This document shows, piece by piece, positions 1 through 64,000 of a stretch of DNA of 64,000 nucleotides. Below the pieces are notes generated by a model, which was given only the letters and a program-made list of their open reading frames with translations, made no database searches and had not been told where the DNA came from. This DNA is from an uncultured Chlorobiota bacterium (lineage in GTDB: Bacteria; Bacteroidota; Bacteroidia; Bacteroidales; JAADGE01). Made by a program: the position numbers and the translations under genes. The stretch lies in the NCBI GenBank assembly GCA_947311445.1, contig CAMZKV010000042.1:2982-66981 (forward strand), read 5' to 3'. Positions within the stretch are counted from its first letter, which is position 1. Each line of letters opens with the position of its first letter.

Positions 1-363
1 ATTAAGTTTTGTAACAATATAAAAGAAAAAAATGTTTTTCTTGAAGGACAAGAAATTAGATATAGTAATGTTTTTAAAGATGAAGGAATAAATGTTAATT
101 TTATTAAGATTAAAGATAGTAAGACTTTAAATATAAGAACCTACGAGAGAGGTGTTGAAGATGAAACTCTTGCTTGTGGAACAGGAGCTGTTGCTGCTGC
201 TCTAACTTTTGCAAATATAAGCAATGAATTATCAGGCGAATATACAATTATTGCAAGAGGAGGAATTTTGAAAGTAAGTTTTGCAAAAAAACAAAATAAT
301 TTTCAAGATATTTGGTTAACTGGCCCTGCGGAATTTATTTTTGAAGGATTTTTTCAGTTATAG
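1..363 (+). CDS. dapF: diaminopimelate epimerase, C-terminal part (5' end lies outside the window)
   Basis: Frame 1 is open from base 1 to TAG at 361-363. The translation ...NIRTYERGVEDETLACGTGAVAAALTF...IWLTGPAEFIFEG carries the second active-site Cys motif (ETLACGTG) typical of DapF. Confidence 0.8.
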   Translation: MKFCNNIKEKNVFLEGQEIRYSNVFKDEGINVNFIKIKDSKTLNIRTYERGVEDETLACGTGAVAAALTFANISNELSGEYTIIARGGILKVSFAKKQNNFQDIWLTGPAEFIFEGFFQL

Positions 364-375
364 AATTTGCAAATT

Positions 376-903
376 CTAAAACTCAAATGAATCAAAAAAA
401 GTTTTAATCTTTCTATTTCTTTCTTTTTCATTGCTTATAACAATTAATTGAAACTGTACTTTATTAATTATAAAAACACGATAAAAAACATACATATTTT
501 TATCATCAAGAGATAAAAAAGCTTCTGTTCCTTTTATTTTATTGTATTTTATCTTTTTACTATTTTGAATTGTTCCTTTTATTCCTGTTTCAAAAGATTG
601 CAAAGAAGCATTCATATATGTCTCATTATCAGAAGATACAACAGGGTTTGAATGTTCAGTATATTTTAACATGTAAACGTCAGTTCCCAACAAAGCTGTA
701 TATAATTCTGTTTTAAGACCTTTATTATCGGAACTTTCTTCCATTTTATATTCAGCAGGAAAATTTATTGAGAAACTTGGCTTTTCTTTTGTTAATTTAA
801 AACTTGTTTTCTTTGTGCTTACATTAGTGTTTTGAGCACTTAAACTAAAACTAAGAAGTATGGAAACTAGTAATATCAAATTTATTTTTAATTGTTTTTT
901 CAT
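376..903 (-). CDS. hypothetical secreted protein
   Basis: 175-aa ORF with an N-terminal signal peptide (MKKQLKINLILLVSILLSFSLSAQ). No family recognised. The start codon is embedded in the end of a repeat module (901-1015). Confidence 0.55.
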   Translation of the reverse strand: MKKQLKINLILLVSILLSFSLSAQNTNVSTKKTSFKLTKEKPSFSINFPAEYKMEESSDNKGLKTELYTALLGTDVYMLKYTEHSNPVVSSDNETYMNASLQSFETGIKGTIQNSKKIKYNKIKGTEAFLSLDDKNMYVFYRVFIINKVQFQLIVISNEKERNRKIKTFFDSFEF

Positions 904-1015
904 CTGTCTAAAAAAAAGTTAAAAGTTTGAAAGTATAAAGTTAATTTGTTTTTATTAAAAATTTCTAAGAAAATATCATTTTATTAATTCCCTTCCATTG
1001 TGTGTCAAAATTTTT
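901..1015 (-). repeat. start-codon-abutting repeat, S-type module
   Basis: The reverse complement reads AAATTTTGACACACAATGG...TTTTTAATAAAAACAAATTAACTTTATACTTTCAAACTTTTAACTTTTTTTTAGACAGATG and ends on the ATG of the 376..903 gene. Confidence 0.65.
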
Positions 1016-1061
1016 ATTCATCATTTCTTATTTTCATATACAAATATACTATTTTTTATTT

Positions 1062-2312
1062 CTATTCATAATATCCTAAAATAAACTTTCTTAGCATATC
1101 TAGCGATTTTGAACTTGCAAATCTCACATTCAGTAGTCTTCGTTTTCCAAAAGTATATTTCTTGGAAATTACTTTATTCTTTCCGGCAATAGCAATCCAA
1201 GTTGTTCCAACAGGTTTTTCCATTGTTCCACCACCAGGTCCGGCAATTCCGGATATTGCAATAGAATAGTCAGTATTAAAAATATCTCTTTGTCCTTTTG
1301 CCATAGCTTCAACAACTTCTTTGCTTACAGCTCCGTATTTCTCAAGAATATTTTGTGAAACTTTAAGCTGTTTATTTTTAATTTCGTTTGAATATGCTAC
1401 AACTCCTCCTTTAAAATAGTTAGAACTTCCGGGAACAGATGCTATTAATCTTGAAACATTTCCTGCTGTACAACTTTCTGATATTGAAAGTGTTGCCTCG
1501 TTTTCAATTAATAATTCCCCTATTATGTTCTCTAAAAACTTATCTCCATATCCGAAAATATATTTTCCAATAATACTTTTTAATTTTTCAATCTCAAAAT
1601 TAATAATTTCTTCTGCTTTTTTCTTTTGCTCACAAATCATGCTCAATCTCAATCGTATTCTTTCAGGAGAAGGAAGATATGCTAATTTTATTTTATCATT
1701 AAGGTTTTGTTCCCAATCCGACAACTTTTCTGCTAAAAATGCTTCGGGAATACCATAAGTCAAAACTGTTTTATGAATTATATTTGGCAATTTCATATCT
1801 TTTTTAAGCTCAGGAATTACTTTTCTCTCAACTAATTCTTTCATTTCAAAAGGAACAGCAGGCAAAGAAACAATTATAGTTTCATCTTTTTCAAACCACA
1901 TTCCGGGTGCTGTACCATTTTTATTTCTTAAAATTTTACAATTTATGGGAACTTCTGCTTGTTTTCTGTTTCTTTCGTTATTTAGTTTAAAACCTTTTGA
2001 TTGGATAAAGTTTGTAACATCTTCTAAAACTTCTTTATTTTCTTTAAGCTCAGAATTAAAATATTCTGCAAGAACTTGTTTTGTAATATCATCCTCTGTT
2101 GGGCCTAATCCTCCGGTTATTACTATTAAGTTAACTTCATTAATTATTGAATCTAAAACACTAATTATCTGTTCTTTATCATCGCCAACGGTTATTATTC
2201 TTCGAATTTCAAAGCCAATATTATTTATTTGCTCTGCAATCCACTGAGAATTTGTATCAGTTATTTGACCTATTAAAATTTCATCTCCAATAGTTATTAT
2301 ATCTGCTTTCAT
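1062..2312 (-). CDS. cinA: CinA family protein (competence/damage-inducible; nicotinamide-nucleotide amidohydrolase-type C-terminal domain)
   Basis: 416-aa ORF. N-terminal MoCF-like motif MKADIITIGDEILIGQITDTNS and C-terminal PncC-like region (ISESCTAGN...ISGIAGPGGG). Confidence 0.9.
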   Translation of the reverse strand: MKADIITIGDEILIGQITDTNSQWIAEQINNIGFEIRRIITVGDDKEQIISVLDSIINEVNLIVITGGLGPTEDDITKQVLAEYFNSELKENKEVLEDVTNFIQSKGFKLNNERNRKQAEVPINCKILRNKNGTAPGMWFEKDETIIVSLPAVPFEMKELVERKVIPELKKDMKLPNIIHKTVLTYGIPEAFLAEKLSDWEQNLNDKIKLAYLPSPERIRLRLSMICEQKKKAEEIINFEIEKLKSIIGKYIFGYGDKFLENIIGELLIENEATLSISESCTAGNVSRLIASVPGSSNYFKGGVVAYSNEIKNKQLKVSQNILEKYGAVSKEVVEAMAKGQRDIFNTDYSIAISGIAGPGGGTMEKPVGTTWIAIAGKNKVISKKYTFGKRRLLNVRFASSKSLDMLRKFILGYYE

Positions 2313-2412
2313 GAGTCTAAAAAAGTTTAAAAGTATAAAGAGTTAATTTGTATTTATTAAAGATGCACGGTAAAAACTATTTTTTAGACATGCATTGAAT
2401 GTCAAAATCTTT
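2310..2412 (-). repeat. start-codon-abutting repeat, S-type module
   Basis: The reverse complement reads GATTTTGACATTCAATGCATGTCTAAAAAATAGTTTTTACCGTGCATCTTTAATAAATACAAATTAACTC...ACTTTTTTAGACTCATG and ends on the cinA ATG. Within it, 2341-2375 matches 37245-37279 at 34 of 35 nt. Confidence 0.75.
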
Positions 2413-2533
2413 GCTATAAGAGTTTCATATATGTTGTGATTCATTTTTATAAAAAACCGAACAAAATTGCCCGGTTTTTTTATAATCATATGTTTTTTTT
2501 TATAATAATTGTATATTATTCTAATTAAAAATT

Positions 2534-3346
2534 TTATCCCCAACTTTCTATATGAATTTGTCCTGGAGATTTCTTTTTGTGTTCAGTAAATCCGTCAGCT
2601 TCAAGATGTTCAAACATACTTTCAACCATTTTAGGGTTTCCACAAAGAAAAACATGAGTGTTCTCGGGAGTTGGTTTACATCCCAAAGCATCTTCTACAA
2701 CACCTGCAGCCCACATATCTTGTACAAATCTGTTATCTCCTGTCCATTTTGAAACTTCTTTGTCTGCTTCCAAAACAGTAGGTATATATTTGAATCTATC
2801 AGAAATATTTTGCAAAAGCATTAGTTCTGATCGATAGCCTAAATCCCAAGAATTTGCAGCTCCATGAATAACAACAATTTTTCTTGTATTATTACTCATA
2901 ATATTTGATCTTAACATACTTACATAAGGAGCAACTCCTGTTCCGGTTGCTATAAGAACAATATTATTATTCTCCGGGACTTGTTCCAAAGTAAACATTC
3001 CTACCATACGCTTTCCTAATTCAATTCTATCGCCATTTTTAAGATTAAACAATCTGGGAGTTAATGCTCCTGAACGTACAAGAGAAATATAAAACTCAAT
3101 AAATTCTTTTGATTTTGATGAAGATGCAATTGAATATACTCTTTTAATCATTTTGCCATCTTCGTATTCTTCGGCATCAGGTGCTGCCCCTTCAACTCTT
3201 TCAGCTGTTGCTGGCAATGCTAATGCTGCGAATTGCCCTGACAAGAAAGTAGGTAGTTCCCACCCATCCGGTGATATTCTAAATATCTTCATTGAAGGCG
3301 AAACGTCAATAATTTGAGATACTACTGCATTTAATTTATTATCCAT
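2534..3346 (-). CDS. ferredoxin-NADP+ reductase family flavoprotein (Fpr-like)
   Basis: 270-aa ORF. FAD-binding RxYS motif (KRVYSIASS), NAD(P)-binding GTGVAPY, and length and layout of the plant-type FNR family. Confidence 0.8.
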   Translation of the reverse strand: MDNKLNAVVSQIIDVSPSMKIFRISPDGWELPTFLSGQFAALALPATAERVEGAAPDAEEYEDGKMIKRVYSIASSSKSKEFIEFYISLVRSGALTPRLFNLKNGDRIELGKRMVGMFTLEQVPENNNIVLIATGTGVAPYVSMLRSNIMSNNTRKIVVIHGAANSWDLGYRSELMLLQNISDRFKYIPTVLEADKEVSKWTGDNRFVQDMWAAGVVEDALGCKPTPENTHVFLCGNPKMVESMFEHLEADGFTEHKKKSPGQIHIESWG

Positions 3347-3855
3347 TAGTTTTTATTTAAAATTTTTAAAATATCTGCTTCTAAACTTTTTTTTGTACTT
3401 TCAACTATTCGTCCTATTTCTTTACCTCTTTTATAAAAAATAAAAGTTGGTATTCGTTTAAACTCAATGTTTGAAAGCAACTTATTTTGAGATGATTTTT
3501 CGGTATCTATTCCAATTAGTTTTATTTTAGATTCTGAGAAATTAATTTTATCAACAATTTTGTAAAATCTTGGTAGCTCTCTCCTACTGTCATGGCACCA
3601 AGTTCCAAAAACAACTAAAACTTTTACATTTTTTAAATTTGAATTATTTTTTAATTTATTAATTAGCTCTACATCAGGATTATAACTATTATATTCAGAA
3701 ATAAACCATTTTTTAAATTCTTCTTTTTCAAATGCTTTTCTGTTACAATTTCCTATTAACTCAACTTTTTTTGTACGTTTATCAACAATAGTGTTGTTTA
3801 CTTTACAAGAAAAAAGAAATAAAATAAAAATAGTTAAAAATATTAGTTTCTTCAT
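3346..3855 (-). CDS. thioredoxin-fold lipoprotein (CxxS variant)
   Basis: 169-aa ORF with a lipoprotein-like signal (LFLFSC) and thioredoxin-fold motif VFGTWCHDSRRELP. It overlaps the start of the downstream FNR gene by 1 nt. Confidence 0.6.
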   Translation of the reverse strand: MKKLIFLTIFILFLFSCKVNNTIVDKRTKKVELIGNCNRKAFEKEEFKKWFISEYNSYNPDVELINKLKNNSNLKNVKVLVVFGTWCHDSRRELPRFYKIVDKINFSESKIKLIGIDTEKSSQNKLLSNIEFKRIPTFIFYKRGKEIGRIVESTKKSLEADILKILNKN

Positions 3856-3861
3856 TCTTTT

Positions 3862-4845
3862 TTAATTTTTAAAATCTCCAAAATATTTCATAAACTGAAC
3901 ACGTTCAAATACTCTGTTATATTTATTTTTATCAAAACTTAATTTTCCTTTCATATCATCAATATTTTGAAAATTATGTTTTGATGCTATTTCGTCAAAT
4001 TCTTTTAAAATTGTGCTGATATATTCTGCACCGTGTTGATATATTGCAGAAACAACATGAACAGCAGAAGCTCCTGCTAAAATTTGTTTTGCCATACTGC
4101 TTCCGTTATGAATTCCTGTAGTTGCAGCTATATCAGCGTCAATTTTATCAGATAATAATGCTACCCATCTTAAAGGTAAAGTATATTCATCAGGTGTGCT
4201 GAATACATTTGAAGAAGTAATATCTAATGTTTCAATATCTATATCAGGATTGTAAAAACGATTAAACAAAGTAAAGCCATCAACATTTTCTGATGCACTT
4301 AAATTATAAATTAATTTAGCTAAACCAGAAGAATAATAACTCATTTTAAGAGAAACAGGAATTGAAATAATATTCTTAATTTTCTCTGTAATTTTGAAAT
4401 AAATATCTTCATTATCGCAACTATCTTCAAAAGTGTCAGAAGGTAATAAAGCAATATTGAGTTCTAAGGCATCTGCTCCGGCTTTTTCAATTTCTTCTGC
4501 AAAACTTATCCATTCTGTATTTGTAACACAATTTATGCTTGCTATTACAGGAATATTTACACTTTTTTTAGAATTTTCAACTAAAGAAAGGTATTTTCTA
4601 ATTGTATTGTCTTTAGTGTATTCTCTTATATATTCATATGCTTCGGGATAATCATTGTCTCCAACATTTATTGCATGAGATATTTCTTGATTTATTTGCT
4701 CCTCAAAAAGAGATTTCAAAACAACAGCTCCGGCATTATTGTCTTCAAGTTTTTTAATTTTATCTGCACTATCTGTCAATCCTGAACTTCCTACTACCAA
4801 GGGATTTTTTATATTTAATCCTAAATATTTTGTTGATAAATCCAT
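3862..4845 (-). CDS. dihydroorotate dehydrogenase-like (PyrD-family TIM-barrel flavoenzyme) protein
   Basis: 327-aa ORF. N-terminal YLGLNIKNPLVVGSSGLT and C-terminal TTGIHNGSSMAKQILAGASAV resemble class-1 DHOD / dihydropyrimidine dehydrogenase-like barrels. Confidence 0.75.
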   Translation of the reverse strand: MDLSTKYLGLNIKNPLVVGSSGLTDSADKIKKLEDNNAGAVVLKSLFEEQINQEISHAINVGDNDYPEAYEYIREYTKDNTIRKYLSLVENSKKSVNIPVIASINCVTNTEWISFAEEIEKAGADALELNIALLPSDTFEDSCDNEDIYFKITEKIKNIISIPVSLKMSYYSSGLAKLIYNLSASENVDGFTLFNRFYNPDIDIETLDITSSNVFSTPDEYTLPLRWVALLSDKIDADIAATTGIHNGSSMAKQILAGASAVHVVSAIYQHGAEYISTILKEFDEIASKHNFQNIDDMKGKLSFDKNKYNRVFERVQFMKYFGDFKN

Positions 4846-4924
4846 TTTTAAAAATTTGTTTCACAAAATTAGTTATTTATTTTTTGTTTCCTAAATAAAA
4901 CTGCTTTTTATCTATTTTTAAAAA

Positions 4925-4960
4925 TAAAAAAAGGTTGCTCAAAACAGAGGCAACCTTTTA
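4925..4960 (-). terminator. rho-independent terminator candidate downstream of the cytochrome c gene
   Basis: Stem AAGGTTGC (4931-4938) / GCAACCTT (4950-4957). An A-run on the plus strand gives a T-run after the hairpin on the minus strand. Confidence 0.55.
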
Positions 4961-4978
4961 TAATATTTTTAATTTATT

Positions 4979-5101
4979 GAGTCTAAAAATCCTTGCTTGA
5001 ATAGTATCTACAAAAACTAAAATATTTAATTTCTGATTTACAATTAATTATCAAGCCTTAGTAGGAATCTTTTTAGAGTTAATTAATCTTTTTAGACTGA
5101 G
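4979..5101. repeat. inverted-repeat (MITE-like) element with GAGTCTAAAAA termini
   Basis: GAGTCTAAAAATCCTTGCTTGA (4979-5000) is an imperfect reverse complement of TCAAGCCTTAGTAGGAATCTTTTTAGAG (5051-5078). A second copy of AATCTTTTTAGA(CTGAG) lies at 5085-5101. The GTCTAAAAA end resembles the termini of the start-codon repeat family. Confidence 0.4.
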
Positions 5102-5129
5102 CTATAAAAAATAAAGATGAATTTAATAT

Positions 5130-5591
5130 TTATTTTGCAGCAGCTACGTCTTCAAGCGTTACGTTATCAAAATTATTATCCCATGCATGATTAACATAAT
5201 TTGTTACATCTACGATTTCTTGGTCAGATAGTTGATCTTTGAAAGCAGCCATTGCTGTACCTTCAGCTCCATTTAAAACTATTTTTAAATCACTTGCTTT
5301 TCCTTTTAATGCAGGGAATGTTTCTCCCATTCCTTCGCCATTTTCTTGATGACAAACTTGGCATTTACTTGCGTAAACAGTTTTTCCTGCTGTATAATCT
5401 ACGGCTTCTGTTACTTCTTCTGTTACTTCTTCTGTTACTTCCTCTACTTTTTTGTCTAATTCTTCTGTTGCTTGATTTGTTAAATCATTTGCAGTTTTTT
5501 CAGCATCTTCTTCGCTTCCGCAAGAAACAAATACTGTTGATAAACTGAAAATAAATAATACAGCTAGTAATGATAATGTTAATTTTTTCAT
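5130..5591 (-). CDS. class I c-type cytochrome, lipoprotein
   Basis: 153-aa ORF. Lipoprotein signal (VFVSCGS), acidic (EEVT)x3 linker, a single haem-binding CQVCH motif and a downstream Met-containing region (GTAMAAF). Confidence 0.85.
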   Translation of the reverse strand: MKKLTLSLLAVLFIFSLSTVFVSCGSEEDAEKTANDLTNQATEELDKKVEEVTEEVTEEVTEAVDYTAGKTVYASKCQVCHQENGEGMGETFPALKGKASDLKIVLNGAEGTAMAAFKDQLSDQEIVDVTNYVNHAWDNNFDNVTLEDVAAAK

Positions 5592-5678
5592 GATACCTTT
5601 TTTTGATTTTTAATTTAAAATTAATATAAAGTTATTTTGCAAAATTATAAAAAACTTTATTTGCAACAAATTTATTTG

Positions 5679-5890
5679 TTTTTGATTTCAGGGCAAACTC
5701 ACACTTTGTTAAAATCTGTTAAAAGTATTAATTTGCTTTAAATCGTGTCACGTTTTAACGTGTCACGATAACATTAATTTTTGATTTATATTTTTTATTA
5801 GTTTCATTATTCTTAAAACCTTAGTTTGAATTGTTAAATCAAATAAATTGTGTTGAAAAATAAAAGTATGAGTTTGCTCTGTTTTTGATT
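5679..5890. mobile_element. MITE-like non-autonomous element (about 193 bp) with terminal inverted repeats and flanking direct repeats
   Basis: TIRs CAGGGCAAACTCA (5689-5701) and TGAGTTTGCTCTG (5869-5881) match 12/13 as reverse complements. TTTTTGATT occurs on both flanks (5679-5687 and 5882-5890, with a 1-nt offset on the left). No ORF inside. Confidence 0.55.
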
Positions 5891-5894
5891 AAAA

Positions 5895-5930
5895 TAAAAA
5901 AAGAGAGGATTAAATCCTCTCTTTTTTTAT
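5895..5930 (-). terminator. rho-independent terminator of the 5948..6805 gene
   Basis: Perfect stem AAGAGAGGA (5901-5909) / TCCTCTCTT (5915-5923), loop TTAAA, with A/T runs on both sides. Confidence 0.75.
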
Positions 5931-5947
5931 TTTATATTTTTATAAAA

Positions 5948-6805
5948 TTATTTTGTTGAAGGTGCAACATCTTGAATTTTATAAGTCATGTCAGTTATTA
6001 ATTTATTTTCAGAAACATCTCCTACTTTTATTAATCCTGAAAGACCTGCTTCAGTTTTAAAATAAATTAAGTCTCCTGTTGCAAGATTTGTCATACCTTC
6101 TAATTCAGCATTAGCAGCTCCGGATGTTAAACTTGCATAATCAACAGCATCATAATCAGCACCAGCTCCTGAAATAAATAATGTATTAGGAGAACTCCAA
6201 GATGACATATCTAAACCAGCATCAAAATGATTTATTCCTGCTTCAACAGCTCCGGCAACAGAATATATAGAAGCATTTCCTGAATTTCCCCAGTAATGTA
6301 ATAAATCAATATTTGCTTGATTTTCAGTAGCTTCTGATGCTTTATATACAACAGCATTAGCTAAATCAATAAAACTTGCAGGAGTATCATTTTGGTCTCC
6401 AAGAGTTACTGTATGTTCAGTAATTTGGTCATCAATAGTAATAGTTACTCCTGCTTTTCTAGATTGACCTTCTTTATCTTCAACTAACACTTCAAAATCA
6501 AAAGTTTCAGTTACATCATTCCCTGGTATTACAACAGTATCCGCATGAGCAGTTTTACTGTCAAAGTCTTTTGTTATAGGAGTTCCATATCCGGCATCAC
6601 CTTTAAGAAAAGAAATTTTTTCTAATTCACCTTCTGCTTTTACAGAGTAAATAATTTTAACTTCTGTTCCTGCCATAACAGTTACGTCTCCACTACTAAT
6701 AGTAACTTCAGGTTCAGCAACTGCTGCCGGTTCAGGTTTGCAGCTTGTAACAAAAGCAGTTGTTATTGCAAAAAAAGCAACAAATAATAAATTTAATTTT
6801 TTCAT
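5948..6805 (-). CDS. hypothetical lipoprotein
   Basis: 285-aa ORF with a lipoprotein signal (AFVTSCKP). No family recognised. Confidence 0.55.
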   Translation of the reverse strand: MKKLNLLFVAFFAITTAFVTSCKPEPAAVAEPEVTISSGDVTVMAGTEVKIIYSVKAEGELEKISFLKGDAGYGTPITKDFDSKTAHADTVVIPGNDVTETFDFEVLVEDKEGQSRKAGVTITIDDQITEHTVTLGDQNDTPASFIDLANAVVYKASEATENQANIDLLHYWGNSGNASIYSVAGAVEAGINHFDAGLDMSSWSSPNTLFISGAGADYDAVDYASLTSGAANAELEGMTNLATGDLIYFKTEAGLSGLIKVGDVSENKLITDMTYKIQDVAPSTK

Positions 6806-7321
6806 AATTTAAATAATTTAGTTAAATAAAATAATTAATAGTTTTTTATATTTATAAAAATTCAATCAAAAAACGTCTAAAACGCTTATTGATTGTGCAA
6901 AATTAAAAAAAAATGTTAAAATTTATTAAAAAATCGTAGCTTTATTCTTAAATATTTAATTAAAAACAATTAAATATAGTCTTAATAAACTAATAATAAG
7001 AATATTACAAGAGAATAAAGTTTGTATGTTTTTTTGAGAGAATGTTAAAAAAACTTAATTTTTAAAAAAAAATGCAAGTTTTATAATATTATCTACTATT
7101 TATATTATAGCCAATGCAACATTTATTAAAAAAAAAACGTATATTGTAAGAAAGTAATAAAACATAGTTTTGTTAGATTACTTAAATTAGGAACACATTT
7201 TCATACTTAAAAAAATGTAAGTACTTTCTTAAATTATTACATAATTGTATAGTTATTAGTATTAAGGAAAATATTTAATACTAAATAAAAAATACAAAAA
7301 ATCACAATATATCCTAATAAA

Positions 7322-8185
7322 ATGAGACAATTAAAAATATCCAAATCCATAACCAACCGAGATAGTGCTTCATTAGACAAATACTTACAAGATATTGGCA
7401 AGGTAGATTTAATCTCTGTTGAAAAAGAAGTAGAACTTGCCCAAAGAATTAGAAAGGGAGACCAAGATGCTCTAAGGCAACTTACTGAAGCAAATCTTAG
7501 GTTTGTAGTTTCTGTTGCAAAGCAATACCAACACCAAGGTTTAAGTTTACCTGATTTAATTAATGAAGGAAACTTAGGTTTAATGAAAGCTGCCAAGAAA
7601 TTTGACGAAACAAGAGGTTTTAAATTTATTTCTTATGCTGTATGGTGGATAAGACAATCTATTTTACAGGCTCTTGCAGAACAGTCTAGAATTGTAAGAC
7701 TTCCTCTAAATCAAGTTGGTTCTGTGAATAAAATATATCGTTTTTTTTCTGAGTTTCAGCAAAAGTATAACAGAGAACCTACAACACAAGAAATTTCTGA
7801 GGAATTAGACATTACTACTAAAAAGATATTTCAGGTTCTTAAAGCTGCAGGAAAACATATGTCTATGGATGCACCTCTTACAACAGATTCTGACAGTAAT
7901 AGCCTAATTGATATAATGGAAAACGAAGGGACTGATCCTTCTGACAATTATTTAATTAGAGAATCTTTGCTACAAGAAATTGAACGTGCTTTATCAACTT
8001 TACCTGAGAGAGAGGCTTTAATTATTAAACATTTTTTTGGTGTGAATGATAAGGAGTTGTCATTACGAGAGATTGGGGATAAACTTGGTCTTACCAGAGA
8101 ACGAGTAAGACAATTAAAAGAACGTGCTTTAAGAAAGCTTAGAAAAAACTCACGAAATAAACATTTAAAAACTTTTTTGGGTTAG
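7322..8185 (+). CDS. rpoD: RNA polymerase primary sigma factor (sigma-70 family, Bacteroidota short form)
   Basis: 287-aa ORF with regions 2-4: DLINEGNLGLMKAAKKFD, YAVWWIRQSI, and LGLTRERVRQLKERALRKLR. Confidence 0.92.
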   Translation: MRQLKISKSITNRDSASLDKYLQDIGKVDLISVEKEVELAQRIRKGDQDALRQLTEANLRFVVSVAKQYQHQGLSLPDLINEGNLGLMKAAKKFDETRGFKFISYAVWWIRQSILQALAEQSRIVRLPLNQVGSVNKIYRFFSEFQQKYNREPTTQEISEELDITTKKIFQVLKAAGKHMSMDAPLTTDSDSNSLIDIMENEGTDPSDNYLIRESLLQEIERALSTLPEREALIIKHFFGVNDKELSLREIGDKLGLTRERVRQLKERALRKLRKNSRNKHLKTFLG

Positions 8186-8200
8186 TGTTGATGGTATAAT

Positions 8201-8240
8201 AAAAAAACCCACGACAAAAGTCGTGGGTCTATTTATGTTT
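8201..8240. terminator. bidirectional rho-independent terminator between convergent rpoD and the 8270..9337 gene
   Basis: Stem ACCCACGAC (8207-8215) / GTCGTGGGT (8220-8228), loop AAAA, A-run upstream and T-rich tract downstream. Confidence 0.8.
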
Positions 8241-8269
8241 TAATCCTATTTTAAGGGGACTTCTAAAAA

Positions 8270-9337
8270 TTATCTTATAAAAACTTTTTTAGAAACAAAG
8301 CCTCTGTTTGTTAAAAGTCTAATTAAATATATTCCTGTTTTTACTGAATTATTAAATTTAATTGTGCTTGAAGGTAAATTCTTTTGATTATAAACTTCTT
8401 GCCCAATTGTGTTAATGACATCAACTTTAATTACTTTAATATTAGATTCAGAAATTATTTTAAACCCGTCTTCTAATCCTACAATTTTTATATCATCATT
8501 AAAAATTTCATTAATTCCTGTAAAAACTGAATATTCTCCACCTGAAAAATCACCGAATTGATTTAGTGCAGATTCGTTAATTTGGTTTCCGGAAACAAGA
8601 TTTAAAACATACCACTGAGAAGGGATGTAATAACCGGCATAAATATTTGCATCATTTCCTACAATGTCTCCTGCAACAAAATCCAGTGTTACATCATATT
8701 CCGGATTTGTTATTCCGCTTGCTGACAATTTCCAATATCTGTTCAGATAATCATTAGTACTTGAATTATTAGGATGTTTTGAGTTTTGAACATTTACTGC
8801 AAGACTTGCATTTAAATATGTTCCACTAGTCATTTCAATTGAGGCGGGAGTATAATCATTACTTCCTGTAATATCTCCTACAGGAAAAAGATATGTTCCG
8901 TTAGAAGAAATTCCTCTTATAAGATTGCCAGATGTGTTAGAAACAAACATACAAGCATTATCAAAAGAGCCGTTTAATACTGAGCCATCTTCTAATGTTA
9001 AAGTGCTTGATTGTAGGTCGATAATACCGTTTTGCATATTTAACTCATCTGTTACCGACACATTATTGTTTAAAAGCAAACCAACATTATCTACATATAA
9101 TTTTTTAAATTGAATTGCTGAGCTACCATTTATTTCTTGTTCTGATGAACCTGCAAATTTTACATCTCCATTTAAAATTACATCAGAAGAATTATTCTTA
9201 AAATCTGTACCTTCAGATAAAACTAAACCTGTATTATCTGACATATTAAAAGAGGTTCCGGAAGCAATAAAAATTTCTTGCCCAAAAACAGACAAGTTCA
9301 TTAGCATTATAAATGCAATTATTATTATTTTATTCAT
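8270..9337 (-). CDS. secreted protein with T9SS C-terminal sorting domain
   Basis: 355-aa ORF. It has a signal peptide. The C-terminus (VDVINTIGQEVYNQKN...KTGIYLIRLLTNRGFVSKKVFIR) matches the Por-type secretion tail pattern. Confidence 0.7.
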   Translation of the reverse strand: MNKIIIIAFIMLMNLSVFGQEIFIASGTSFNMSDNTGLVLSEGTDFKNNSSDVILNGDVKFAGSSEQEINGSSAIQFKKLYVDNVGLLLNNNVSVTDELNMQNGIIDLQSSTLTLEDGSVLNGSFDNACMFVSNTSGNLIRGISSNGTYLFPVGDITGSNDYTPASIEMTSGTYLNASLAVNVQNSKHPNNSSTNDYLNRYWKLSASGITNPEYDVTLDFVAGDIVGNDANIYAGYYIPSQWYVLNLVSGNQINESALNQFGDFSGGEYSVFTGINEIFNDDIKIVGLEDGFKIISESNIKVIKVDVINTIGQEVYNQKNLPSSTIKFNNSVKTGIYLIRLLTNRGFVSKKVFIR

Positions 9338-9452
9338 AGTTTATGGTTTTAAAAAATTTAATACAAACTTATTAAAAAAAAAATTATTATAATGTATATC
9401 TTTCTTTATTTGATAGAAAGCACTATATACTTGATTAAAATGCTATATTGTA

Positions 9453-11282
9453 CTATGAAAATAACTTTTTAACTAAATCTTTTCGTTTCATTTTTAAAAG
9501 TTTATCTTTTATTTTTTGTCGATATTCTTTTTTGTACCAAAAGAAAAACATTCGTTGAGATAATTTTTGTTCTTTACTTCTAGCAGTATAAACTTTTTCA
9601 AGAGTATAAGGATGGTATCCTGAATAATATATTATTGCAGCAACAGTCATTGGAGTAGGAGTTAGATCTTGAACTTGTTCTAATTGAAAATCTAGTTTTT
9701 TAGTTTTTCCTGCAAGTTCTGCCATATCAGCATCTTTGCTCCCTGGGTGACTTGAAATAAAATAAGGAATAATTTGTTGCTTGAGTCTTAAATCTTTATT
9801 TATATTATCAAAATACTCTTTAAATTTATAAAACAAATTAAAACTTGGTTTACGCATGATTTTAAGAACCTTGTCTTCTGTATGCTCCGGAGCAACTTTA
9901 AGCCTACCTGATACATGGTATTTTATGAGTTCTTTTGAATATTCTTCTTTATCTTTATTTATTTTGCCATTTTTATCAAAAAGCATATCGTAGCGAATTC
10001 CACTTCCAATAAAAGCGTGTTTAATTTTAGGATGTTTACGAGTTTTTTTATAAATATTTGTTAGTGCAGAATGATTTGTATTCAAATTAAAGCAAATTTC
10101 AGGAAAAATACATGAAGGACGTTTACATTTTTCACAAATTTTCAAATCGTTGCCTTGCATTTTATACATATTTGCAGAAGGTCCTCCCAAATCGCTAATT
10201 GTTCCTTTAAAATCGGGCATATTTGCAATAGAATCAACTTCTTTTAAAATTGATTTTTCTGAACGGCTTGAAACAAATTTCCCTTGATGTGCAGAAATTG
10301 TACAAAAACTGCATCCCCCAAAACAACCTCTGTGCATATTAACAGAGAATTTAATCATTTCATATGCAGGAATATTGCCTTTTCCTTTATATTTGGGATG
10401 AGGGAGGCGTGTATAAGGCAAATCATAAAAACTATCCAACTCTTTTTCACTTATTAAAGGATGTGGAGGATTGACAGTTATTGAGAACTCTCCAACTCTT
10501 TGCTCTAATATTTTTGCATGAATCATATTAGATTGAATTTCAATTTGCTTGAAATTTTGAGCAAATTTTTTTTTATCTTTTATACAATCTTCATGGCTAT
10601 TAAGATAAATAATAGCTTTTTTTGATTTTATTTTTTTTAAACTTGGTACATTTTGAGTTAAATATACAGTTTGCGGAATGTTCTTCATGCTTGAAATTGG
10701 CACACCTTTATCTGCAAGCCTAGCAATTTCTGCAATTGATTTTTCTCCGTTTCCATAGACTAATAAATCTGCACCACTTTCAATAATTACTGATGGTTTT
10801 AGGGTGTCAGACCAATAATCGTAATGCGTTAAACGTCTTAAAGATGCTTCAATGCCACCGATAATTATGGGAGTTTCAGGAAATATTTTTTTTAATATTT
10901 GAGTGTAAACTGTTACTGCATAATCTGGTCTAAACCCAGCTTTTCCACCAGCTGTGTAGGCATCATTGGAACGAAGTCGTTTATTTGCTGTATAATGGTT
11001 TATCATACTGTCCATATTTCCGGCAGTTACACCAAAGAATAGTCGAGGTTTTCCTAGTTTTTTAAAATCTCGTAAATCGTCACGCCAGTTTGGTTGTGGA
11101 ACAATTGCAACTCTAAGACCATGTTTTTCAATTATTCTTCCGATAACTGCAGCTCCAAATGCCGGGTGGTCGATATAAGCATCTCCGGAAAAAAGGATAA
11201 CATCAAGTTGTTCCCACGCTAAAGTTTTAAGTTCTTTTTTTGTTGTGGGAAGGAAGTCGGTTATTTTATATGTTTTAGTCAA
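9453..11282 (-). CDS. ygiQ: YgiQ family radical SAM protein
   Basis: 609-aa ORF. UPF0313 N-terminal domain (VILFSGDAYIDHPAFG) and radical-SAM cluster motif CFGGCSFC. Confidence 0.9.
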   Translation of the reverse strand: MTKTYKITDFLPTTKKELKTLAWEQLDVILFSGDAYIDHPAFGAAVIGRIIEKHGLRVAIVPQPNWRDDLRDFKKLGKPRLFFGVTAGNMDSMINHYTANKRLRSNDAYTAGGKAGFRPDYAVTVYTQILKKIFPETPIIIGGIEASLRRLTHYDYWSDTLKPSVIIESGADLLVYGNGEKSIAEIARLADKGVPISSMKNIPQTVYLTQNVPSLKKIKSKKAIIYLNSHEDCIKDKKKFAQNFKQIEIQSNMIHAKILEQRVGEFSITVNPPHPLISEKELDSFYDLPYTRLPHPKYKGKGNIPAYEMIKFSVNMHRGCFGGCSFCTISAHQGKFVSSRSEKSILKEVDSIANMPDFKGTISDLGGPSANMYKMQGNDLKICEKCKRPSCIFPEICFNLNTNHSALTNIYKKTRKHPKIKHAFIGSGIRYDMLFDKNGKINKDKEEYSKELIKYHVSGRLKVAPEHTEDKVLKIMRKPSFNLFYKFKEYFDNINKDLRLKQQIIPYFISSHPGSKDADMAELAGKTKKLDFQLEQVQDLTPTPMTVAAIIYYSGYHPYTLEKVYTARSKEQKLSQRMFFFWYKKEYRQKIKDKLLKMKRKDLVKKLFS

Positions 11283-11483
11283 AATAATATTTTATTTTGG
11301 ACAAATATACTATAAGAATTTAATAATCATATATTACCGTTGTATTGATTTTTTTCATCAAACTCATTGAATAGTTTTAAGTATATAATAAATTTTGAAT
11401 TATAAATACAGAAGTAAAAACCAATAAGTGTTTTTGGTGTATTTAGAAAATTAATAAATTACAAATTAACAAGTAATTTGTTT

Positions 11484-11678
11484 TCAATTTTTATTTTTCC
11501 GCCATGTAAGTCCAAGAAAAGTAAGAATTCCACCTGTTATAAAAAAATGAAAGTTATTAATTAATGTTTCTTTAAAATTTTGTTTTCCTGACAAAAGTAC
11601 TATTATTCCTGAGCTAATTAAAGTTATTCCGATTACAAGCATAAATATTCTCGCTATTTTTTCTTGTTTTTTAGTCAT
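11484..11678 (-). CDS. small membrane protein (two predicted TM helices)
   Basis: 64-aa ORF with hydrophobic segments. Its start overlaps the stop of the upstream gene by 1 nt. Confidence 0.4.
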   Translation of the reverse strand: MTKKQEKIARIFMLVIGITLISSGIIVLLSGKQNFKETLINNFHFFITGGILTFLGLTWRKNKN

Positions 11679-12445
11679 TAGATTGTTTTTAGATATTTGT
11701 ATTTAATCCATGCTTTTTTTCCATCGGTTAATTTTATTTCGCACCAATCTCCTGATTTGTTTTCTATTTTTACTTTAAATCCTTCAAATACTGAGAATAT
11801 TGTATTTGCTTTTTCGTCTGGTGAGCTTTTTGCTTGAACTTCATCTTCAATAACAATTGCTAAATTGTGAGAATTTATGTAATTTGTTTGGTATTGCATA
11901 AAAAACATTCCGGTTAATGAAAAGAAAAGTACAATAGCTGAAATTAAAAAATATATCTTTTTTAATTTAGACGTTCGGGATTTTATATAGATAAAAAACA
12001 TAATAAGAAAGACAATGAATAAGAAAATGCTAATGTAAGCCCAAAATACCGGCGATACTAAAAATACTAGATTTTGAAAAAAACTAACTATTGCATTCTC
12101 GGGAAGTATTGCAGGGCGATTTTTTACTCTTAAATTTGCTAATTCAAGATTGTATTTAATATCTTCATTATTAGGGTTCGACAATAATGCTTTTTCATAA
12201 AAGCATATGCTTTCGCCAATTTTATTGAGTCTGTAAAATGTGTTTCCTGCATTATAAAATAAATCTTTTGATACATATCCTGCATCTATTATTTCTTGAT
12301 ATTTTTCTGCTGCTTCTTCAAATTTATTTTGTGAATATAGTTGGTTTGCTTCCTTAAATTTTTGTTCATAAAAGTCATTTCCTATTTGGGAAAAAATAGG
12401 AAAATTTAAAACTATTATTGTTATTAGAAATGCTAGTTTTTTCAT
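11678..12445 (-). CDS. TPR-repeat / SH3-domain membrane protein (BatE-like architecture)
   Basis: 255-aa ORF. Signal peptide, TPR-like repeats (YNAGNTFYRLNKIGESICFYEKALLSNPNN), internal TM segments, and a C-terminal SH3-like segment (GDWCEIKLTDGKKAWI). Confidence 0.6.
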   Translation of the reverse strand: MKKLAFLITIIVLNFPIFSQIGNDFYEQKFKEANQLYSQNKFEEAAEKYQEIIDAGYVSKDLFYNAGNTFYRLNKIGESICFYEKALLSNPNNEDIKYNLELANLRVKNRPAILPENAIVSFFQNLVFLVSPVFWAYISIFLFIVFLIMFFIYIKSRTSKLKKIYFLISAIVLFFSLTGMFFMQYQTNYINSHNLAIVIEDEVQAKSSPDEKANTIFSVFEGFKVKIENKSGDWCEIKLTDGKKAWIKYKYLKTI

Positions 12446-12464
12446 TTTAATAATAAATTTTCAT

Positions 12465-13400
12465 TTAAAACATTCTTTCTTTTTTTAGAACTAATCCTCC
12501 TGTTTGTTCAGACCAAATTATAATTTTCTGACCTTTATATATATTATTTACAAAATGAGGTGCGGCGGCATAAAAACTTTTTATTCCTGCTTTTCTTGCC
12601 TTTTCATTATCTTGGATATATTCTGAAAATTCTTTTAATCTTTTATAATAATTATCTTTTTCAATACCATAAATTTCATCATCGTCTCTATGAAATATAT
12701 AGGGAATTCCGTCTTTATCTGTTGATTGCAACAAAATACCATCATCTTTTGCTACTTGTTCACTAAAAATTTTATATGGTAGAACAAGGTTTACTTTTTT
12801 GCCGGATGCAATTTCCGAATAGTCGAAATTCATTACATAGTTTAGAAAATAAATATCTCTTCCCTTTATTTCAACATCTTGTGTTTCAGGTAAATAACCA
12901 TCAAGTTCATAATCATAAAAATATATCTTCAGAGATGTTTTATTTTCGATATAGTTAACATCCATTATTTCCATTTTTGCAACTATATAACTTTTATCAA
13001 GATTTCGAACAACCGTTTTTAGTTCTTTAATTTTGTTTTGGTTTTCAATAAAATCATTTATTCCTGATAAGCCTGTTGATATTCCAACAATAGCCCATAG
13101 AAGAATAAAAATTCCAAGCAAAACAGGTAGTTTGGAAATAATTCCCATAAAAGCCTTTAGTAATTCACTGAAAATAATATATATTTTTTCAATAAATGGG
13201 ACACGTAAATTTCTACTTATTGCTTGATGTGCAAGTTTACGGATACGCACTGCATTTATTAGGGTAAACAGTAAATAAAAAATTAAAAAAAGAAGCATTA
13301 AAACGTATCCTGTTGTTGTTGTAAACAGAAACAATATAAAGTCTGAAACCGGTTTTAAAAACCAATTAATTTGTTCTAATAATTCTTGTGAGTTATTCAT
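12465..13400 (-). CDS. hypothetical membrane protein (paralogous C-terminal domain shared with 13520..14140)
   Basis: 311-aa ORF with N-terminal TM helices. The C-terminal half aligns by eye with the neighbouring 206-aa protein. Confidence 0.5.
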   Translation of the reverse strand: MNNSQELLEQINWFLKPVSDFILFLFTTTTGYVLMLLFLIFYLLFTLINAVRIRKLAHQAISRNLRVPFIEKIYIIFSELLKAFMGIISKLPVLLGIFILLWAIVGISTGLSGINDFIENQNKIKELKTVVRNLDKSYIVAKMEIMDVNYIENKTSLKIYFYDYELDGYLPETQDVEIKGRDIYFLNYVMNFDYSEIASGKKVNLVLPYKIFSEQVAKDDGILLQSTDKDGIPYIFHRDDDEIYGIEKDNYYKRLKEFSEYIQDNEKARKAGIKSFYAAAPHFVNNIYKGQKIIIWSEQTGGLVLKKERMF

Positions 13401-13519
13401 AATTTTGTTATTTTATGAAATTAATATATTAAATTAAGTTTTTTCTATTATGCTTATATTATAATTATTTTTCAGTTTTTAATAATTTTATTTATTCTTA
13501 ATAATAGTATTAATACTGT

Positions 13520-14140
13520 TTATTCAATATTTTCTTTTATTTCAATTCCTCCTTTTGAATGAATGATTATTTGATAAATATGCCCTTCTGAAAATTCATT
13601 TAATTTATAAATGTCTTGAACCATACTTCCGTATATATCTTCAATTTCTTCTGTTTTTCCTGATTTTATTTTTGCAAACAGCTCTGTCATTCTGTTAATA
13701 AAAGAAGTGTCTGCATTGGCATTATTAAAAACTTGCGGAAATCCGTGCTCGTTGTAATAGTTAAAAAGAAGTTTACCATTTTTTGCAGGTATTTTATTTG
13801 TGAAGATTTTGTAGGGAAAAGCTATTTTAATTTGTCTGTTATTTTTAACATCTTTTACGGGAACAACATAAAAGTCGAAAGAAAGTTCTTGACCTTTCAA
13901 AGTAATAGTATCTGAAATAAATGCTTCTTTATTTTCATCTTGTTCATAAAATTTTAATAAGAATGTAATTTTATCTTCATTTTTTTCAATAATTTTAAAT
14001 CTCAAAGGGACTGTTTCTTCTTTTAAAAGGTAAATTTTTTCTTCGAGTTTTGCAATTTGTTGCTCCTGATAATCACACCCTATGTATCCAACAACACATA
14101 AAATACCTAAACTTATAAATATAATTATTAGTTTCTTCAT
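13520..14140 (-). CDS. hypothetical lipoprotein (paralog of the C-terminal domain of 12465..13400)
   Basis: 206-aa ORF with signal peptide plus Cys (VVGYIGC). Shared blocks include FPYKIFTNKIPAKNGKLLF vs LPYKIFSEQVAKDDGILL and GFPQVF vs GIPYIF. Confidence 0.5.
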   Translation of the reverse strand: MKKLIIIFISLGILCVVGYIGCDYQEQQIAKLEEKIYLLKEETVPLRFKIIEKNEDKITFLLKFYEQDENKEAFISDTITLKGQELSFDFYVVPVKDVKNNRQIKIAFPYKIFTNKIPAKNGKLLFNYYNEHGFPQVFNNANADTSFINRMTELFAKIKSGKTEEIEDIYGSMVQDIYKLNEFSEGHIYQIIIHSKGGIEIKENIE

Positions 14141-14146
14141 TATTCA

Positions 14147-14914
14147 TTAATTAATTTCAATCTTTAAACCGTCATATGCAGGGAAAACATTTTTGGGTAA
14201 TTCTTTTAGTAAGTCTTTATAAAAACCAAGTTTATGACTTATATGTGTTAAATATGCTTTTTTAGGTTTTAGTTCTTTTATTATTTCTAATGCTTCTTCC
14301 AGATTAAAATGTGAAATGTGTTTTTTTCGTCTTAAAGCACTTATTACCAACACATTTAGTTCTTTAAGTTTTTTCTTTTCTTCATTGCAAATATAGTTCA
14401 TATCTGTTAAATATGCAAAATCTTTAATTCTGAAACCAAAAACAGGTAATTTGTGATGAGTGCCTCTAATTGGGATTATTTTTTCATCTTCAATTTTAAA
14501 AGTTTTATTTTCAATATTTTGGAAGTTCATTTTTGGAATTCCTGGATAATTTTTTCTTTCAACAACATATGCAAAGTCTCTTGTTTGCAAAGAATTGCAT
14601 ACACGTTCTTCTGCATATATTTCCATAGGTTTTTTTTGAATATAATTGAAAGCTCTAACATCATCCAAACCTCCAATATGGTCTTTATGCTCGTGTGTAA
14701 GAAGTATTGCATCAAGTTTTTTGATTTTTTCTCGCAACATTTGTTGTCTAAAATCAGGTCCGGCATCAATCAGTATATTTTTATTATTAACTGAGACTAA
14801 TGCTGAACTTCTAAGTCGCTTATCTTTTGTATCTTTTGAACTGCAAACTTCACAATTACAGCCAATTAGTGGCACTCCTTGTGATGTTCCTGTTCCTAGA
14901 AATGTAATTTTCAA
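14147..14914 (-). CDS. MBL-fold metallo-hydrolase
   Basis: 255-aa ORF. N-terminal MKITFLGTGTSQGVP and metal-binding HEHKDH (HxHxDH) motif. Confidence 0.85.
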   Translation of the reverse strand: MKITFLGTGTSQGVPLIGCNCEVCSSKDTKDKRLRSSALVSVNNKNILIDAGPDFRQQMLREKIKKLDAILLTHEHKDHIGGLDDVRAFNYIQKKPMEIYAEERVCNSLQTRDFAYVVERKNYPGIPKMNFQNIENKTFKIEDEKIIPIRGTHHKLPVFGFRIKDFAYLTDMNYICNEEKKKLKELNVLVISALRRKKHISHFNLEEALEIIKELKPKKAYLTHISHKLGFYKDLLKELPKNVFPAYDGLKIEIN

Positions 14915-14924
14915 AATATTAGTT

Positions 14925-15887
14925 TTAATCTTCGTATTTTAGTGTAATTTTTGTTCCGAAAGATTTATCGGTTAGTTTAGTTGCTTCGGTAATTACACTT
15001 TTTTTGCCTCCGTTTTCAACAAAATTTAAACATGCTCTTATTTTAGGAGCCATATTTCCTTCTCCAAATTTTCCTTCTTTCATATATTTTTCAGCATCAA
15101 TTTTATTTAAGAAATCTAATTTTTGTTCGTTATGTTGCCTGTAATTTATATAGACATAAGGGACATCTGTTAAAATGTAATATTCGTCTGCATTAATTTT
15201 TGATGCTAAAACTGCCGTTGCTTTGTCTTTATCAATAACTGCTTCTAATGGTCTTATGCTATTGTTTTCTTCATCAATATAGACAGGTATTCCGCCACCA
15301 CCCGATGCAATAACAATTGCTCCGCTTTTTGTAATACTTTCAATAGTTTTTATATTAAAAATATCAAAAGGTTCGGGAGATGCAACTACCCTCCTCCATG
15401 CATCATCAGCTTTTGGACTTTTTTTAAACTTCCATCCTTTTTCTTTTTCTAGTTTATCTGCTTCTATTTTTGGGTAAATTTTCCCAACACGTTTAGTTGG
15501 ATTTGAAAACGCAGGGTCATTTTTTTTAACGAGTGTTTGAGTAACTAATGTAACAACATCTTTTTTTATTCCTTCTTCTCTTAAAATATTCCTTAGGCTT
15601 CTTTCTATCATATATCCAATTCCTCCTTGCGAATCTGCTACGCATATGTCCAAAGGCATTTGTGGTATATCATACATTTCGGCACCGGCATCATTTCTCA
15701 TAAGAATATTCCCTACTTGTGGTCCGTTTCCATGGCTTAAAATTATATCGTGTCCTTCTTTAATGAAAGGTATAATATTTTTAAGAGTATCTGCTGTATT
15801 TTGTTCTTGTTCTTCAATTGTACCAATTTGGTCTCCTCTAAGAAGTGCATTTCCTCCGAGTGCTATAACTATTTTTTTCTTTTGCAT
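14925..15887 (-). CDS. arcC: carbamate kinase
   Basis: 320-aa ORF. IVIALGGNALL N-terminus, SHGNGPQVG and ASGGGGIPV motifs of the amino-acid kinase / carbamate kinase family. Confidence 0.88.
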   Translation of the reverse strand: MQKKKIVIALGGNALLRGDQIGTIEEQEQNTADTLKNIIPFIKEGHDIILSHGNGPQVGNILMRNDAGAEMYDIPQMPLDICVADSQGGIGYMIERSLRNILREEGIKKDVVTLVTQTLVKKNDPAFSNPTKRVGKIYPKIEADKLEKEKGWKFKKSPKADDAWRRVVASPEPFDIFNIKTIESITKSGAIVIASGGGGIPVYIDEENNSIRPLEAVIDKDKATAVLASKINADEYYILTDVPYVYINYRQHNEQKLDFLNKIDAEKYMKEGKFGEGNMAPKIRACLNFVENGGKKSVITEATKLTDKSFGTKITLKYED

Positions 15888-15924
15888 ATTTTTAAAATTT
15901 GATAATTGTATTCTATATTTTTCA

Positions 15925-16551
15925 CTAATGAGATATTTGAAATATGAAATTTTCTATTAAGCCAGGATTTAAAATTACAGGAAAAATTAATCCGAAAACT
16001 GAACCTGCAAAGTGGGCTTCGTGTGCTATATTGTCTTTGTTTCTTTTACTCATATATATTGTGTATGCCAAATAAAGCAAACCAAAGATATATGCTGGTA
16101 ATCTAATTGGAATAAAAATTATGCCGAGAGGTAAAGTTGGAGCTAATAATATTGTAGTGAAAACAACTGCTGAAACTGCTCCCGATGCTCCTACGGAATT
16201 ATAATAATGATTATTTTTATGTTTAATTATTGAGGGAATTGTTGCAATAGGAATTGCTAATACATACATTAGCATATATAAAATACTGCCAAATTTATAT
16301 GTATGCGGAAAAAAATCAGGAGATGAAAAAGCTGGTTCTATCATTTCTCCAAACATCCAAAGAACATACATATTAAAAATAAGGTGCATCCAGCCACTAT
16401 GGATGAAGGCATGAGATAATACTCTTGAATATTCATTTTTATGATATACTAAATATGCATTAAATTTTAGTTTATTAAAAAACTCTAAATTATTGAATGC
16501 AATAATTGAAACAATTGATGTTAATACTACTAATGTTAGGGTTAAATACAT
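15925..16551 (-). CDS. rhomboid family intramembrane serine protease
   Basis: 208-aa polytopic ORF. HAFIHSGWMHLIFNM, catalytic-Ser motif GASGAVSAV and His motif AHFAGSVFG. Confidence 0.85.
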   Translation of the reverse strand: MYLTLTLVVLTSIVSIIAFNNLEFFNKLKFNAYLVYHKNEYSRVLSHAFIHSGWMHLIFNMYVLWMFGEMIEPAFSSPDFFPHTYKFGSILYMLMYVLAIPIATIPSIIKHKNNHYYNSVGASGAVSAVVFTTILLAPTLPLGIIFIPIRLPAYIFGLLYLAYTIYMSKRNKDNIAHEAHFAGSVFGLIFPVILNPGLIENFIFQISH

Positions 16552-16594
16552 TTTTATTACTTTATTTTAATTGGTTTGCAAAAGTAATATATTT

Positions 16595-17593
16595 TTAATG
16601 TAAAATCTTAAAAACAAGTTCTTTTAACAAATCTCCATTTGTTGTACTTACATTATTATAACCTTTTGATTTCATATCGTATTCTCTTAATAAAGAAATT
16701 ATTGAAACTGTTTTTCGGATATTATATTTTCCTCCCGCTATTACATAATCTTTAACAAAAAAAGGATGAACTCCTAGAACTGAGGCGATATTATTTTGGC
16801 TTTTATCTTTTGTATAGTGGTAAGTAAGAATTTTTGAGAAATAGTTAAACAGACTGATAATTACCATAACCATAGGATTTGCCTTTGGGTTATTTGCAAA
16901 ATGATTAATTATTTTGTTTGCTTTTAAAACATCTTTTTGCCCGAGAGCGTTTTGAAGCTCAAAAACATTATAATCCTTACTAATCCCTATATTTTTTTCT
17001 ATATGTTCGGGAGTAATTGTAGTATTTTCAGGCAATGAAATTATTAATTTATCCAGCTCGTTTGAAATTTTGTTTAAATCTGTTCCTAAAAAGTCTGTCA
17101 GAAGTTTGCTTGAAACAGGGCGAATTGAATATTTTTTACTTTTAAGATATGCCGTAATCCAACTTTCAACTTGATTTTCATAAAGTTTTTTTGACTCAAA
17201 AATTACTGCTGTTTTTTTTAGAGCTTTATAAACTTTTTTTCTTTTATCGAAGTTCCTATTTTTAAAATTAATTACGAGGATTGTAGAATTCAGTGGTTTT
17301 TCAGCATAAAATTGAAGTTTTTCAATTTGTTTAAGGTTTTGTGCCTCTTTTACGATTAATACTTGATGATTTGCCATCATTGGAAAGCGTTTGGCAGCGT
17401 TTATTACATCTTCAATTTTGGAGTCTTTACCGTACATAACAGTTTGGTTGAATGCTTTTTCTTCTTCATTAAGAACATTTTCTGAAATATAATCGGTAAT
17501 TTTGTCAATAAAATATGACTCTTCTCCGTATAGGAAGTATATTGGTTTGTATATCTTGTTTTTTAATTCTTTTATTATTTCTTCAAACTTCAT
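16595..17593 (-). CDS. holA: DNA polymerase III subunit delta
   Basis: HolA-like N-terminus MKFEEIIKELKNKIYKPIYFLYGEESYFID. I chose the internal Met at 17593, because the first 13 codons of the ORF-track model look like read-through of the intergenic region. Confidence 0.8.
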   Translation of the reverse strand: MKFEEIIKELKNKIYKPIYFLYGEESYFIDKITDYISENVLNEEEKAFNQTVMYGKDSKIEDVINAAKRFPMMANHQVLIVKEAQNLKQIEKLQFYAEKPLNSTILVINFKNRNFDKRKKVYKALKKTAVIFESKKLYENQVESWITAYLKSKKYSIRPVSSKLLTDFLGTDLNKISNELDKLIISLPENTTITPEHIEKNIGISKDYNVFELQNALGQKDVLKANKIINHFANNPKANPMVMVIISLFNYFSKILTYHYTKDKSQNNIASVLGVHPFFVKDYVIAGGKYNIRKTVSIISLLREYDMKSKGYNNVSTTNGDLLKELVFKILH

Positions 17594-17670
17594 TGCATTA
17601 TTTTTGGAAGCGTAAAGATAAATAAAAATCAAAATACAAAAAACAAATATAAAATAATGAAATTTAAGAT

Positions 17671-18135
17671 TTATTTGTTTTGTTTCGTTACTTGCCCTTT
17701 ATGTTTCATTTTTTTGAAGAGCATTTTTTTAAATTGTTGTTCTGCTTTATATAATAAAACTATTTTTATGGGTGGTAAAACATTTTTAAATTTCTCATTA
17801 TATTCTTTGCCGAGTTTTGCTTGTTGTAAATTGTTTTGGGCAAGAAAGTCCGCTAGATCAGTAAGTTCTTTTTCAGACATATTTAAACTATTTTTATAAA
17901 AATAGTGCATTTTGTTTCTTTTTTCAATAAAAAGTTTTTCTTTTTTTGTATTTAATTCTTTTAAAAGAGGAATAAACTCTTTTTTTTCTTTTTCTGTAAG
18001 CTGAAGTTGAGATACTATATATTCAATTTGCTTTTTTAGAAATTCATTTCGTTTTTGAAAATGCTTTTCTCCTTGTGCTAAAATAGTATTTCCAAAGAAC
18101 ATAATTAATATAAAAATTTTTATTGTAGTTTTCAT
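17671..18135 (-). CDS. periplasmic helical protein, possibly Spy/CpxP-like (LTxxQ-type)
   Basis: Signal peptide (MKTTIKIFILIMFFGNTILAQ). K/E-rich helical sequence with QLQLTEKEKKEF. It lies downstream of an ECF sigma / anti-sigma pair. Confidence 0.45.
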   Translation of the reverse strand: MKTTIKIFILIMFFGNTILAQGEKHFQKRNEFLKKQIEYIVSQLQLTEKEKKEFIPLLKELNTKKEKLFIEKRNKMHYFYKNSLNMSEKELTDLADFLAQNNLQQAKLGKEYNEKFKNVLPPIKIVLLYKAEQQFKKMLFKKMKHKGQVTKQNK

Positions 18136-18175
18136 CTCTTTTTTTATTAAAGTTAACATTAGAGTTAAATTTGTT

Positions 18176-18718
18176 TTATAAACTTGCTAAGATTTCATCT
18201 ATATCATAATCATCACTGTAATCTGTTAAAAAATTAGATATTTCATCTTCGTTTGCATTAATCTCAAATTTTGTTTCTTCTTCATTAGAATCTGATAAAG
18301 ATATAATATCTCCATCATAAATGTAATTTTCTGCTCCCAAGTATAATTCCATCATATCATATTCATCAAAATTTTGTTTATTGCCTATGATAGTTTCTTC
18401 TTTATTAATAACAGTTGTTTTTATATTGGTTTTTGAAAGTATAAATTGCCACATAGCAATAACAACGACTATTCCTGCTGCTATCGTTAAATATGGTTTT
18501 AATATTTCAAATATTTTTTGTGGCTTTTGTTTTTTGTTTTCATTTTTTGGTATAAAGTTTTCAAAATAAGTATCGGGAACTGAAAAAGGATTTTTTTTGC
18601 CAAATTTTTCTTTTAATTTTTCTTCATAAATACGAGCTTTTATTTCATCAGAAAATTCATTAAAATAATTATTCGGAGTCTTAAATCCTTGATTTTTTAT
18701 ATTTATTTTTTTGTTCAT
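18176..18718 (-). CDS. putative anti-sigma factor (single-pass membrane protein)
   Basis: 180-aa ORF immediately downstream of the ECF sigma gene, with one central TM helix (LTIAAGIVVVIAMWQFIL). Confidence 0.45.
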   Translation of the reverse strand: MNKKINIKNQGFKTPNNYFNEFSDEIKARIYEEKLKEKFGKKNPFSVPDTYFENFIPKNENKKQKPQKIFEILKPYLTIAAGIVVVIAMWQFILSKTNIKTTVINKEETIIGNKQNFDEYDMMELYLGAENYIYDGDIISLSDSNEEETKFEINANEDEISNFLTDYSDDYDIDEILASL

Positions 18719-18772
18719 TTTTTTTATTACTTTAAATTGTAATATTTTTGAATAAACTAGATTCCAGTTTTT

Positions 18773-19333
18773 TCAGTTACTATCAGGGTTTGTTTTTACA
18801 AATTCTTCGATTTTTTTAACTGCGTGATGGTATGATGCTTTAAGACTCCCAATTGAAGTGTCTAATATTTCAGCCATATCTTTATATTTTTTTTCATCAA
18901 AATATTTCATATTAAACACAAGTCTTTGTTTTTCCGGCAAGTTTAAGATTGCTTTTTGCAGAATTAATTGTGCCTCATCTCCATTGAAATATTCGTCGCT
19001 TTGTAAATTATTACTTAAAAATTTCTCATAGGAATTAATGGATTCTTCTATTTTTTTCTTTTTTTTGTTTATAAAAGTTATTGATTCGTTTGTTGCAATT
19101 CTGTATATCCAAGTGTATATTTTAGATTTTCCTTTAAATTTTTCTAAATATTTCCAAACTTTAATAAATGTATTTTGTAAAACATCATCTGTATCATCAT
19201 GGAGCAATACAATCTTTCTAATATGCCAATATAGTTGTTCTTTGTATTCTTCAACAATGTTATTAAAAGCATTATCAAAATCTTTTTCTTTAATTAATTG
19301 ATTTATTTGGCTTTCTTTATTTGTTGAATTCAT
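18773..19333 (-). CDS. ECF-type RNA polymerase sigma-70 factor
   Basis: 186-aa ORF with sigma region 2 (DDVLQNTFIKVWKYLEKF...TWIYRIATNESI) and region 4 (LPEKQRLVFNMKYFDEKKYKDMAEILDTSIGSLKASYHHAVKKI). Confidence 0.9.
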   Translation of the reverse strand: MNSTNKESQINQLIKEKDFDNAFNNIVEEYKEQLYWHIRKIVLLHDDTDDVLQNTFIKVWKYLEKFKGKSKIYTWIYRIATNESITFINKKKKKIEESINSYEKFLSNNLQSDEYFNGDEAQLILQKAILNLPEKQRLVFNMKYFDEKKYKDMAEILDTSIGSLKASYHHAVKKIEEFVKTNPDSN

Positions 19334-19471
19334 TCTAAAATTAGTTCTACTATTTATGTAGTTAGTAAGCTCATTAGTATAAGGTGAATAAAACTTAAAT
19401 AATTAAGTATATTTTTTTAGTAAATACATTTATTTGACAATAGATAAGAACAAAGGTTTAATTTTTATACG

Positions 19472-19506
19472 TAAAAAAACTGCAATTTATTTGTAAACTG
19501 CAGTTC
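19472..19506 (-). terminator. rho-independent terminator of the 19530..20336 gene
   Basis: Stem AACTGCA (19478-19484) / TGCAGTT (19499-19505). On the minus strand it is followed by a T-run (complement of AAAAAAA at about 19473-19479). Confidence 0.55.
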
Positions 19507-19529
19507 ATTCAATATTTTTTTATAAAAAT

Positions 19530-20336
19530 TTATCTTAAAAGTCTTCTCAGCCACATTTCAGCAGCATAAACTTTTCTTGTTGTCCAACTATTTAGAGGTA
19601 TATTTAAGCCTGTTTTTATAAAGAATGTTCCTTTTGGATATCCGGCAAATGGTTTAACTCCAATAGTTGCATCTTCATAATTTTTACTTAAAAAATTTCC
19701 TACTACATAGTTCGCTTCAAAATTTAAAAACATATAATTAAAACCGACTATTCCAGCAAAATTCCCGGTTTTCATCATATCTTTATATTTTTCAGGCTGA
19801 CTTCTTTTAATTGTTTCATTATAACTAACATTTTCAGATTTTAATAAAAACAAATTATAGCTGTATGATACACCGGCATATATATATTTTTGAGTTTTAT
19901 AGAATTTCTTTCCATATTTTAAATAAACAGGCAAAGTTATTTGAGAAATATTATACACTTCTCTTAATTTATATATTTCTGGTGCAGGTGTCGTTCCAGA
20001 AGGAAATGTTGTTTCATAATTTGCTGCAATTCCGTATGTTCTGTAGTCTATTCCAATACTGATACCGGAATTACCTTTCTTTAAATCATGGTTATATATT
20101 AAAGTTCCGTAATAACCGGGAACATAATTTAAATTAATTCCTTTTGCTGGAACTAATTGTAAATGGTCTCCTTCCGGAGAAATTAACATTTTATTTGGTA
20201 ATTCAGCAGGTTGTTTGCTAAACAAAGTGTGCGTTGCACCAGCTTTTAAAGAAAAATAATCATATTCACTATTCCATTGAGAGAAACTTAATCCTGAATA
20301 GAAAACAATTAATATTAATACTATTGACTTTTTCAT
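19530..20336 (-). CDS. outer-membrane beta-barrel protein (porin-family-like)
   Basis: 268-aa ORF with a signal peptide. It shows alternating aromatic/hydrophilic beta-strand pattern (GAANYETTF, GFNYMFLNFEANYVVGNF). Confidence 0.55.
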   Translation of the reverse strand: MKKSIVLILIVFYSGLSFSQWNSEYDYFSLKAGATHTLFSKQPAELPNKMLISPEGDHLQLVPAKGINLNYVPGYYGTLIYNHDLKKGNSGISIGIDYRTYGIAANYETTFPSGTTPAPEIYKLREVYNISQITLPVYLKYGKKFYKTQKYIYAGVSYSYNLFLLKSENVSYNETIKRSQPEKYKDMMKTGNFAGIVGFNYMFLNFEANYVVGNFLSKNYEDATIGVKPFAGYPKGTFFIKTGLNIPLNSWTTRKVYAAEMWLRRLLR

Positions 20337-20374
20337 ATCTATTTTTTTATGCTTTTTTACTTAATTTTACTTTT

Positions 20375-22015
20375 TTAAGGTCTATAATGCCAAAAATCAT
20401 TAAATTTTCCACTGTTCAACGGACCAACCCATGATCCATTCCAACCTGTTCCAACATATCCTCGATAATCATCATCACTAATTTTTATTCCTGCTCCAAC
20501 AGCTTCATATCTAGCGTTCCCTACTGCAACATATTCTCCTGTTCCATCGTCTTTTATCATTCCAAAATCAGCTCTTCTATCCCACGAGTTTGTAAATGGA
20601 TTATATCTCCAGAAATCTCTAAGAACATCTCCGTTTGCATTTCGTCCTAATCCAATATAACCATTCTCTCCAAGAGCAAACCCAATGGCATCAACTCTTG
20701 CAAGTGTATCATGCAAGCCTGCACGAGGAGTAAATCTTAAAGATTTATCATAAGTTTGATTACATCTGTATAAATCACTTTTGAAATTTCCGGCATTATC
20801 TCTTCCTCCAAAAAGATATACTTCTTCTCCAATTTTAAAAGAAACAGCTTCTGTTCTTGGTCCTCCTTGAAAATCAAAACTACTTTCGTTCCTCCATGTA
20901 CCTTCTACGGCACTTCCAGATCTTTCATTGGGGTCAAAAACATAATAATTACTTCCTACACTTCCTGTATATGTACCTCCAAGAACATAACCAATACTTC
21001 CAATGGAAAAACCTATTGCATTTTGAGATAATTGTCCGGGGAAATTATATTCATTAGCAGCATTTGTAATATTTGTCCAACTTGACTCAAATCTACTTAA
21101 GTCTATTCTATAGAATTGAGAGTTTAATGAATTATCATCTTTTTTTCCAAGGCCAAGATATAAATAATCAAAAGTAACTCCATTTATTTTTACATTTTCA
21201 ATAACAAAACTTACAGCATTTGTAAAATTGTTCCCAAACCCAATATTAAAACTATTATAAATATTATCTTCCCAAATATTATTTTGTGGATCATATCTAT
21301 AAAGAGTTATGTGAGTCCCCAAAGAGGCACTTGTATGCCCCTGAACCACAAACATATATCCATCATAAGTAAATGAAGTAGCACCTTTATATTCAAATGA
21401 AGGAAAATCAGCAGGAGAATTTTCCATTGTTCCTCCAACCCACAAATCTAATGGTGTGTCTGTAGTAAATTTCAATTCTCTTTGGTTGTATGCAATATCT
21501 TCATATACGGGTTCGCCATTTTCAAATCTACCGGTTACAACAAATGAACGAACATAATATTCTGTTTCATACAATAGTCCGAAACCATTACTGAAATCCA
21601 TTCCTGCTTTTAAATCATCTGATGTTAAGAAAGCATTAGGTTTTGAACTAGAGCCTTTAAAAGTGTATTTTGCTCTTTTATTTAATCTATTAATTAAATC
21701 AATTTTACCAACAGAATCATATCCACAAACAACAGGATTTGGACTTTTTGAATATACGTGTCCATATATTAAAATACTGTCAGACAATATTTTATCTGCA
21801 TTCTTTTTAATATAGGTAATACCTGTTTGTATTATTGCATAATTATCTGTAGCAATAATTAAACTATCAGGGTTTGCACTTATATATTTTACTTTCCCAT
21901 CAGGAGTAATAAAAGTGCCTCCATCAAATTCTCTAACAATTGAATAAGGGTCATCATTAAACTTACAAGAAGAAACAGCTAATAGCAGAACTAAAAAATA
22001 AGCAATTTTTTTCAT
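20375..22015 (-). CDS. lipoprotein with Kelch-like beta-propeller repeats
   Basis: 546-aa ORF. Lipoprotein signal (LLAVSSC) and repeated GG...Y..D...N.W motifs (YLFGGRDNAGNFKSDLYRCN, DFWRYNPFTNSWDRRADF). Confidence 0.5.
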   Translation of the reverse strand: MKKIAYFLVLLLAVSSCKFNDDPYSIVREFDGGTFITPDGKVKYISANPDSLIIATDNYAIIQTGITYIKKNADKILSDSILIYGHVYSKSPNPVVCGYDSVGKIDLINRLNKRAKYTFKGSSSKPNAFLTSDDLKAGMDFSNGFGLLYETEYYVRSFVVTGRFENGEPVYEDIAYNQRELKFTTDTPLDLWVGGTMENSPADFPSFEYKGATSFTYDGYMFVVQGHTSASLGTHITLYRYDPQNNIWEDNIYNSFNIGFGNNFTNAVSFVIENVKINGVTFDYLYLGLGKKDDNSLNSQFYRIDLSRFESSWTNITNAANEYNFPGQLSQNAIGFSIGSIGYVLGGTYTGSVGSNYYVFDPNERSGSAVEGTWRNESSFDFQGGPRTEAVSFKIGEEVYLFGGRDNAGNFKSDLYRCNQTYDKSLRFTPRAGLHDTLARVDAIGFALGENGYIGLGRNANGDVLRDFWRYNPFTNSWDRRADFGMIKDDGTGEYVAVGNARYEAVGAGIKISDDDYRGYVGTGWNGSWVGPLNSGKFNDFWHYRP

Positions 22016-22290
22016 ATTTAATACTTTTTAATTATTTTTTATCTTTTAAAAACATAAAATTATACAAATAAAACTAAATAAATTCAATATTTATTATTTA
22101 TTTGACAATCTATTTGTTTTCTTTTGCAAATATTATACCTAAAACGACATAAGTATATGTCTGTTTTTCATATTTATTAAATAAAAAAATGACAATTTGT
22201 CTTATGTATATATTTGGCAAAAATTTTGATATTTTCTCGAACAGTTTAAATATTAAAAAAATCTTCTTAAATATTTAATAAAAAAAGAAA

Positions 22291-22839
22291 ATGGCAAAGA
22301 AAAATAAAAAAGATAGCGTTAAAAAAGACAAAAATCAAACGGTAAATTCTGAGAAAAAAATTTCAGTAAAAAAAAATAATAAGAATAAAAAAATTGAAAT
22401 AGATTTTGAAGAAAAATATAATGAACTTAATGATAAGTATCTTAGGCTTACAGCAGAATACGATAATTACAGAAAACGTACGCTAAAAGAACGTATGGAG
22501 TTAATGAAAAATGCGGGAGAAGATATTTTAATTAACTTGCTTCCTGTTATTGATAATATTGATAGAGCAAAACAATCAATTGAAGATGCAAAAGATTTAG
22601 ACTCTATAAAAGAAGGTATAAACCTGATACATAAGAATATAGTTGATTTTTTATCAAATAGAGGGATTTCTGAAATAAAAGCAGAAGGAGAAGTTTTTGA
22701 TACTGATTTACATGAGGCTATTACGAAAATACCAGCTCCCAATAACAAACTAAAAGGAAAAGTTGTTGATGTAATAGAGAAAGGTTATAAAATGAAAGAT
22801 AAAATAATTAGATACGCAAAAGTTGTTGTAGGAGAATAA
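22291..22839 (+). CDS. grpE: nucleotide exchange factor GrpE
   Basis: 182-aa ORF. RLTAEYDNYRKRT, LLPVIDNIDRA and the C-terminal GYKMKDKIIRYAKVVV pattern. Confidence 0.92.
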   Translation: MAKKNKKDSVKKDKNQTVNSEKKISVKKNNKNKKIEIDFEEKYNELNDKYLRLTAEYDNYRKRTLKERMELMKNAGEDILINLLPVIDNIDRAKQSIEDAKDLDSIKEGINLIHKNIVDFLSNRGISEIKAEGEVFDTDLHEAITKIPAPNNKLKGKVVDVIEKGYKMKDKIIRYAKVVVGE

Positions 22840-22895
22840 ATGTTTGAAGTTTTAATTATTAAATTTCAAATCAAAAATTATAAATTTCAAACAAA

Positions 22896-24032
22896 ATGAC
22901 AAAAAGAGACTATTACGAAATACTTGGTGTTTCAAAAAATGCTGACAAAACTGAAATAAAAAAAGCATATAGAAAAATTGCATTAAAATATCATCCGGAT
23001 AAAAATCCGGGAGATAAATCGGCAGAAGAAAAATTTAAAGAAGCAGCAGAAGCATACGAGATTTTAAGTAATGAAGAAAAAAAAGCCAAATATGACAGAT
23101 TTGGTCATTCAGCTTTTGAAGGAGGGCAAGGTTTTAGTGGTAGCGGTATGTCTATGGATGATATTTTTTCTCATTTTGGAGATATATTTGGAAACTTTGG
23201 TTTTGGAGGTGGTTTTAGTAGTGGAGGAAGAACAGGAAGAAGAGTAAACAAAGGCAGTAATTTAAGGGTAAAAGTTAAATTAGACCTTAAAGACATTTTA
23301 AACGGTACAACTAAAAAAATAAAAGTCAAAAAATATGTAGAATGTTCACATTGCACTGGAACTGGTTCTGCTGACGGCTCTTTTGACAATTGTACAACAT
23401 GTAGAGGCTCAGGGCAAGTTATTCAAATTAGAAATACAATGCTCGGACAAATGCAAACCTCTAGCACTTGTCCTACTTGCAGAGGCGAAGGTAAAATTAT
23501 AAAAAACAAATGTACACATTGTTATGGCGAGGGCATTGTAAAAGGAGAGGAAGTTGTTCAAATAACTGTTCCTGCAGGAGTTGCAGAAGGAATGCAAATG
23601 AAAGTTGGAGGAAAAGGTAGTGCTCCCAGAAGAGGTGGAATAAATGGAGATTTGCATGTTGTTTTTGAGGAAATTGAACATCCGGAACTCATTAGAGACG
23701 AGGAAGATTTACTTTATAATTTATTTATAAGTTTCCCGGAAGCTGCTCTTGGAACTTCTGTTGAAATACCAACTATTGAAAGCAAAGTAAAAATAAAAAT
23801 AGCTCCCGGAACGCAAGGAGGTAAAGTACTTAGATTAAGAGGGAAAGGCTTACCTACATATGGAAGTTATGGAAAAGGAGATATTTTAGTTAAGGTAAAT
23901 GTGTGGGTTCCTACAAAATTAGAAAAAGATGAAAAAAGAATTTTGGAAAAACTAAAAAACTCTGATAATTTTGAGCCTAAACCCGATAAAAATGAAAAAA
24001 GTTTCTTTGATAGAATGAAAGATATATTTTAA
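22896..24032 (+). CDS. dnaJ: molecular chaperone DnaJ
   Basis: 378-aa ORF. J-domain (DYYEILGV...YHPDKNPGD), G/F-rich region, and four CxxCxGxG zinc motifs. Confidence 0.95.
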
Positions 24033-24051
24033 ATATTTATAAATTTGTTTT

Positions 24052-25296
24052 ATGAAAATAAAAAATATACTTTTTTTAATATATATGTTATTTATTCATG
24101 TTTTATACATTGAATCACAAACAATTACATTAACTTTTAATGGAACACCCGAAATTCCAGAACAAGTTATTATTGAAAACTTATCTAACAACACAAGTAC
24201 TACTCTAATTGGAACAAATGTTTTAAACCTAACTTCTGTTTCTATTTTTGAAGTTGATAAAAATAATTATAAAACTTTCCCGAATCCTTTTATAGATAAT
24301 ACAAATATTAGTTTTTATATTAATGAGAGCAAGACAATTAATATACTTATTTACAATCAATTAGGACAATTAATTATTAAAAAAACAAAATTTCTACACC
24401 GTGGGGAAAACATTATAAATTTTATACCCGAAAAAAGTGGTATCTATTTAATAAAAATATTTGCAGAAAACTTTAACCATAGTTCATTAGTAATTTGCGA
24501 AAAATCGACTCACAAAAATCCTGAGCTATCTTTTTCAGTAGTGAATCAAATGAAAAATACTAAAACAAAATCTTCAAACGATATTACTTTTACATTCGGA
24601 GACATTTTAAAATTTACCGGTATTTATTCAAATCACAGCTCAATTATAACTGATTCTCCAACTTCTTCTACAACTTATAATTTTGAATTTTTAAGCTGTA
24701 TTGATTTTGAGAATAACAACTACCCTATTGTAAAGATAGGCTCACAATGGTGGATGGCAGAAAATCTTAAATCTACCAAATATTCCGATGGGACAAATAT
24801 TTCAGGCAGTTATACTTATGACAACAATTCTGCAAATGAAGATATTTATGGCAAACTATACAAATGGGCAGCTGTTATGAATGGAGCAGAAGGAACTAAC
24901 GACAACCCAAGTAATGTGCAAGGAGTTTGTCCGACAGGTTGGCATGTTCCAAGTGAAATTGAATGGGACGAAATGAGAGATGCTCTTGGTGGCTGGGAAA
25001 TAATGCACGGTAAACTAAAAGAAACAGGAACTGAACACTGGTTTACACCTAATAGTGATGCAACTAACGAATCCGGAATGACTGTTCTGCCAGGCGGAAT
25101 AAGATTTGAAGATGGAGATTCTCAATATTTAGGTGAACAAGCATTTTTTTGGACTTCAACTGACGATTTATACGGCAGTGATATTGAAAATGCAAGCGGA
25201 TACACTTTATTTAAAGAACTACCTTCTGCTTCTTACTATATTTATACTTGGAATTTAAAAACAAGAGCACAATCTGTAAGATGTGTAATGGATTAA
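24052..25296 (+). CDS. FISUMP (Fibrobacter succinogenes major paralogous) domain protein with an internal T9SS-tail-like segment
   Basis: 414-aa ORF. The C-terminal half has FISUMP hallmarks (YPIVKIGSQWWMAENLKSTKYSDGT...GKLYKW...GVCPTGWHVPS...GYRFEDG-like GIRFEDG). Residues about 70-150 look like a Por secretion tail (FPNPFIDNTNISFYI...ILIYNQLGQLI...GIYLIKIF). Confidence 0.75.
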   Translation: MKIKNILFLIYMLFIHVLYIESQTITLTFNGTPEIPEQVIIENLSNNTSTTLIGTNVLNLTSVSIFEVDKNNYKTFPNPFIDNTNISFYINESKTINILIYNQLGQLIIKKTKFLHRGENIINFIPEKSGIYLIKIFAENFNHSSLVICEKSTHKNPELSFSVVNQMKNTKTKSSNDITFTFGDILKFTGIYSNHSSIITDSPTSSTTYNFEFLSCIDFENNNYPIVKIGSQWWMAENLKSTKYSDGTNISGSYTYDNNSANEDIYGKLYKWAAVMNGAEGTNDNPSNVQGVCPTGWHVPSEIEWDEMRDALGGWEIMHGKLKETGTEHWFTPNSDATNESGMTVLPGGIRFEDGDSQYLGEQAFFWTSTDDLYGSDIENASGYTLFKELPSASYYIYTWNLKTRAQSVRCVMD

Positions 25297-25303
25297 TATA
25301 TCT

Positions 25304-25579
25304 TCAGCCAACTTTTACAAAAACATATTTCCTATTTCCTTGAATTACTGTACACTTTGCACAATGCGACACATAAGTTACATCATAATCTTCAAGAATA
25401 TTAAATCCTTTGTTTTGAAGCATAAAAGTATTTTTACATTCTAAAACCCCTGTTGTAGAATATCTACTAATGTAGAAAATATTAATTTCAGAGCCTGTTT
25501 CAAAAAAAAACCAAGCACTTTCTCCGGTTCCATCAAGAAACTTGCTATTTTTAGGTATTATATTTTTAATTTCAGACAT
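25304..25579 (-). CDS. hypothetical small protein
   Basis: 91-aa ORF, co-directional with and 31 bp downstream of the 25611..26291 gene. No family recognised. Confidence 0.4.
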   Translation of the reverse strand: MSEIKNIIPKNSKFLDGTGESAWFFFETGSEINIFYISRYSTTGVLECKNTFMLQNKGFNILEDYDVTYVSHCAKCTVIQGNRKYVFVKVG

Positions 25580-25610
25580 TTATTTTTCAAAATTTTATTT
25601 CTTTTATAAT

Positions 25611-26291
25611 TTATATTTGTAATGGAAGCATATAATTACTGATCTGCTCTTTAAAAGAAACTTTATGTTTAAAAACTCCTTGTTCATTTACAGTATAATA
25701 ATAATTATTACAAGCAAAAACATTAGCCTTTGTAAGTGGAGTTAGTAAAAAAGAAAAAGATAACTTTAATTTAATCATAAATTTTGGATTAGATTTTTTT
25801 GCTATTGAAGTAATAAACCTAGAACAATTTGTTCCATTAATTAAGTATGGCCCATATGAAACAGCATCATTATTTTGAATAGTTTTTGCATATTCAAAAG
25901 CTAAACTAAAATCTACATTTTCGAGAACAGATGCATATAACTTACCTTTTCCTTTGCAGTTTTCATTATAAAATATTTCATTTAAAATTTCTTCAATATT
26001 TACTAATGTATTATTGGAAGAAAAAACAGCTAATGCTTTAATTTTAAGACCAGGGTCAGTTTCTTTGCTTCTTGCTCTGCCAAATTTTGTTGGCATATGA
26101 TAACGACCAAAGTCAAAATAATGCAATTCTTTTTTTTCGTGATTTACAATAACTGCAGCTGCATGTCCTGCAATATAATATCCATCTTTTAGGAAACCTA
26201 AAAACTTTGTTGCCACATCATACCATCTTCCTATTGCTTTTGCGGGTGTTTTTGGCCATGCTAAAATTATTATTGAATCTTTTTGGGGCAT
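25611..26291 (-). CDS. hypothetical protein, possible permuted papain-like (LRAT/NlpC-P60-type) fold
   Basis: 226-aa ORF whose ATG overlaps the stop of the decarboxylase gene (ATGA junction at 26291). It has His-containing GHAAAVIVNHEKKELHYF followed about 110 aa later by GTNCSRF, which resembles the H...H...NCxxF order of LRAT-like enzymes. Weak, by eye only. Confidence 0.45.
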   Translation of the reverse strand: MPQKDSIIILAWPKTPAKAIGRWYDVATKFLGFLKDGYYIAGHAAAVIVNHEKKELHYFDFGRYHMPTKFGRARSKETDPGLKIKALAVFSSNNTLVNIEEILNEIFYNENCKGKGKLYASVLENVDFSLAFEYAKTIQNNDAVSYGPYLINGTNCSRFITSIAKKSNPKFMIKLKLSFSFLLTPLTKANVFACNNYYYTVNEQGVFKHKVSFKEQISNYMLPLQI

Positions 26292-27700
26292 TAATTGTTT
26301 ATTTTATGGGCAATATCAATAAAATTTTGAAAAAAGACATCAATATCACCTTTTGTAACATCAGCATTTGAAATAACAAAACGTATTGTCAAATCTTTTT
26401 CAATATATCCATAATTAACCATTGATTTTCCACTTTTTCTTAATTCTTCCCTAATTTTCATATTGAAAGAATTTAAATCAGAAATATTTTTAGTGTTATA
26501 TCTAAAACAAACCGTTAAAGTTTGCACATCTGCCATAAGTTCAAAGCTATTGTGTTCCAATATCTTTGATTTAAAATAATTTGCAATCTCAAACAAATTA
26601 TTAATTCTTTTTTCAAAACCTATATCTCCAAAAAACTTCCAAGTAAGCCAAACTTTAAGTGCATCATTTTTTCTACCGCATTGTATTGAACTTTCACCCA
26701 AGTCGCAATTTTTTTCTTCATTTTCATGAAAAATATAGTCTGCTGTTAGTTTTGTAAGATTTGATTTAAGAACTTTATTGTCATTAAATAAAATAACGGA
26801 TGCAACCAAAGGAATATTCATCAATTTATGAGGATTCCAAGCAAAAGAATCTGCTTGTTTAAGTCCTTTAAATAAATACCTTTTTTTATTACTTAAAATT
26901 ATTGAACCTCCAAAAGACCCGTCAATATGAAAATGACAATTATATTTTTTAGAAATTTTACTTATTTCTTCAAATCTATCAAATGCTCCCAGCATTGTTG
27001 TTCCGGCAGTTCCGGCAATAAAAAAAGGCAATTCATTTTTTTTAAAAGAATTTAATATTGCGTTCTCTAATTCATTAATAATCATTTTGCCTTCTTTGTC
27101 AGATTTAACCTTAATTAAGTTATCTGCCCCTATTCCAAGTATATTTGCAGCAGTAGAAAAAGAGTAGTGTGCCTGATCTGACACAAATGCAGTTAGTACC
27201 TTTGTACTATAAAGCCCATTATTCTTGGAATTCGGAAAAACTTTATTTCTTGCAGAAAACATAGCTATAAGATTTGCATTGCTTCCTCCTGTAACAAATA
27301 TTCCTGAACCTTTTTCAAAACCTGCAATTTTACACATTTTAGAGATAAGTTCTTTCTCAATTAAAGTTGCAACCGGTGCCACTTCAAAAGTGTACATAGA
27401 AGTATTTGTTATGGAAGTTAAAATTTCTGCAATAAATCCCGGTAAAGTAAAACCTGAATAAAGTTGATTAAAAAACTGTTTATTTCCTGTTTTTACACTA
27501 TATTTAAGATAGTTTTCAACTTCATTTATTAATTGTTCTTCTGAAATAGGTTTATTCTTAATTTTTAAATTTAATTCTTTTTTTAAATTAATAGGATTTT
27601 TATATTCAATAACTTTATTTGAATTTTGGATATTATTCTCAATATAATCTAAAATAATATCGAATAATTTTGTTAGAGTTTTAGAGTAATTTGTATTCAT
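26291..27700 (-). CDS. pyridoxal-phosphate-dependent group II amino-acid decarboxylase (GAD/CSAD/DABA-decarboxylase-like)
   Basis: 469-aa ORF. PLP-lysine motif SFAWNPHKLMNIP, HIDGSFGG, and the length and layout of group II decarboxylases. Confidence 0.88.
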   Translation of the reverse strand: MNTNYSKTLTKLFDIILDYIENNIQNSNKVIEYKNPINLKKELNLKIKNKPISEEQLINEVENYLKYSVKTGNKQFFNQLYSGFTLPGFIAEILTSITNTSMYTFEVAPVATLIEKELISKMCKIAGFEKGSGIFVTGGSNANLIAMFSARNKVFPNSKNNGLYSTKVLTAFVSDQAHYSFSTAANILGIGADNLIKVKSDKEGKMIINELENAILNSFKKNELPFFIAGTAGTTMLGAFDRFEEISKISKKYNCHFHIDGSFGGSIILSNKKRYLFKGLKQADSFAWNPHKLMNIPLVASVILFNDNKVLKSNLTKLTADYIFHENEEKNCDLGESSIQCGRKNDALKVWLTWKFFGDIGFEKRINNLFEIANYFKSKILEHNSFELMADVQTLTVCFRYNTKNISDLNSFNMKIREELRKSGKSMVNYGYIEKDLTIRFVISNADVTKGDIDVFFQNFIDIAHKINN

Positions 27701-27721
27701 TTGTTAATTTTTATACTCAAT

Positions 27722-28327
27722 TTATTGAATAGATTTTAATGTTTTAACAATTTCTCTAACAGGCATCCTACGAGTATAATCTTTGTTAAAATATCCGTTA
27801 ATAATTTTTTTGTCTGTCCCAATAATATATGTTGCTGGTACAGGTAATGCGTTATCAGAATTTTTACTTGATTTTTTTAAATTTATACCTCTAAGTTTAT
27901 AAAAGAAATGAGCAAATCCGGAAACATGCCAAGTTACTTTATAATTATCCATTATTTTATGCCCTTCATCATAAACAATACTAAAATTTGCATTTGTTTT
28001 TTTAATAGTTTCATCAATGTAATAACTACTTTCTGGTGTTATTGCAATTATTTTTGCTCCTAAATCAGTAATCATAGACAAGGAATCAGAAAGATCATTC
28101 ATGTATAAATTGCAATGCTTACACCATTCACCTCTATAAAAAATAAGTACAACCGGCTGTTTATTAAGGATTTGATATAAATCAATTTTTTTATTATAAT
28201 TATCTTTAACAGAAAAATTATGAACTTTTGTTCCATTTTCAAGTTTTTGTTGTGCATTTATTGATAACGAAAAAATAATAATTAAAAAAAATGCTGTAAA
28301 TTTAATAATTTTCATTGAATATCTCAT
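27722..28327 (-). CDS. thioredoxin-fold thiol-disulfide oxidoreductase / peroxiredoxin-like protein (secreted)
   Basis: 201-aa ORF. Signal peptide and redox motif YRGEWCKHCNLY (CxxC). An alternative start is MKIIKF at 28315. The 28327 ATG is the last triplet of a repeat module. Confidence 0.72.
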   Translation of the reverse strand: MRYSMKIIKFTAFFLIIIFSLSINAQQKLENGTKVHNFSVKDNYNKKIDLYQILNKQPVVLIFYRGEWCKHCNLYMNDLSDSLSMITDLGAKIIAITPESSYYIDETIKKTNANFSIVYDEGHKIMDNYKVTWHVSGFAHFFYKLRGINLKKSSKNSDNALPVPATYIIGTDKKIINGYFNKDYTRRMPVREIVKTLKSIQ

Positions 28328-28560
28328 GTGTCTGATGTTTGTTAATTAATTGGCAATAAACAAGTTACTAATGTTTCTATTGTTATTAATATTTGTGTTT
28401 CTCTGCATATAGGAACACTTGCTATGTTCTGCAAATAAAATGTAGCTTTGTTATGTCATTTCAATGAATGTCAAAATCTATGTCTTTAGTGCTTAGCTTT
28501 GCAGAGACTCTGGGTTCATGTGTCAAAAAAAAGTTAAAAATTATTTTGATTCAATTAAAA
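28325..28560 (-). repeat. start-codon-abutting repeat: L-type module (28325-28480) plus linker and S-type 3' fragment (28517-28560)
   Basis: The reverse complement reads ...TTTTTTTTGACACATG|AACCCAGAGTCTCTGCAAAGC...ATTTTGACATTCATTG...TTGCAGAACATAGCAAGTGTTCCTATATGC...CAGACACATG(gene). It is homologous along its length to 29001-29150 and 37032-37170. Confidence 0.75.
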
Positions 28561-28700
28561 GGACATGAAAGAATTTGGCATCTTTTTTAGTTAGTATTTA
28601 GTTCATTCGAGAGAAAATACTTGAATATCAAATTATTAAAAATGCTTACTATATTTCATTAATTTAAAACTATGCAGTTTTATTATTTGCCATAAAAAGG

Positions 28701-28757
28701 AATCATTGCCTGGCTTCTGAGGAACTCTAAAAACTCAGAAGCCATATGGCAATGATT
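28701..28757. other. long two-tier hairpin in ORF-free intergenic DNA (terminator-like in both directions; possible sRNA 3' end)
   Basis: Outer stem AATCATTGCC (28701-28710) / GGCAATGATT (28748-28757). Inner stem GGCTTCTGAG (28712-28721) / CTCAGAAGCC (28734-28743). 12-nt loop, T-rich tracts on both sides. Confidence 0.6.
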
Positions 28758-29000
28758 ATTTTGTTACTAATTTGTTAATTAATATAAATTCTAAAAAATA
28801 TTTATTAAAAATTAATAATGTCTTTGCAAATATAAAATGTTTTAAAACAATGTTGTGTAACTAATATCACATTTGATTGCAAAAAAAGTAAATATTTTTG
28901 ATTCTACAAAATTATATTTATATAAATTGCACTTTTTTTAATACAAAACATTATTTTCAAACAAATATTCTCTAATGAAATAATAACAAATAAGAGCAAA

Positions 29001-29150
29001 CATTTTGACACCCAAGTGCATACTTATAATCTAGCAGATTTATTTCTTGCACAACATAGCAAGTGTTCCTATGTGCTGAACAACAGAGCTGTTTTAAATA
29101 CAAAAAGCAACTCGTTTAATATCAACTAATTAGACAATCTAAAACACATG
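29001..29150 (+). repeat. start-codon-abutting repeat, L-type module
   Basis: CATTTTGACACCCAAGTGCAT...TTGCACAACATAGCAAGTGTTCCTATGTGC...TTAGACAATCTAAAACACATG ends on the ATG of the 29148 gene. It is an inverted copy of 28325-28480. Confidence 0.75.
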
Positions 29151-30488
29151 AAAAACGGCTTCTTCGTAATTTTATTATCTCTAATATCAACTATTTTTTT
29201 TGCTCAAGAAAATGACTCTTTAAAGAAGAATAAAACTGGTTTTGGATTAGGTTTTGTTCCAATTTTTGCTTTTGATTCTGATGTTGGTTTAAAAACCGGC
29301 ATTGTTGCTAATATTTTTCATTATGGTGATGGTGAAAATTATCCAAAATATGAACATTCCTTACTTTTAAAATGGTACAGATCGACAAAAGGAAGTAGAT
29401 TAGCACAAGTTATTTATGATTCTGATAAAATTATTGAAAATGTCAGACTTACTTCTGAGTTTAGTTATATTACTGACCAAACACTTGGGTTTTATGGATT
29501 TAATGGAAGTAAATCATTTTACAATCATAATTATGAAATTCAATCAGAAAAAAATATTAATTATATTTCAAAAATTTATTATAAGCATCAAAGAAAAATG
29601 CTTCGATTTAAAACTGATTTTCAATCTCCATTCAAAAAAACTAAGTTTAAATGGTTAATTGGATTTTCGCATTATAATATTATGATTCAAAGTGTTGACA
29701 GGGATAAAATAAACAATCATAAATCAACTAAAGTTTTATTGCCTGACACAGCAACGTTATATGATAAATATGTTAAATGGGGAATTATAAAAAACTCTGA
29801 AAAGAACGGAGGAAAAATAAATTATCTAAAATCCGGAATAATTTACGACAGCAGAGATAATGAAAGTAATTGTAATTCAGGTATTTGGACAGAAGTCTTA
29901 CTTTTATATGCACCTTCATTTTTAGCAAACAAATCTAATTTCGGGAAACTATTATTAACTCATCGCCAATATTTCTCTTTAAGACTAAACAAACTTACTT
30001 TTGCATATAGATTAAGTTATCAAACAAAACTATGGGGAGAAATTCCTTATTATATGTTGCCTTTTTTCATTGATTCAAAAAAAACAGAAGATGGTTTAGG
30101 TGGTGCTAAAAACTTAAGAGGCATTTTAAGAAACAGAATAGTTAGTAACGGATTTGCAAATGGAACTACGGAATTAAGGTGGAAATTTTGGTCGTTAAAA
30201 TTTATAAAACAAGATTTTTATCTTTCATTAAATTGTTTTACTGATGTGGCTACTGTAACAGAAGAGTATAGGTTTAATACTGATTTAGTGAAATCTGACT
30301 TTGGATTCTCAGAAGAGTCTAATTTAAAAAGCATAAATTACTCTAACAATAAATTCCATTTTTCATATGGTGTTGGAGTTTACATAGTAATGAACAAAAA
30401 CTTTGTAATTTCAACTGATTATGGAAGAGCTGTTTCTTATCAAGATGGAAAATCAGGATTATATGTAGGTCTTAATTTTATATTTTAA
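29148..30488 (+). CDS. Omp85/BamA-family outer-membrane beta-barrel protein without recognisable POTRA domains
   Basis: 446-aa ORF. Signal peptide, barrel-like strands from residue about 30 (GFGLGFVPIFAFDSDVGLKTG), a loop-6-like GGAKNLRGI motif, and C-terminal YVGLNFIF. Confidence 0.6.
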   Translation: MKNGFFVILLSLISTIFFAQENDSLKKNKTGFGLGFVPIFAFDSDVGLKTGIVANIFHYGDGENYPKYEHSLLLKWYRSTKGSRLAQVIYDSDKIIENVRLTSEFSYITDQTLGFYGFNGSKSFYNHNYEIQSEKNINYISKIYYKHQRKMLRFKTDFQSPFKKTKFKWLIGFSHYNIMIQSVDRDKINNHKSTKVLLPDTATLYDKYVKWGIIKNSEKNGGKINYLKSGIIYDSRDNESNCNSGIWTEVLLLYAPSFLANKSNFGKLLLTHRQYFSLRLNKLTFAYRLSYQTKLWGEIPYYMLPFFIDSKKTEDGLGGAKNLRGILRNRIVSNGFANGTTELRWKFWSLKFIKQDFYLSLNCFTDVATVTEEYRFNTDLVKSDFGFSEESNLKSINYSNNKFHFSYGVGVYIVMNKNFVISTDYGRAVSYQDGKSGLYVGLNFIF

Positions 30489-30498
30489 ATAAAAATAG

Positions 30499-31128
30499 CT
30501 AAATAATTTCTACAATTCCTTTTTCTTGAGTAATTTGATTATTATTCTCAAGTTTTTTCAAGATTCTACTTACAACCTCTCTTGCTGTGCCCATTTCTAA
30601 TGCTATAATTTTATGAGTAATCTTTATTTTCTTTAATCCAGAAACTTTTGATTTTTCAAGAAGATATTCATAAATTCTTTTATCTAATTTTTCAAAAAGA
30701 ACATTGTTTAATGTTTCTATTAAGTCAGAATACCTTTCATCATAAAGCGAATAAAAAAGAGAATTAAATGAAGGATATTCTTTTATCCATTTTTTAACAA
30801 TATCTACTGGAAACATCATAATTACAGCATCTGTTCCCGTTGTTGCATACACCCTACTAGGAGAATTCTTTAATACTGCAGAAAGAGACATAATACAACT
30901 TTCATTTGGTTGTATGTAATATAAAAGAAATTCTTTATCTTCATATTGGCTATAGACTTTCACAACTCCACTAATTACAATAGGGAGCATTTTTAAATAT
31001 TGCCCATGCCGAATAACTTCCATCCCTTTTGGAACTTCTTTTGTTACACCATTTGACAACATATCTTTTACCAGATTTTTCTCAAAACTTGGAAACTTAT
31101 TCTTTAAAAAACGAAAATCAATATCCAT
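30499..31128 (-). CDS. Crp/Fnr family transcriptional regulator
   Basis: 209-aa ORF. N-terminal cNMP-binding-like beta-roll and C-terminal HTH (IALEMGTAREVVSRILKKLE). Confidence 0.85.
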   Translation of the reverse strand: MDIDFRFLKNKFPSFEKNLVKDMLSNGVTKEVPKGMEVIRHGQYLKMLPIVISGVVKVYSQYEDKEFLLYYIQPNESCIMSLSAVLKNSPSRVYATTGTDAVIMMFPVDIVKKWIKEYPSFNSLFYSLYDERYSDLIETLNNVLFEKLDKRIYEYLLEKSKVSGLKKIKITHKIIALEMGTAREVVSRILKKLENNNQITQEKGIVEII

Positions 31129-31139
31129 ACTCTTTTTTA

Positions 31140-33290
31140 TTAATTTAAAATAATAACTTTTTTTACTATATCTTTAATACTAACGAAATAAATTCCACTC
31201 GGCAACCCTTCAATATTAATTTTTTCAATATTTAGTTTACTATTTAATTGCTTATTCATTATTATTTTACCTTGTATATTTTTCAATTCTAAATTGATTT
31301 TATCCATGTTAATAAAACTATATGAAATAATAAGTGTTTTTTTAGTAGGATTTAGCAAAATTTTAAAATCTCCCTTGTTTTTACCTAAATCGTATATTCC
31401 TAATGGAGGATATGAATTATTTAACTCTGCAGGAATTCCCCATTTCATAAGAATACCACCTTCATCCCAACTAGAACCTTTTTCTTCATAAAGATATCCA
31501 TAAACTTTCAAAGTCAAATCAGTTTGATAAGTATCATCAGCAGTATAATCAAAAACAAAATCATGGATTGGTTCAATTACGGAAGAATTTGCAGGTATTG
31601 GATTTCCATTATTGTATGCTGCTGTATCATAAACAAAACCATCTGCACCGCTCACATTATCCCATATATTTATAAAACTTTCTTCTGTGGTTAATTTACC
31701 ATAAACATCATATAATATTTCTTCACTTTTGTTATTAAACTTCAAAACAAATTCAATAGTTTCATTTGGTTCTAAGATTTGATTTCCATTTCCCTGGCTA
31801 TCTGGAATATCGTCATCATCCACAGTTAAAAAAGGATACTTCTTTAAAATCGGGATAATAAAATCTCCTAACCAAAAATCTCCGTCAATATCAGGAGATA
31901 TTCCATATAATGAAAATTTAAATTGCCCGTTTCCAGGAATATAATCTGGTAGTTCTATTTCAAAACTTTGATTAGACCAAACTGTTTCAGAAATTGGAAT
32001 ATCATTGAAAGAAACAGAGTTTGAAATAATAGAAACATCTTCATTTTCACTTAAAATATTAGCACTCAGAGAAGTAATATTAAAATTCATTAAATTTTCA
32101 ATACTAATTTTTAAATTAATCTTATTTCCTTCTGTTATAATATTTTCAGGATTATCCGAAGGAGGAGTTACACCTTCATAAAATTCAAACCGAGCTAAAT
32201 TTGCAGGTTTTTCCCTTATCTCAAAATTATTTATAGCAAATACAGCTGCATCTTTTAAACTTGTAACCTTTATTAAACACTCAGTTGAAACATTGTCTGG
32301 AACAATCCATAATACACTCTCAGTACAAGATGGGACACTATCTATTATACTTGTCCAGTTTGCACCATTATCACTTGAAAATTCAATCTTTGCATCTGCA
32401 ATAAAATCGCTTTCCCATTGCATCTTAATTTCTCTTCCTTTTTCAACTTTTTGTCCATTTGAAGGATATAAAATATTTAAACTAGGAATACTTTCAACTA
32501 TACTTATTGTTAAATCAATATCAGTCAGAGGTTTATCATTGCTATTTGTTTCAACTTCACTTATTTCATAAACAACATCCATTCCATCTATAACTCTTCC
32601 AAAAACTGAATGCACATCATTTAACCATTCTGTTGGAGCAACAGTTATAAAATACTGAGATCCATTAGTATTAGGTCCTGAATTTGCCATTGAAAGAATT
32701 CCTGGTATATTATGTCTTAAATCCGGATGAAATTCATCATAAAAAGAATAGCCAGGTCCTCCTGTTCCTGTTCCATACGGACATCCGTCTTGAATCATAA
32801 ACCCGGAAATTACTCTATGAAATATTAAATCAGTATAAAAACCTTTTTCTGCTAAATTAATAAAATTCTGAGTAGTAACAGGTGCTAAATCTCCTCTTAA
32901 TTCAACTCTTACTTGTCCCAAACTTGTATTCCACTCAGCAATAAATATGTTCTGATTTGTAATCTCAAAAACAGAATTACTTTCATCAAAAACACCACCT
33001 CCCAATTCGCTTACACGTATCAAACAATTAGTAGATTCAACATTGGGTGTTGTCCAAGAATAAAAATTTTCTGTGCAATTGTTAACAATTTCAACCCAAT
33101 TAGTTCCATTATCTACTGAATATTCTATTTTAAAATTTGAAATACCTGTACTTTCCCATATAATATTATGTGGAGACCATGTATCCTTTATAAATTTTTC
33201 ATTTCCATTAGGAAAAATCAAATTAATTGTTTGTGAATTAGAATATTTAATAAATACAATCAGGCTTAAAAAAATTATTATATTTTTCAT
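31140..33290 (-). CDS. secreted cyclophilin-type peptidyl-prolyl cis-trans isomerase with T9SS C-terminal sorting domain
   Basis: 716-aa ORF. Cyclophilin core (FHRVISGFMIQDGCPYGTGTGGPGYSFYDEF...SMANSGPNTNGSQYFIT), flanking duplicated about 90-aa domains, and a Por-type tail (GIYFVSIKDIVKKVIILN). Confidence 0.85.
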   Translation of the reverse strand: MKNIIIFLSLIVFIKYSNSQTINLIFPNGNEKFIKDTWSPHNIIWESTGISNFKIEYSVDNGTNWVEIVNNCTENFYSWTTPNVESTNCLIRVSELGGGVFDESNSVFEITNQNIFIAEWNTSLGQVRVELRGDLAPVTTQNFINLAEKGFYTDLIFHRVISGFMIQDGCPYGTGTGGPGYSFYDEFHPDLRHNIPGILSMANSGPNTNGSQYFITVAPTEWLNDVHSVFGRVIDGMDVVYEISEVETNSNDKPLTDIDLTISIVESIPSLNILYPSNGQKVEKGREIKMQWESDFIADAKIEFSSDNGANWTSIIDSVPSCTESVLWIVPDNVSTECLIKVTSLKDAAVFAINNFEIREKPANLARFEFYEGVTPPSDNPENIITEGNKINLKISIENLMNFNITSLSANILSENEDVSIISNSVSFNDIPISETVWSNQSFEIELPDYIPGNGQFKFSLYGISPDIDGDFWLGDFIIPILKKYPFLTVDDDDIPDSQGNGNQILEPNETIEFVLKFNNKSEEILYDVYGKLTTEESFINIWDNVSGADGFVYDTAAYNNGNPIPANSSVIEPIHDFVFDYTADDTYQTDLTLKVYGYLYEEKGSSWDEGGILMKWGIPAELNNSYPPLGIYDLGKNKGDFKILLNPTKKTLIISYSFINMDKINLELKNIQGKIIMNKQLNSKLNIEKINIEGLPSGIYFVSIKDIVKKVIILN

Positions 33291-33383
33291 GTGTCTATTT
33301 TTATTGATTTATTTTTTTTCGTTAGAGAAACTCATACATTAGGATTTGTTAATATCTTTTAAAAAGATAAAGATAAAACTTTT

Positions 33384-34679
33384 TTACAAAACTTCACCAA
33401 TTGCATTCCCTTGTTCATTTATTTTTAAAATTTTAAATCTCACTATTTTATTTATTAGCTTCTTATTAAAAGGAATTTCAATTTTAATATAATTTTCAGT
33501 AAATCCAAACATTGAGTTCTCATATTTTGCTCCTTCAAAGAGAACATTATGCTCAGTATTAACAAAACGCTTATAAAACTCAATATGCTTAATATCAGAA
33601 AGTTGATGAAGCATCTTACTCCTTTTCTTAATTACTTCTTTTGAAATATGTCCTTGCATTTTTTCAGCAGGAGTACCAGAACGAACTGAAAAAGAAAACA
33701 CATGCAAAAAAGAAATATCAATATTCTTTAAAAAATTATATGTATCGCTAAAATCTTTTTCTGTTTCACCCGGAAAACCAACAATAACATCAATTCCAAG
33801 AAAAGCATCGGGTATAAGTCTGTTTATTTTCTCAATTTTATTTTTAAAAACACCAACATTATAGCGCCGTTTCATTAACTGTAAAACTTTATCGCTTCCA
33901 GATTGCAAAGGTATATGAAAATGAGGCAAAAACTTTTTTGATTGTAATGTAAATTCAATTATCTCATCTGTTATTAAATTTGGTTCAATTGAAGAAATTC
34001 TATATCGTTCAATACCTTTTACTTTATCTAATTCTTTAATTAAGTCTAAAAATGTTTCATTTGTACTTTTGCCAAAATCTCCAATATTTACACCTGTAAG
34101 AATAATTTCTTTATATCCTTTTTCAGCAATCATTTTTGCTTGTTCAACAGTTTTTAAAACTGTCTCACTCCTACTCTTTCCTCTCACACTTGGTATTGTG
34201 CAATATGTACAAGGATAGTCGCATCCATCTTGAACTTTCAAAAAAGAACGAGTTCTATCTCCTGATGAAAATGCAGCATCAAAATTTTCTATTTCTGATG
34301 TTGCACATGAATGTATAATTGCAGTTTCTTGTTTTTTAAAATCATTGAAATACTTAAAAACATTAAATTTTTCATTCATTCCTAAAACTAAATCTACACC
34401 AGGTATTTTAGCAATCTTTTCAGACTCAGCCTGTGCATAACATCCCGTTATAGTAATAAATGCATCAGGAGAATTCTTTTTTGCTTTTTTAATTGCTTCC
34501 CTACATTTCTTATCAGCTGTTCCTGTAACTGTGCAAGTATTTATAACAATAACATCAGAACTATCTCCAAAATTAACTTTCTCAAATCCTTTTTCGTAAA
34601 ATTCTCTTGCAATTGTAGATGTTTCTGAAAAATTTAATTTGCAACCTAATGTATGAAACGAAACTTTTTTATTTACCAC
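33384..34679 (-). CDS. mtaB: tRNA (t6A37) methylthiotransferase MtaB
   Basis: 431-aa ORF. MTTase N-terminal domain (VSFHTLGCKLNFSE), radical-SAM motif CDYPCTYC, and a TRAM-like C-terminus. Confidence 0.85.
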   Translation of the reverse strand: MVNKKVSFHTLGCKLNFSETSTIAREFYEKGFEKVNFGDSSDVIVINTCTVTGTADKKCREAIKKAKKNSPDAFITITGCYAQAESEKIAKIPGVDLVLGMNEKFNVFKYFNDFKKQETAIIHSCATSEIENFDAAFSSGDRTRSFLKVQDGCDYPCTYCTIPSVRGKSRSETVLKTVEQAKMIAEKGYKEIILTGVNIGDFGKSTNETFLDLIKELDKVKGIERYRISSIEPNLITDEIIEFTLQSKKFLPHFHIPLQSGSDKVLQLMKRRYNVGVFKNKIEKINRLIPDAFLGIDVIVGFPGETEKDFSDTYNFLKNIDISFLHVFSFSVRSGTPAEKMQGHISKEVIKKRSKMLHQLSDIKHIEFYKRFVNTEHNVLFEGAKYENSMFGFTENYIKIEIPFNKKLINKIVRFKILKINEQGNAIGEVL

Positions 34680-35446
34680 TTTATTTCTTTTTTATCAAGA
34701 AAGGCACTTATCCCTTTCTTGCAATCATCTGTTTCTCTGGATTTTGCATTTGTTTCTGCTGTTAAATCAAAAGCATCTTCAATATTAATACTTTGAATTT
34801 GTGCAATAAGTTGTTTTGTTATTCTTAGCGAATCAGATGAAGTTTTTGTTATTAATTTTTGAGCAAATTTATAAACTTCATTTTGGATATTCTCTTTTGT
34901 TTCTATAAAATTAAAAATATTCATCTCTTTTGCTTCTTCTGCTGAAATAATTCTTCCGGTAAGTAACAGTTCTTTAGATTTTGCCTCGCCTATTTTACGA
35001 GTTAAGAAAATACTTACAATTGCAGGAACAAAACCAATTGCAACTTCAGAATAACCATACTTTGCTTCTGGAACGGAAAATATAAAATCGCATACGGTAG
35101 CTAAACCAGCACCTCCGGCAATTGCATGACCTTCAACTTGTGCAATAAAAACCTTTTCAGAAAGATAAATCATTTTGTATAGCTCCATCAAATTTTTAGA
35201 ATCTTCAAAATTTTCTTCATATGTATTGCTTTGAAGTTTCTGTAAATATTTTAAATCTGCTCCCGCACAAAATGCTTTGCCTTCAGCTTTTATAATAATA
35301 ACTTTTACGGTATTATCTGTTTCTGAAATCTTTATTATTTCTTTAAGCTCATTAACAAGTTGAGGATTTAAAGCGTTCCTTTTTAGAGGCCTATTTAAAG
35401 TAATATATGATATTCTATTTTTTATATTATGTTTTATGTATTGCAT
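34673..35446 (-). CDS. enoyl-CoA hydratase/isomerase family protein
   Basis: Crotonase-fold motifs (KAFCAGADLK, EGHAIAGGAGLATVCD). I chose the start at internal Met MQYIKH (35446), which removes the overlap with the upstream flippase gene. Confidence 0.82.
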   Translation of the reverse strand: MQYIKHNIKNRISYITLNRPLKRNALNPQLVNELKEIIKISETDNTVKVIIIKAEGKAFCAGADLKYLQKLQSNTYEENFEDSKNLMELYKMIYLSEKVFIAQVEGHAIAGGAGLATVCDFIFSVPEAKYGYSEVAIGFVPAIVSIFLTRKIGEAKSKELLLTGRIISAEEAKEMNIFNFIETKENIQNEVYKFAQKLITKTSSDSLRITKQLIAQIQSINIEDAFDLTAETNAKSRETDDCKKGISAFLDKKEIKW

Positions 35447-35462
35447 TTTTTTATTAATTAGT

Positions 35463-36902
35463 TTAACTCTTATCATATTTAATTATTCTATACAAAATTT
35501 TAATATCAATTAATTTAAAAGCAAAAGCACTTAAAATTCCAAAAGTTAAAGTAACTATCAATGCAACAGGACGATTTATTATGTATTTATTTGAAATATA
35601 AGCAGATAAAACAATCCATAATACAAATGCAAATATTGAAATAATTGATTTTATTTTTGGTTTAAAATCAAAGATTCTGAAAGCAATATATATTTGAAGA
35701 ATAGCTGTTAAACCTTGAGTTACTAAACTTGCAATTGCTGCTCCATATGCTTTCAAATCAGGTATTAATACAAAGTTTAAAACCAAATTTAAAACCAAAC
35801 CTGCTCCTGCCATAATGTTTAGTTCTTTTAAATTTCCATTTGCAGTAAGCAATGTTCCAAAAATATATGATGAAGCAATTGGAATAAACCCAAGAATTAA
35901 AATTCCAAAAACTTTTGCAGATTCTTGAATATGCTCATCATAAAAAACATAAATAATATCTTTTTTATAAAAATATAAGTTTATTGAAATAATTAGAGCA
36001 GGGATAACTAACAGTAAAAATGAAATTTTGGCTAAATGTGCAATATTTTCTTTTTTTATTAGCATTTTTGAAAACATAGGTAGCAACAATGTGGCAAACA
36101 AAAGAGCATATTGCGAAGCAGCATCTAAAATCCTAAATCCGTGAGCATATATTCCGACTTGCGTGTCTCCGTTTTCTATTAAGCGACCAATCATAACAGA
36201 ATCAAGTCTTGTATAAGAAGTCATTAATAAAACCAATAAAGCATAAGGATAACTTTTTCTTAATATAACTCTAAAAAACTGAAAATTAAAATATAGTTTT
36301 AAGCCGATTGAATTTGATTTAATAATGAAAAAAGAAACTACAACAGTTATAATATATGAAGCAGATTGTGCATATAAAAGCCAATCTATTATAAAAGATT
36401 CTTTATGTTTTAATAATAAATAACCAACAAAAATAATCATTAATAATCTGTCAAGAACAGACAATATGCTATCAACTTTAAAAAGATGTAAACCTGAAAT
36501 ACTTGAACGCATATATAAAATAAGGGAAAGTAGAAATTGATTTCCTGCCAAAATTAATAAAAACTTAATTTGTCTTTCATTATAACCTATAAAAAAAGCT
36601 CCTATTAAAATAAGAATTATATAAAAAACACCCAATAAAAACTTTAAACCTACTATATTTGAAAAATGTTTACTCAGAAGATGGTTAAATTGAGCAATAT
36701 TTCTATTATTATAATTTGTGATTCCTAAATCTAAAAAAATATTTAAAAGAAGGGAAAAATTGAATAAAGCAAAATAAAAGCCATATTCCGAAGCTCCTAC
36801 TGTATTTTGAACTGTCATATCAATACCAAAAATCCAAAAAGGCTTGATTAACAAGTTTAAAGACAATAAAAAAATAAGATTTAGGACAAATTTTTTTCTC
36901 AA
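35463..36902 (-). CDS. polysaccharide biosynthesis protein / oligosaccharide flippase (MOP/Wzx-like)
   Basis: 479-aa highly hydrophobic polytopic ORF, adjacent to glycosyltransferase genes. The ORF-track start is a TTG codon. Confidence 0.7.
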   Translation of the reverse strand: MRKKFVLNLIFLLSLNLLIKPFWIFGIDMTVQNTVGASEYGFYFALFNFSLLLNIFLDLGITNYNNRNIAQFNHLLSKHFSNIVGLKFLLGVFYIILILIGAFFIGYNERQIKFLLILAGNQFLLSLILYMRSSISGLHLFKVDSILSVLDRLLMIIFVGYLLLKHKESFIIDWLLYAQSASYIITVVVSFFIIKSNSIGLKLYFNFQFFRVILRKSYPYALLVLLMTSYTRLDSVMIGRLIENGDTQVGIYAHGFRILDAASQYALLFATLLLPMFSKMLIKKENIAHLAKISFLLLVIPALIISINLYFYKKDIIYVFYDEHIQESAKVFGILILGFIPIASSYIFGTLLTANGNLKELNIMAGAGLVLNLVLNFVLIPDLKAYGAAIASLVTQGLTAILQIYIAFRIFDFKPKIKSIISIFAFVLWIVLSAYISNKYIINRPVALIVTLTFGILSAFAFKLIDIKILYRIIKYDKS

Positions 36903-37004
36903 AAGATAAAAGTTAAGAATTGTTAAAAAATAAACATCAAAAGTAATAAATATTTGCTTTCAGTTTTTAATTTTGTCTATTTATTTAATAAAATATATGA
37001 AACA

Positions 37005-37300
37005 CCCTCAAAAAATACTCAGACACACATGAACAAAATTATAAACCTGCATATTGATTACTTGCAATAGAAAGCAAGTGTTCCTAAGTGCAAGACAACA
37101 CAATTATTTTAAGTCTCAATATTATTGAAACTTATTATATATCAATCAATTAAGCAAACACAGACTCATTAACCCGAAGGCTCAGCAAATATTAAACACC
37201 TATGAAAAAGACTTTTACACCCAAGTACATGACTAAAAATTAGATTTTACCGTGCATCTCTAATAAATACAAATTAACTTTTAACTTTTTTAAACACATG
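37005..37300 (+). repeat. three chained modules of the start-codon-abutting repeat family (5' fragment, L-type, S-type)
   Basis: ATGAAACACC...CAGACACACATG (to 37031) | AAC...CTTGCAATAGAAAGCAAGTGTTCCTAAGTGCAAG...CAGACTCATT (to 37170) | AACCCGAAGGCTCAGC...CTTTTACACCCAAGTACATGAC...TTTTACCGTGCATCTCTAATAAATACAAATTAACT...TAAACACATG (gene ATG at 37298). Confidence 0.75.
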
Positions 37301-38419
37301 AAAATTGTTGTAAATACTCGTTTACTAATTGAAAATAAACTTGATGGAATTGGTTGGTTTACATACGAAACTCTCAAAAGAATAACAAAAAATCATCCTG
37401 AACACGATTTTTATTTTCTTTTTGACCGCAAATATTCCAATAAATTTATCTTCTCTGATAATATAACACCAATAATTATAAAACCACCTGCCAGACACCC
37501 GTTTTTATGGTTTTTATGGTTTGAAATATCTGTAAAAAAAACACTAAAAAAAATTAATGCCGATTTATTTATTTCTCCTGACGGATACATTTCTTTATCC
37601 TCAAAAATCAAACAAATACCTGTTATACATGATATTAACTTTGCACATCGCCCACAAGACTTACCGTTTTTAACACGAAAATATTACAATTATTTCTTTC
37701 CTAAATTTGCAAAAAAAGCATATAAAATTGCAACAGTTTCGCAATATTCAAAAAAAGACATTGAAAATCAATATAACATTAAAAAAGATAAGACCAAAGT
37801 TGTTTATAATGGTTGCAATGAAATGTATATTCCTGTTTCAGAAAACATTAAAATTTCAACAAAACAAAAATATTCAGAAGGAAAAAATTATTTTATTTTT
37901 ATTGGAACTTTGCACCCAAGAAAAAATATTGCACGATTATTTAAAGCATTTGAAATATTTAAAGAAGAGTCAAATTCAAACTTTAAACTCGTAATTGTTG
38001 GAACAAAAATGTTCCTTACAAAAGACATTGAACAAGCATATTCTCTTTCAAAATTTAAAAATGATATTATTTTTACAGGAAGGTTAAGCCCTAATGATTT
38101 ACACCATGTTTTAGCAAGCTCTTTTGCAATGACATTTGTTCCATTGTTTGAAGGTTTTGGCATTCCACTTATAGAAGCAATGAATTGCGACATACCTGTA
38201 ATTAGCTCAAACACAACATCTTTGCCAGAAGTTGCAGGAAGTGCTGCAATATTTGTTAACCCTAACTCTATAAACGAAATTAAAAATGCAATGATTAAAA
38301 TTTCAGAAGATGAAATATTAAGAAAAAACTTAATTGAAAAAGGAAGACTGCAAAAAACATTGTTTAGTTGGGATAAAACAGCTGAAAATCTTTGGAATAT
38401 AATTAAAGAAAGTTTTTAA
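37298..38419 (+). CDS. glycosyltransferase family 4 (GT-B, retaining type)
   Basis: 373-aa ORF. C-terminal E-x7-E region FEGFGIPLIEAMNCDIPVISSNTTSLPEVAG. Confidence 0.85.
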   Translation: MKIVVNTRLLIENKLDGIGWFTYETLKRITKNHPEHDFYFLFDRKYSNKFIFSDNITPIIIKPPARHPFLWFLWFEISVKKTLKKINADLFISPDGYISLSSKIKQIPVIHDINFAHRPQDLPFLTRKYYNYFFPKFAKKAYKIATVSQYSKKDIENQYNIKKDKTKVVYNGCNEMYIPVSENIKISTKQKYSEGKNYFIFIGTLHPRKNIARLFKAFEIFKEESNSNFKLVIVGTKMFLTKDIEQAYSLSKFKNDIIFTGRLSPNDLHHVLASSFAMTFVPLFEGFGIPLIEAMNCDIPVISSNTTSLPEVAGSAAIFVNPNSINEIKNAMIKISEDEILRKNLIEKGRLQKTLFSWDKTAENLWNIIKESF

Positions 38420-39547
38420 ATGGTAAAAAAAAATAAAACAATATTAATTTCACCTCTAAACTGGGGCATTGGACATGCTGTTAGAGATATCCCCTTAATA
38501 AATAAGTTGATAAATGCAGGTTACAATCTCATAATTGCCGCAGAAGGAGAATCGGCAAAATTATTAGAAATTGAATTTCCTAAACTAAAACACATTAACT
38601 TAAGCTCTTTTAAAATAAAATATTCTAAAAAAAAATCTCTTACTTTTAAAATCTTAATTCAAATACCGAAAATTTTAATTGGCATAAGAAAAGAGCATTT
38701 AAAATTAAAAAAAATAATTCATAACTATAAAATTGACCTTATAATATCTGACAACAGATACGGTTTATATTATAAAAATATTCCTTCTATTTTCATAAGC
38801 CATCAAATATTTATACAACTTCCAAAAAAACTAAAATTCCTTGAAAAAACAGTAAATAAAATACACCTAAAACGAATTTCAAAATTTCAAAAATGCTTAA
38901 TTCCTGATTTTTCAGATGAAATAAATCTATCAGGAAATTTATCTCATAAATATAAACTTCCAAATAACTATTCATTTATAGGTATTTTATCTCAATTTGT
39001 TTCAATACAAAAAAAAGATATAAATTTTATTTATGATATTATGGTAATTATTTCAGGACCTGAACCACAAAGAAGTATATTCGATGCAATAATTACAAAA
39101 CAACTAACCGGCACAAGTAAAAAAATATTAATAGTTTCCGGAAAACCACAAAAGCATCAAAAAAATACAAACAAAAATATAACTAGAATAAATCATTTAT
39201 CAAGAAATGAAATGCAAAAAGCAATAACATCTTCTAAAACAATTATAAGCAGAGCAGGATATACAACAATAATGGATTTAATTAAACTACAAAAAAAAGC
39301 GATACTAATACCAACTCCAGGTCAAACAGAACAAGAATATCTTGCTGATTATCATAAAAATAAAGAATTATTTATAATTCAAGAACAAAATAAACTTAAT
39401 ATTGATAAAGCTTTAAAAGAAATACAAAAATTACAAGCAAATTTTACAATATTTAAAGATAACAAAAAAGAAATTTTTCTAGAAATTATAAAAAATATGT
39501 TCCCTCCAAACTATCTTGATAACGAAAAATGTCAAACAAATAAATAA
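38420..39547 (+). CDS. glycosyltransferase (MurG/GT28-like C-terminal domain)
   Basis: 375-aa ORF that starts 1 nt after the stop of the preceding GT. N-terminal ISPLNWGIGHAVR and C-terminal ISRAGYTTIMDLIKLQKKAILIPTPGQTEQEYLA. Confidence 0.65.
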   Translation: MVKKNKTILISPLNWGIGHAVRDIPLINKLINAGYNLIIAAEGESAKLLEIEFPKLKHINLSSFKIKYSKKKSLTFKILIQIPKILIGIRKEHLKLKKIIHNYKIDLIISDNRYGLYYKNIPSIFISHQIFIQLPKKLKFLEKTVNKIHLKRISKFQKCLIPDFSDEINLSGNLSHKYKLPNNYSFIGILSQFVSIQKKDINFIYDIMVIISGPEPQRSIFDAIITKQLTGTSKKILIVSGKPQKHQKNTNKNITRINHLSRNEMQKAITSSKTIISRAGYTTIMDLIKLQKKAILIPTPGQTEQEYLADYHKNKELFIIQEQNKLNIDKALKEIQKLQANFTIFKDNKKEIFLEIIKNMFPPNYLDNEKCQTNK

Positions 39548-39618
39548 TAATTGATTTATTATTTGGAGTTTAAAACAAAATTCATAAATTTGCACGCAGA
39601 ATATGGAAGATAAAGGTA

Positions 39619-39647
39619 AGGGGACTATAAAGTCCCCTGTTTTATTG
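39619..39647 (+). terminator. hairpin plus U-tract between the GT gene and rimP (terminator or leader attenuator)
   Basis: Stem AGGGGAC (39619-39625) / GTCCCCT (39632-39638) followed by GTTTTATTG. It lies 8 nt before the rimP ATG. Confidence 0.6.
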
Positions 39648-39654
39648 TAAAAAA

Positions 39655-40131
39655 ATGATAACAAAAGATAAAATTACACAAATAATTAATGAAGCACTTA
39701 TTTCAAAAGATAATAATATTCAAGACAAAGAAATATTCATTACTGAAATAAAAGTTTCTTCAAGTAATAAAATCAAAGTTAACATTGACAGTTTTAATGG
39801 AATAAAAATTGACGATTGTGTTGTATTAAGTAAAATAATTGAAAGTAATTTTGACAGAGAAGTTGAAGATTTTGAACTAACAGTTTCTTCCGCAGGTCTT
39901 GGAAAACCGTTTAAAGTTTTTAAACAATATAAAAAAAATATAGGTAAAACAGTAAAAGTATTAACTATTGACGGAGAAAAGCAAACAGGAAAACTAATTG
40001 AAGTTTCGAAAATGGCTTTTACTATTGAACCAATTATATCAAAAAAGAAAAAAAAACTTGCTAAAATTGAAAAAACAATAACTTATCAGTTTAAACAAGT
40101 AAAAGAAGTAAAAGTTGTAATAACATTTTAA
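39655..40131 (+). CDS. rimP: ribosome maturation factor RimP
   Basis: 158-aa ORF directly upstream of nusA-infB. RimP-like motif ELTVSSAGLGKPFK. Confidence 0.82.
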   Translation: MITKDKITQIINEALISKDNNIQDKEIFITEIKVSSSNKIKVNIDSFNGIKIDDCVVLSKIIESNFDREVEDFELTVSSAGLGKPFKVFKQYKKNIGKTVKVLTIDGEKQTGKLIEVSKMAFTIEPIISKKKKKLAKIEKTITYQFKQVKEVKVVITF

Positions 40132-40145
40132 TACATTATGGAAAA

Positions 40146-41399
40146 ATGGATAATCTGAATTTAATTGATACGTTTGCCAGCTTTAAGGAAAACAAAAATA
40201 TAGATAGAGCAACAATGATGAATGTTCTAGAAGAAGTCTTCAGATCTACTTTTGAAAAACAATACGGAACATCCGAAAATTTCGATTTCATTATTAATAT
40301 TGACAAAGGAGATTTTGAAATTTGGAGAAACAGAGAAGTTGTTGAAGACAATGCGGTTGAAGACCCAAATATGCAAGTTGCAATTAGTGAAGTTCATAAA
40401 ATCGATGAAGATTATGAAGTAGGAGAAGAATTTGCAGACGAAGTTAAACTTGCCGATTTTGGAAGAAGAAATATTCTATCAATTAGACAAAATTTATCTT
40501 CAAAAATATTACAATTAGACAGAGATAATATTTATGAAATTTATAAAGATAAAATTGGAGATATTATTACAGGAGAAGTCTATCAAGTATGGAAAAAAGA
40601 AATGCTCATTCTTGATGACGAAGATAATGAAATGATATTACCAAGAACAGAACAAATACCATCAGATTTTTTCAGAAAAGGAGACACTTTAAGAGCTGTT
40701 GTCGAAAAAGTTGAAATGAAAAATAATACTCCTCTAATTATTTTATCAAGAACATCACCAACATTCTTAGAAAGATTATTTGAACTGGAAGTGCCAGAAA
40801 TATACGATGGCTTAATTACCATTAAAAAAATTGTGAGAATTGCAGGAGAAAGAGCAAAAGTTGCTGTTGAATCTTATGATGACAGAATTGACCCTGTTGG
40901 TGCTTGTGTAGGCATGAAAGGTGCAAGAATACATGGTATTGTTAGAGAGTTACGAAATGAAAATATTGATGTTATAAATTACTCTGACAACTTAAAACTA
41001 TACATACAAAGAGCTTTAAATCCAGCTAAAATTACAAAAGTTAAGATTATTGAAGAAGAAGATAGAGTTGAAGTATTTTTAGATCCGGAAGAAGTATCAA
41101 AAGCAATTGGAAAAGGTGGTTTAAACATTAAACTTGCAGGCAAACTCGTAGGCTATGAAATAGATGTGTTCAGAAACATTGACGAAGGAGAGATTGAAGA
41201 AGATGTTGATATCATGGAATTTGTTGATGAAATTGATGGCTGGGTACTAGAAGCATTCAAGAATATTGGATGTGATACAGCAAAAAGTGTTTTAAATATT
41301 TCAAGAGCAGAACTTATTAAAAGAACTGACCTTGAAGACGAAACTGTTGACAGAGTTTTGGAAATACTTAAAAATGAATTTGAAGAAAATAAAGCTTAA
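40146..41399 (+). CDS. nusA: transcription termination/antitermination factor NusA
   Basis: 417-aa ORF. NusA N-terminal, S1 and KH domains (DPVGACVGMKGARIHGIVRELRNENIDVI). Confidence 0.95.
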   Translation: MDNLNLIDTFASFKENKNIDRATMMNVLEEVFRSTFEKQYGTSENFDFIINIDKGDFEIWRNREVVEDNAVEDPNMQVAISEVHKIDEDYEVGEEFADEVKLADFGRRNILSIRQNLSSKILQLDRDNIYEIYKDKIGDIITGEVYQVWKKEMLILDDEDNEMILPRTEQIPSDFFRKGDTLRAVVEKVEMKNNTPLIILSRTSPTFLERLFELEVPEIYDGLITIKKIVRIAGERAKVAVESYDDRIDPVGACVGMKGARIHGIVRELRNENIDVINYSDNLKLYIQRALNPAKITKVKIIEEEDRVEVFLDPEEVSKAIGKGGLNIKLAGKLVGYEIDVFRNIDEGEIEEDVDIMEFVDEIDGWVLEAFKNIGCDTAKSVLNISRAELIKRTDLEDETVDRVLEILKNEFEENKA

Positions 41400-41500
41400 T
41401 GCTTTAAAAAAATATTTTATAATTTAATACTGTTAATAAAGCAGTATATCATTTTTTTATCGAATCAATTTACTGATTCAAAATTAGTTACAATATTTAT

Positions 41501-44488
41501 ATGGCTAAGACTATTAAAGGTAAGAGACTATTTCAAATTGCAAAAGAGCTTAATGTTGGAAAAGAACATCTGATAGAACATCTTCAAAATAACAATATTG
41601 AAGCTGAAAACAGACCAAATGCAAAAATTTCTGCAGAAGGCTATGAATTGCTATTGAAAAAATTTAGTTCTGACAAATTAGTAAAAGAAGAATCAGAAAA
41701 ACTAAGAAAAGAAAGAGAAGAAAGTATTATAAAAGATACTGAAACTGAGACTGTTCTTTCAGAAGTAAAAGAACAAACAGAAGAAGTTAATAATACTATT
41801 GAAGAAACTAGCGAAGAAAAAATTCTAGAGGAGACCATAGAAGAAATAGTACCAAAAGAAACTAAAGAAGAAAAAGTTCCCGAGAAAACTAAAGATGAAA
41901 AAATTCCAGAAGAAGTTAAAGAAGAAATAATTATTGATTCGATAAAAAAGGAAGAAATTACTGAAGACTCTATGAAAGAGAGCGGTGATATAAATACTAA
42001 TGATGATTTAAAAAAAGAAAAAAATAAAAGTGAAAAAGATTTACCTGAAAAAGAAGAAGCTACTAAATCTGATAAACCAGAACAAAAAGTCAATACTTTA
42101 AAAGTTAAAGGTAAAATAGATTTGAATGCAATAAATCAAAAAACAAAACCTGATAAAAAAACGGCAAAACAAAGAAAAGAAGAACGCCATAAAAGAAGAA
42201 TTGCAAAAATTGAATCAGAAGAACTTGCCAAATTAAATAAACAAAAAAATGCTGAGCAAGAAGAAAAACTTAGACTTGCAAAAATAGAATCCAACAAAGA
42301 ATTAGAAGCAAAAAAGAAAAAAGAAGAAGCTGAAAAGAATTTTATAAAAACAAAATTTCAAAAATTAACAGGCCCAAAAGTTCTTGGGAAAATTGTTGTT
42401 GAAGAAAAAAAGAAAAAAGGCTCTAAAAAAACAACTCCCGGTGCAAAAAAAGCAGGAGTTGAAAACAGAAGAACAAAACGAAGAAAAAGAATAAGAAAAC
42501 CTATAAACACAAATACAACTGCAACTGCTAACAAAGGCAAAAAAACTTTCGACAAAAAGAAAAGATACAAAAAGAAAGAAGAAGTAAGCCAAGAAGATGT
42601 TCAAAAACAAGTTAGAGATACACTAGCAAAACTAACAAATAAATCTAAAAAAACTTCTGTAAAACACAGACGAAAAAAAAGAGACGAAGCTCAACAACAA
42701 ATTCAAGAAGATATTCAATTACAAGAAAAGGAAAAATCAATCCTTAAGTTAACTGAATTTATTTCTGCAAACGAATTAGCTAAATTTATGGATGTTTCTG
42801 TAAATAAGGTAATTGCCACAAGTTTTGAATTAGGAAAAATGGTTACAATTAATTCGAGACTAGATGCCGAAGTAATTGGAATTATTGCCGAAGAATATGG
42901 ATTTGAGGTAGAATTTGTTTCAGCTACCGAAGGTGTTGAAATTGACGACTATGAAGATAAAGAAGAAGATTTAAAACCAAGACCACCAATTGTAACAGTT
43001 ATGGGACATGTTGATCATGGAAAAACTTCTTTACTTGATTTTATTAGAGACGAAAATGTTATAGCAGGTGAAGCCGGAGGTATAACTCAACATATTGGTG
43101 CTTACAATGTTAAAATGAAGGATGGTAAAAGAATTACCTTTCTTGACACTCCCGGACATGAAGCTTTTACAGCAATGCGTGCCAGAGGTGCTAAGGTAAC
43201 TGATATTGTAATAATTATTATTGCTGCTGATGACAAAAAAATTATGCCGCAAACAGAAGAAGCCATTAACCACGCTAAAGCTGCAGAAGTACCAATAATT
43301 TTTGCTATAAACAAAATTGATAAACCCGGAGCAGATCCTGAAAGAATTAAAAAAGAACTTGCAGAAAAAAATCTACTTATTGAAGCATGGGGAGGAAAAT
43401 ATCAATCTGTTGATATTTCTGCTAAACACGGAACAAATGTTGATGCACTAATGGATGAAGTTGTTTTAGCCGCTGAAATGTTAGAGTTAACTGCAAATCC
43501 TGACAGACCTGCAAAAGGAACAATTATTGAATCTGAACTTGATAAAGGTAGAGGATACATTTCTACTATTTTAGTACAAACAGGAACTTTAAAAATTGGA
43601 GATATTGTCCTTGCAGGAGCACATTCAGGCAAAATTAAAGCAATGTTTGACGAAAGAGGTAATAAAGTAAAAGAAGCTGGCCCATCAATTCCTGTTCAAC
43701 TGCTGGGTTTAAACGGTGCTCCGCAAGCAGGAGACATTTTCTATGTTCTAAATTCAGAAAAAGAAGCAAGAGAAATTGCTGACAAAAATAAACGATTACA
43801 AAGAGAGCAAACTCTTAGAACTCATAAACATATAACTCTTGATGAAATTGGAAGAAGACTTCAATTAGGTAACTTCCAAGAAATAAATATTATTATTAAA
43901 GGTGATGTTATTGGTTCTGTTGAAGCTGTTGCTGACTCACTAATTAAACTTGGGAATGACGAAGTTCAAATAAAAGTTATACATAAAGGTGTTGGACAAA
44001 TCTCAGAAGCTGATGTTATGTTAGCTTCCGCTTCCGATGCAATAATTGTTGGTTTCCAAGTAAGACCTTCTCTTAAAGCCAAAAAACTTGCCGAAAAAGA
44101 AGAAATTGACATTAGACTATATTCAATTATTTATGAAGCAATTGAAGAAATGAAAGATGCAATGGAAGGAATGCTTTCTCCAATTATAAAAGAAGAAATT
44201 ACTGCTACTGTTGAAATTAGAAATGTATTTAAAGTTTCTAAATCTGGTAAAGTTGCAGGTTGTTTTGTTCTTGACGGAAAAATTAGTAGAGATAATAAAA
44301 TAAGAATTATTAGAGAAGGAATTGTTAAATACCAAGGAGAACTTGGTTCTTTAAGAAGATTTAAAGATGATGTTAAAGAAGTTGTTTCGGGAATGGAATG
44401 TGGTTTAAATGTTGAAAACTATAATGATATTAAAGTTGGAGACATTATTGAATCATTTAGAGAAACTGAAACAAAAAGAAAACTATAA
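41501..44488 (+). CDS. infB: translation initiation factor IF-2
   Basis: 995-aa ORF. E/K-rich N-terminal region and G domain ([28 protein letters not shown]). Confidence 0.97.
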
Positions 44489-44507
44489 CAAATTACTTTA
44501 ATTATAT

Positions 44508-44536
44508 AAAGCTCTGTTTTACAGAGCTTTTTTTAT
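44508..44536 (+). terminator. rho-independent terminator of infB
   Basis: Stem AAAGCTCTG (44508-44516) / CAGAGCTTT (44522-44530), loop TTTTA, followed by a T-run. Confidence 0.85.
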
Positions 44537-44602
44537 AAAAAAATTATTATAAAAACAAACCTAACTTACTCAATATAAACTAATTAAATAATTCTTATAC
44601 AC

Positions 44603-45256
44603 ATGAACAATATTTATCTACAAAAGAATAAAATTCTTAATATTTTTCAAAAAAGTGATTTGAAACAATTCAAAATATCTGATTTTGAAAACGAATTAAA
44701 CTTTAAGATTATTTCATTTGAAAATGAAATCGAATTACTTCAAATAATTGATAAGATTTTCGTTGAACATAATTTAGAAGTTATTATAAAAATTAATAAT
44801 GTAAAATTACTTTCAGGAATTGCAGAAAGAATTGGGTTTCCAGAATATAATAAAGAACTAATCTCTACATTATATAAATTAAATAAAATAGGACTAGACA
44901 ACTTCAAAGAAGAACTTATGAGAATAGGCTTTTCAGAAGATTCTGTAAATTTAACAGAAACAATCCTAAATCTTAACGGAACATATAACAACCAAATGCA
45001 ATGTATTGAAAAATTTCTTGGTGAAACAGATTCAGGGATTGATGGAATTGTTGAAATTGAGAAACTTTTCTCTTTTCCTAAAATTAAGCAATTCAAAAAT
45101 GAAATTCAACTTGATATAACTTTATCTACTAACGAAAATAGTTTTTCTGGTACAATTTTTAAAATTGCACTTAAAGAAAACCAAAATAATATCTTATGCA
45201 AAGGTGGTACTAGTAAAGATTTTTTTAAAATATATTTTAAAACTAATGAAGTATAA
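44603..45256 (+). CDS. histidyl-tRNA synthetase-derived protein lacking catalytic motifs and the anticodon-binding domain
   Basis: 217-aa intact ORF. It aligns by eye with the middle of class II HisRS (IKINNVKLLSGIAERIGFPE, LYKLNKIGLDNFKEEL). The HisRS motifs RGLDYYTG and GGRYD are replaced by TNENSFSG and GGTSKD. Confidence 0.55.
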   Translation: MNNIYLQKNKILNIFQKSDLKQFKISDFENELNFKIISFENEIELLQIIDKIFVEHNLEVIIKINNVKLLSGIAERIGFPEYNKELISTLYKLNKIGLDNFKEELMRIGFSEDSVNLTETILNLNGTYNNQMQCIEKFLGETDSGIDGIVEIEKLFSFPKIKQFKNEIQLDITLSTNENSFSGTIFKIALKENQNNILCKGGTSKDFFKIYFKTNEV

Positions 45257-45263
45257 AAAAAAA

Positions 45264-46277
45264 TTAAACTTTTCTGTTACTAAGATAATCTTCCCATTTT
45301 AAAATTAATTCTTTAAAATTATCAGGAAGTTCTGCTCTAAATTTTACTTTATCACCTGTTTTTGGATGTTTAAATTCTAAAGTTTCTGCATGCAAAGCCT
45401 GATATGGCATTATCTTAAAACAATTTTGAATAAACTGTTTATATTTTGTATATCTTGTACCTCTTAAAATTTCAGTTCCTCCATACTCTAAATCACCAAA
45501 AATTGGATTTCCAAGATATTTCATATGAGCTCTAATCTGGTGTGTTCTACCTGTTTCAAGTGTACACTCCAACAAACTGACATATCCTAAATATTTAATA
45601 ACTTTATAATGCGTAACAGAATGTTTTCCATATTCTCCATTAGGAAAAACACTCATTACTTTTCTGTTTTTTAGACTTCTGCCAATATGCCCTGTAATTG
45701 TACCTTCATTTTCTTTTGGAACACCCCAAACTAAGGCAAGATATTTTTTTTCAGGAACACGATTAAAAAACTGTGTTGAAATGTTTGTTAGTGTTTCATC
45801 ATCTTTTGCAATAACCATTACACCAGATGTATTTTTATCTAATCTATGAACTAGACCTGCCCTAATCTCGCCACTTTTAAACATCTCAATATCACCAAGA
45901 TAATACATTAGCGCATTAACTAAAGTGCCATTTTCATTTCCATAAGCAGGATGAACAACCATCCCGGAAACTTTGTTAATTATGAGAAAATATTCATCTT
46001 CATAAAGAATATTTAATGGAATATTTTCAGGAATTATTTCAATTTTTTCAGGCTTGTAAAATGTCATTAGTTGAATAATATCATTTGGTTTTACTTTATA
46101 ATTTGATTTTACCTCTTTATTATTAACTATCAAATAACCTTTTTCAGACGCCTTCTGAATTTTATTTCTAGAAATATTTTCAATTCTATCAACCAAAAAC
46201 TTATCAATTCTTAAAGGAGACTGACCTTTGTCAGCTGTAAATTTATATAATTCAAATTTTTCATCTTTTTTTTCCAT
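45264..46277 (-). CDS. rluD: RluA/RluD family 23S rRNA pseudouridine synthase
   Basis: 337-aa ORF. S4-like N-terminus, catalytic HRLDKNTSG, and GRTHQIRAH. Confidence 0.88.
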   Translation of the reverse strand: MEKKDEKFELYKFTADKGQSPLRIDKFLVDRIENISRNKIQKASEKGYLIVNNKEVKSNYKVKPNDIIQLMTFYKPEKIEIIPENIPLNILYEDEYFLIINKVSGMVVHPAYGNENGTLVNALMYYLGDIEMFKSGEIRAGLVHRLDKNTSGVMVIAKDDETLTNISTQFFNRVPEKKYLALVWGVPKENEGTITGHIGRSLKNRKVMSVFPNGEYGKHSVTHYKVIKYLGYVSLLECTLETGRTHQIRAHMKYLGNPIFGDLEYGGTEILRGTRYTKYKQFIQNCFKIMPYQALHAETLEFKHPKTGDKVKFRAELPDNFKELILKWEDYLSNRKV

Positions 46278-46278
46278 A

Positions 46279-47106
46279 CTATTTTTTCATTATCTCAATA
46301 TCTGACATAAATTTCCAAATTCCTTTTTCATATTTTAAAGCATCAAAACTCAAATCAGGCCCGTAATACCTGTAATGCCCTCTCAACTCTTGTTTTGAAG
46401 GCGACAAATGATCCCAAATAATCATATCTTGTTTTTTATCAAATCTAAGCATCATACTAGACCTTTCATTATATTCAAAAACTATTCTTGATATAAATTT
46501 ATTATTAAAATCAATCACATTTTTACCGAAAATTGGAGTTTCATCATCTTCCAAAAACAAAACATCAAGAATTCTTTTATTTGTAAAATTATCATTAGCA
46601 TCCCAACCTAGCAAAACATAGTGCCTTTTTTTCTTATATTTTTTTGTAATTATTTTATAATAAACAGCACCATACCAATTTTCTGGATATACTTTATTTG
46701 AAGAATACTCACTAATAAGAGTCATATTATCATTAAGTTTCTCAACATAATCTACAATTCCATTCCTATCAAAATATTTAATAAAACCAAAATATTTATA
46801 TTCACTATTAGAATATTGAATTGCCCATGTTAATATGGAAATATAATTATCGTCAGATTCTAGTACATATAAATTTTTAACATCTTTAAAATCTTCAATG
46901 AAATTATGTTTTTCTTGCAAATAATCTTTCATATAAGTTAAAATTTGCATATTAATACTATTTTTAACTGAATCAGTCTGAGCGAAATATAACTTATCGA
47001 ACAAAATTTTAATATCCGAAACTTCATTTAAATCTTCTTGAGAAAAAGACTTTAAATTACCCGAAACAAAGAATAAAAAGATAAATAAAATTTTTACAAA
47101 CTGCAT
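46279..47106 (-). CDS. hypothetical secreted protein
   Basis: 275-aa ORF with a signal peptide, located 1 nt downstream of rluD. No family recognised. Confidence 0.5.
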   Translation of the reverse strand: MQFVKILFIFLFFVSGNLKSFSQEDLNEVSDIKILFDKLYFAQTDSVKNSINMQILTYMKDYLQEKHNFIEDFKDVKNLYVLESDDNYISILTWAIQYSNSEYKYFGFIKYFDRNGIVDYVEKLNDNMTLISEYSSNKVYPENWYGAVYYKIITKKYKKKRHYVLLGWDANDNFTNKRILDVLFLEDDETPIFGKNVIDFNNKFISRIVFEYNERSSMMLRFDKKQDMIIWDHLSPSKQELRGHYRYYGPDLSFDALKYEKGIWKFMSDIEIMKK

Positions 47107-47310
47107 AATTTCATTTTTATAATAGTTTTATAAACGTAACAAAATGAACTTTCTTATATTAAAAAGAGTCAACTTTAAATAAAACTGTAACAAATATTTA
47201 ACAATATTCGTTTAATTTTTAAAAGCACAATATTAATTAAAGTTTATAAAAGACAGAATTATTTATAAATTTGGTGCTTACTTTTATTTCAGTATTTAAT
47301 TTAAGAACAA

Positions 47311-48060
47311 TTGAAAAAAATATTTTTTATTCCAATCATTCTACTATCAATACTTCAATCTTTCTCTCAAACAAATAGAATTGTTGAAATAACAGGGCAA
47401 ATTATTAATGAAAAAAATAATTCCCCTGTGCATTATGCAACAATAACTAACATAAAAAAAGGAAAGTCTTTTACCTGTGATTCGCTTGGTTTTTTTCATG
47501 TAACAATGTTATCTAACGATATTTTAAGAATTAATGCACTTGGTTTTGAAAAGCAATATTTCACTTTAAGAGACACCGTAGATAAAGCAAAAATATATGT
47601 TATTAAACTAATTGAAAAAACTTATAAAATTGCAAATGTCGATATTTTTGATGCAAGATGGAAAGATTTCGAGTTTGAATTTGCACATACCGAAACTGCA
47701 AAACAAAAAACAAAAGAAAGAATTGAAAAATGGTTTTACAGCCTTATTGACCCAAAAGAATTAGCATTACTCACAGCATCTGCATCTATTGGAATTCCAA
47801 TAAACTATAAAACAAAAAGCGAAAAACAAAAAATAAAAGTTAAAGAACTTGAACTTCAAGATATTGAGAATAGAATAATTGAATCAAAATATAATGCTGA
47901 ATTAGTATCTGAACTTACCGGTTTAAACAAAACAGAGACCAAAAGATTTATGAAATTTTGCAGATTTGAAAGAAAATTTCTACTCCAAGCAAATGAATAT
48001 GATTTAATTGTTGAAATAAAACATCAGTTCAAAAGATATTATAAAATTCTGCATAGATAA
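47311..48060 (+). CDS. hypothetical protein with N-terminal carboxypeptidase-regulatory-like domain
   Basis: 249-aa ORF (TTG start in the ORF track). Signal peptide, then ITGQIINEKNNSPVHYATITN, which is typical of CarboxypepD_reg-like beta-sandwich domains. Confidence 0.45.
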   Translation: MKKIFFIPIILLSILQSFSQTNRIVEITGQIINEKNNSPVHYATITNIKKGKSFTCDSLGFFHVTMLSNDILRINALGFEKQYFTLRDTVDKAKIYVIKLIEKTYKIANVDIFDARWKDFEFEFAHTETAKQKTKERIEKWFYSLIDPKELALLTASASIGIPINYKTKSEKQKIKVKELELQDIENRIIESKYNAELVSELTGLNKTETKRFMKFCRFERKFLLQANEYDLIVEIKHQFKRYYKILHR

Positions 48061-48371
48061 AACCATCAAAATAATACATTTTTTTCTATTTACCACTAAA
48101 TACCTTATATTAATCAAAACAACTTTTGGAACTACACATCATTTGTTTTTTTAGTTAACAATCTATTTGTTAGCTAAATAGAACAAAATTTTACTCAATA
48201 AATATAAAATTAATTCAAAGAAATTATCACTGAATATTATATATTTTATTAAAATTTTCATACTTTTATAATTTCTAAAAAAGACCTCTACTTTTCTTTA
48301 ATTTAAAAAAACATTTTTGCTTTTTATAACAACTGATATCTAAAACTAACAAATAACTATATTTTTAAGTT

Positions 48372-48525
48372 ATGAAACACCAAAGACAAAAGTTTCAGCA
48401 CACAAAGGAATGACTAAAATGTGTATTTCCTATGCATTTTTAATAAATGCAAATTGACTTTTAACTTCACACTTTCAAACTTTTAACTTTTAACTTTAAA
48501 ACTTTTAACTATTATTAGACACATG
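48372..48525 (+). repeat. start-codon-abutting repeat, S-type variant with CTTTTAAC micro-repeats
   Basis: ATGAAACACCAAAGAC...GTTTCAGCACACAAAGGAATGAC...TATGCATTTTTAATAAATGCAAATTGACTTTTAAC...(ACTTTTAAC repeated)...ATTAGACACATG ends on the ATG of the 48523 gene. Confidence 0.65.
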
Positions 48526-50913
48526 AAAAAAATAACTTTTTTATTTCTATTCCTGTTATCATTATCATCATTTATATATAGCCAATCAACAGGTTGTATC
48601 TATGGAGATTGTACAAACGGATATGGAAAATATGTATGGGATACAGGAGATGAGTACATTGGCGACTGGGTAAACGGACAACAAGAAGGTAATGGAACTT
48701 TAACTTATAAAGATGGAGGAAAATACACCGGAGAGTTTGTTAACGGACTTAGACATGGAATGGGAACATTTACATGGGCTTCGGGAGTAAAACACTCAGG
48801 ACAATGGATGAAAGGAAACCAACATGGCGAAGGTACATATATATATGCAGATGGGACTATTTCAACAGGAATTTGGGAAAACGGAAAATGGAAAGGAAAA
48901 ATTGGAGAAGTTACAGGTTGTATTTTTGGAGATTGCTCAAATGGTAAAGGAACATATATATGGAAAAATGGTGAGAAATATAACGGTGAATGGAAAAATA
49001 ATAAAAGAAACGGACAAGGCACAAATTATTTTGCAAACGGATTAAGATATGAAGGAGAATGGAAAGATGATTTAAGAAACGGATTTGGAATAAATTTCAA
49101 AGTTGACGGGACAATAGAAAAAGGTCTTTGGGATAATGACAGATATACAGGCTCGGGTTCAAACAGTTATGGATGCATTTCTGGCGACTGCTCAAATGGA
49201 TATGGAATATACACTTGGGAATCAGGAGAAAAATATGAAGGATATTGGAAATTTGATGCCTCTTTGAATTATGGAAAAAGACACGGATATGGTGTTAACT
49301 ATTTTTCTAATGGTGCTAAATATGATGGAAATTGGGTAGAAGGAAAAAAACAAGGCAAAGCTACATATACCTATCAACCAGAATCAATTTATAAATATTA
49401 CACAGGAGAATATGTTCAAGGAAATATGACAGGAGATGGAGTTTTTGAATATAAAGATGGGAAAAAATATGTAGGAGAATTTAAAGATAATTATTTCCAT
49501 GGACAAGGAACATTATATTATCCTAACGGGAAAATAGAATCTGGTATTTGGGAAAAAGATGTTTTGGTTAGAAAAAGCATCATCAAAGAAACAGGCTGTA
49601 TATCAGGAAATTGCGAAAATGGTTTTGGGACTTATGTTTGGAAAACAGGAGGTAAATATATTGGCGATTTTGAAAATGGAAAACGAGAAGGAAAAGGAAC
49701 TTATACATTTGAAAATGGAGATGTTTATAAAGGAGATTGGAAAAATGGAACTTATAATGGGCAAGGTACTTATAAATTTAAATCAGGATCAAAATATGTT
49801 GGAGAATGGAAAAACGGAAAATATAATGGTATAGGAACTATGTTCTATAAAAATGGAACATCAAAAACAGGGCTTTGGGAAAACGATGAATTTAAAGGAA
49901 AAGGTATAAAAAACTCATCTAAACCAGAAATCTCTTGGATAACACCTGCTTATGCAAATTCAACAAAAGAACAAAAATTTATAAAAGCAAAAGTTTGTAT
50001 AAAATCTGAAACCGATCTTCAAAATGTTCAATTTTATGTAAACGGAATAATAAAAGTTAACAATGCGACAAGAGGATACTCAATAGTTAATGCAAGTTGC
50101 GATTATACAATAGAAAGAGAAATATCTTTAGAAAACGAAAAAAACATTATTACTGTAAAAGTTACAAACAATGCCGGAACAGTAACTTCAGATACTAGAA
50201 CAGTTATTGTAAAACAAGAAATTGTTACAACTGATCAAAAAAGATTAGCATTAATTATTGGAAATGGAGACTACACTATGTCGCCTTTAAAAAATCCTCC
50301 TAATGATGCAAATGTAATTGCCAAAGAACTTAGAAATCTCGGTTTTGAAGTATTGGCTTTTACAAATTTATCTCAAAATGACATGAAAAAAAGAATTCGA
50401 GAATTCGGAAATAAACTAGCATCTCAAAAAGGAATTGGTCTTTTTTACTATGCCGGACATGGACTTCAACTAAACGGAGAAAACTATATTGTTCCTGTGA
50501 ATGCAGTAATTAACAAAGAACAAGATGTTGAACTTGAAGCAGTCAACCTAAAAAGAATACTTGGAGAAATGGACTATGCAGGAAACGATTTAAATATTGT
50601 TATTCTTGATGCTTGCAGAAACAACCCTTTTGCCAGAAGTTTTCGGTCTGGTGGAGGAAATGGTTATGCATCCGTTAATGCACCAAAAGGAACATATATT
50701 GCATTTGCTACTGCCCCCGGTTCTGTTGCATCAGACGGAACAGGAGATAATGGACTATATACCCAAGAACTAGTAAAAGCATTAAAAAAACCAGGACTAA
50801 AAATAGAAGATGTTTTTAAACAAGTAAGAAATAATGTTTATAATATTTCCGGCAAACAACAACTAACTTGGGAAAACTCATCTATTTTTGGAGACTTTTA
50901 TTTTAAAAGATAA
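48523..50913 (+). CDS. secreted MORN-repeat protein with C-terminal caspase-like (peptidase C14) domain
   Basis: 796-aa ORF. Signal peptide and about 20 MORN-type repeats (YxGEWxNGxxxGxG). These are punctuated four times by GC[IF]xG[DN]CxNGxGxY. An Ig-like linker follows, then a caspase fold with the His/Cys dyad (YYAGHGLQ, VILDACRNNPF). Confidence 0.85.
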   Translation: MKKITFLFLFLLSLSSFIYSQSTGCIYGDCTNGYGKYVWDTGDEYIGDWVNGQQEGNGTLTYKDGGKYTGEFVNGLRHGMGTFTWASGVKHSGQWMKGNQHGEGTYIYADGTISTGIWENGKWKGKIGEVTGCIFGDCSNGKGTYIWKNGEKYNGEWKNNKRNGQGTNYFANGLRYEGEWKDDLRNGFGINFKVDGTIEKGLWDNDRYTGSGSNSYGCISGDCSNGYGIYTWESGEKYEGYWKFDASLNYGKRHGYGVNYFSNGAKYDGNWVEGKKQGKATYTYQPESIYKYYTGEYVQGNMTGDGVFEYKDGKKYVGEFKDNYFHGQGTLYYPNGKIESGIWEKDVLVRKSIIKETGCISGNCENGFGTYVWKTGGKYIGDFENGKREGKGTYTFENGDVYKGDWKNGTYNGQGTYKFKSGSKYVGEWKNGKYNGIGTMFYKNGTSKTGLWENDEFKGKGIKNSSKPEISWITPAYANSTKEQKFIKAKVCIKSETDLQNVQFYVNGIIKVNNATRGYSIVNASCDYTIEREISLENEKNIITVKVTNNAGTVTSDTRTVIVKQEIVTTDQKRLALIIGNGDYTMSPLKNPPNDANVIAKELRNLGFEVLAFTNLSQNDMKKRIREFGNKLASQKGIGLFYYAGHGLQLNGENYIVPVNAVINKEQDVELEAVNLKRILGEMDYAGNDLNIVILDACRNNPFARSFRSGGGNGYASVNAPKGTYIAFATAPGSVASDGTGDNGLYTQELVKALKKPGLKIEDVFKQVRNNVYNISGKQQLTWENSSIFGDFYFKR

Positions 50914-50936
50914 TTCATATAACAATTAAATTAACC

Positions 50937-50962
50937 CCGTCAGAGGTTAAAAACCCTGACGG
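50937..50962 (+). terminator. hairpin downstream of the MORN-caspase gene (weak terminator candidate)
   Basis: Stem CCGTCAG (50937-50943) / CTGACGG (50956-50962) followed by TGGTTTCTTTC. No clean U-tract. Confidence 0.4.
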
Positions 50963-51105
50963 TGGTTTCTTTCAACCTACATATTAACAATATTTAAAGT
51001 AAATTGACCTTCATTTTTAATAATTTCGTCAAAAAGTATTAAACTTGCTACGATTTTTATTAATTTTGCAGATATTTAATAAAAGAAATCTCTAAAACTT
51101 CAAAA

Positions 51106-51768
51106 TTGAAACTTAAAAAAATATCACCATCCTTATTATCAGCAAATTTCTCAAATTTAGAAAAAGATATAAAAATGGTGGAAGAAGGCGGAGCACACCT
51201 TTTGCATATTGATGTTATGGATGGACATTTTGTCCCTAACATTACTATGGGACCTGTTGTTGTTGAAGCAATTAATGAAGTTGCAAAAATTCCGCTTGAT
51301 GTACATCTTATGATTTCAGACCCGGATTATTATATAAATGCCTTTGCAGATGCAGGGGCTGACTATATTACTGTTCATTCTGAATCTACAAATCATTTAC
51401 ACCGAGTTTTGCAGAAAATAAAAGCAAGAGGAATTAAAGCCGGTGTTTCTTTAAACCCTCACACTCCACTCTCCGTTCTTGAAAATATTCTAGACAATGT
51501 TGATTTAATTTTAATAATGTCAGTAAATCCGGGATTTGGAGGACAAAGTTTCATCCCAAATACAATAAAAAAACTTCAAAATCTAAAAAAAATGCTTAAA
51601 AAACATAATTCTGAACATATTGAAATTGAAGTTGATGGAGGAATTAAAATTGACAATATAAAAGAAGTTTCAGATGCAGGCTGTGATATTTTCGTTTCCG
51701 GTTCAGGAATTTTTAAAGCCAAAAATCCAAAAAAAATGATTTCTGAAATGATTAATACATTAAGCTAA
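51106..51768 (+). CDS. rpe: ribulose-phosphate 3-epimerase
   Basis: 220-aa ORF (TTG start). SPSLLSANF, HIDVMDGHFVPN, and MSVNPGFGGQSF. Confidence 0.92.
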   Translation: MKLKKISPSLLSANFSNLEKDIKMVEEGGAHLLHIDVMDGHFVPNITMGPVVVEAINEVAKIPLDVHLMISDPDYYINAFADAGADYITVHSESTNHLHRVLQKIKARGIKAGVSLNPHTPLSVLENILDNVDLILIMSVNPGFGGQSFIPNTIKKLQNLKKMLKKHNSEHIEIEVDGGIKIDNIKEVSDAGCDIFVSGSGIFKAKNPKKMISEMINTLS

Positions 51769-51812
51769 AATAATTGCAACTTCACACCCTGACAAGAGCT
51801 CCACTTAACAAA

Positions 51813-52160
51813 CTATCTTCTTTTCACAATAAGCACCTCATTATCAGAAAATTCCATCCAGGCAAGATCGTAAACATAGAAGAAAAGTTTTCCTCTACTA
51901 TTTCGAATTATATGTGTATGATATTTAAAATTAAATTTTTTTTGATCAAGAACTAATCGTTTAACCTTTATTTGAGTTTTTCTTTTTCCAAGTATTTCAA
52001 GTAAAATACTTCTGTTTCTGTGCAAAATTTTATTAATACTCCGAACAGCAACATCAGTAACTCGCCTTAAATTAACATGATAATAATTTTTGCATTCTAC
52101 TGAACAAAATTTCTTATCGCTCCGGCCTGTTATTTCAATTTTACAAACTATACATTTCAT
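51813..52160 (-). CDS. hypothetical zinc-ribbon protein
   Basis: CxxC...CxxC motif (MKCIVCKIEITGRSDKKFCSVECKNYYH) followed by a basic helical region. I chose the start at MKC (52160). Confidence 0.45.
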   Translation of the reverse strand: MKCIVCKIEITGRSDKKFCSVECKNYYHVNLRRVTDVAVRSINKILHRNRSILLEILGKRKTQIKVKRLVLDQKKFNFKYHTHIIRNSRGKLFFYVYDLAWMEFSDNEVLIVKRR

Positions 52161-52197
52161 TTCTAACAGAAGTTCAAATATTAAATTCAATAAAAAA

Positions 52198-52944
52198 TTA
52201 ATGATTCCAAAAACCTTGTTTTTTTACAACTTCAAGAAGCGATTTTGAAAAATGAATATTATTTTCTTTTGTATATCTTTTTTCTGTAAAAACATGAGCC
52301 AAACTTTTAACTCCATTCTCATTAACTATTTTTTTTGAAAAATCAGAATTTTCATACTCTTTATAAATTTCATTAATTTCTTTTTCAGAAAAATCACTAT
52401 ATTCTTCATAATGAACTACTGCATTAGTTGGAAGCCTATCAGTTAAACTAGGAGTTTCATCAGGATATCCCACAGTTAACGTTGTAACAGGAATTACGCC
52501 TCTTGGAAGCTTTAGAACATCAATAATTTTTTCGGCAGTATAATTAGTAGTTCCCATATAGCAAATTCCAAGACCGTTTGCTTCTGCCTCTATTGCACAA
52601 TTTTGGGCTGTTATGCTGGCATCAATACTTGCTGTGTAAAACCACAAAAAATTATCATACGCAGGTTTCGTAGATCTCAATTCGCACCATTTGTTAAATC
52701 TATTCAAATCTGCACAGAAAGTTAAGATTAGAGGAGCTTGTTTAACAGCTTCTTGATTAAAATGCAAAGGCAATAATTCATTCTTCTTGCTTGAACTTTG
52801 GGTAACTATTATGCTATACGCTTGCATACTACCAGTATTGGAAGCTCTAATCCCAGCTTGTAAAATCTTGTCAATTAATTCTTTATCAAGTTTCCTTTTC
52901 TTGTATTTTCTTATTGACCTATGATTTAAAATAGTATTTGTCAT
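52198..52944 (-). CDS. nitroreductase family NAD(P)H-dependent oxidoreductase (NfsA-like)
   Basis: 248-aa ORF. N-terminal LNHRSIRKY motif and nitroreductase-fold conservation. Confidence 0.82.
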   Translation of the reverse strand: MTNTILNHRSIRKYKKRKLDKELIDKILQAGIRASNTGSMQAYSIIVTQSSSKKNELLPLHFNQEAVKQAPLILTFCADLNRFNKWCELRSTKPAYDNFLWFYTASIDASITAQNCAIEAEANGLGICYMGTTNYTAEKIIDVLKLPRGVIPVTTLTVGYPDETPSLTDRLPTNAVVHYEEYSDFSEKEINEIYKEYENSDFSKKIVNENGVKSLAHVFTEKRYTKENNIHFSKSLLEVVKKQGFWNH

Positions 52945-52992
52945 TTCTATATTTTTGTAAACCTGCTTTATCCATTAAAGCGGGTTAAATTA

Positions 52993-53604
52993 TCAAACTA
53001 AATTTTTAATTCCTTCCCTAATAACTTCAATTTCTCCCTTTGTGCAATCAATAACAGTTGATGCTTCAATTTTGCCATATCCTCCATCTATAACAGCATC
53101 AACAATTTTCATATATTTTTCATGAATTAATGAAGGGTCAGTCATGTATTCTATTATGTCATCATCTGCATGAACAGAACTTACAAGAATAGGATTTTGC
53201 ATTTCTCTAACAATTGTTCTAACAATATTATTGTTTGGAATTCTAACTCCAATTGTTTTTTTACTTTTCCTAAAAAAATTAGGAATGTTATTATTTGCAT
53301 TTAAAATAAATGTGAAAGGTCCTGGTAAATTTCTATTTATTACTTTGAACAAACTATTACTTATAGGTTTAACAAATAGAGAAACACAAGTTAGTTCTCC
53401 AAAAACAAATGAAAAATCTGCATCTTTTAATTTTACACCTTTAAGCTTTGCAAGTTTTTCAACTGCTTTTTTATTATTTATATCACAAGCAATGCTGTAA
53501 ACAGAATCAGTGGGAACAATGACCAATCCACCGTTTTTTAATATTTCAACAGCTTTGTTAATTTGCCTTTCAGCCGGGTTTTCTTCGTATAGTTTCAATA
53601 ACAT
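52993..53604 (-). CDS. tsaC: L-threonylcarbamoyladenylate synthase (YrdC/TsaC family)
   Basis: 203-aa ORF. YrdC-domain motifs GGLVIVPTDSVYSIACD and LPGPFTFIL. Confidence 0.88.
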   Translation of the reverse strand: MLLKLYEENPAERQINKAVEILKNGGLVIVPTDSVYSIACDINNKKAVEKLAKLKGVKLKDADFSFVFGELTCVSLFVKPISNSLFKVINRNLPGPFTFILNANNNIPNFFRKSKKTIGVRIPNNNIVRTIVREMQNPILVSSVHADDDIIEYMTDPSLIHEKYMKIVDAVIDGGYGKIEASTVIDCTKGEIEVIREGIKNLV

Positions 53605-53753
53605 AATTCAAATTTTTTGTCAAAAATAAACTATTATGTTATGAAAAAATGTTTTTTATAGTATTTTTCACTAAACAACTATACTATAAAGTTATATATG
53701 TATGTGCAAGATATTTTCCAAACACTTATTAATCAATCAAACTAATAAAAAAA

Positions 53754-55187
53754 TTATTTATTTTTTTTTGTCTTCATATTTTTAAACATTATACCAAAAA
53801 TTAAAACTAAAGAAGAAATAATAAAAGCAGGAATAAATGAAGACTTATTACTAAACTGCTCAGGAGAAACTGTACCCCAAATAAAGAAAGACAAGTTTAC
53901 AACAAAACCTGTAAATAAACTATAGAGAGCTTGTTTTTTATATTGCAAAACATCTTTTTTAATTAAAGCATAAAAAGTTACAGGAACAAAAATTACGATA
54001 CTTGCAATTCCTACAACCATTAAATCAACAATATTTGGTAAAAAAAGAGCTATTAAAAGTGCTAAAATCCCAAAAAACATGGATATTATCCTTATGCTTT
54101 TTTGAAGTTTTTTAGGATCAAGTTTTTCTTTAATATTTTTTCTTCCTGCGAAATCTTTAATTGCTGAAATTGAAATAACATTTAAAAAACTATCTCCCGA
54201 AGACATTAAGGCTGCCAATAAACCAACTACTGCAAAACCAAGTATCATAGGAGAACTATGTCTGCTTAAAAAAGAATATGCAACATCAGCAGAGTTTTCA
54301 AGAGGGGTATCTAAAACAACTTTTAAGGTCATGCCTATTAAAGGGAAAATTATATAAAAAGGTAACATCCCTAATCCCGAAAATATACTAACTCTTTTTG
54401 CAGTTCTTTCATCTTTAGCGGCAAGAACTCTTTGCCAAATATCCATACGTATTAAAACTGAATGCGATAAAAATAAAGGTAAAGCAATTAAAAACACAAT
54501 TCCCAAAGATGTACCATTTAGCATTTCTTTTGGAAGCTCATTTAACCTTGTAAGTTGTTCAGTGTCAGCCCAAATACCAGGTATAAAAATAAAAATAATC
54601 ATTAAAACAATAATAATAAACTGTATTAAATCTGTAATAATTACACCTGACATTCCTGCAAATGCTGTATAAATAATAACTATAATACTTGAAATAATAA
54701 CAGCAGGCAAATAACCAATTTCAAAAGCAAAATTTAATAAGGAAGCCATACCAACAAACTGAGCAGCAAGAAGAAAGAAAAAAATAAAAATATTTATTCC
54801 ATTCATTAAATATGAAAACGTTTTTGAATATACATCAGTACTCTTGCCAACATATTTATTATTAAGAAATTGAGAAAATGAATAGATTTTTTTTCTCCTT
54901 CCTTCGGAATTTATTTGTCCAGCAAAGCGAGATAAAATAAAGAAACCTATAACATAAGCAATCCCAATTCCCACAGCAGCAAAACCAGATTCATATCCCA
55001 TTGCCATTAGTCCCATTGAAGTCCCTCCTCCAACAAATGTTGCTAGAGTTGTTGCAACAAGCGGAAAAGTTTTTGTTTTCCTGTCATTTACCAAATAACT
55101 TTCTAAATTTCCTACTTTTACGTATTTAAGAGTAAAATAAATTATTAAAACAAGGTATATTAATAGCCAAAATAAAATCCAATTCAT
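53754..55187 (-). CDS. sodium:solute symporter family transporter
   Basis: 477-aa polytopic ORF with SSF-like N-terminus (YLVNDRKTKTFPLVATTLATFVGGGTSMG). Confidence 0.8.
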   Translation of the reverse strand: MNWILFWLLIYLVLIIYFTLKYVKVGNLESYLVNDRKTKTFPLVATTLATFVGGGTSMGLMAMGYESGFAAVGIGIAYVIGFFILSRFAGQINSEGRRKKIYSFSQFLNNKYVGKSTDVYSKTFSYLMNGINIFIFFFLLAAQFVGMASLLNFAFEIGYLPAVIISSIIVIIYTAFAGMSGVIITDLIQFIIIVLMIIFIFIPGIWADTEQLTRLNELPKEMLNGTSLGIVFLIALPLFLSHSVLIRMDIWQRVLAAKDERTAKRVSIFSGLGMLPFYIIFPLIGMTLKVVLDTPLENSADVAYSFLSRHSSPMILGFAVVGLLAALMSSGDSFLNVISISAIKDFAGRKNIKEKLDPKKLQKSIRIISMFFGILALLIALFLPNIVDLMVVGIASIVIFVPVTFYALIKKDVLQYKKQALYSLFTGFVVNLSFFIWGTVSPEQFSNKSSFIPAFIISSLVLIFGIMFKNMKTKKNK

Positions 55188-55552
55188 AATTTATAGTTTT
55201 TCGATAAAAAAACAAATATAGAAAACTTGCTTATTCTACTTATATAAAAAAAGTTAATATTCCTTAATTCTAGTCATTCACAATCATTTCATATTAAAAA
55301 ATACAGTTATAAGAAAAGGTCAAATACAAAATAAAAAAACTTTACATTTTAATATTTTATTGAATTTCAACGAATTGAAAAAAACAAAGGTATTGTGTTA
55401 AAAACAATTTTAGTTTATATTAATTTAAAATATCTTCATTTTTTAATAGGTAAAAAAAAAATATATAAACTGTTATTTGGCATATATTATATTACATATA
55501 TTTTGTAATTTTGTTTTTTTGAGAATTATAATTAAAAACTTAATAAAATATT

Positions 55553-56950
55553 ATGGAATACAGAATTGAACATGATACAATGGGAGAGGTAAAAGTACCA
55601 GCTGACAAATATTGGGGAGCACAAACACAACGCTCAAGAGAAAATTTTAAAATTGGAGATTCTGGTTCTATGCCCAAAGAAATTATTAATGCGTTTGGAT
55701 ATTTGAAAAAAGCTGCTGCTCAGGCAAATAATGAATTAGGAGTACTTTCAAATGAAAAAAAAATACTTATTGAAAAAGTATGTGATGAAATTATTGATGG
55801 AAAATTAAATGAGCAATTTCCATTAGTCATTTGGCAAACAGGTTCAGGAACTCAATCAAACATGAATGTTAATGAAGTTGTTTCAAACCGTGCTCATGTA
55901 CTAGCAGGAGGAAAACTTGGTGAAGGAGCAAGCCCAATTCACCCTAATGATGATGTAAACAAATCTCAATCATCAAACGACACTTTCCCAACTGCTATGC
56001 ACATTGCTGCATATAAAATACTTATAGAAAATACCATTCCAAGCATTGAAAAACTAAGAGACACTTTGGCAAAAAAAGTTGAAGATTTTAAAGATGTCGT
56101 AAAAAATGGACGAACTCATTGGATGGATGCTACACCTTTAACTTTAGGACAAGAATTTTCTGGCTATGTTTCGCAAATTAAATTTGGTTTAAAAGCTTTA
56201 AAAAACACACTTGCACATCTTACAGAACTTGCTCTTGGCGGAACTGCTGTTGGAACAGGACTTAACACTCCTAATGGCTATGATGTTTTAGTTGCAAAAA
56301 AGATTGCTGACTTAACAGGCTTACCTTTTGTAACAGGAACAAATAAATTTGAAGGACTTGCGGCACATGATGCAATAGTTGAATCTTCCGGTGCATTGAA
56401 ACAGCTTGCTGTTAGTTTAATGAAAATTGCTAATGATATTAGAGTTATGGCATCGGGACCTCGCGGAGGAATTGGCGAATTAATTATTCCATCAAACGAA
56501 CCCGGGTCTTCAATTATGCCGGGAAAGGTTAACCCTACACAAGTTGAAGCTCTTACAATGGTTTGTGCACAAGTTATTGGAAATGATGCTGCCATAACAG
56601 TTGGAGGAATGCAAGGACATTTTGAACTTAATGTTTTTAAACCTGTAATGATTCACAACTTCTTAGAAAGTGCAAAACTTTTGGGTGATGCTTGTGTTTC
56701 TTTTAATGATAATTTGGCTGTTGGAATTGAGCCAAATCATCTTGAAATAAAACATAAATTAGAAAATACTTTAATGCTTGTAACAGCACTTAACACAAAA
56801 ATTGGTTATGAGAAAGCTGCCAAAATTGCAAAAAAAGCACATAAAGAAAATACAACTTTAAGAAAAGCTGCAATCGATTTAGGCTATGTTACAAATGAAC
56901 AATTTGATGAATGGGTTGTGCCTGCAAAAATGATTGGTTCTTTGGACTGA
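55553..56950 (+). CDS. fumC: class II fumarate hydratase
   Basis: 465-aa [32 protein letters not shown]-terminus and the [11 protein letters not shown] signature. Confidence 0.96.
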
Positions 56951-57041
56951 TAATGAGTTTTTAGGAAGTAAAAATAATGATTGTATTTTTTTGAATTATA
57001 ACAAAGAAAAATATTGTTTATAAAAATGTGAAAACTGAATT

Positions 57042-57070
57042 AAAAAAACGACATAAGTCGTTTTTTTTTT
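57042..57070 (+). terminator. rho-independent terminator of fumC
   Basis: A-run, stem CGAC (57049-57052) / GTCG (57057-57060) extended by A:T pairs, then a 10-nt T-run (57061-57070). Confidence 0.7.
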
Positions 57071-57107
57071 CGACTTTATTAAACTCATGCTTAATACTAT
57101 TTATAAA

Positions 57108-57150
57108 GCAAAACGTCCGATATAAATCATTTATTTATCGGGCGTTTTGC
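57108..57150. other. 15-bp-stem hairpin of unknown role
   Basis: GCAAAACGTCCGATA (57108-57122) pairs with TATCGGGCGTTTTGC (57136-57150) with one G:U position. There is no U-tract on the plus strand. Confidence 0.5.
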
Positions 57151-57480
57151 ATCACAAATAGTTTGTTTATAGAATTAAAAAAATAAAGGTTTTCCTTTTT
57201 TTCAATGCAATTGTATATTTAATATTATATTTTTAAATGAGAGTAAAACAAAATTTAGTTTATCTTTTTTATTTTATTTGATTTTTACATTTTATGCTTA
57301 TAAAAAAAACAATTCATAAAATCGTTTAGCCTTATTTTTTTAGCGTATTTGCAACATTATAAGTTTTTTTTGTTTTTTTTTATGCTCTATGCAACCTAAT
57401 TTAAAAATTCTATGTCTAGTTTACAGATATTAAGATATCTTTATCTTAAATTATTTATTTATAAATTAAAAAACGAAATT

Positions 57481-58797
57481 ATGAAAAAAAGAACATTTAT
57501 TTATTTAGCTATTTTAATGCTTTCAACAATGCAAATAGTAGCACAGAATTATTTTATGGTAGACACAGTTGTAAAAAGAGACTTGACCAATAGTGGTATA
57601 ATAATTTCAGAACAAAGTTTCGAGTATAATACGAGTGGTTTACAAACACAAAAAGTCCAGTATTCTTATGTTGGAGGAAATACATATGGTTCAAAAAAGG
57701 AGTGGAGTTATAATAGTTCAACAGAATACACTGATTCAGTATATTTTTTTAATTATGATGCGGCAAATTCAACATGGACAAGTAGTTTTAAAACTTTATA
57801 TCCACAATATGATACAGATGGAAATCTTTTAGAGGAAGTGAGTTCATATTATGATACTGGTAATGCAAATTGGGTTTTTACTCAGAAAGTACAATATTTT
57901 TATAATGCTGGTGTAATTGATTCCTTGTTACGTTTTTACTATGATACACCTTCATCAACATGGAAAAATCAATCAAAAACTATTTATTCCTATACTTCTG
58001 GTTTGTTAACCTTAAAATTATCCAAAATTTGGGATTCTGCAAACAATCTATATGTAGAAAGTACTAAACAATCTTATATTTATGATACGAATAATCTTTT
58101 AATAGAAGATATATTTGAATACTATGATATAAATACATCGAGTTGGATTAATTCTAACAAAATATTAAATACTTATGATGCAACATCTCCTTATAATAAA
58201 TTGATAGAAGAGATATACTATTGGGACATTAACAATGGTGTTTGGCAGGGAAATTCAAAAAATATTTATACTTATGACAGCTATGAGAATGTGGATAGTA
58301 CTAAGACTTTTTTGTTTGATCTTGCAAATAATACATGGAATTCCAATGCTTCGGAGATTTCAACAGGAACTTATGATAATCAGGTTGACAGAAATAGCCT
58401 GATAATACCTGAAGAGTATTCAAGTTATTTCAGTTTTTTATTTAATCATAAAATAGACTTACTACATAAGACCTCCTATAATCCTTCAACAAATCAACAA
58501 GAAGATTATCAAGACTGGGAATTTAGTTACCTACCGATTACTATAGTTGGCATTTCAGAGAATTCTGACTTAGTTAATATAGGTGTTTATCCAAATCCTG
58601 TAAACAGTTTTGTAAATATAAAAGGGGCTGAAAATTTATCAGATTATAAACTTATCATTTATGATATGCAGGGCAGACAAATTTTTTACAGAGCAAATCA
58701 GAGTAAAATTAATGTTCAAACTCTTTCTGCAGGTAGCTACATGTATAGAATAGTTGCCAAAGAAGGTGTAAAAACAGGTATTTTATTGAAAAATTAG
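57481..58797 (+). CDS. secreted repeat protein (YD-repeat-like units) with T9SS C-terminal sorting domain
   Basis: Start chosen at MKKRTFIYLAILML (signal peptide). Repeated Y.YD...N.W....K..Y.YD..GNLL-like units. Por tail VYPNPVNSFVNI...LIIYDMQGRQI...GSYMYRIV. Confidence 0.7.
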   Translation: MKKRTFIYLAILMLSTMQIVAQNYFMVDTVVKRDLTNSGIIISEQSFEYNTSGLQTQKVQYSYVGGNTYGSKKEWSYNSSTEYTDSVYFFNYDAANSTWTSSFKTLYPQYDTDGNLLEEVSSYYDTGNANWVFTQKVQYFYNAGVIDSLLRFYYDTPSSTWKNQSKTIYSYTSGLLTLKLSKIWDSANNLYVESTKQSYIYDTNNLLIEDIFEYYDINTSSWINSNKILNTYDATSPYNKLIEEIYYWDINNGVWQGNSKNIYTYDSYENVDSTKTFLFDLANNTWNSNASEISTGTYDNQVDRNSLIIPEEYSSYFSFLFNHKIDLLHKTSYNPSTNQQEDYQDWEFSYLPITIVGISENSDLVNIGVYPNPVNSFVNIKGAENLSDYKLIIYDMQGRQIFYRANQSKINVQTLSAGSYMYRIVAKEGVKTGILLKN

Positions 58798-59013
58798 GTT
58801 TTTATAAAAATCCTATATCTTAATTTCAAGGTAATCAATTAAAATTTTTACTAATTGGTTACTTTGAAATTTTTATAATTATTTTTGAGTTTTTTGAATT
58901 TAGCAAACTATTATATCTACCTATAAGAATATTTTAAGTTTACAAATTTTTGAAACTTTTTGATATAATGGTTTCATAAAGAATAAAAAACTGGTTATAG
59001 CCTAAGATTTAGC

Positions 59014-60288
59014 TTATTTTAAATCTCTATAAAATCTTGTATATGATTTATTTACGCTATCAGCATTTAAAATTATGATTTCAGATTTTGCACCTAATGC
59101 AACAATCCCTGTTGCCATTGCAATTCTATGATCATTGTTTGAGTCTACTGTTCCACCTTGGACTTTTCCTCCTTCAATAAACATAAAATCATCTTCAATA
59201 CTAATATTTATTCCAATCTTTGAAAATTCTTTTTTAAGAACTTTTGCTCTATCACTTTCTTTATGCTTTAATCTGCTTACTCCTTTAATTTTTGAGGTTC
59301 CTTTGCAAAATGAAGCCATTGCAACAAGTGGAGGAAAGAGGTCAGGACAATCTGTGGCATCAAATTCAAAAGAAGTTAGTTTGCTTTTTTCTGTAATAAC
59401 AGAATTATCACTTATAATTATTTCTCCGTTTGCTTTTTTTATTGCAGAAAGAATTTCAATATCTGCTTGTTTAGAGTTAAGGTTTAAACCTGTAACTTCA
59501 ACTTTTCCAGCAATTAAACCTGCAACAAGTAGAAAAGAAGCCCCACTCCAATCTCCTTCAATAAAATATTCTTGACCAATATATCTTTGATTTCCTTTTA
59601 TAATAAATCTTTCATAATTATAATTTTCAATCTTTCCACCAAAATCGTTTATCATTTTGATAGTCAAATCTATATATGGTTTACTTTTAAGATTTTTAAC
59701 TATTATTTCAGAATCATTTTTTGCTAATGGAAGTGCAATTAATAAACCTGTTAAGACTTGTGATCCTTCTGAACCATCAATTGTAAACTTTCCTCCTTTT
59801 AATTTGCCTGAAATCTTTAGAGGTAAAAATCCATTTTTTGAAATCGCTGATATTCCAATTTTATTCAATATGTTTTCAAGATTTTTTATTGGGCGTTTAA
59901 GCAAAGTACCTGTTCCATTTATAATGTAATGTTTATCAAATAATGAAATAATGGGGCTGAACATTCTTACACCTAATCCTGATTCTCCAAAATTTAAGTT
60001 TGTTTGCGTAACTTCATCAGTTCGTTCTATTGATAGTTTATCGGCAGAAAACATAATGGACACACCCATTCCTCCTGCAACTCTTATTGCTGATAGTGAA
60101 TCTTGCGAAAACGAAGGGTTTTGTATATTTGTTCTTCCTGTTGCTAATAATGCTAAAGCAATAGCACGTTGCATAACACTTTTTGAGGCAGGTGCTTTAA
60201 TAGTTTTGTCTATGTATTTCGGTATAATCGAAATGCTTTTTTTGTTTATTGTAAATTTTTTTTTTCCGGCTTTATTATCTCGTTTCAC
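59014..60288 (-). CDS. aroA: 3-phosphoshikimate 1-carboxyvinyltransferase (EPSP synthase)
   Basis: 424-aa ORF. KAPASKSVMQRA, LNFGESGLGVRM, and DHRIAMA motifs. Confidence 0.9.
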   Translation of the reverse strand: MKRDNKAGKKKFTINKKSISIIPKYIDKTIKAPASKSVMQRAIALALLATGRTNIQNPSFSQDSLSAIRVAGGMGVSIMFSADKLSIERTDEVTQTNLNFGESGLGVRMFSPIISLFDKHYIINGTGTLLKRPIKNLENILNKIGISAISKNGFLPLKISGKLKGGKFTIDGSEGSQVLTGLLIALPLAKNDSEIIVKNLKSKPYIDLTIKMINDFGGKIENYNYERFIIKGNQRYIGQEYFIEGDWSGASFLLVAGLIAGKVEVTGLNLNSKQADIEILSAIKKANGEIIISDNSVITEKSKLTSFEFDATDCPDLFPPLVAMASFCKGTSKIKGVSRLKHKESDRAKVLKKEFSKIGINISIEDDFMFIEGGKVQGGTVDSNNDHRIAMATGIVALGAKSEIIILNADSVNKSYTRFYRDLK

Positions 60289-60390
60289 TATAATTAGGCT
60301 TACTTAACAATGTGCATAAATGAATACTTCTAAATATACACGCTATTATTATGCCATTATTTATTTTTTAAAACATTAATATCTATTACT

Positions 60391-61464
60391 TTATTCTTTT
60401 TCTTTATTTCTGAATATAATAGTTTGATTGTCAATAGATTCCTGATGAATAGCATAATATAGGGTATTTATGAATTTTTCACTTAATCCTAATTTTTCTC
60501 CTTTTAATATAGCATTTTTTAAAATTGAGTCCCACCTATTTGTTTGCAAAATAGTAATATTGTTTTTGTTTTTTACTTTTCCAATATCTTTGGCGGTATT
60601 CATTCTTTTACCAATAATTTCCAAAATTAAATTATCATATTCATCAATTTTCGTTCTTAATTCTTCCAAAGTTTCTTCATATTGAGGAAATATTGCATTT
60701 GTTTTATATCTATGCCTTATTATTAGATTATTAAGTAGAATTTTTAAATTTTCTGGAGTAATCTGTTGTTTTGCATCACTTAGTGCATTGTCAGGATCAA
60801 GATGAGTTTCAATCATCATACCATCAAAATTCAAATCCATTGCTTTTTGTGATATTTGTTGGAGCAAGTCTCTTCTGCCTGCAATATGGCTTGGATCACA
60901 AATCATAGGAATATTTCTTAGTCTTCTTTTAAATTCAATTGGAATTTGCCAATCAGGATCATTTCTATATTTAGAATTTGATAGTGAAGAGAATCCTCTA
61001 TGTATTGCAGCAATATCATTTATTCCTGCTTTTTGTATTCTCTCAACTGCCCCAATCCATAATTCAATATCCGGATTTATTGGGTTTTTTATCATTACAG
61101 GAATATTTGTGCCTTTGATAGCATCTGCAATTTCTTGAACTGCAAAAGGGTTTACGCTGGTTCTTGCACCAATCCACAAAATGTCAATTCCAGCTTTTAA
61201 GGCTTCTTCTGTGTGTTTTGCATTTGCAACTTCAGTTGTAAGTTTAATTCCTGTTTCTTTTTTTGCCGCTTTGAGCCATTGTAGACCAATAGTACCAACT
61301 CCTTCAAAATTATTAGGTCTGGTTCTGGGCTTCCAAATTCCTGCTCTAAAAATTTCAATCCCTAATGCTGATAATTCTTTTGCTGTGTTAATTACCTGCT
61401 CTTCATTTTCAGCACTGCACGGCCCAGCAATAACAAGAGGTCTTTTTTTTTTGAATATATTCAT
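60391..61464 (-). CDS. bifunctional 3-deoxy-7-phosphoheptulonate synthase (type I-beta) / chorismate mutase
   Basis: 357-aa ORF. DAHPS/KDO8PS-like barrel (VIAGPCSAE, WIGARTSVNPF, CDPSHIAG) fused to a C-terminal AroQ-type chorismate mutase (LRTKIDEYDNLILEIIGKRMN). Confidence 0.86.
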   Translation of the reverse strand: MNIFKKKRPLVIAGPCSAENEEQVINTAKELSALGIEIFRAGIWKPRTRPNNFEGVGTIGLQWLKAAKKETGIKLTTEVANAKHTEEALKAGIDILWIGARTSVNPFAVQEIADAIKGTNIPVMIKNPINPDIELWIGAVERIQKAGINDIAAIHRGFSSLSNSKYRNDPDWQIPIEFKRRLRNIPMICDPSHIAGRRDLLQQISQKAMDLNFDGMMIETHLDPDNALSDAKQQITPENLKILLNNLIIRHRYKTNAIFPQYEETLEELRTKIDEYDNLILEIIGKRMNTAKDIGKVKNKNNITILQTNRWDSILKNAILKGEKLGLSEKFINTLYYAIHQESIDNQTIIFRNKEKE

Positions 61465-61553
61465 ATTTTACTCTGATATTTTAATATGTTTTAACAGAGG
61501 TCAATATTAATCGTTTTTTTTATAATGTTTGATTTTTTTTAATTTTTTTGTTT

Positions 61554-62189
61554 TTAATCATTTTCAACATAATGATTGTCATTGTTCACGTATATGATTT
61601 TAACTTTTTTGTTAGTTGCCAATTTTTTATTCTTTTGAACAATTTTTATTAAACGTTTGCTCTGTCTACCCATAAATCTGCTCCAATGAACTATTATAAT
61701 ATAATCAAAACTATCAATGGAAAAATCTTCTGTATATGAAAGTTTTTGAAAATATTTTAGTTGCGTTTTTAGTGAGACTATGCTATCAATTGGTGCTTGT
61801 TGTTTAGGAAGAAAAGTTGAAAATGCTTTGTTTCTATTCCATTTAAGGTTTGGAAATCCGCCGGCATAACAATTTATATAAAAAGATTTTAACATCCCTT
61901 TTTTATCATAATAAAGAGCTTGCAATGGTTGATAATGGTTTTTAATTTGAGAACTATACCTTGTTGTGTCTAAAGTAAATAAAAATGCGTAGTAAGATGT
62001 ATCAAGTTCATAACTATCTTGTTTTGGAATATTATATTTTTTCCCTATTTTCAAAATTAAGTCTTCATTAACAGTAATTGGATTTTTTAATCCGTACATT
62101 TTTAAAAAGACTTTTGTACAACTTGTTAAAATAATACTGAAAAATAAAATTAAAGAAAATCCTTTTATTATTTGTTTAGTTATTCTCAT
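61554..62189 (-). CDS. hypothetical lipoprotein
   Basis: 211-aa ORF with a lipoprotein signal (IILTSC). No family recognised. Confidence 0.5.
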   Translation of the reverse strand: MRITKQIIKGFSLILFFSIILTSCTKVFLKMYGLKNPITVNEDLILKIGKKYNIPKQDSYELDTSYYAFLFTLDTTRYSSQIKNHYQPLQALYYDKKGMLKSFYINCYAGGFPNLKWNRNKAFSTFLPKQQAPIDSIVSLKTQLKYFQKLSYTEDFSIDSFDYIIIVHWSRFMGRQSKRLIKIVQKNKKLATNKKVKIIYVNNDNHYVEND

Positions 62190-62269
62190 TTTTATACTGT
62201 TGGTAATGCAAATGATTAAAAAAGTCTTATTTAAAAGTATTTTTAGAATTGAAGTAAAATATAAAAAAC

Positions 62270-63199
62270 TTAATTAAAAGTAGATTCAGTAATTGAATTG
62301 CTTTCAACATAAATATGAGTAAATTTAACTTTTCTATCTCTAATTCTTTTTTTAATATCTGCAATAATTTCTTCAATTCTACCTGCTGTTATTGAGTTGT
62401 AAAAGTTTACTTCTGCTCCTACCATAACTTCATCGGGTCCTAAATGCATTGTTCTAATATTACCAAAAAATTCTATTTCTTTATAATCATCTAAAACATC
62501 GCTTATAATTTTTATGTCTTCATCTGATGCTGTTTCCCCAATTAATAATTGCATTGTTTCAGTCGCAAGAAAATAAGCAACATAGACAAGTAAAATACCT
62601 ATTAGCACAGATGCCGCAGAGTCAAAAGTAGGGTTATCTGTTAATAAAGTTAATGTAACTCCGGTTAATGCGATGACAAGACCTATGAGTGCAGCGGACT
62701 CTTCAACTATTATTGCAATTGCAGAAGCATCTTTGCTGTCTTCCAAAGCTTTTTTGAAACTTTTTGAATTTGTTTTTCTAAAGTTTTTTAATGCAATTAT
62801 TAAACTACTTCCTTCAAAAAGAATTGCTCCTATTAAAACTCCATAGCTCCAAATAACGTTAGAGTTATCTAATTCATAAACAGGATACAATAATCTGTGA
62901 ATTCCTTCATAAATTGCAACTCCGCCTCCAAGAGAGAAAACAAGTATTGCAACTATAAAACTCCAAAAATAAATTTCTTTTCCATGTCCGAATGGATGAA
63001 GTTTATCGGGTCCTTTTTTACTATGTTTAATTCCTAAAAGTAGCAATAAACCATTCACAGTGTCAATCATTGAGTGTATGCCCTCTGATAACATTGCAGA
63101 GCTACCAGTAAAAAATGCTGCGATAAATTTTAATGTTGATATTAAAACATTTGCAGCAATTGCGGCATAAATTGAGAGTTTTGAACCTTTTGCAGACAT
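62270..63199 (-). CDS. cation diffusion facilitator family transporter
   Basis: CDF motifs (SAMLSEGIHSMIDTVNG, HPFGHGKEIYFWS). I chose the start at MSAKGSKLS (63199) rather than the longer ORF-track model. Confidence 0.86.
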   Translation of the reverse strand: MSAKGSKLSIYAAIAANVLISTLKFIAAFFTGSSAMLSEGIHSMIDTVNGLLLLLGIKHSKKGPDKLHPFGHGKEIYFWSFIVAILVFSLGGGVAIYEGIHRLLYPVYELDNSNVIWSYGVLIGAILFEGSSLIIALKNFRKTNSKSFKKALEDSKDASAIAIIVEESAALIGLVIALTGVTLTLLTDNPTFDSAASVLIGILLVYVAYFLATETMQLLIGETASDEDIKIISDVLDDYKEIEFFGNIRTMHLGPDEVMVGAEVNFYNSITAGRIEEIIADIKKRIRDRKVKFTHIYVESNSITESTFN

Positions 63200-63392
63200 T
63201 TTTATTAGTTTTTTTTTGCAAATATATAAAAACCTAAATCTTAAGACTAAAAAAATTCTTAAAATTACACCTTTGAAGTAAAATAACAGGTGTATCAAAA
63301 ATCTAAGTATAGTTAGTTTTGTTAAGGTGCAATGATTAAATATATTACATCAAAAATGTTAAAAAATCTATATTGTAAGTTTTAAAATTTTA

Positions 63393-64000
63393 TTATTTTT
63401 TTACAAATCTAAAAGTATTGCTCCCGGATTTTGTAAAAATTTTAATGAAATAAACTCCTTTTGAAAAACTTGAAACATCAATTTTATAATTTGATTTACT
63501 TTTGAAAGTTTTTAAAATAAGTTTTCCTGACAAATCAATTATTTCAATGTTTCCATATTCTTTATTATTTAACAAAATATTTAAGATATTACTTACAGGA
63601 TTAGGATATATTCTATATTCTTTATTTGTTAAACTTTTAATGTTAACAGCATATTGATTCCAAGTGTATTCTTCTTTTATAGTATTTTTCCATGTTCCAT
63701 CCAACGTTTGAGAATAAAATGAAGTTTGGTTAGTATTTTCATCATAAATATCAAAAACTTTGTAAAAAAGCACCCAGCTACTACCATTCCAATCATATAA
63801 AAAGAAAGTTTTTTCTTGATTTTCTACATTATATGTGTATTCATATTTTAAATTATTTCCTGAATTTTGTAAATCAAGTTCCTCTTTGTATTCCAGTAAA
63901 TCATTTGCTAAATAAAAATATTTTGTTTTTGCAGAATCGTACCATCCGGATTTTGAATTGTCGTATCTTTCAGTAAACTCTTCTTTTATTAAACTATTTT
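63393..64000 (-). CDS. secreted repeat protein with T9SS C-terminal sorting domain, partial (N-terminus outside the window)
   Basis: The minus-strand frame stays open from 63773 up to the window edge (...YDNSKSGWYDSAKTKYFYL...YEYTYNVENQEKTFFLYDWNGSSW...). Por tail IYPNPVSNILNI...IEIIDLSGKLI...GVYFIKIF. It is a paralog of 57481..58797. Confidence 0.65.
   Translation of the reverse strand, partial: NSLIKEEFTERYDNSKSGWYDSAKTKYFYLANDLLEYKEELDLQNSGNNLKYEYTYNVENQEKTFFLYDWNGSSWVLFYKVFDIYDENTNQTSFYSQTLDGTWKNTIKEEYTWNQYAVNIKSLTNKEYRIYPNPVSNILNILLNNKEYGNIEIIDLSGKLILKTFKSKSNYKIDVSSFSKGVYFIKIFTKSGSNTFRFVKK

Follow-up and report, generated by a model that had tools for sequence, protein, structure and literature searches.

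The 64-kb stretch of DNA analysed here (the window) contains a lineage-specific family of non-coding cassettes, 130-250 nt long, which lie between the promoter of a gene and its ATG in an uncultured, AT-rich host of the Bacteroidota. The best reading, to which we assign a probability of roughly 0.6 from sequence comparison, is that each cassette is a non-autonomous insertion element of the 5' UTR, co-transcribed with its gene, which targets starts that read ATGA and regenerates the ATG. It is the comparison with relatives that decides the interpretation in favor of a mobile leader and against a conserved regulatory RNA.

Anatomy of the cassette family

Eight modules (six full, one truncated and one partial) and one solo tail were found in the window by using blastn and nhmmer. 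The six full modules and several fragments share a head of about 55 nt with the consensus (ATGA)AACACC-N10-ATTTTGACACCCAAGGGCATGACTATAA, an alternative body, and a tail whose terminal bases, (T)AGACAC, are followed by the ATG of the gene. The head is common to all three body types, the sequences of which are mutually unrelated: the S body (TTTTACCGTGCATCT.TAATAAATACAAATTAAC and an (ACTTTTA)n heptamer array), the L body (CTTGC-N8-GCAAGTGTTCCTATGTGCAGAACA and an AT-rich stretch, with no heptamer array), and a third, hairpin type found in the relative L009. The heptamer arrays in S tails have a period of 7 and the unit ACTTTTA/TAACTTT (TRF). In window coordinates, the features are as follows.

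904 to 1037, minus strand: S-type module of the gene for a 175-aa secreted protein (nhmmer S profile 1036-901, E=4.7e-24; blastn); 5' end ATGAAAAT (1037-1035), tail TTTTAGACAG adjoining the start codon at 903-901.
1041 to 1048, minus strand: canonical Bacteroidetes -7 box TATATTTG, 3 nt upstream of the 5' ATG of the 904-1037 module; kept in the window, L007, L009, L012, L015 and L016.
2313 to 2444, minus strand: S-type module of cinA (nhmmer E=3.9e-28; blastn; repeat pair I1); head ATGAATCAC...TTTTGACATTCAATGCATGTC, body TTTTACCGTGCATCTTTAATAAATACAAATTAAC, heptamer tail, and end TTTTAGACTC adjoining the start codon at 2312-2310.
28328 to 28519, minus strand: L-type module of an AhpC/TSA-family gene (nhmmer E=2.9e-33); core TTGC-N8-GCAAGTGTTCCTATATGC, tail CAGACAC directly before the ATG at 28327.
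28520 to 28600, minus strand: 5'-truncated S-type fragment, chained upstream of the AhpC/TSA L module; ends in TTTTTTGACAC followed by ATGAACCC.
28975 to 29147, plus strand: L-type module of an Omp85-family gene (nhmmer E=1.1e-36); tail AAACAC directly before the ATG at 29148.
33291 to 33300, minus strand: solo tail AATAGACAC directly before the ATG at the start of a cyclophilin-T9SS gene; tail only.
36968 to 36975, plus strand: canonical -7 box TAATTTTG, lying 21 nt ahead of the module chain of the glycosyltransferase (GT) gene; promoter DNA around it matches L013 at 98% identity.
36997 to 37167, plus strand: L-type module, first of the two-unit chain of the GT gene (nhmmer E=9.2e-34); starts with ATGAAACACCC.
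37168 to 37297, plus strand: S-type module, second unit of the GT chain (nhmmer E=2.1e-23); tail TTTTAAACAC directly before the ATG at 37298; shares 87% identity with the cinA copy across 68 nt.
44539 to 44602, plus strand: partial, weak L-type tail at the start of a HisRS-like gene, ending in TTATACAC directly before the ATG; marginal (44539-44605: L-tail profile E=0.86; blastn 65 nt, 74%).
48372 to 48522, plus strand: S-type module of a MORN-caspase gene (nhmmer E=1e-29); starts with ATGAAACACC, tail TTAGACAC directly before the ATG at 48523.
48457 to 48514, plus strand: heptamer array (ACTTTTA) x 8, S-type tail (TRF).
915-942, 2321-2344 and 37274-37289: shorter heptamer arrays.

The existence of a repeat family, proposed in an earlier note on this DNA, was reproduced by a repeat search, by blastn and by nhmmer profiles (E values down to 1e-38). 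The repeat search of the window recovered pair I1 (2325-2392 and 37228-37295; 68 nt, 87%) as well as I2, I3, I4, D3 and D13, and blastn between intergenic regions aligned the cinA and GT leaders over 113 nt (80%, E=8e-25) and yielded further pairs of 160 nt (67%, E=3e-16), 98 nt (72%, E=1e-13) and 82 nt (74%, E=1e-11). The 34/35 match between 2341-2375 and 37245-37279 is exactly as claimed, and the traces at 33290 and 44603 are present but poorly supported; the former is possibly a scar, and the cyclophilin-T9SS gene that bears it is missing from L013. The 13-nt L core (GTGTTCCTATGTGC; also given as GCAAGTGTTCCTATGTGC) is identical in three window copies, the flanks of which are about 70% identical. 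Copies within the genome are 70-87% identical to each other, so that a recent burst is not visible, and their distribution over the two DNA strands (4 and 4 in the window) reveals no replication-strand bias.

Could such similarity arise by chance among low-complexity AT-rich leaders, or as an assembly artefact? At the GC content of this genome (27.8%), short A/T-rich matches abound, and many spurious families appeared in the repeat search. However, the E values reach 1e-25 to 1e-38, the cores that contain G and C are exact, the independently assembled Logan contigs L001 and L018 match the window without a difference, and orthologous copies are present in further assemblies; we regard the probability of this explanation as negligible.

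The claim that modules chain head to tail is real: the stacked units, of which the upstream one is the more decayed, form two junctions in the window (GACAC followed by ATGAACCC at 28517-28524 and GACTC followed by ATTAACCC at 37163-37172) and a third in L007 (GACAC followed by ATGAAACACCC). In the first GT unit (36997-37167), the tail GACTC is followed by ATT, which is a decayed ATG.

Placement at start codons

All nhmmer profile matches in the window, L001 and L007-L023 (about 250 kb of fragments) adjoin a start codon or the next module, and the modules are in sense orientation in every case. With at most one mismatch, AGACACATGA occurs 10 times in the window, where 3.25 occurrences are expected, and none of 100 shuffles attains 10. 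Of these matches, eight lie on ORF start codons and two at module junctions. The context xACAC before the ATG is found at only 8 of the 57 window genes, and the other 49 have A-rich leaders. CinA, HtrA and the 175- and 179-aa proteins have the same first residues whether or not the relative carries a module. The eight start-codon matches and these shared N-termini bear out the claim that modules end exactly on the ATG of unrelated genes, and the comparison indicates that the ATGs at the module ends are genuine start codons.

Of the non-coding ATGA sites in the window, 29 lie at gene starts and 51 elsewhere, whereas the independent insert sites, at least nine, are all at starts (p ~1e-4); the restriction to start codons is therefore not explained by a tetranucleotide target alone. 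ATGA(A) flanks each insert on both sides, with a shared junction length of 4 to 7 nt, and it should be noted that ATGAAA is also the commonest gene start and overlaps this shared-junction motif. The junctions fit the insertion, 3' of an ATGA, of an element that itself ends in ATGA, and they fit a 4-nt duplication equally well. Because ATGA(A) stands at the 5' junction and ATGA(A) leads into the ORF, the reading frame and the N-terminus are unchanged. The earlier note had suggested that the element donates a start codon and the first codon or two; the flanking ATGA(A) is compatible with a donated ATG. Finally, the terminal AGACAC is conserved even though a C at -1 and at -3 is at odds with the A-rich context seen in the 49 other genes, which fits the end of an element rather than an optimised initiation site.

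Filled, empty and exchanged sites in relatives

L007, whose coding DNA is 94-96% (about 95%) identical to that of the window strain and in which promoter and terminator flanks are conserved, served with other relatives as a reference. The cinA site holds one S module in the window, two chained L modules in L007, and none in the more distant L009, L012, L015 and L016. At the 179-aa gene, a clean 144-nt indel separates L009 from L016; it lies precisely at the ATG, and the flanks to either side are conserved. The MORN-caspase site is filled in the window, empty in L019 and L023, and occupied by a solo tail in L022. Upstream of htrA, L007 has 253 nt and the window strain none; this "empty" site, TTTTATTGAC directly before the ATG, is perhaps the scar of a deletion rather than a naive site. 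The 175-aa gene, with an S body in the window, has an L-type body in L007 in the same place and behind the same promoter, and at two adjacent genes the S and L bodies of the window and L007 are unalignable. The comparison with orthologous loci lacking the insert, which had been proposed as a check, thus yielded filled and empty sites at four loci, and these, together with S-for-L swaps at 94-96% coding identity, show that the modules behave like DNA that moves or is exchanged. The distribution is patchy: copies of the family occur in the window clade and in L009, and L012, L014-L017, L019 and L023 have none.

Exchange without any transposition would proceed by homologous recombination or gene conversion through the head and tail arms, with slippage in the heptamer arrays. 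The S-for-L swaps do retain head-proximal and tail-proximal sequence, the direct repeats formed by the head unit TTTTGACAC and the tail TTTTAGACAC could allow a body to be lost with only a solo tail remaining (L022, L001), and the indels relative to L013 in the heptamer arrays are multiples of 7, including a 21-nt (3 x 7) length difference in the S fragment at 28520-28600. Nevertheless, naive sites, exemplified by L016 (..AAAAATATT directly before ATGAAT), the cinA of four relatives and the MORN gene of L019, lack head and tail homology, yet their orthologs carry complete modules that are base-exact at the ATG, and homologous exchange accounts neither for first acquisition nor for the strict sense orientation. 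We consider this explanation quite unlikely.

The modules are 75-91.5% (about 75-92%) identical to those of L013 and differ by indels of 21-50 nt, as compared with 85.8% identity at 4-fold sites and 94.6-97.9% in non-module intergenic (neighboring promoter) DNA; by these values, the body sequence is drifting at a neutral, about synonymous, rate. The L013 ortholog of the AhpC/TSA L module is 75% identical, and that of the Omp85 L module has lost the conserved core by a 29-nt deletion. Such drift and indels, the loss of the L core in one ortholog and the lack of conserved structure contradict the "strongly conserved regulatory leader" that the earlier note had offered as its second option.

The same evidence bears on a regulon leader of the REP2/CREN kind, in which the head and the L core would be recognised by an alternative sigma factor, by a transcription factor or by an RNA-binding protein and would co-regulate envelope and stress genes, with cassettes kept by selection and spread by recombination. 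The head is kept across all body types and holds TTGACA-N14-TAWAAT, the L core is invariant amid diverged flanks, envelope and stress functions are frequent among the genes that follow (Omp85, HtrA, AhpC, cyclophilin-T9SS, a secreted MORN-caspase and CinA), and Neisseria REP2, located upstream of co-regulated genes, provides a precedent (PMC3184786). An envelope bias would, however, follow in any case from ATGAAA(A) being the target, since genes for Met-Lys-Lys signal peptides typically begin in this way. Moreover, the modules drift at the synonymous rate next to promoter DNA that is 95-98% conserved, the L core is deleted at Omp85 in L013, and the same gene carries an S, an L or a third-type body, or nothing, in close relatives. 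The head TTTG occurs in only about 5 of 13 copies, the 14-nt spacer fits no known promoter, no TAnnTTTG is present, and RNAalifold detected no conserved RNA structure in the modules. Such a regulon leader is unlikely in our view.

Promoters, structure and mobile-element hallmarks

The label "promoter cassette" had to be given up: no TAnnTTTG box occurs in any of 11 module arrays, the canonical boxes being located 1-76 nt upstream of them. The TTGACA-N14-TAWAAT of the head was rejected as a promoter, its spacing being wrong and its conservation poor, and inspection by eye revealed no ECF-like GGAAC...GTCTAA in the right order. The modules contain no Shine-Dalgarno site, and none is expected in Bacteroidota. 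An upstream-ORF leader peptide was likewise rejected as a conserved coding feature, as neither the length (2-13 codons) nor the peptide of the mini-ORFs opened by the 5' ATGAAA is conserved, and the 5' ATG is missing in the GT ortholog of L013 (ATAAAA).

RNAalifold predicted only one hairpin, of 5 bp and -1.7 kcal/mol, in the L type only, and single-sequence folds had z-scores of -1.6 to +1.5 relative to shuffles. The whole window gave no Rfam match at gathering thresholds, and the region 28300-29200 gave three sub-threshold matches only at E<=1. At cinA, the inverted copies of the tail (2310-2324 and 2380-2392) are exactly as claimed and significant (0/300 shuffles), but an internal inverted copy was not significant against shuffles in the 12 other modules. 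The "83-bp TIR-bounded unit" of the earlier note thus does not generalise beyond cinA, and "MITE-like" in the strict sense falls with it; a start-codon-sequestering stem or terminal inverted repeat as a family trait was rejected, being present only in the cinA copy. A cis-regulatory RNA (riboswitch, thermometer or attenuator), in which the head CAUGUCUAAAAAA pairs with the tail UUUUUUAGACUCAUG and hides the start codon, could invoke this copy, whose significant inverted repeat includes the AUG. However, 12 of the 13 modules show no head-tail pairing, the fold energies are no better than those of shuffles, the alignment fold offers no compensatory support beyond the 5-bp hairpin, and the downstream genes are unrelated and without Rfam match, which renders this proposal highly improbable.

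Among 40 window proteins searched against Pfam, none was a transposase, an integrase or a reverse transcriptase. The window yielded neither an autonomous partner nor an enzyme that could mobilise the modules, and no TnpA/TnpB near the modules, conserved terminal structures or subterminal hairpins were detected. A 14-mer, ATGAAAATAAGAAA, shared by the 5' edge of the 175-aa leader and the htrA start, was considered as flank transduction and rejected, with about 0.6 such matches expected by chance on a rough estimate that allows for its low complexity.

Beyond the relatives, GTDB representative genomes and JGI metagenomes were scanned with the L-core pattern TTGCA-N7-AGCAAGTGTTCCTA, which yielded only chance matches inside coding sequence (GTDB L003; JGI L004-L006). 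An S-body scan of the JGI metagenomes gave nothing, and two IMG/VR scans gave two chance matches and nothing, respectively. These scans say little about the true distribution, because the L pattern is too strict: the L007 copies read TGCAAGTG or ACAAGTGC.

Proposed mechanism and significance

A unit integrates exactly at the start codon, downstream of the gene's own promoter and in sense orientation. Units stack head to tail and are lost by deletion, which possibly leaves solo GACAC tails before the ATG, and bodies are exchanged between loci. If the cassettes are insertion elements of the 5' UTR, they would be transcribed as part of the mRNA leader. The insertion may be tolerated since the start codon is rebuilt and an unstructured, A/C-rich, G-poor initiation region is supplied, and stop codons in both other frames (TAG...ATGA) would end upstream mini-ORFs at the ATG. 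Spread would then proceed by site-specific recognition of ATGA(A). The enzyme, encoded at another place in the genome and acting in trans, might be a single-strand transposase of the HUH/Y1 type or else a small site-specific recombinase that works on a circular GACAC-ATGA-AACACC junction.

More tentatively, the family may represent a previously undescribed class of mobile elements that homes to translation start codons, ends in ...GACAC-ATGA, inserts in sense at ATGA(A), is phenotypically near-silent because it rebuilds the start codon, and stacks in the 5' UTR by successive insertions. If so, target choice would depend on the sequence of the start codon or on the transcription bubble near the promoter. 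This would be a target-site logic new to prokaryotic mobile elements, and it would constitute a natural rewriting of the 5' UTR, and hence of translation initiation, in Shine-Dalgarno-independent Bacteroidota with the coding sequence untouched. The proliferation of REP2-like start-codon-fused repeats could be accounted for in the same way. To our knowledge, such repeats (Neisseria REP2, Borrelia IR) have been known for 25 years, and we are aware of nobody who knows the mechanism by which they spread. What sets the present family apart from the earlier examples is that its filled and empty orthologous sites are precise to the base, that its arrays are stacked and that bodies are swapped between genomes about 5% apart, all of which points to integration at the ATG itself. 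On the practical side, the cassettes will mislead the annotation of start codons and promoters in such MAGs.

Comparison with known systems

The closest parallels are the REP2/CREN repeats of Neisseria (Parkhill 2000; Morelle 2003) and the IR repeats of Borrelia, which Delihas reviewed in 2011 (PMC3184786); like these, our cassettes are dispersed 5'-UTR sequences without terminal inverted repeats that are fused to the initiation codon. Neisseria REP2/CREN and Borrelia plasmid IR-A/IR-B measure 120-150 bp, have no terminal inverted repeat and lie, ATG-fused, upstream of unrelated genes, and REP2 has its own promoter, a Shine-Dalgarno site and two conserved stem-loops (PMC3184786). The cassettes, in contrast, contain no Bacteroidetes promoter box, no Shine-Dalgarno site and no conserved structure; they are modular with alternative bodies, chain head to tail, and occupy base-precise filled/empty sites with ATGA on both sides. 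They also belong to a different phylum, gave no Rfam match and probably have no sequence similarity to REP2. The earlier remark that this was not recognised as a described element stands insofar as the family is missing from Rfam, but its kind is known, REP2 and the Borrelia IR repeats being start-codon-fused (PMC3184786).

A second parallel concerns the S-type tail. TAACTGA heptamer repeats adjoin start codons in Beggiatoaceae, Cyanobacteria and a few Bacteroidetes (MacGregor 2015, PMC4679880), where the arrays are in sense, end a few bases from the start of unrelated genes without a ribosome-binding site, and differ between strains in 7-nt steps (PMC4679880). The (ACTTTTA/TAACTTT)n array resembles them in being a sense, tandem 7-nt repeat a few nt from the ATG that changes in 7-nt steps. 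It differs in its unit, ACTTTTA/TAACTTT, and in being one component of a head-body-tail cassette.

The bacterial MITEs and modular repeats (Correia/NEMIS, BOX A-B-C, ERIC and RUP) are short, non-coding, non-autonomous, dispersed and co-transcribed, and BOX is modular. The cassettes share with MITEs a small size, the lack of coding capacity, multiple copies and presence/absence polymorphism at orthologous sites; they differ in having neither general terminal inverted repeats nor a clear fixed-length target duplication such as TA, and in being sense only and base-exact at the ATG. We know of no such start-codon precision in Correia, BOX or ERIC. The PATEs derived from IS200/IS605, as HUH elements, have asymmetric ends without terminal inverted repeats and insert strand-specifically by a 4-5-nt target without duplication. 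Unlike PATEs, the cassettes lack subterminal hairpins and a nearby TnpA/TnpB and occur on both strands (4 and 4), but their ends are likewise asymmetric, and an ATGA-ending element that inserts 3' of an ATGA would give exactly the junctions observed.

A repeat family placed on start codons

The window (27.8% GC) encodes T9SS C-terminal sorting domains, carries TAnnTTTG -7 boxes ~20-40 nt 5' of most of its genes and holds ordinary housekeeping genes (IF-2, NusA, DnaJ/GrpE, sigma-70 and CinA); these features identify it as chromosomal DNA of an uncultured Bacteroidota. Two independent Logan contigs of run ERR4221282 (L001 and L018) match it base for base, so it is not an assembly artefact. Neither tRNA genes nor Rfam families were found in the window. 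In the part of the IF-2 gene that specifies the N-terminus, a 27-nt tandem repeat (41801-41932; 4.9 copies, 72% matches) encodes a Glu/Lys-rich repeat, and such repeats are ordinary in IF-2 N-termini.

The earlier note had described modular repeats at start codons and read them as a MITE-like promoter/leader cassette or a conserved regulatory leader; our analysis confirmed the observation and partly supported the interpretation. A repeat search of the window recovered S-S, S-S, L-L and L-L pairs (I1, I2, I3, I4, D3 and D13; S and L are two types of module body), all-against-all blastn among intergenic regions gave E = 1e-11 to 8e-25, and each member scored 79-129 bits with nhmmer profiles built from the copies. 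With at most one mismatch, AGACACATGA occurs 10 times in the window versus 3.25 expected, eight times on ORF start codons and twice at module junctions; this start context is confined to 8 of 57 genes, the remaining leaders being A-rich. The 34/35-nt match between copies and the pair of inverted sequences close to cinA proved exactly as the note describes them. The "83-bp TIR unit" did not hold as a family feature, the internal inverted tail copy being significant in the cinA copy only and in 0 of 12 other modules.

An alignment of 16 copies from four genomes defined the module anatomy. A common head of ~55 nt, (ATGA)AACACC-N10-ATTTTGACACCCAAGGGCATGACTATAA, is followed by a variable body (S or L in the window; a third, hairpin-containing type in L009, a relative's contig) and by a tail that ends in (T)AGACAC, with ATGA(A) directly after it. 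In S-type modules, an (ACTTTTA)n heptamer array forms the tail and reaches eight units at window 48457-48514. Chained modules meet at GACAC/ATGAAACACC(C) in L007 (9826-9840; slashes mark boundaries), and decayed junctions lie at window 28517-28524 and 37163-37172; in every chain the upstream unit is more degenerate, either 5'-truncated or with its ATG mutated to ATT or AAG. The sense strand of the modules contains A 42%, C 16%, G 11% and T 31%, and their C content is twice that in other upstream regions.

Filled, empty and swapped sites in relatives

Scanning GTDB genomes, JGI metagenomes and IMG/VR for exact patterns returned chance matches only; since the L pattern later proved too strict, orthologous loci were obtained through protein homologs of CinA, an Omp85-family protein and RluD, and then the encoding contigs. 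L007 belongs to GCA_054023215.1, and its coding DNA is 94-96% identical to that of the window strain. Four leaders compare as follows.

cinA leader: one S module in the window versus two chained L modules in L007; 70 nt and no module in L009, L012, L015 and L016 (CinA identity 75-81%)
175/179-aa gene leader: S in the window, L in L007, the third type in L009, nothing in L016
htrA leader: 253-nt insert (truncated L plus an L variant) exactly at the ATG in L007; absent in the window strain
MORN-caspase gene start: module in the window; empty in L019 and L023; in L022 (7993-8010, minus strand; an 80% relative), solo tail TTTAAGACAC/ATGAAAAAA and no module

A conserved terminator 5' of the modules is common to the window and L007 cinA leaders, and the TATATTTG box 5' of the 175/179-aa gene is kept in 6 of 6 genomes. 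At that gene, alignment of L009 with L016 shows a clean 144-nt indel, base-exact at the ATG: the filled site reads ...AAAAATATT/ATGAAACACCC...AAGACAC/ATGAAAAAA and the empty site ...AAAAATATT/ATGAATAAT. All inserts have ATGA(A) on both sides, and the protein N-termini are identical with or without a module. The support that relatives give for insertion placed precisely on start codons is unusually clear. The "empty" htrA site of the window strain reads TTTTATTGAC/ATG (L001 6370-6391), a solo tail, and may itself be a scar; this tail and that of L022 may both reflect deletion by recombination between head repeat TTTTGACAC and tail TTTTAGACAC.

Several further observations were made. The leader of the 177-aa ortholog in L012 (1992-2178) holds three GC-rich hairpins (AAACCGTTAAAACGGTTT, AACCCACGACTTAAGTCGTGGGTT and AACCATTTTAATGGTT) instead of a module, and a different, REP-like repeat type may occupy this leader in that lineage. 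GCA_947311255.1 looks like a mixed bin or metagenome-level assembly, because its contig L013 is close to the window (protein 92-99% identical) and its cinA contig L012 is distant (only 75%) and has its genes arranged as in the L009/L016 clade. A cyclophilin of 716 aa that bears a T9SS sorting domain (window 31140-33290), and whose gene carries a solo GACAC/ATG tail at its start, is missing from the otherwise syntenic L013, where a radical-SAM gene directly follows the Crp-like gene, a gene-level indel between close relatives. Compared with L001, L007 has two additions (15052-16628), a 78-aa ORF and a Fic-domain gene, that separate htrA from the guanylate kinase gene, and it lacks a 1120-aa Sortilin/T9SS gene; local gene content thus turns over between genomes ~5% apart. 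At window 48589-49676, inside the 796-aa gene, an 86-nt repeat recurs in four diverged copies; these are the MORN repeats of its product, a secreted MORN-caspase (Peptidase_C14), a domain pairing that is unusual for a bacterium.

Constraint, structure and promoters

Window positions 19.5-41.5 kb and L013 share synteny, with 85.8% identity at 4-fold degenerate sites. Identity over five orthologous module segments is 75, 82, 84, 90 and 91.5%, and three of these segments contain 21-41 gap columns (one such indel, a 29-nt deletion, removed the L core 5' of the Omp85 gene in L013), whereas these intergenic regions show 94.6% and 97.9% identity outside the modules. By these values, module bodies drift at about the neutral rate and neighbouring promoters are strongly constrained. 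Midway in the divergent AhpC/Omp85 intergenic region, within a 370-nt stretch 95% identical to L013, lies a very stable ~21-bp hairpin (window 28700-28757; RNA fold z-scores -5.6 on the plus and -5.5 on the minus strand) with no above-threshold Rfam match; candidate roles are those of a small RNA, a bidirectional terminator and a protein-binding palindrome.

For ten L copies, RNAalifold predicted only a 5-bp CUUGC-N8-GCAAG hairpin (-1.7 kcal/mol), and single-sequence module folds gave z-scores of -1.6 to +1.5, which argues against riboswitches. A role as promoters is likewise rejected, since none of 11 module arrays (~2.3 kb searched) contains a TAnnTTTG box and canonical boxes lie 1-76 nt 5' of four arrays. 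The modules are best seen as unstructured inserts in a putatively transcribed leader.

Targeting and proposed mobility

Of the non-coding ATGA sites in the window, 29 coincide with start codons and 51 do not. Insertions occupy nine or more independent sites, all sense and all at start codons (p ~1e-4 even if ATGA were the sole requirement); therefore, either targeting is more specific than the tetranucleotide, or selection acts against insertions elsewhere between genes. Since ATGAAA(A) is the usual start of Met-Lys-Lys signal peptides, a preference for it would alone enrich secreted and envelope hosts, as seen.

The pattern fits a non-autonomous element, restricted to its lineage, that inserts at an ATGA start codon and would rebuild it, then be carried in the 5' UTR, where units may stack, decay, be deleted and swap bodies. 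Both ends are the conserved module parts, as expected of sites that a mobilisation machinery would recognise; the AGACAC conserved before the ATG deviates from the A-rich initiation context of the genome. Around the ATG, the tail (TAG...ATGA) puts a stop codon in each of the other two frames, so that a mini-ORF begun at the residual 5' ATGAAA would stop at the real start. An HUH-type single-strand element whose own end is ATGA would fit the junctions, as would site-specific recombination of a circular GACAC-ATGA-AACACC junction. The modules showed neither hairpin ends nor strand bias (four copies on each strand), and no mobilising enzyme was found in the window.

Comparison with known elements

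Strict membership among MITEs, PATEs or riboswitches was rejected, each failing at least one tested defining feature. The closest described kind is the Neisseria REP2/CREN repeats and Borrelia IR elements, whose mode of proliferation is unexplained (PMC3184786). Unlike REP2, which has its own promoter, RBS and stem-loops, the window cassettes are without all three; they are built of modules and can be chained. In its heptamer array, the S-type tail is similar to the TAACTGA repeats whose arrays stop beside start codons in Beggiatoaceae, Cyanobacteria and some Bacteroidetes (PMC4679880), but its unit differs. The modules of the window are a new form of a kind of repeat that is already known and poorly understood.

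Follow-up and report, generated by a model that had tools for sequence, protein, structure and literature searches.

Several described systems resemble the locus analyzed here. Invertible promoters of the Bacteroides type, for example the Mpi-controlled capsule promoters, have a pair of inverted repeats around a TAnnTTTG-bearing segment between genes, as this locus has. Divergent promoters may share one central CRP/FNR-family site with class II-type spacing. Putative mobile promoters (PMPs) are similar noncoding stretches of at least 100 to 150 nt upstream of nonhomologous genes in one genome, and their spread was proposed to occur via mobile or nonautonomous elements or by recombination (Matus-Garcia, Nijveen & van Passel 2012, PMC3488235). 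The Correia elements of Neisseria and the ERIC, RUP, and BOX repeats are noncoding, multicopy, intergenic sequences of 100 to 200 nt; they are often cotranscribed with the downstream gene, can supply promoters or act on the transcript through RNA hairpins, possess terminal inverted repeats plus TA or other short target duplications, and occur in either orientation at variable distances from genes (reviews PMC3184786 and PMC10969869).

Our locus lies in a 64-kb stretch of DNA from an uncultured Chlorobiota bacterium (the window) and had been predicted to be an invertible or bidirectional switch between two divergent genes. We now consider it probable that the arms of the inverted repeat are dispersed, gene-oriented modules that end on start codons and represent a putative promoter or leader cassette and that the interior is an ancestral control region of fixed orientation. 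Like PMPs, the modules are similar noncoding DNA situated directly ahead of nonhomologous genes. However, PMPs are defined by similarity alone, without such anatomy, whereas the 3' end of the modules is fixed at the start codon, their left junction follows an orphan ATG, and they form tandem arrays, contain a near-invariant internal 21-mer, and have a sister type that lacks this core. Unlike the Correia-type repeats, they have no terminal inverted repeats, occur in a single orientation, and abut the ATG.

Results

The two divergent genes, encoding a thiol oxidoreductase and an Omp85-family protein, lie exactly where the original prediction placed them (Table 1), and the sequence between them indeed starts with CATGTGTC and finishes with AACACATG. 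The AhpC-like gene opens a codirectional row with genes for a PLP-decarboxylase, a TseH-like protein, and a DUF6695 protein. The inverted repeat consists of 39 nt with 87% complementarity, with 612 nt between its arms. The perfect 20-mer that had been noticed in it, ATAGGAACACTTGCTATGTT, is present exactly twice in the window, even when 3 mismatches are allowed (0.01 expected). The longer arms described around this 20-mer reflect genuine homology, which covers ~170 nt upstream of each gene: read in the direction of their genes, the two upstream regions align globally at 169, compared with 86 ± 8 for shuffles, and both contain ATTTTGACA with the reported collinear spacing. The gap was said to be free of credible ORFs, and the only ones of at least 40 aa are two short ORFs (28468 to 28590, plus strand, 40 aa; 28972 to 29103, minus strand, 43 aa, TTG start) that both overlap the modules. 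The hairpin and the TAnnTTTG matches at 28443 to 28450 and 28893 to 28900 were likewise found in the sequence. The box at 28443, TAGCTTTG, is antisense to the left module and is conserved neither in the related locus L001 nor in other module copies, and we therefore treat it as incidental.

Table 1. Positions of the flanking genes, modules, and control elements in the window
Feature	Coordinates	Strand	Evidence or conservation
AhpC/TSA-Redoxin family thiol oxidoreductase gene	27722..28327	-	ORF and domain calls
Omp85-family outer membrane protein gene	29148..30488	+	ORF and domain calls
Left arm of inverted repeat (conserved core of left module)	28396..28434	.	
Right arm of inverted repeat (core of right module; mostly deleted in sister genome)	29047..29085	.	
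Left type-A module, ending on ATG of AhpC-like gene	28325..28495	-	nhmmer 116 bits, E 2e-34
Right type-A module, ending on ATG of Omp85-family gene	28985..29150	+	nhmmer 131 bits, E 5e-39
22-nt linker AACCCAGAGTCTCTGCAAAGCT, then TTTTGACACATG; remnant 3' end of an older tandem upstream module	28496..28529	-	
Type-A module (37000-37167), linker, core-less type-B module (37194-37300)	37000..37300	+	
Type-B module ending on cinA ATG; terminator ~25 nt upstream of module	2310..2428	-	
Type-B-like module ending on ATG of gene 376-903	901..1015	-	
3' part of module only, ending on ATG of gene 44603-45256	44539..44605	+	
Type-B module ending on ATG of MORN/caspase gene	48375..48525	+	
Crp/Fnr-like palindrome TGTAACTAATATCACA	28856..28871	.	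conserved in L001, L002, L003, L019
-7 box TATATTTG, Bacteroidota type, for minus-strand transcript	28827..28834	-	kept in L001, L002, L019
-7 box TATTTTTG	28893..28900	+	equivalent box, equal distance from site, in L002 and L019
Candidate short minus-strand transcript, ending at intrinsic terminator	28688..28820	-	
Crp/Fnr-family regulator gene (cNMP-binding domain and HTH_Crp_2)	30499..31128	-	

Judged by homology, both arms belong to a dispersed, lineage-specific family of upstream modules that are ~171 nt long, or 193 nt when an optional 5' extension of 22 nt is included. The two arms form an inverted repeat because the AhpC-like and Omp85 genes diverge and each has a module directed toward it. 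At least 16 copies were found in the window and a sister genome, the MAG GCA_947311255.1, which has ~95% DNA identity to the window. With one degenerate position, the 20-mer matches 8 different contigs of the sister MAG, and 2 more matches elsewhere are due to chance. A metagenome scan with the 19-mer core gave four matches, all by chance and without module homology, and did not find the family beyond the window genome and the sister MAG. A profile search detected more diverged, partial, and tandem copies, and module scores ahead of unrelated genes in the window and sister MAG range from 46 to 147 bits. Five of the downstream genes are unrelated according to Pfam (AhpC-like, Omp85, CinA, glycosyltransferase, and MORN/caspase), and the others were judged different from their N-terminal sequences only. 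The family, as PMPs do, has at least 100 to 150 nt of homology directly upstream of nonhomologous coding sequences in one genome.

All module copies share the strand of the downstream gene, and nearly all terminate with ...TTTAGACACATG on the ATG of a gene or on the next module. Most end with (A)GACACATG, and this ATG starts an ORF, whose length ranges from 132 to over 460 aa, or the next module follows; in L007, the downstream ORF has 19 aa before the locus ends. The exceptions are the L004 module, which terminates on GTG, and the L010b module, which stops ~60 nt before its gene. The original prediction held that its case for selection would fail if the 30-mer occurred genome-wide at random positions; the repeat does occur genome-wide, but its positions are strictly tied to gene starts. 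Modules can also be arranged in rows. The linker adjoining the left module recurs in L005, L001, and L011 and at positions 37168 to 37193 of the window, where the row of modules terminates on the ATG of a glycosyltransferase gene and is preceded closely by a TAATTTTG box and an ATG, both of them orphans. The core-less type-B variant retains both module ends.

Each module begins with a 5' block that is promoter-like in appearance (AAACAC..GATTTTGACAC-N13/14-TATAA), continues with the core (AAAGCAAGTGTTCCTATGTGC), which may form the 3' half of a two-tier stem-loop, and has an A/U-rich, apparently unstructured tail ending with TTTAGACAC-ATG-AAA. The uneven conservation that had been ascribed to selection on the core holds across the family: the 21 core columns are identical in 13 to 14 of 14 paralogous modules, and the flanks drift roughly neutrally. 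In addition, the distance from the core to the ATG is fixed, and a direct repeat, TGCAGARCAAARCA, borders the core on both sides. These features would fit a regulon signal, i.e., one trans-acting factor (a DNA-binding regulator, an alternative sigma factor, an RNA-binding protein, or an sRNA) that reads the core and coregulates the genes, the rest of the module hitchhiking. However, the homology of ~170 nt includes neutrally evolving positions, which implies common descent of the whole module and not convergence on a site. Moreover, the downstream genes have no shared function, type-B modules keep the remainder without the core, and the core is not palindromic and shows no sigma-54 or ECF pattern by eye. 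Such a signal is a possible but unlikely explanation of the family as a whole, and it is compatible with our preferred explanation as a function of the core. Comparison of the core by eye with sigma-54 (GG-N10-GC), ECF (GGAAC/TGAAAC-N16-CGT), OxyR (ATAG-N7-CTAT), and Fur-like patterns showed misfits in spacing or sequence.

Among the readings offered originally, a pair of structured 5' leaders or a shared 5' UTR element came closest to the truth. In Rfam searches, no family was matched by the region at an E-value of up to 10 or, at gathering thresholds, by the complete window and four loci that carry modules. RNAalifold found no consensus fold for 14 leaders (consensus of -1.6 kcal/mol, 0 covarying pairs), and a two-tier module hairpin drawn by hand was 81% paired with covariation not above that of shuffles (106/500). 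The stem-loop folds weakly in both window copies. Hence, with no fold backed by covariation, no Rfam family, and incoherent downstream genes, the modules do not have the characteristics of a riboswitch or structured leader. We also considered a self-splicing intron and a bridge-RNA-like element, but conserved structure is absent, and the boundaries break group I rules.

The promoter consensus of Bacteroides and Flavobacterium is -33 TTTG/-7 TAnnTTTG, which the primary-type sigma factor of 287 aa that the window encodes would be expected to recognize. The conserved TTTGACAC and TATAA blocks of the modules match it poorly, and their TTGACA-N14-TATAA arrangement departs from it; therefore, the module promoter stays putative, and the modules may simply be transcribed leaders. 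On the other side, the modules at cinA and AhpC are immediately preceded by terminators, and the sequence between terminator and module has no canonical -7 box, a context that would fit the putative promoter role. A scan for sigma-70-type promoters and terminators gave 8 promoter-like sites compared with 9.7 expected and missed the long-loop hairpin of the interior.

The 612-bp interior is, on the evidence of its conservation, an ancestral divergent promoter region of fixed orientation. It is kept in relatives in which no module was found (L002, L003, and L019). Two divergent -7 boxes flank its Crp/Fnr-like palindrome symmetrically, each at a distance of 21 nt; L003 has TATTTTTG at the position of the minus-strand box. 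The plus-strand box is likely the ancestral promoter of the Omp85-family gene. The minus-strand box points toward a candidate short transcript ending at an intrinsic terminator, which, read on the minus strand, consists of a hairpin (28701 to 28757) followed by a U-run (28693 to 28698). The outer stem of the hairpin pairs 28701 to 28710 with 28748 to 28757, and the inner stem pairs 28712 to 28721 with 28734 to 28743. In the minus-strand RNA, the substitutions of the sister genome produce G.U wobbles, and L019 has compensatory changes. A gene for a Crp-family regulator, a candidate binder of the site, adjoins the Omp85 gene in the window and L001 to L003. The interior is thus similar to divergent promoters with a shared site in having one 16-bp palindrome (TGTAAC-N4-RTCACA) at a fixed distance from both outward boxes, conserved in 5 loci, with a regulator of the family encoded beside it. 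It differs from them in that the site is a predicted one and the promoters are of the Bacteroidota -7/-33 type, not of the sigma-70 -10/-35 type.

The ancestry of the interior bears on the alternative that one foldback MITE, bounded by terminal inverted repeats of 39 bp (28396 to 29085), was inserted between the genes. The repeats look terminal, and an ORF is absent, as such an element would have it. However, the interior is conserved upstream of Omp85 in three loci in which we found no module (L002, L019, and L003); this holds for the Crp-like site and the two -7 boxes and, in L019, for the hairpin as well. Moreover, the arms continue into ~170 nt of homology that reaches outward to the start codons, and the remaining members of the family occur singly, without a paired copy. 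Because the interior is ancestral, this reading fails, and we assign it a negligible probability.

Inversion, the reading first proposed, would require a recombinase encoded elsewhere that flips 28435 to 29046 between the cores and so exchanges the promoters of the flanking genes. The anatomy of the window would satisfy an inverton screen (a 39-nt, 87% repeat with a perfect 20-mer around 612 bp, TAnnTTTG boxes, and divergent genes), but inverted repeats enclosing a TAnnTTTG-bearing segment are present in the window genome only. In the sister genome, a 29-bp deletion has removed most of the right core, so that the core inverted repeat is no longer detected at this locus, and the region is still collinear with the window. 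The sister MAG has therefore not kept the repeats as sites of recombination, and its Omp85 copy without a core indicates that the core is dispensable, at least there. The interior faces the Omp85 gene in the same way in the window and in L001, L002, L003, and L019, the opposite orientation not being seen among these five loci, and as the interior already is a predicted bidirectional promoter, little would be gained by flipping it. The dispersed, gene-co-oriented family fully accounts for the inverted repeat. As had been reported, the window contains no recombinase; its 56 ORFs of at least 90 aa revealed neither recombinase nor transposase domains, the MORN/caspase gene (48523 to 50913) being judged by the precomputed Pfam domains of its homologues. 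Hence, in contrast to the Bacteroides-type invertible promoters, this locus is very unlikely to invert.

The module junctions read ATG/AAACAC ... CACATG/AAA (slashes mark the junctions). Left junctions mostly come right after an ATG, and at four independent sites canonical TAnnTTTG boxes are located 13 to 45 nt upstream; these look like orphan native promoters. Tandem arrays carry a 14-nt terminal direct repeat. In three representative modules, the only terminal repeats found were direct ones, and terminal inverted repeats and subterminal hairpins were absent. At the caspase gene, the module content differs between the genomes, the sister having a different module fragment, and outgroups have only ~35 nt and a similar ending, AAGACACATG or TTTACACACATG. 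Three other shared module sites are filled in both the window and the sister genome. Comparisons of the window with its relatives yielded no empty site that showed a clean target duplication, and upstream of Omp85 the N termini and leaders of orthologues with 56 to 68% identity are too diverged for alignment. A 2.2-kb indel at 31164 to 33357 is not module mediated.

Orthologous modules diverge at the neutral rate or faster: they are 78 to 81% identical, with indels, compared with 94 to 96% identity of coding sequence and 13.9% divergence at 4-fold degenerate sites. Module paralogues are old (~20 to 30% diverged), and we therefore infer mobility from the junctions and the one polymorphism. The junctions, the tandem arrays with their terminal repeat, the near-neutral divergence of orthologues, and the polymorphic caspase gene would all be expected of a purely selfish or neutral nonautonomous element (MITE-like or IS200/IS605-PATE-like) with ATG^AAA as its target and no function for the host. 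Against such an element stand the absence of terminal inverted repeats and subterminal hairpins, the lack of a transposase among the ORFs of the window, the lack of young, near-identical copies, and the invariance of the core in old copies, which points to host-level selection or conversion. Moreover, L021, from a more distant relative, has the start context AGACACATGAAA, nearly matched in L022, but no full module, and the 3' end of the module may therefore be a selected initiation context and not the terminus of an element. In most copies, ATG or ATGAAA is found at both junctions, which is indistinguishable from a selected start-codon context. A purely selfish origin is, on balance, improbable.

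Discussion

Our work indicates that an inverton-like repeat between divergent genes can be just two gene-oriented copies of an upstream repeat. In this AT-rich lineage of the Bacteroidota/Chlorobi group, many unrelated genes share an upstream cassette that is placed at the start codon exactly to the nucleotide, and the family turns over between genomes that are just ~5% diverged. Should the cassette prove mobile or regulatory, it would serve as a clear example from nature of promoter or leader propagation and possibly as a portable expression element for Bacteroidota.

We hypothesize, as the likeliest function, that the module is a propagated expression cassette, providing a promoter, a long 5' leader, or both. 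It would be placed between the original ATG of a gene and the second codon, regenerating the ATG; thereafter, apart from the core and the promoter-like blocks, the copies would decay at a roughly neutral rate. The most far-reaching version of this idea is a previously undescribed start-codon-associated cassette: an element without terminal inverted repeats enters ATG^AAA and regenerates the start codon, dozens of unrelated genes come to share one promoter or leader, the native promoter, leader, and ATG are left behind as a short uORF, and the core serves as a site of trans recognition. We consider this full version distinctly improbable.

The interior would work separately from the modules, with its single Crp/Fnr-type site acting on both TAnnTTTG boxes, the rightward box serving the Omp85 gene and the leftward box driving the short transcript that is halted at the conserved terminator. 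It offers a compact, testable model in which one site would control two divergent -7-type promoters, one of them for a short terminated transcript.

The core, near the 5' end of the putative leader, might be recognized in a sequence-specific manner by a protein, an sRNA, an RNase, or the ribosome. One speculative candidate for this role is pairing with the 3' tail of 16S rRNA; the window and the related loci that we compared contain no rRNA gene. In Bacteroidota, this tail is GGAACACCUCCUUUCU; its complement, allowing that the tail of the host may differ, agrees with ACAAAGCAAGUGUUCC, a stretch of the core, in 13 of 16 positions.

Paired gene-oriented modules account for the inverted repeat

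The gap between the divergent genes has the features that the original prediction described; it measures 820 nt and is bounded by an AhpC/TSA-Redoxin gene and an Omp85-family gene. A repeat search recovered the inverted repeat (arms 28396-28434 and 29047-29085, 39 nt, 87% complementary, 612 nt apart), and a search of the 64 kb for the perfect 20-mer, tolerating up to 3 mismatches, finds these two sites alone (0.01 expected). The outer arms of ~150-170 nt are truly homologous: with each upstream region first oriented with its own gene, their global alignment scored 169, compared to 86 +/- 8 for shuffles. The gap also contains the hairpin and both TAnnTTTG matches.

Scanning one genome per GTDB species with the core AACAWAGCAAGTGTTCCTAT yielded 10 loci, 8 of them on 8 different contigs of a single MAG, 'uncultured Chlorobi bacterium RB_MAG_00012' (GCA_947311255.1). 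The window genome and this MAG are sisters; MAG contig CAMZKL010000043 and window 22.7-38.7 kb are syntenic, with ~95% DNA identity. The other two loci, the only exact cores outside the sister MAG among the GTDB representative genomes, have flanks without similarity and are chance matches. A JGI metagenome scan gave no match to the exact core.

Alignment of all copies places the 20-mer within a module of ~171 nt, which starts with AAACAC..ACAAAGATTTTGACAC..CAAG.GCATGA.TATAA.., carries the core in its middle (GCATACA.ATTACTTGCAGAACAAAGCAAGTGTTCCTATGTGCAGA.CAACA) followed by an A/T-rich stretch, and ends with ..GCAACTTATT.AATAT.AATTAATTAGAAAA.TTTAGACACATG. With a profile HMM trained on 10 copies, at least 16 full or partial copies were detected in the ~170 kb searched. 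Type-B modules share the 5' block and the 3' end with the core-containing type A, lack the core segment and differ in much of the middle. All copies lie on the coding strand of the downstream gene, and their terminal ATG is the start of the downstream ORF or adjoins the next tandem module. Two copies depart from this rule, one with a GTG start at its end (L004) and one with a mutated ATG and a gene start ~60 nt further on (L010b). The downstream genes are unrelated and include, by Pfam, those for AhpC-like, Omp85, CinA, glycosyltransferase and MORN/caspase proteins; others presumably encode PntA/AlaDH, IspG, OmpH, an FAD oxidoreductase, a lipoprotein and a membrane protein, which their N-terminal sequences alone resemble. 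Hence, the inverted-repeat appearance arises because two gene-oriented modules precede a divergent gene pair.

The start context (A)GAC.CATG is found at ~8 of the 56 window genes; across all loci compared, WGACWCATGA is confined to gene starts and the ends of modules. In front of the AAACAC start, some modules carry a recurrent 22-nt linker, AAYCC..AGGCTC.GCAAAGCT, which follows an upstream ...CATG and defines a long module form of ~193 nt. In the sister MAG, a type-A module and a SAM-II riboswitch (65.6 bits; L008 1834-1892, +) lie ~280 nt apart in divergent orientation.

Features of the intergenic region and of the module family (window coordinates unless a locus is named)
Feature	Position	Strand	Remark
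AhpC/TSA-Redoxin protein	27722-28327	-	
Omp85-family protein	29148-30488	+	
Candidate short transcript, ~130 nt	28688-28820	-	putative intrinsic terminator: hairpin 28701-28757 + U-run
-7 box	28827-28834	-	
Crp/Fnr-like palindrome TGTAACTAATATCACA	28856-28871		
-7 box	28893-28900	+	
Module copy, type A	37002-37167	+	
Module copy, 3' part only	44539-44605		
Type-B module	901-1015	-	
Type-B module	2310-2428	-	
Type-B module	37194-37300	+	
Type-B module	48375-48525	+	
22-nt linker	28496-28517, 37168-37193		also L005, L001, L011
TAnnTTTG box sites	37000; 1015; L011 6504; L010 4370		37000 also in L001 orthologue

An invertible promoter is not supported

The original prediction favored a promoter that flips by inversion between the two cores. 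This switch interpretation of 28325-29150 is not supported; inversion is needless, since the module family alone predicts an inverted repeat. The sister genome retains the left core with 2 changes, and a 29-bp deletion takes AGCAAGTGTTCCTATGTGCTGAACAACAG out of its right module. No core inverted repeat was detected there, yet the intergenic region is fully collinear with the window despite the loss of the right core. Relative to the Omp85 gene, the orientation of the 612-bp interior is unchanged at the orthologous loci of three relatives (L002, L003 and L019; 56-68% protein identity), and other members of the family are unpaired or, when paired, in direct orientation (L011). As the original prediction stated, the window is devoid of recombinases: none of its 56 ORFs of >=90 aa has a Pfam recombinase or transposase domain, the gene at 48523-50913 having been assessed via the precomputed domains of its homologues. 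Membership tests did not place the region among invertons. A rare inversion between the cores in the window genome is very improbable.

The modules turn over around a conserved core

Orthologous module pairs of the window and the sister share 78-81% identity in aligned columns, with indels, and the 3' part of the left, AhpC-side module is 70% identical, compared to 94-96% in the flanking coding sequence. Across most of its length, then, the module changes at least as fast as expected under neutrality. In columns 32-54 of alignment A2 (AAAGCAAGTGTTCCTATGTGC), 13-14 of the 14 paralogues carry the same base, whereas identity per column averages 79%, and with this contrast between core and drifting remainder the earlier proposal of selection on the core (or homogenization) was sound. 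The modules form a dispersed, gene-oriented family that abuts the start codon, with a conserved core, near-neutral decay elsewhere and tandem copies.

Module content differs between the two genomes in one case, the MORN/caspase gene. In the window (48230-48525), a type-B module of 150 nt comes after an orphan leader and ATG; the sister (L020 2760-3003) has no more than the final 78 nt of a type-A module, and two outgroups have ~35 nt ending in AAGACACATG (L021) or TTTACACACATG (L022). Hence, ~5% genome divergence suffices for module content to turn over. The full modules are younger than the AGACACATGAAA start context.

The left junction reads ...ATG/AAACAC in most copies and GACACATG/AAACAC in tandem copies, so that direct repeats of 14 nt mark the module termini every 171 nt. 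Four independent sites have a canonical TAnnTTTG box 13-45 nt before this junction, each in what looks like an orphaned native promoter with a short leader and an ATG. We hypothesize that modules inserted between the ATG and the second codon, by a site-specific process or by recombination via the shared (GAC)ACATGAAA(CAC) ends.

The orphan ATG opens a uORF of 3-13 codons (MKH..), e.g., at window 36997-37035 and in L008, L006 and L010; as read from the sequences, its stop in several copies is the TGA within a conserved TTTTGACAC block. A 2.2-kb segment at window 31164-33357, flanked in the alignment by a 28-bp overlap, is absent from the sister MAG. It encodes a 716-aa cyclophilin-type PPIase with a T9SS sorting domain, whose gene has the start context ATAGACACATGAAA and no full module.

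Possible function of the modules

A promoter within the module is suggested by the conserved TTTGACAC and TATAA blocks and by the terminators that immediately precede the cinA and AhpC modules; the match to the Bacteroidota consensus is poor, and the chances that the module brings its own promoter are about even. The core lies ~20-45 nt downstream of the putative transcription start, and its likeliest role is that of an operator or of an element of the 5' leader that is recognized sequence-specifically. The core includes the stretch ACAAAGCAAGUGUUCC (ACAUAGCAAGUGUUCC in both window copies, 29050-29065 and 28416-28431). In the consensus, this stretch matches the complement of GGAACACCUCCUUUCU, which we take to be the Bacteroidota-type 16S rRNA 3' tail (that of the group, not the host's own), at 13 of 16 positions, including a contiguous GUGUUCC.

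Single module sequences can fold as a two-tier stem-loop (-9 to -19 kcal/mol). The modules have no conserved fold and match no Rfam family, and membership tests did not place them among structured riboswitch-type leaders. They may be propagated promoter and/or leader cassettes, in the manner of putative mobile promoters (PMC3488235). The closest kinds are these mobile promoter families and promoter-bearing small repeats such as Correia elements, from which the modules differ by their single orientation, lack of terminal inverted repeats, nucleotide-precise abutment to the start codon, tandem arrays and invariant internal 21-mer. The modules are a lineage-specific form of this known class.

A predicted Crp-type divergent promoter between the modules

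The inverted repeat conceals, beside this lineage-specific family, what we predict to be a bidirectional promoter of the Crp type and a short, conserved transcript that ends at a terminator. Five loci have in common a minus-strand block of TGTGAYATTWGTTACA, 21 nt and TATATTTG (TATTTTTG in L003). In the window, its sister (L001), L002 and L019, a TAnnTTTG box also lies 21 nt beyond the same palindrome on the plus strand; L003 conserves the palindrome and the leftward box. The divergent boxes, exactly 21 nt either side of the palindrome, are kept upstream of the Omp85 gene, and in the window and L001-L003 this gene has a Crp/Fnr-family regulator gene directly downstream of it. A single predicted regulator site appears to serve two promoters. 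The interior is 94% identical to that of the sister overall, near-identical from ~28700 to 28985, and more conserved than 4-fold degenerate sites (13.9% diverged).

The leftward arm would drive the ~130-nt transcript, stopped at the intrinsic terminator, and the rightward arm would be the ancestral Omp85 promoter. Three features indicate that the hairpin acts on the minus strand: the four substitutions in the sister break plus-strand pairs but give minus-strand G.U wobbles, L019 has compensatory changes (CUUCUGAG/CUCAGAAG to UUUCGGU/AUCGAAA), and each of the three loci has a run of U after the minus-strand stem. The predicted transcript, whose region matches no Rfam family, may act as an sRNA or as an attenuator preceding the AhpC operon.

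A sigma-70 family protein of 287 aa (window 7322-8185, +) has regions 1.2, 2, 3 and 4 and no region 1.1; we take it to be of the short primary-sigma type typical of Bacteroidota, in keeping with the TAnnTTTG promoters. The window also encodes an ECF-type sigma factor (18773-19333, -). In L003, the leftward arm leads into yceI-cdo-ahpC, and the comparison suggests that the yceI/cdo-region genes were lost in the window lineage. The AhpC-Omp85 gap of this more distant relative (2216-4766) holds cysteine dioxygenase (CDO_I), YceI and tRNA_anti-like genes, with the Crp-like site between the divergent units.
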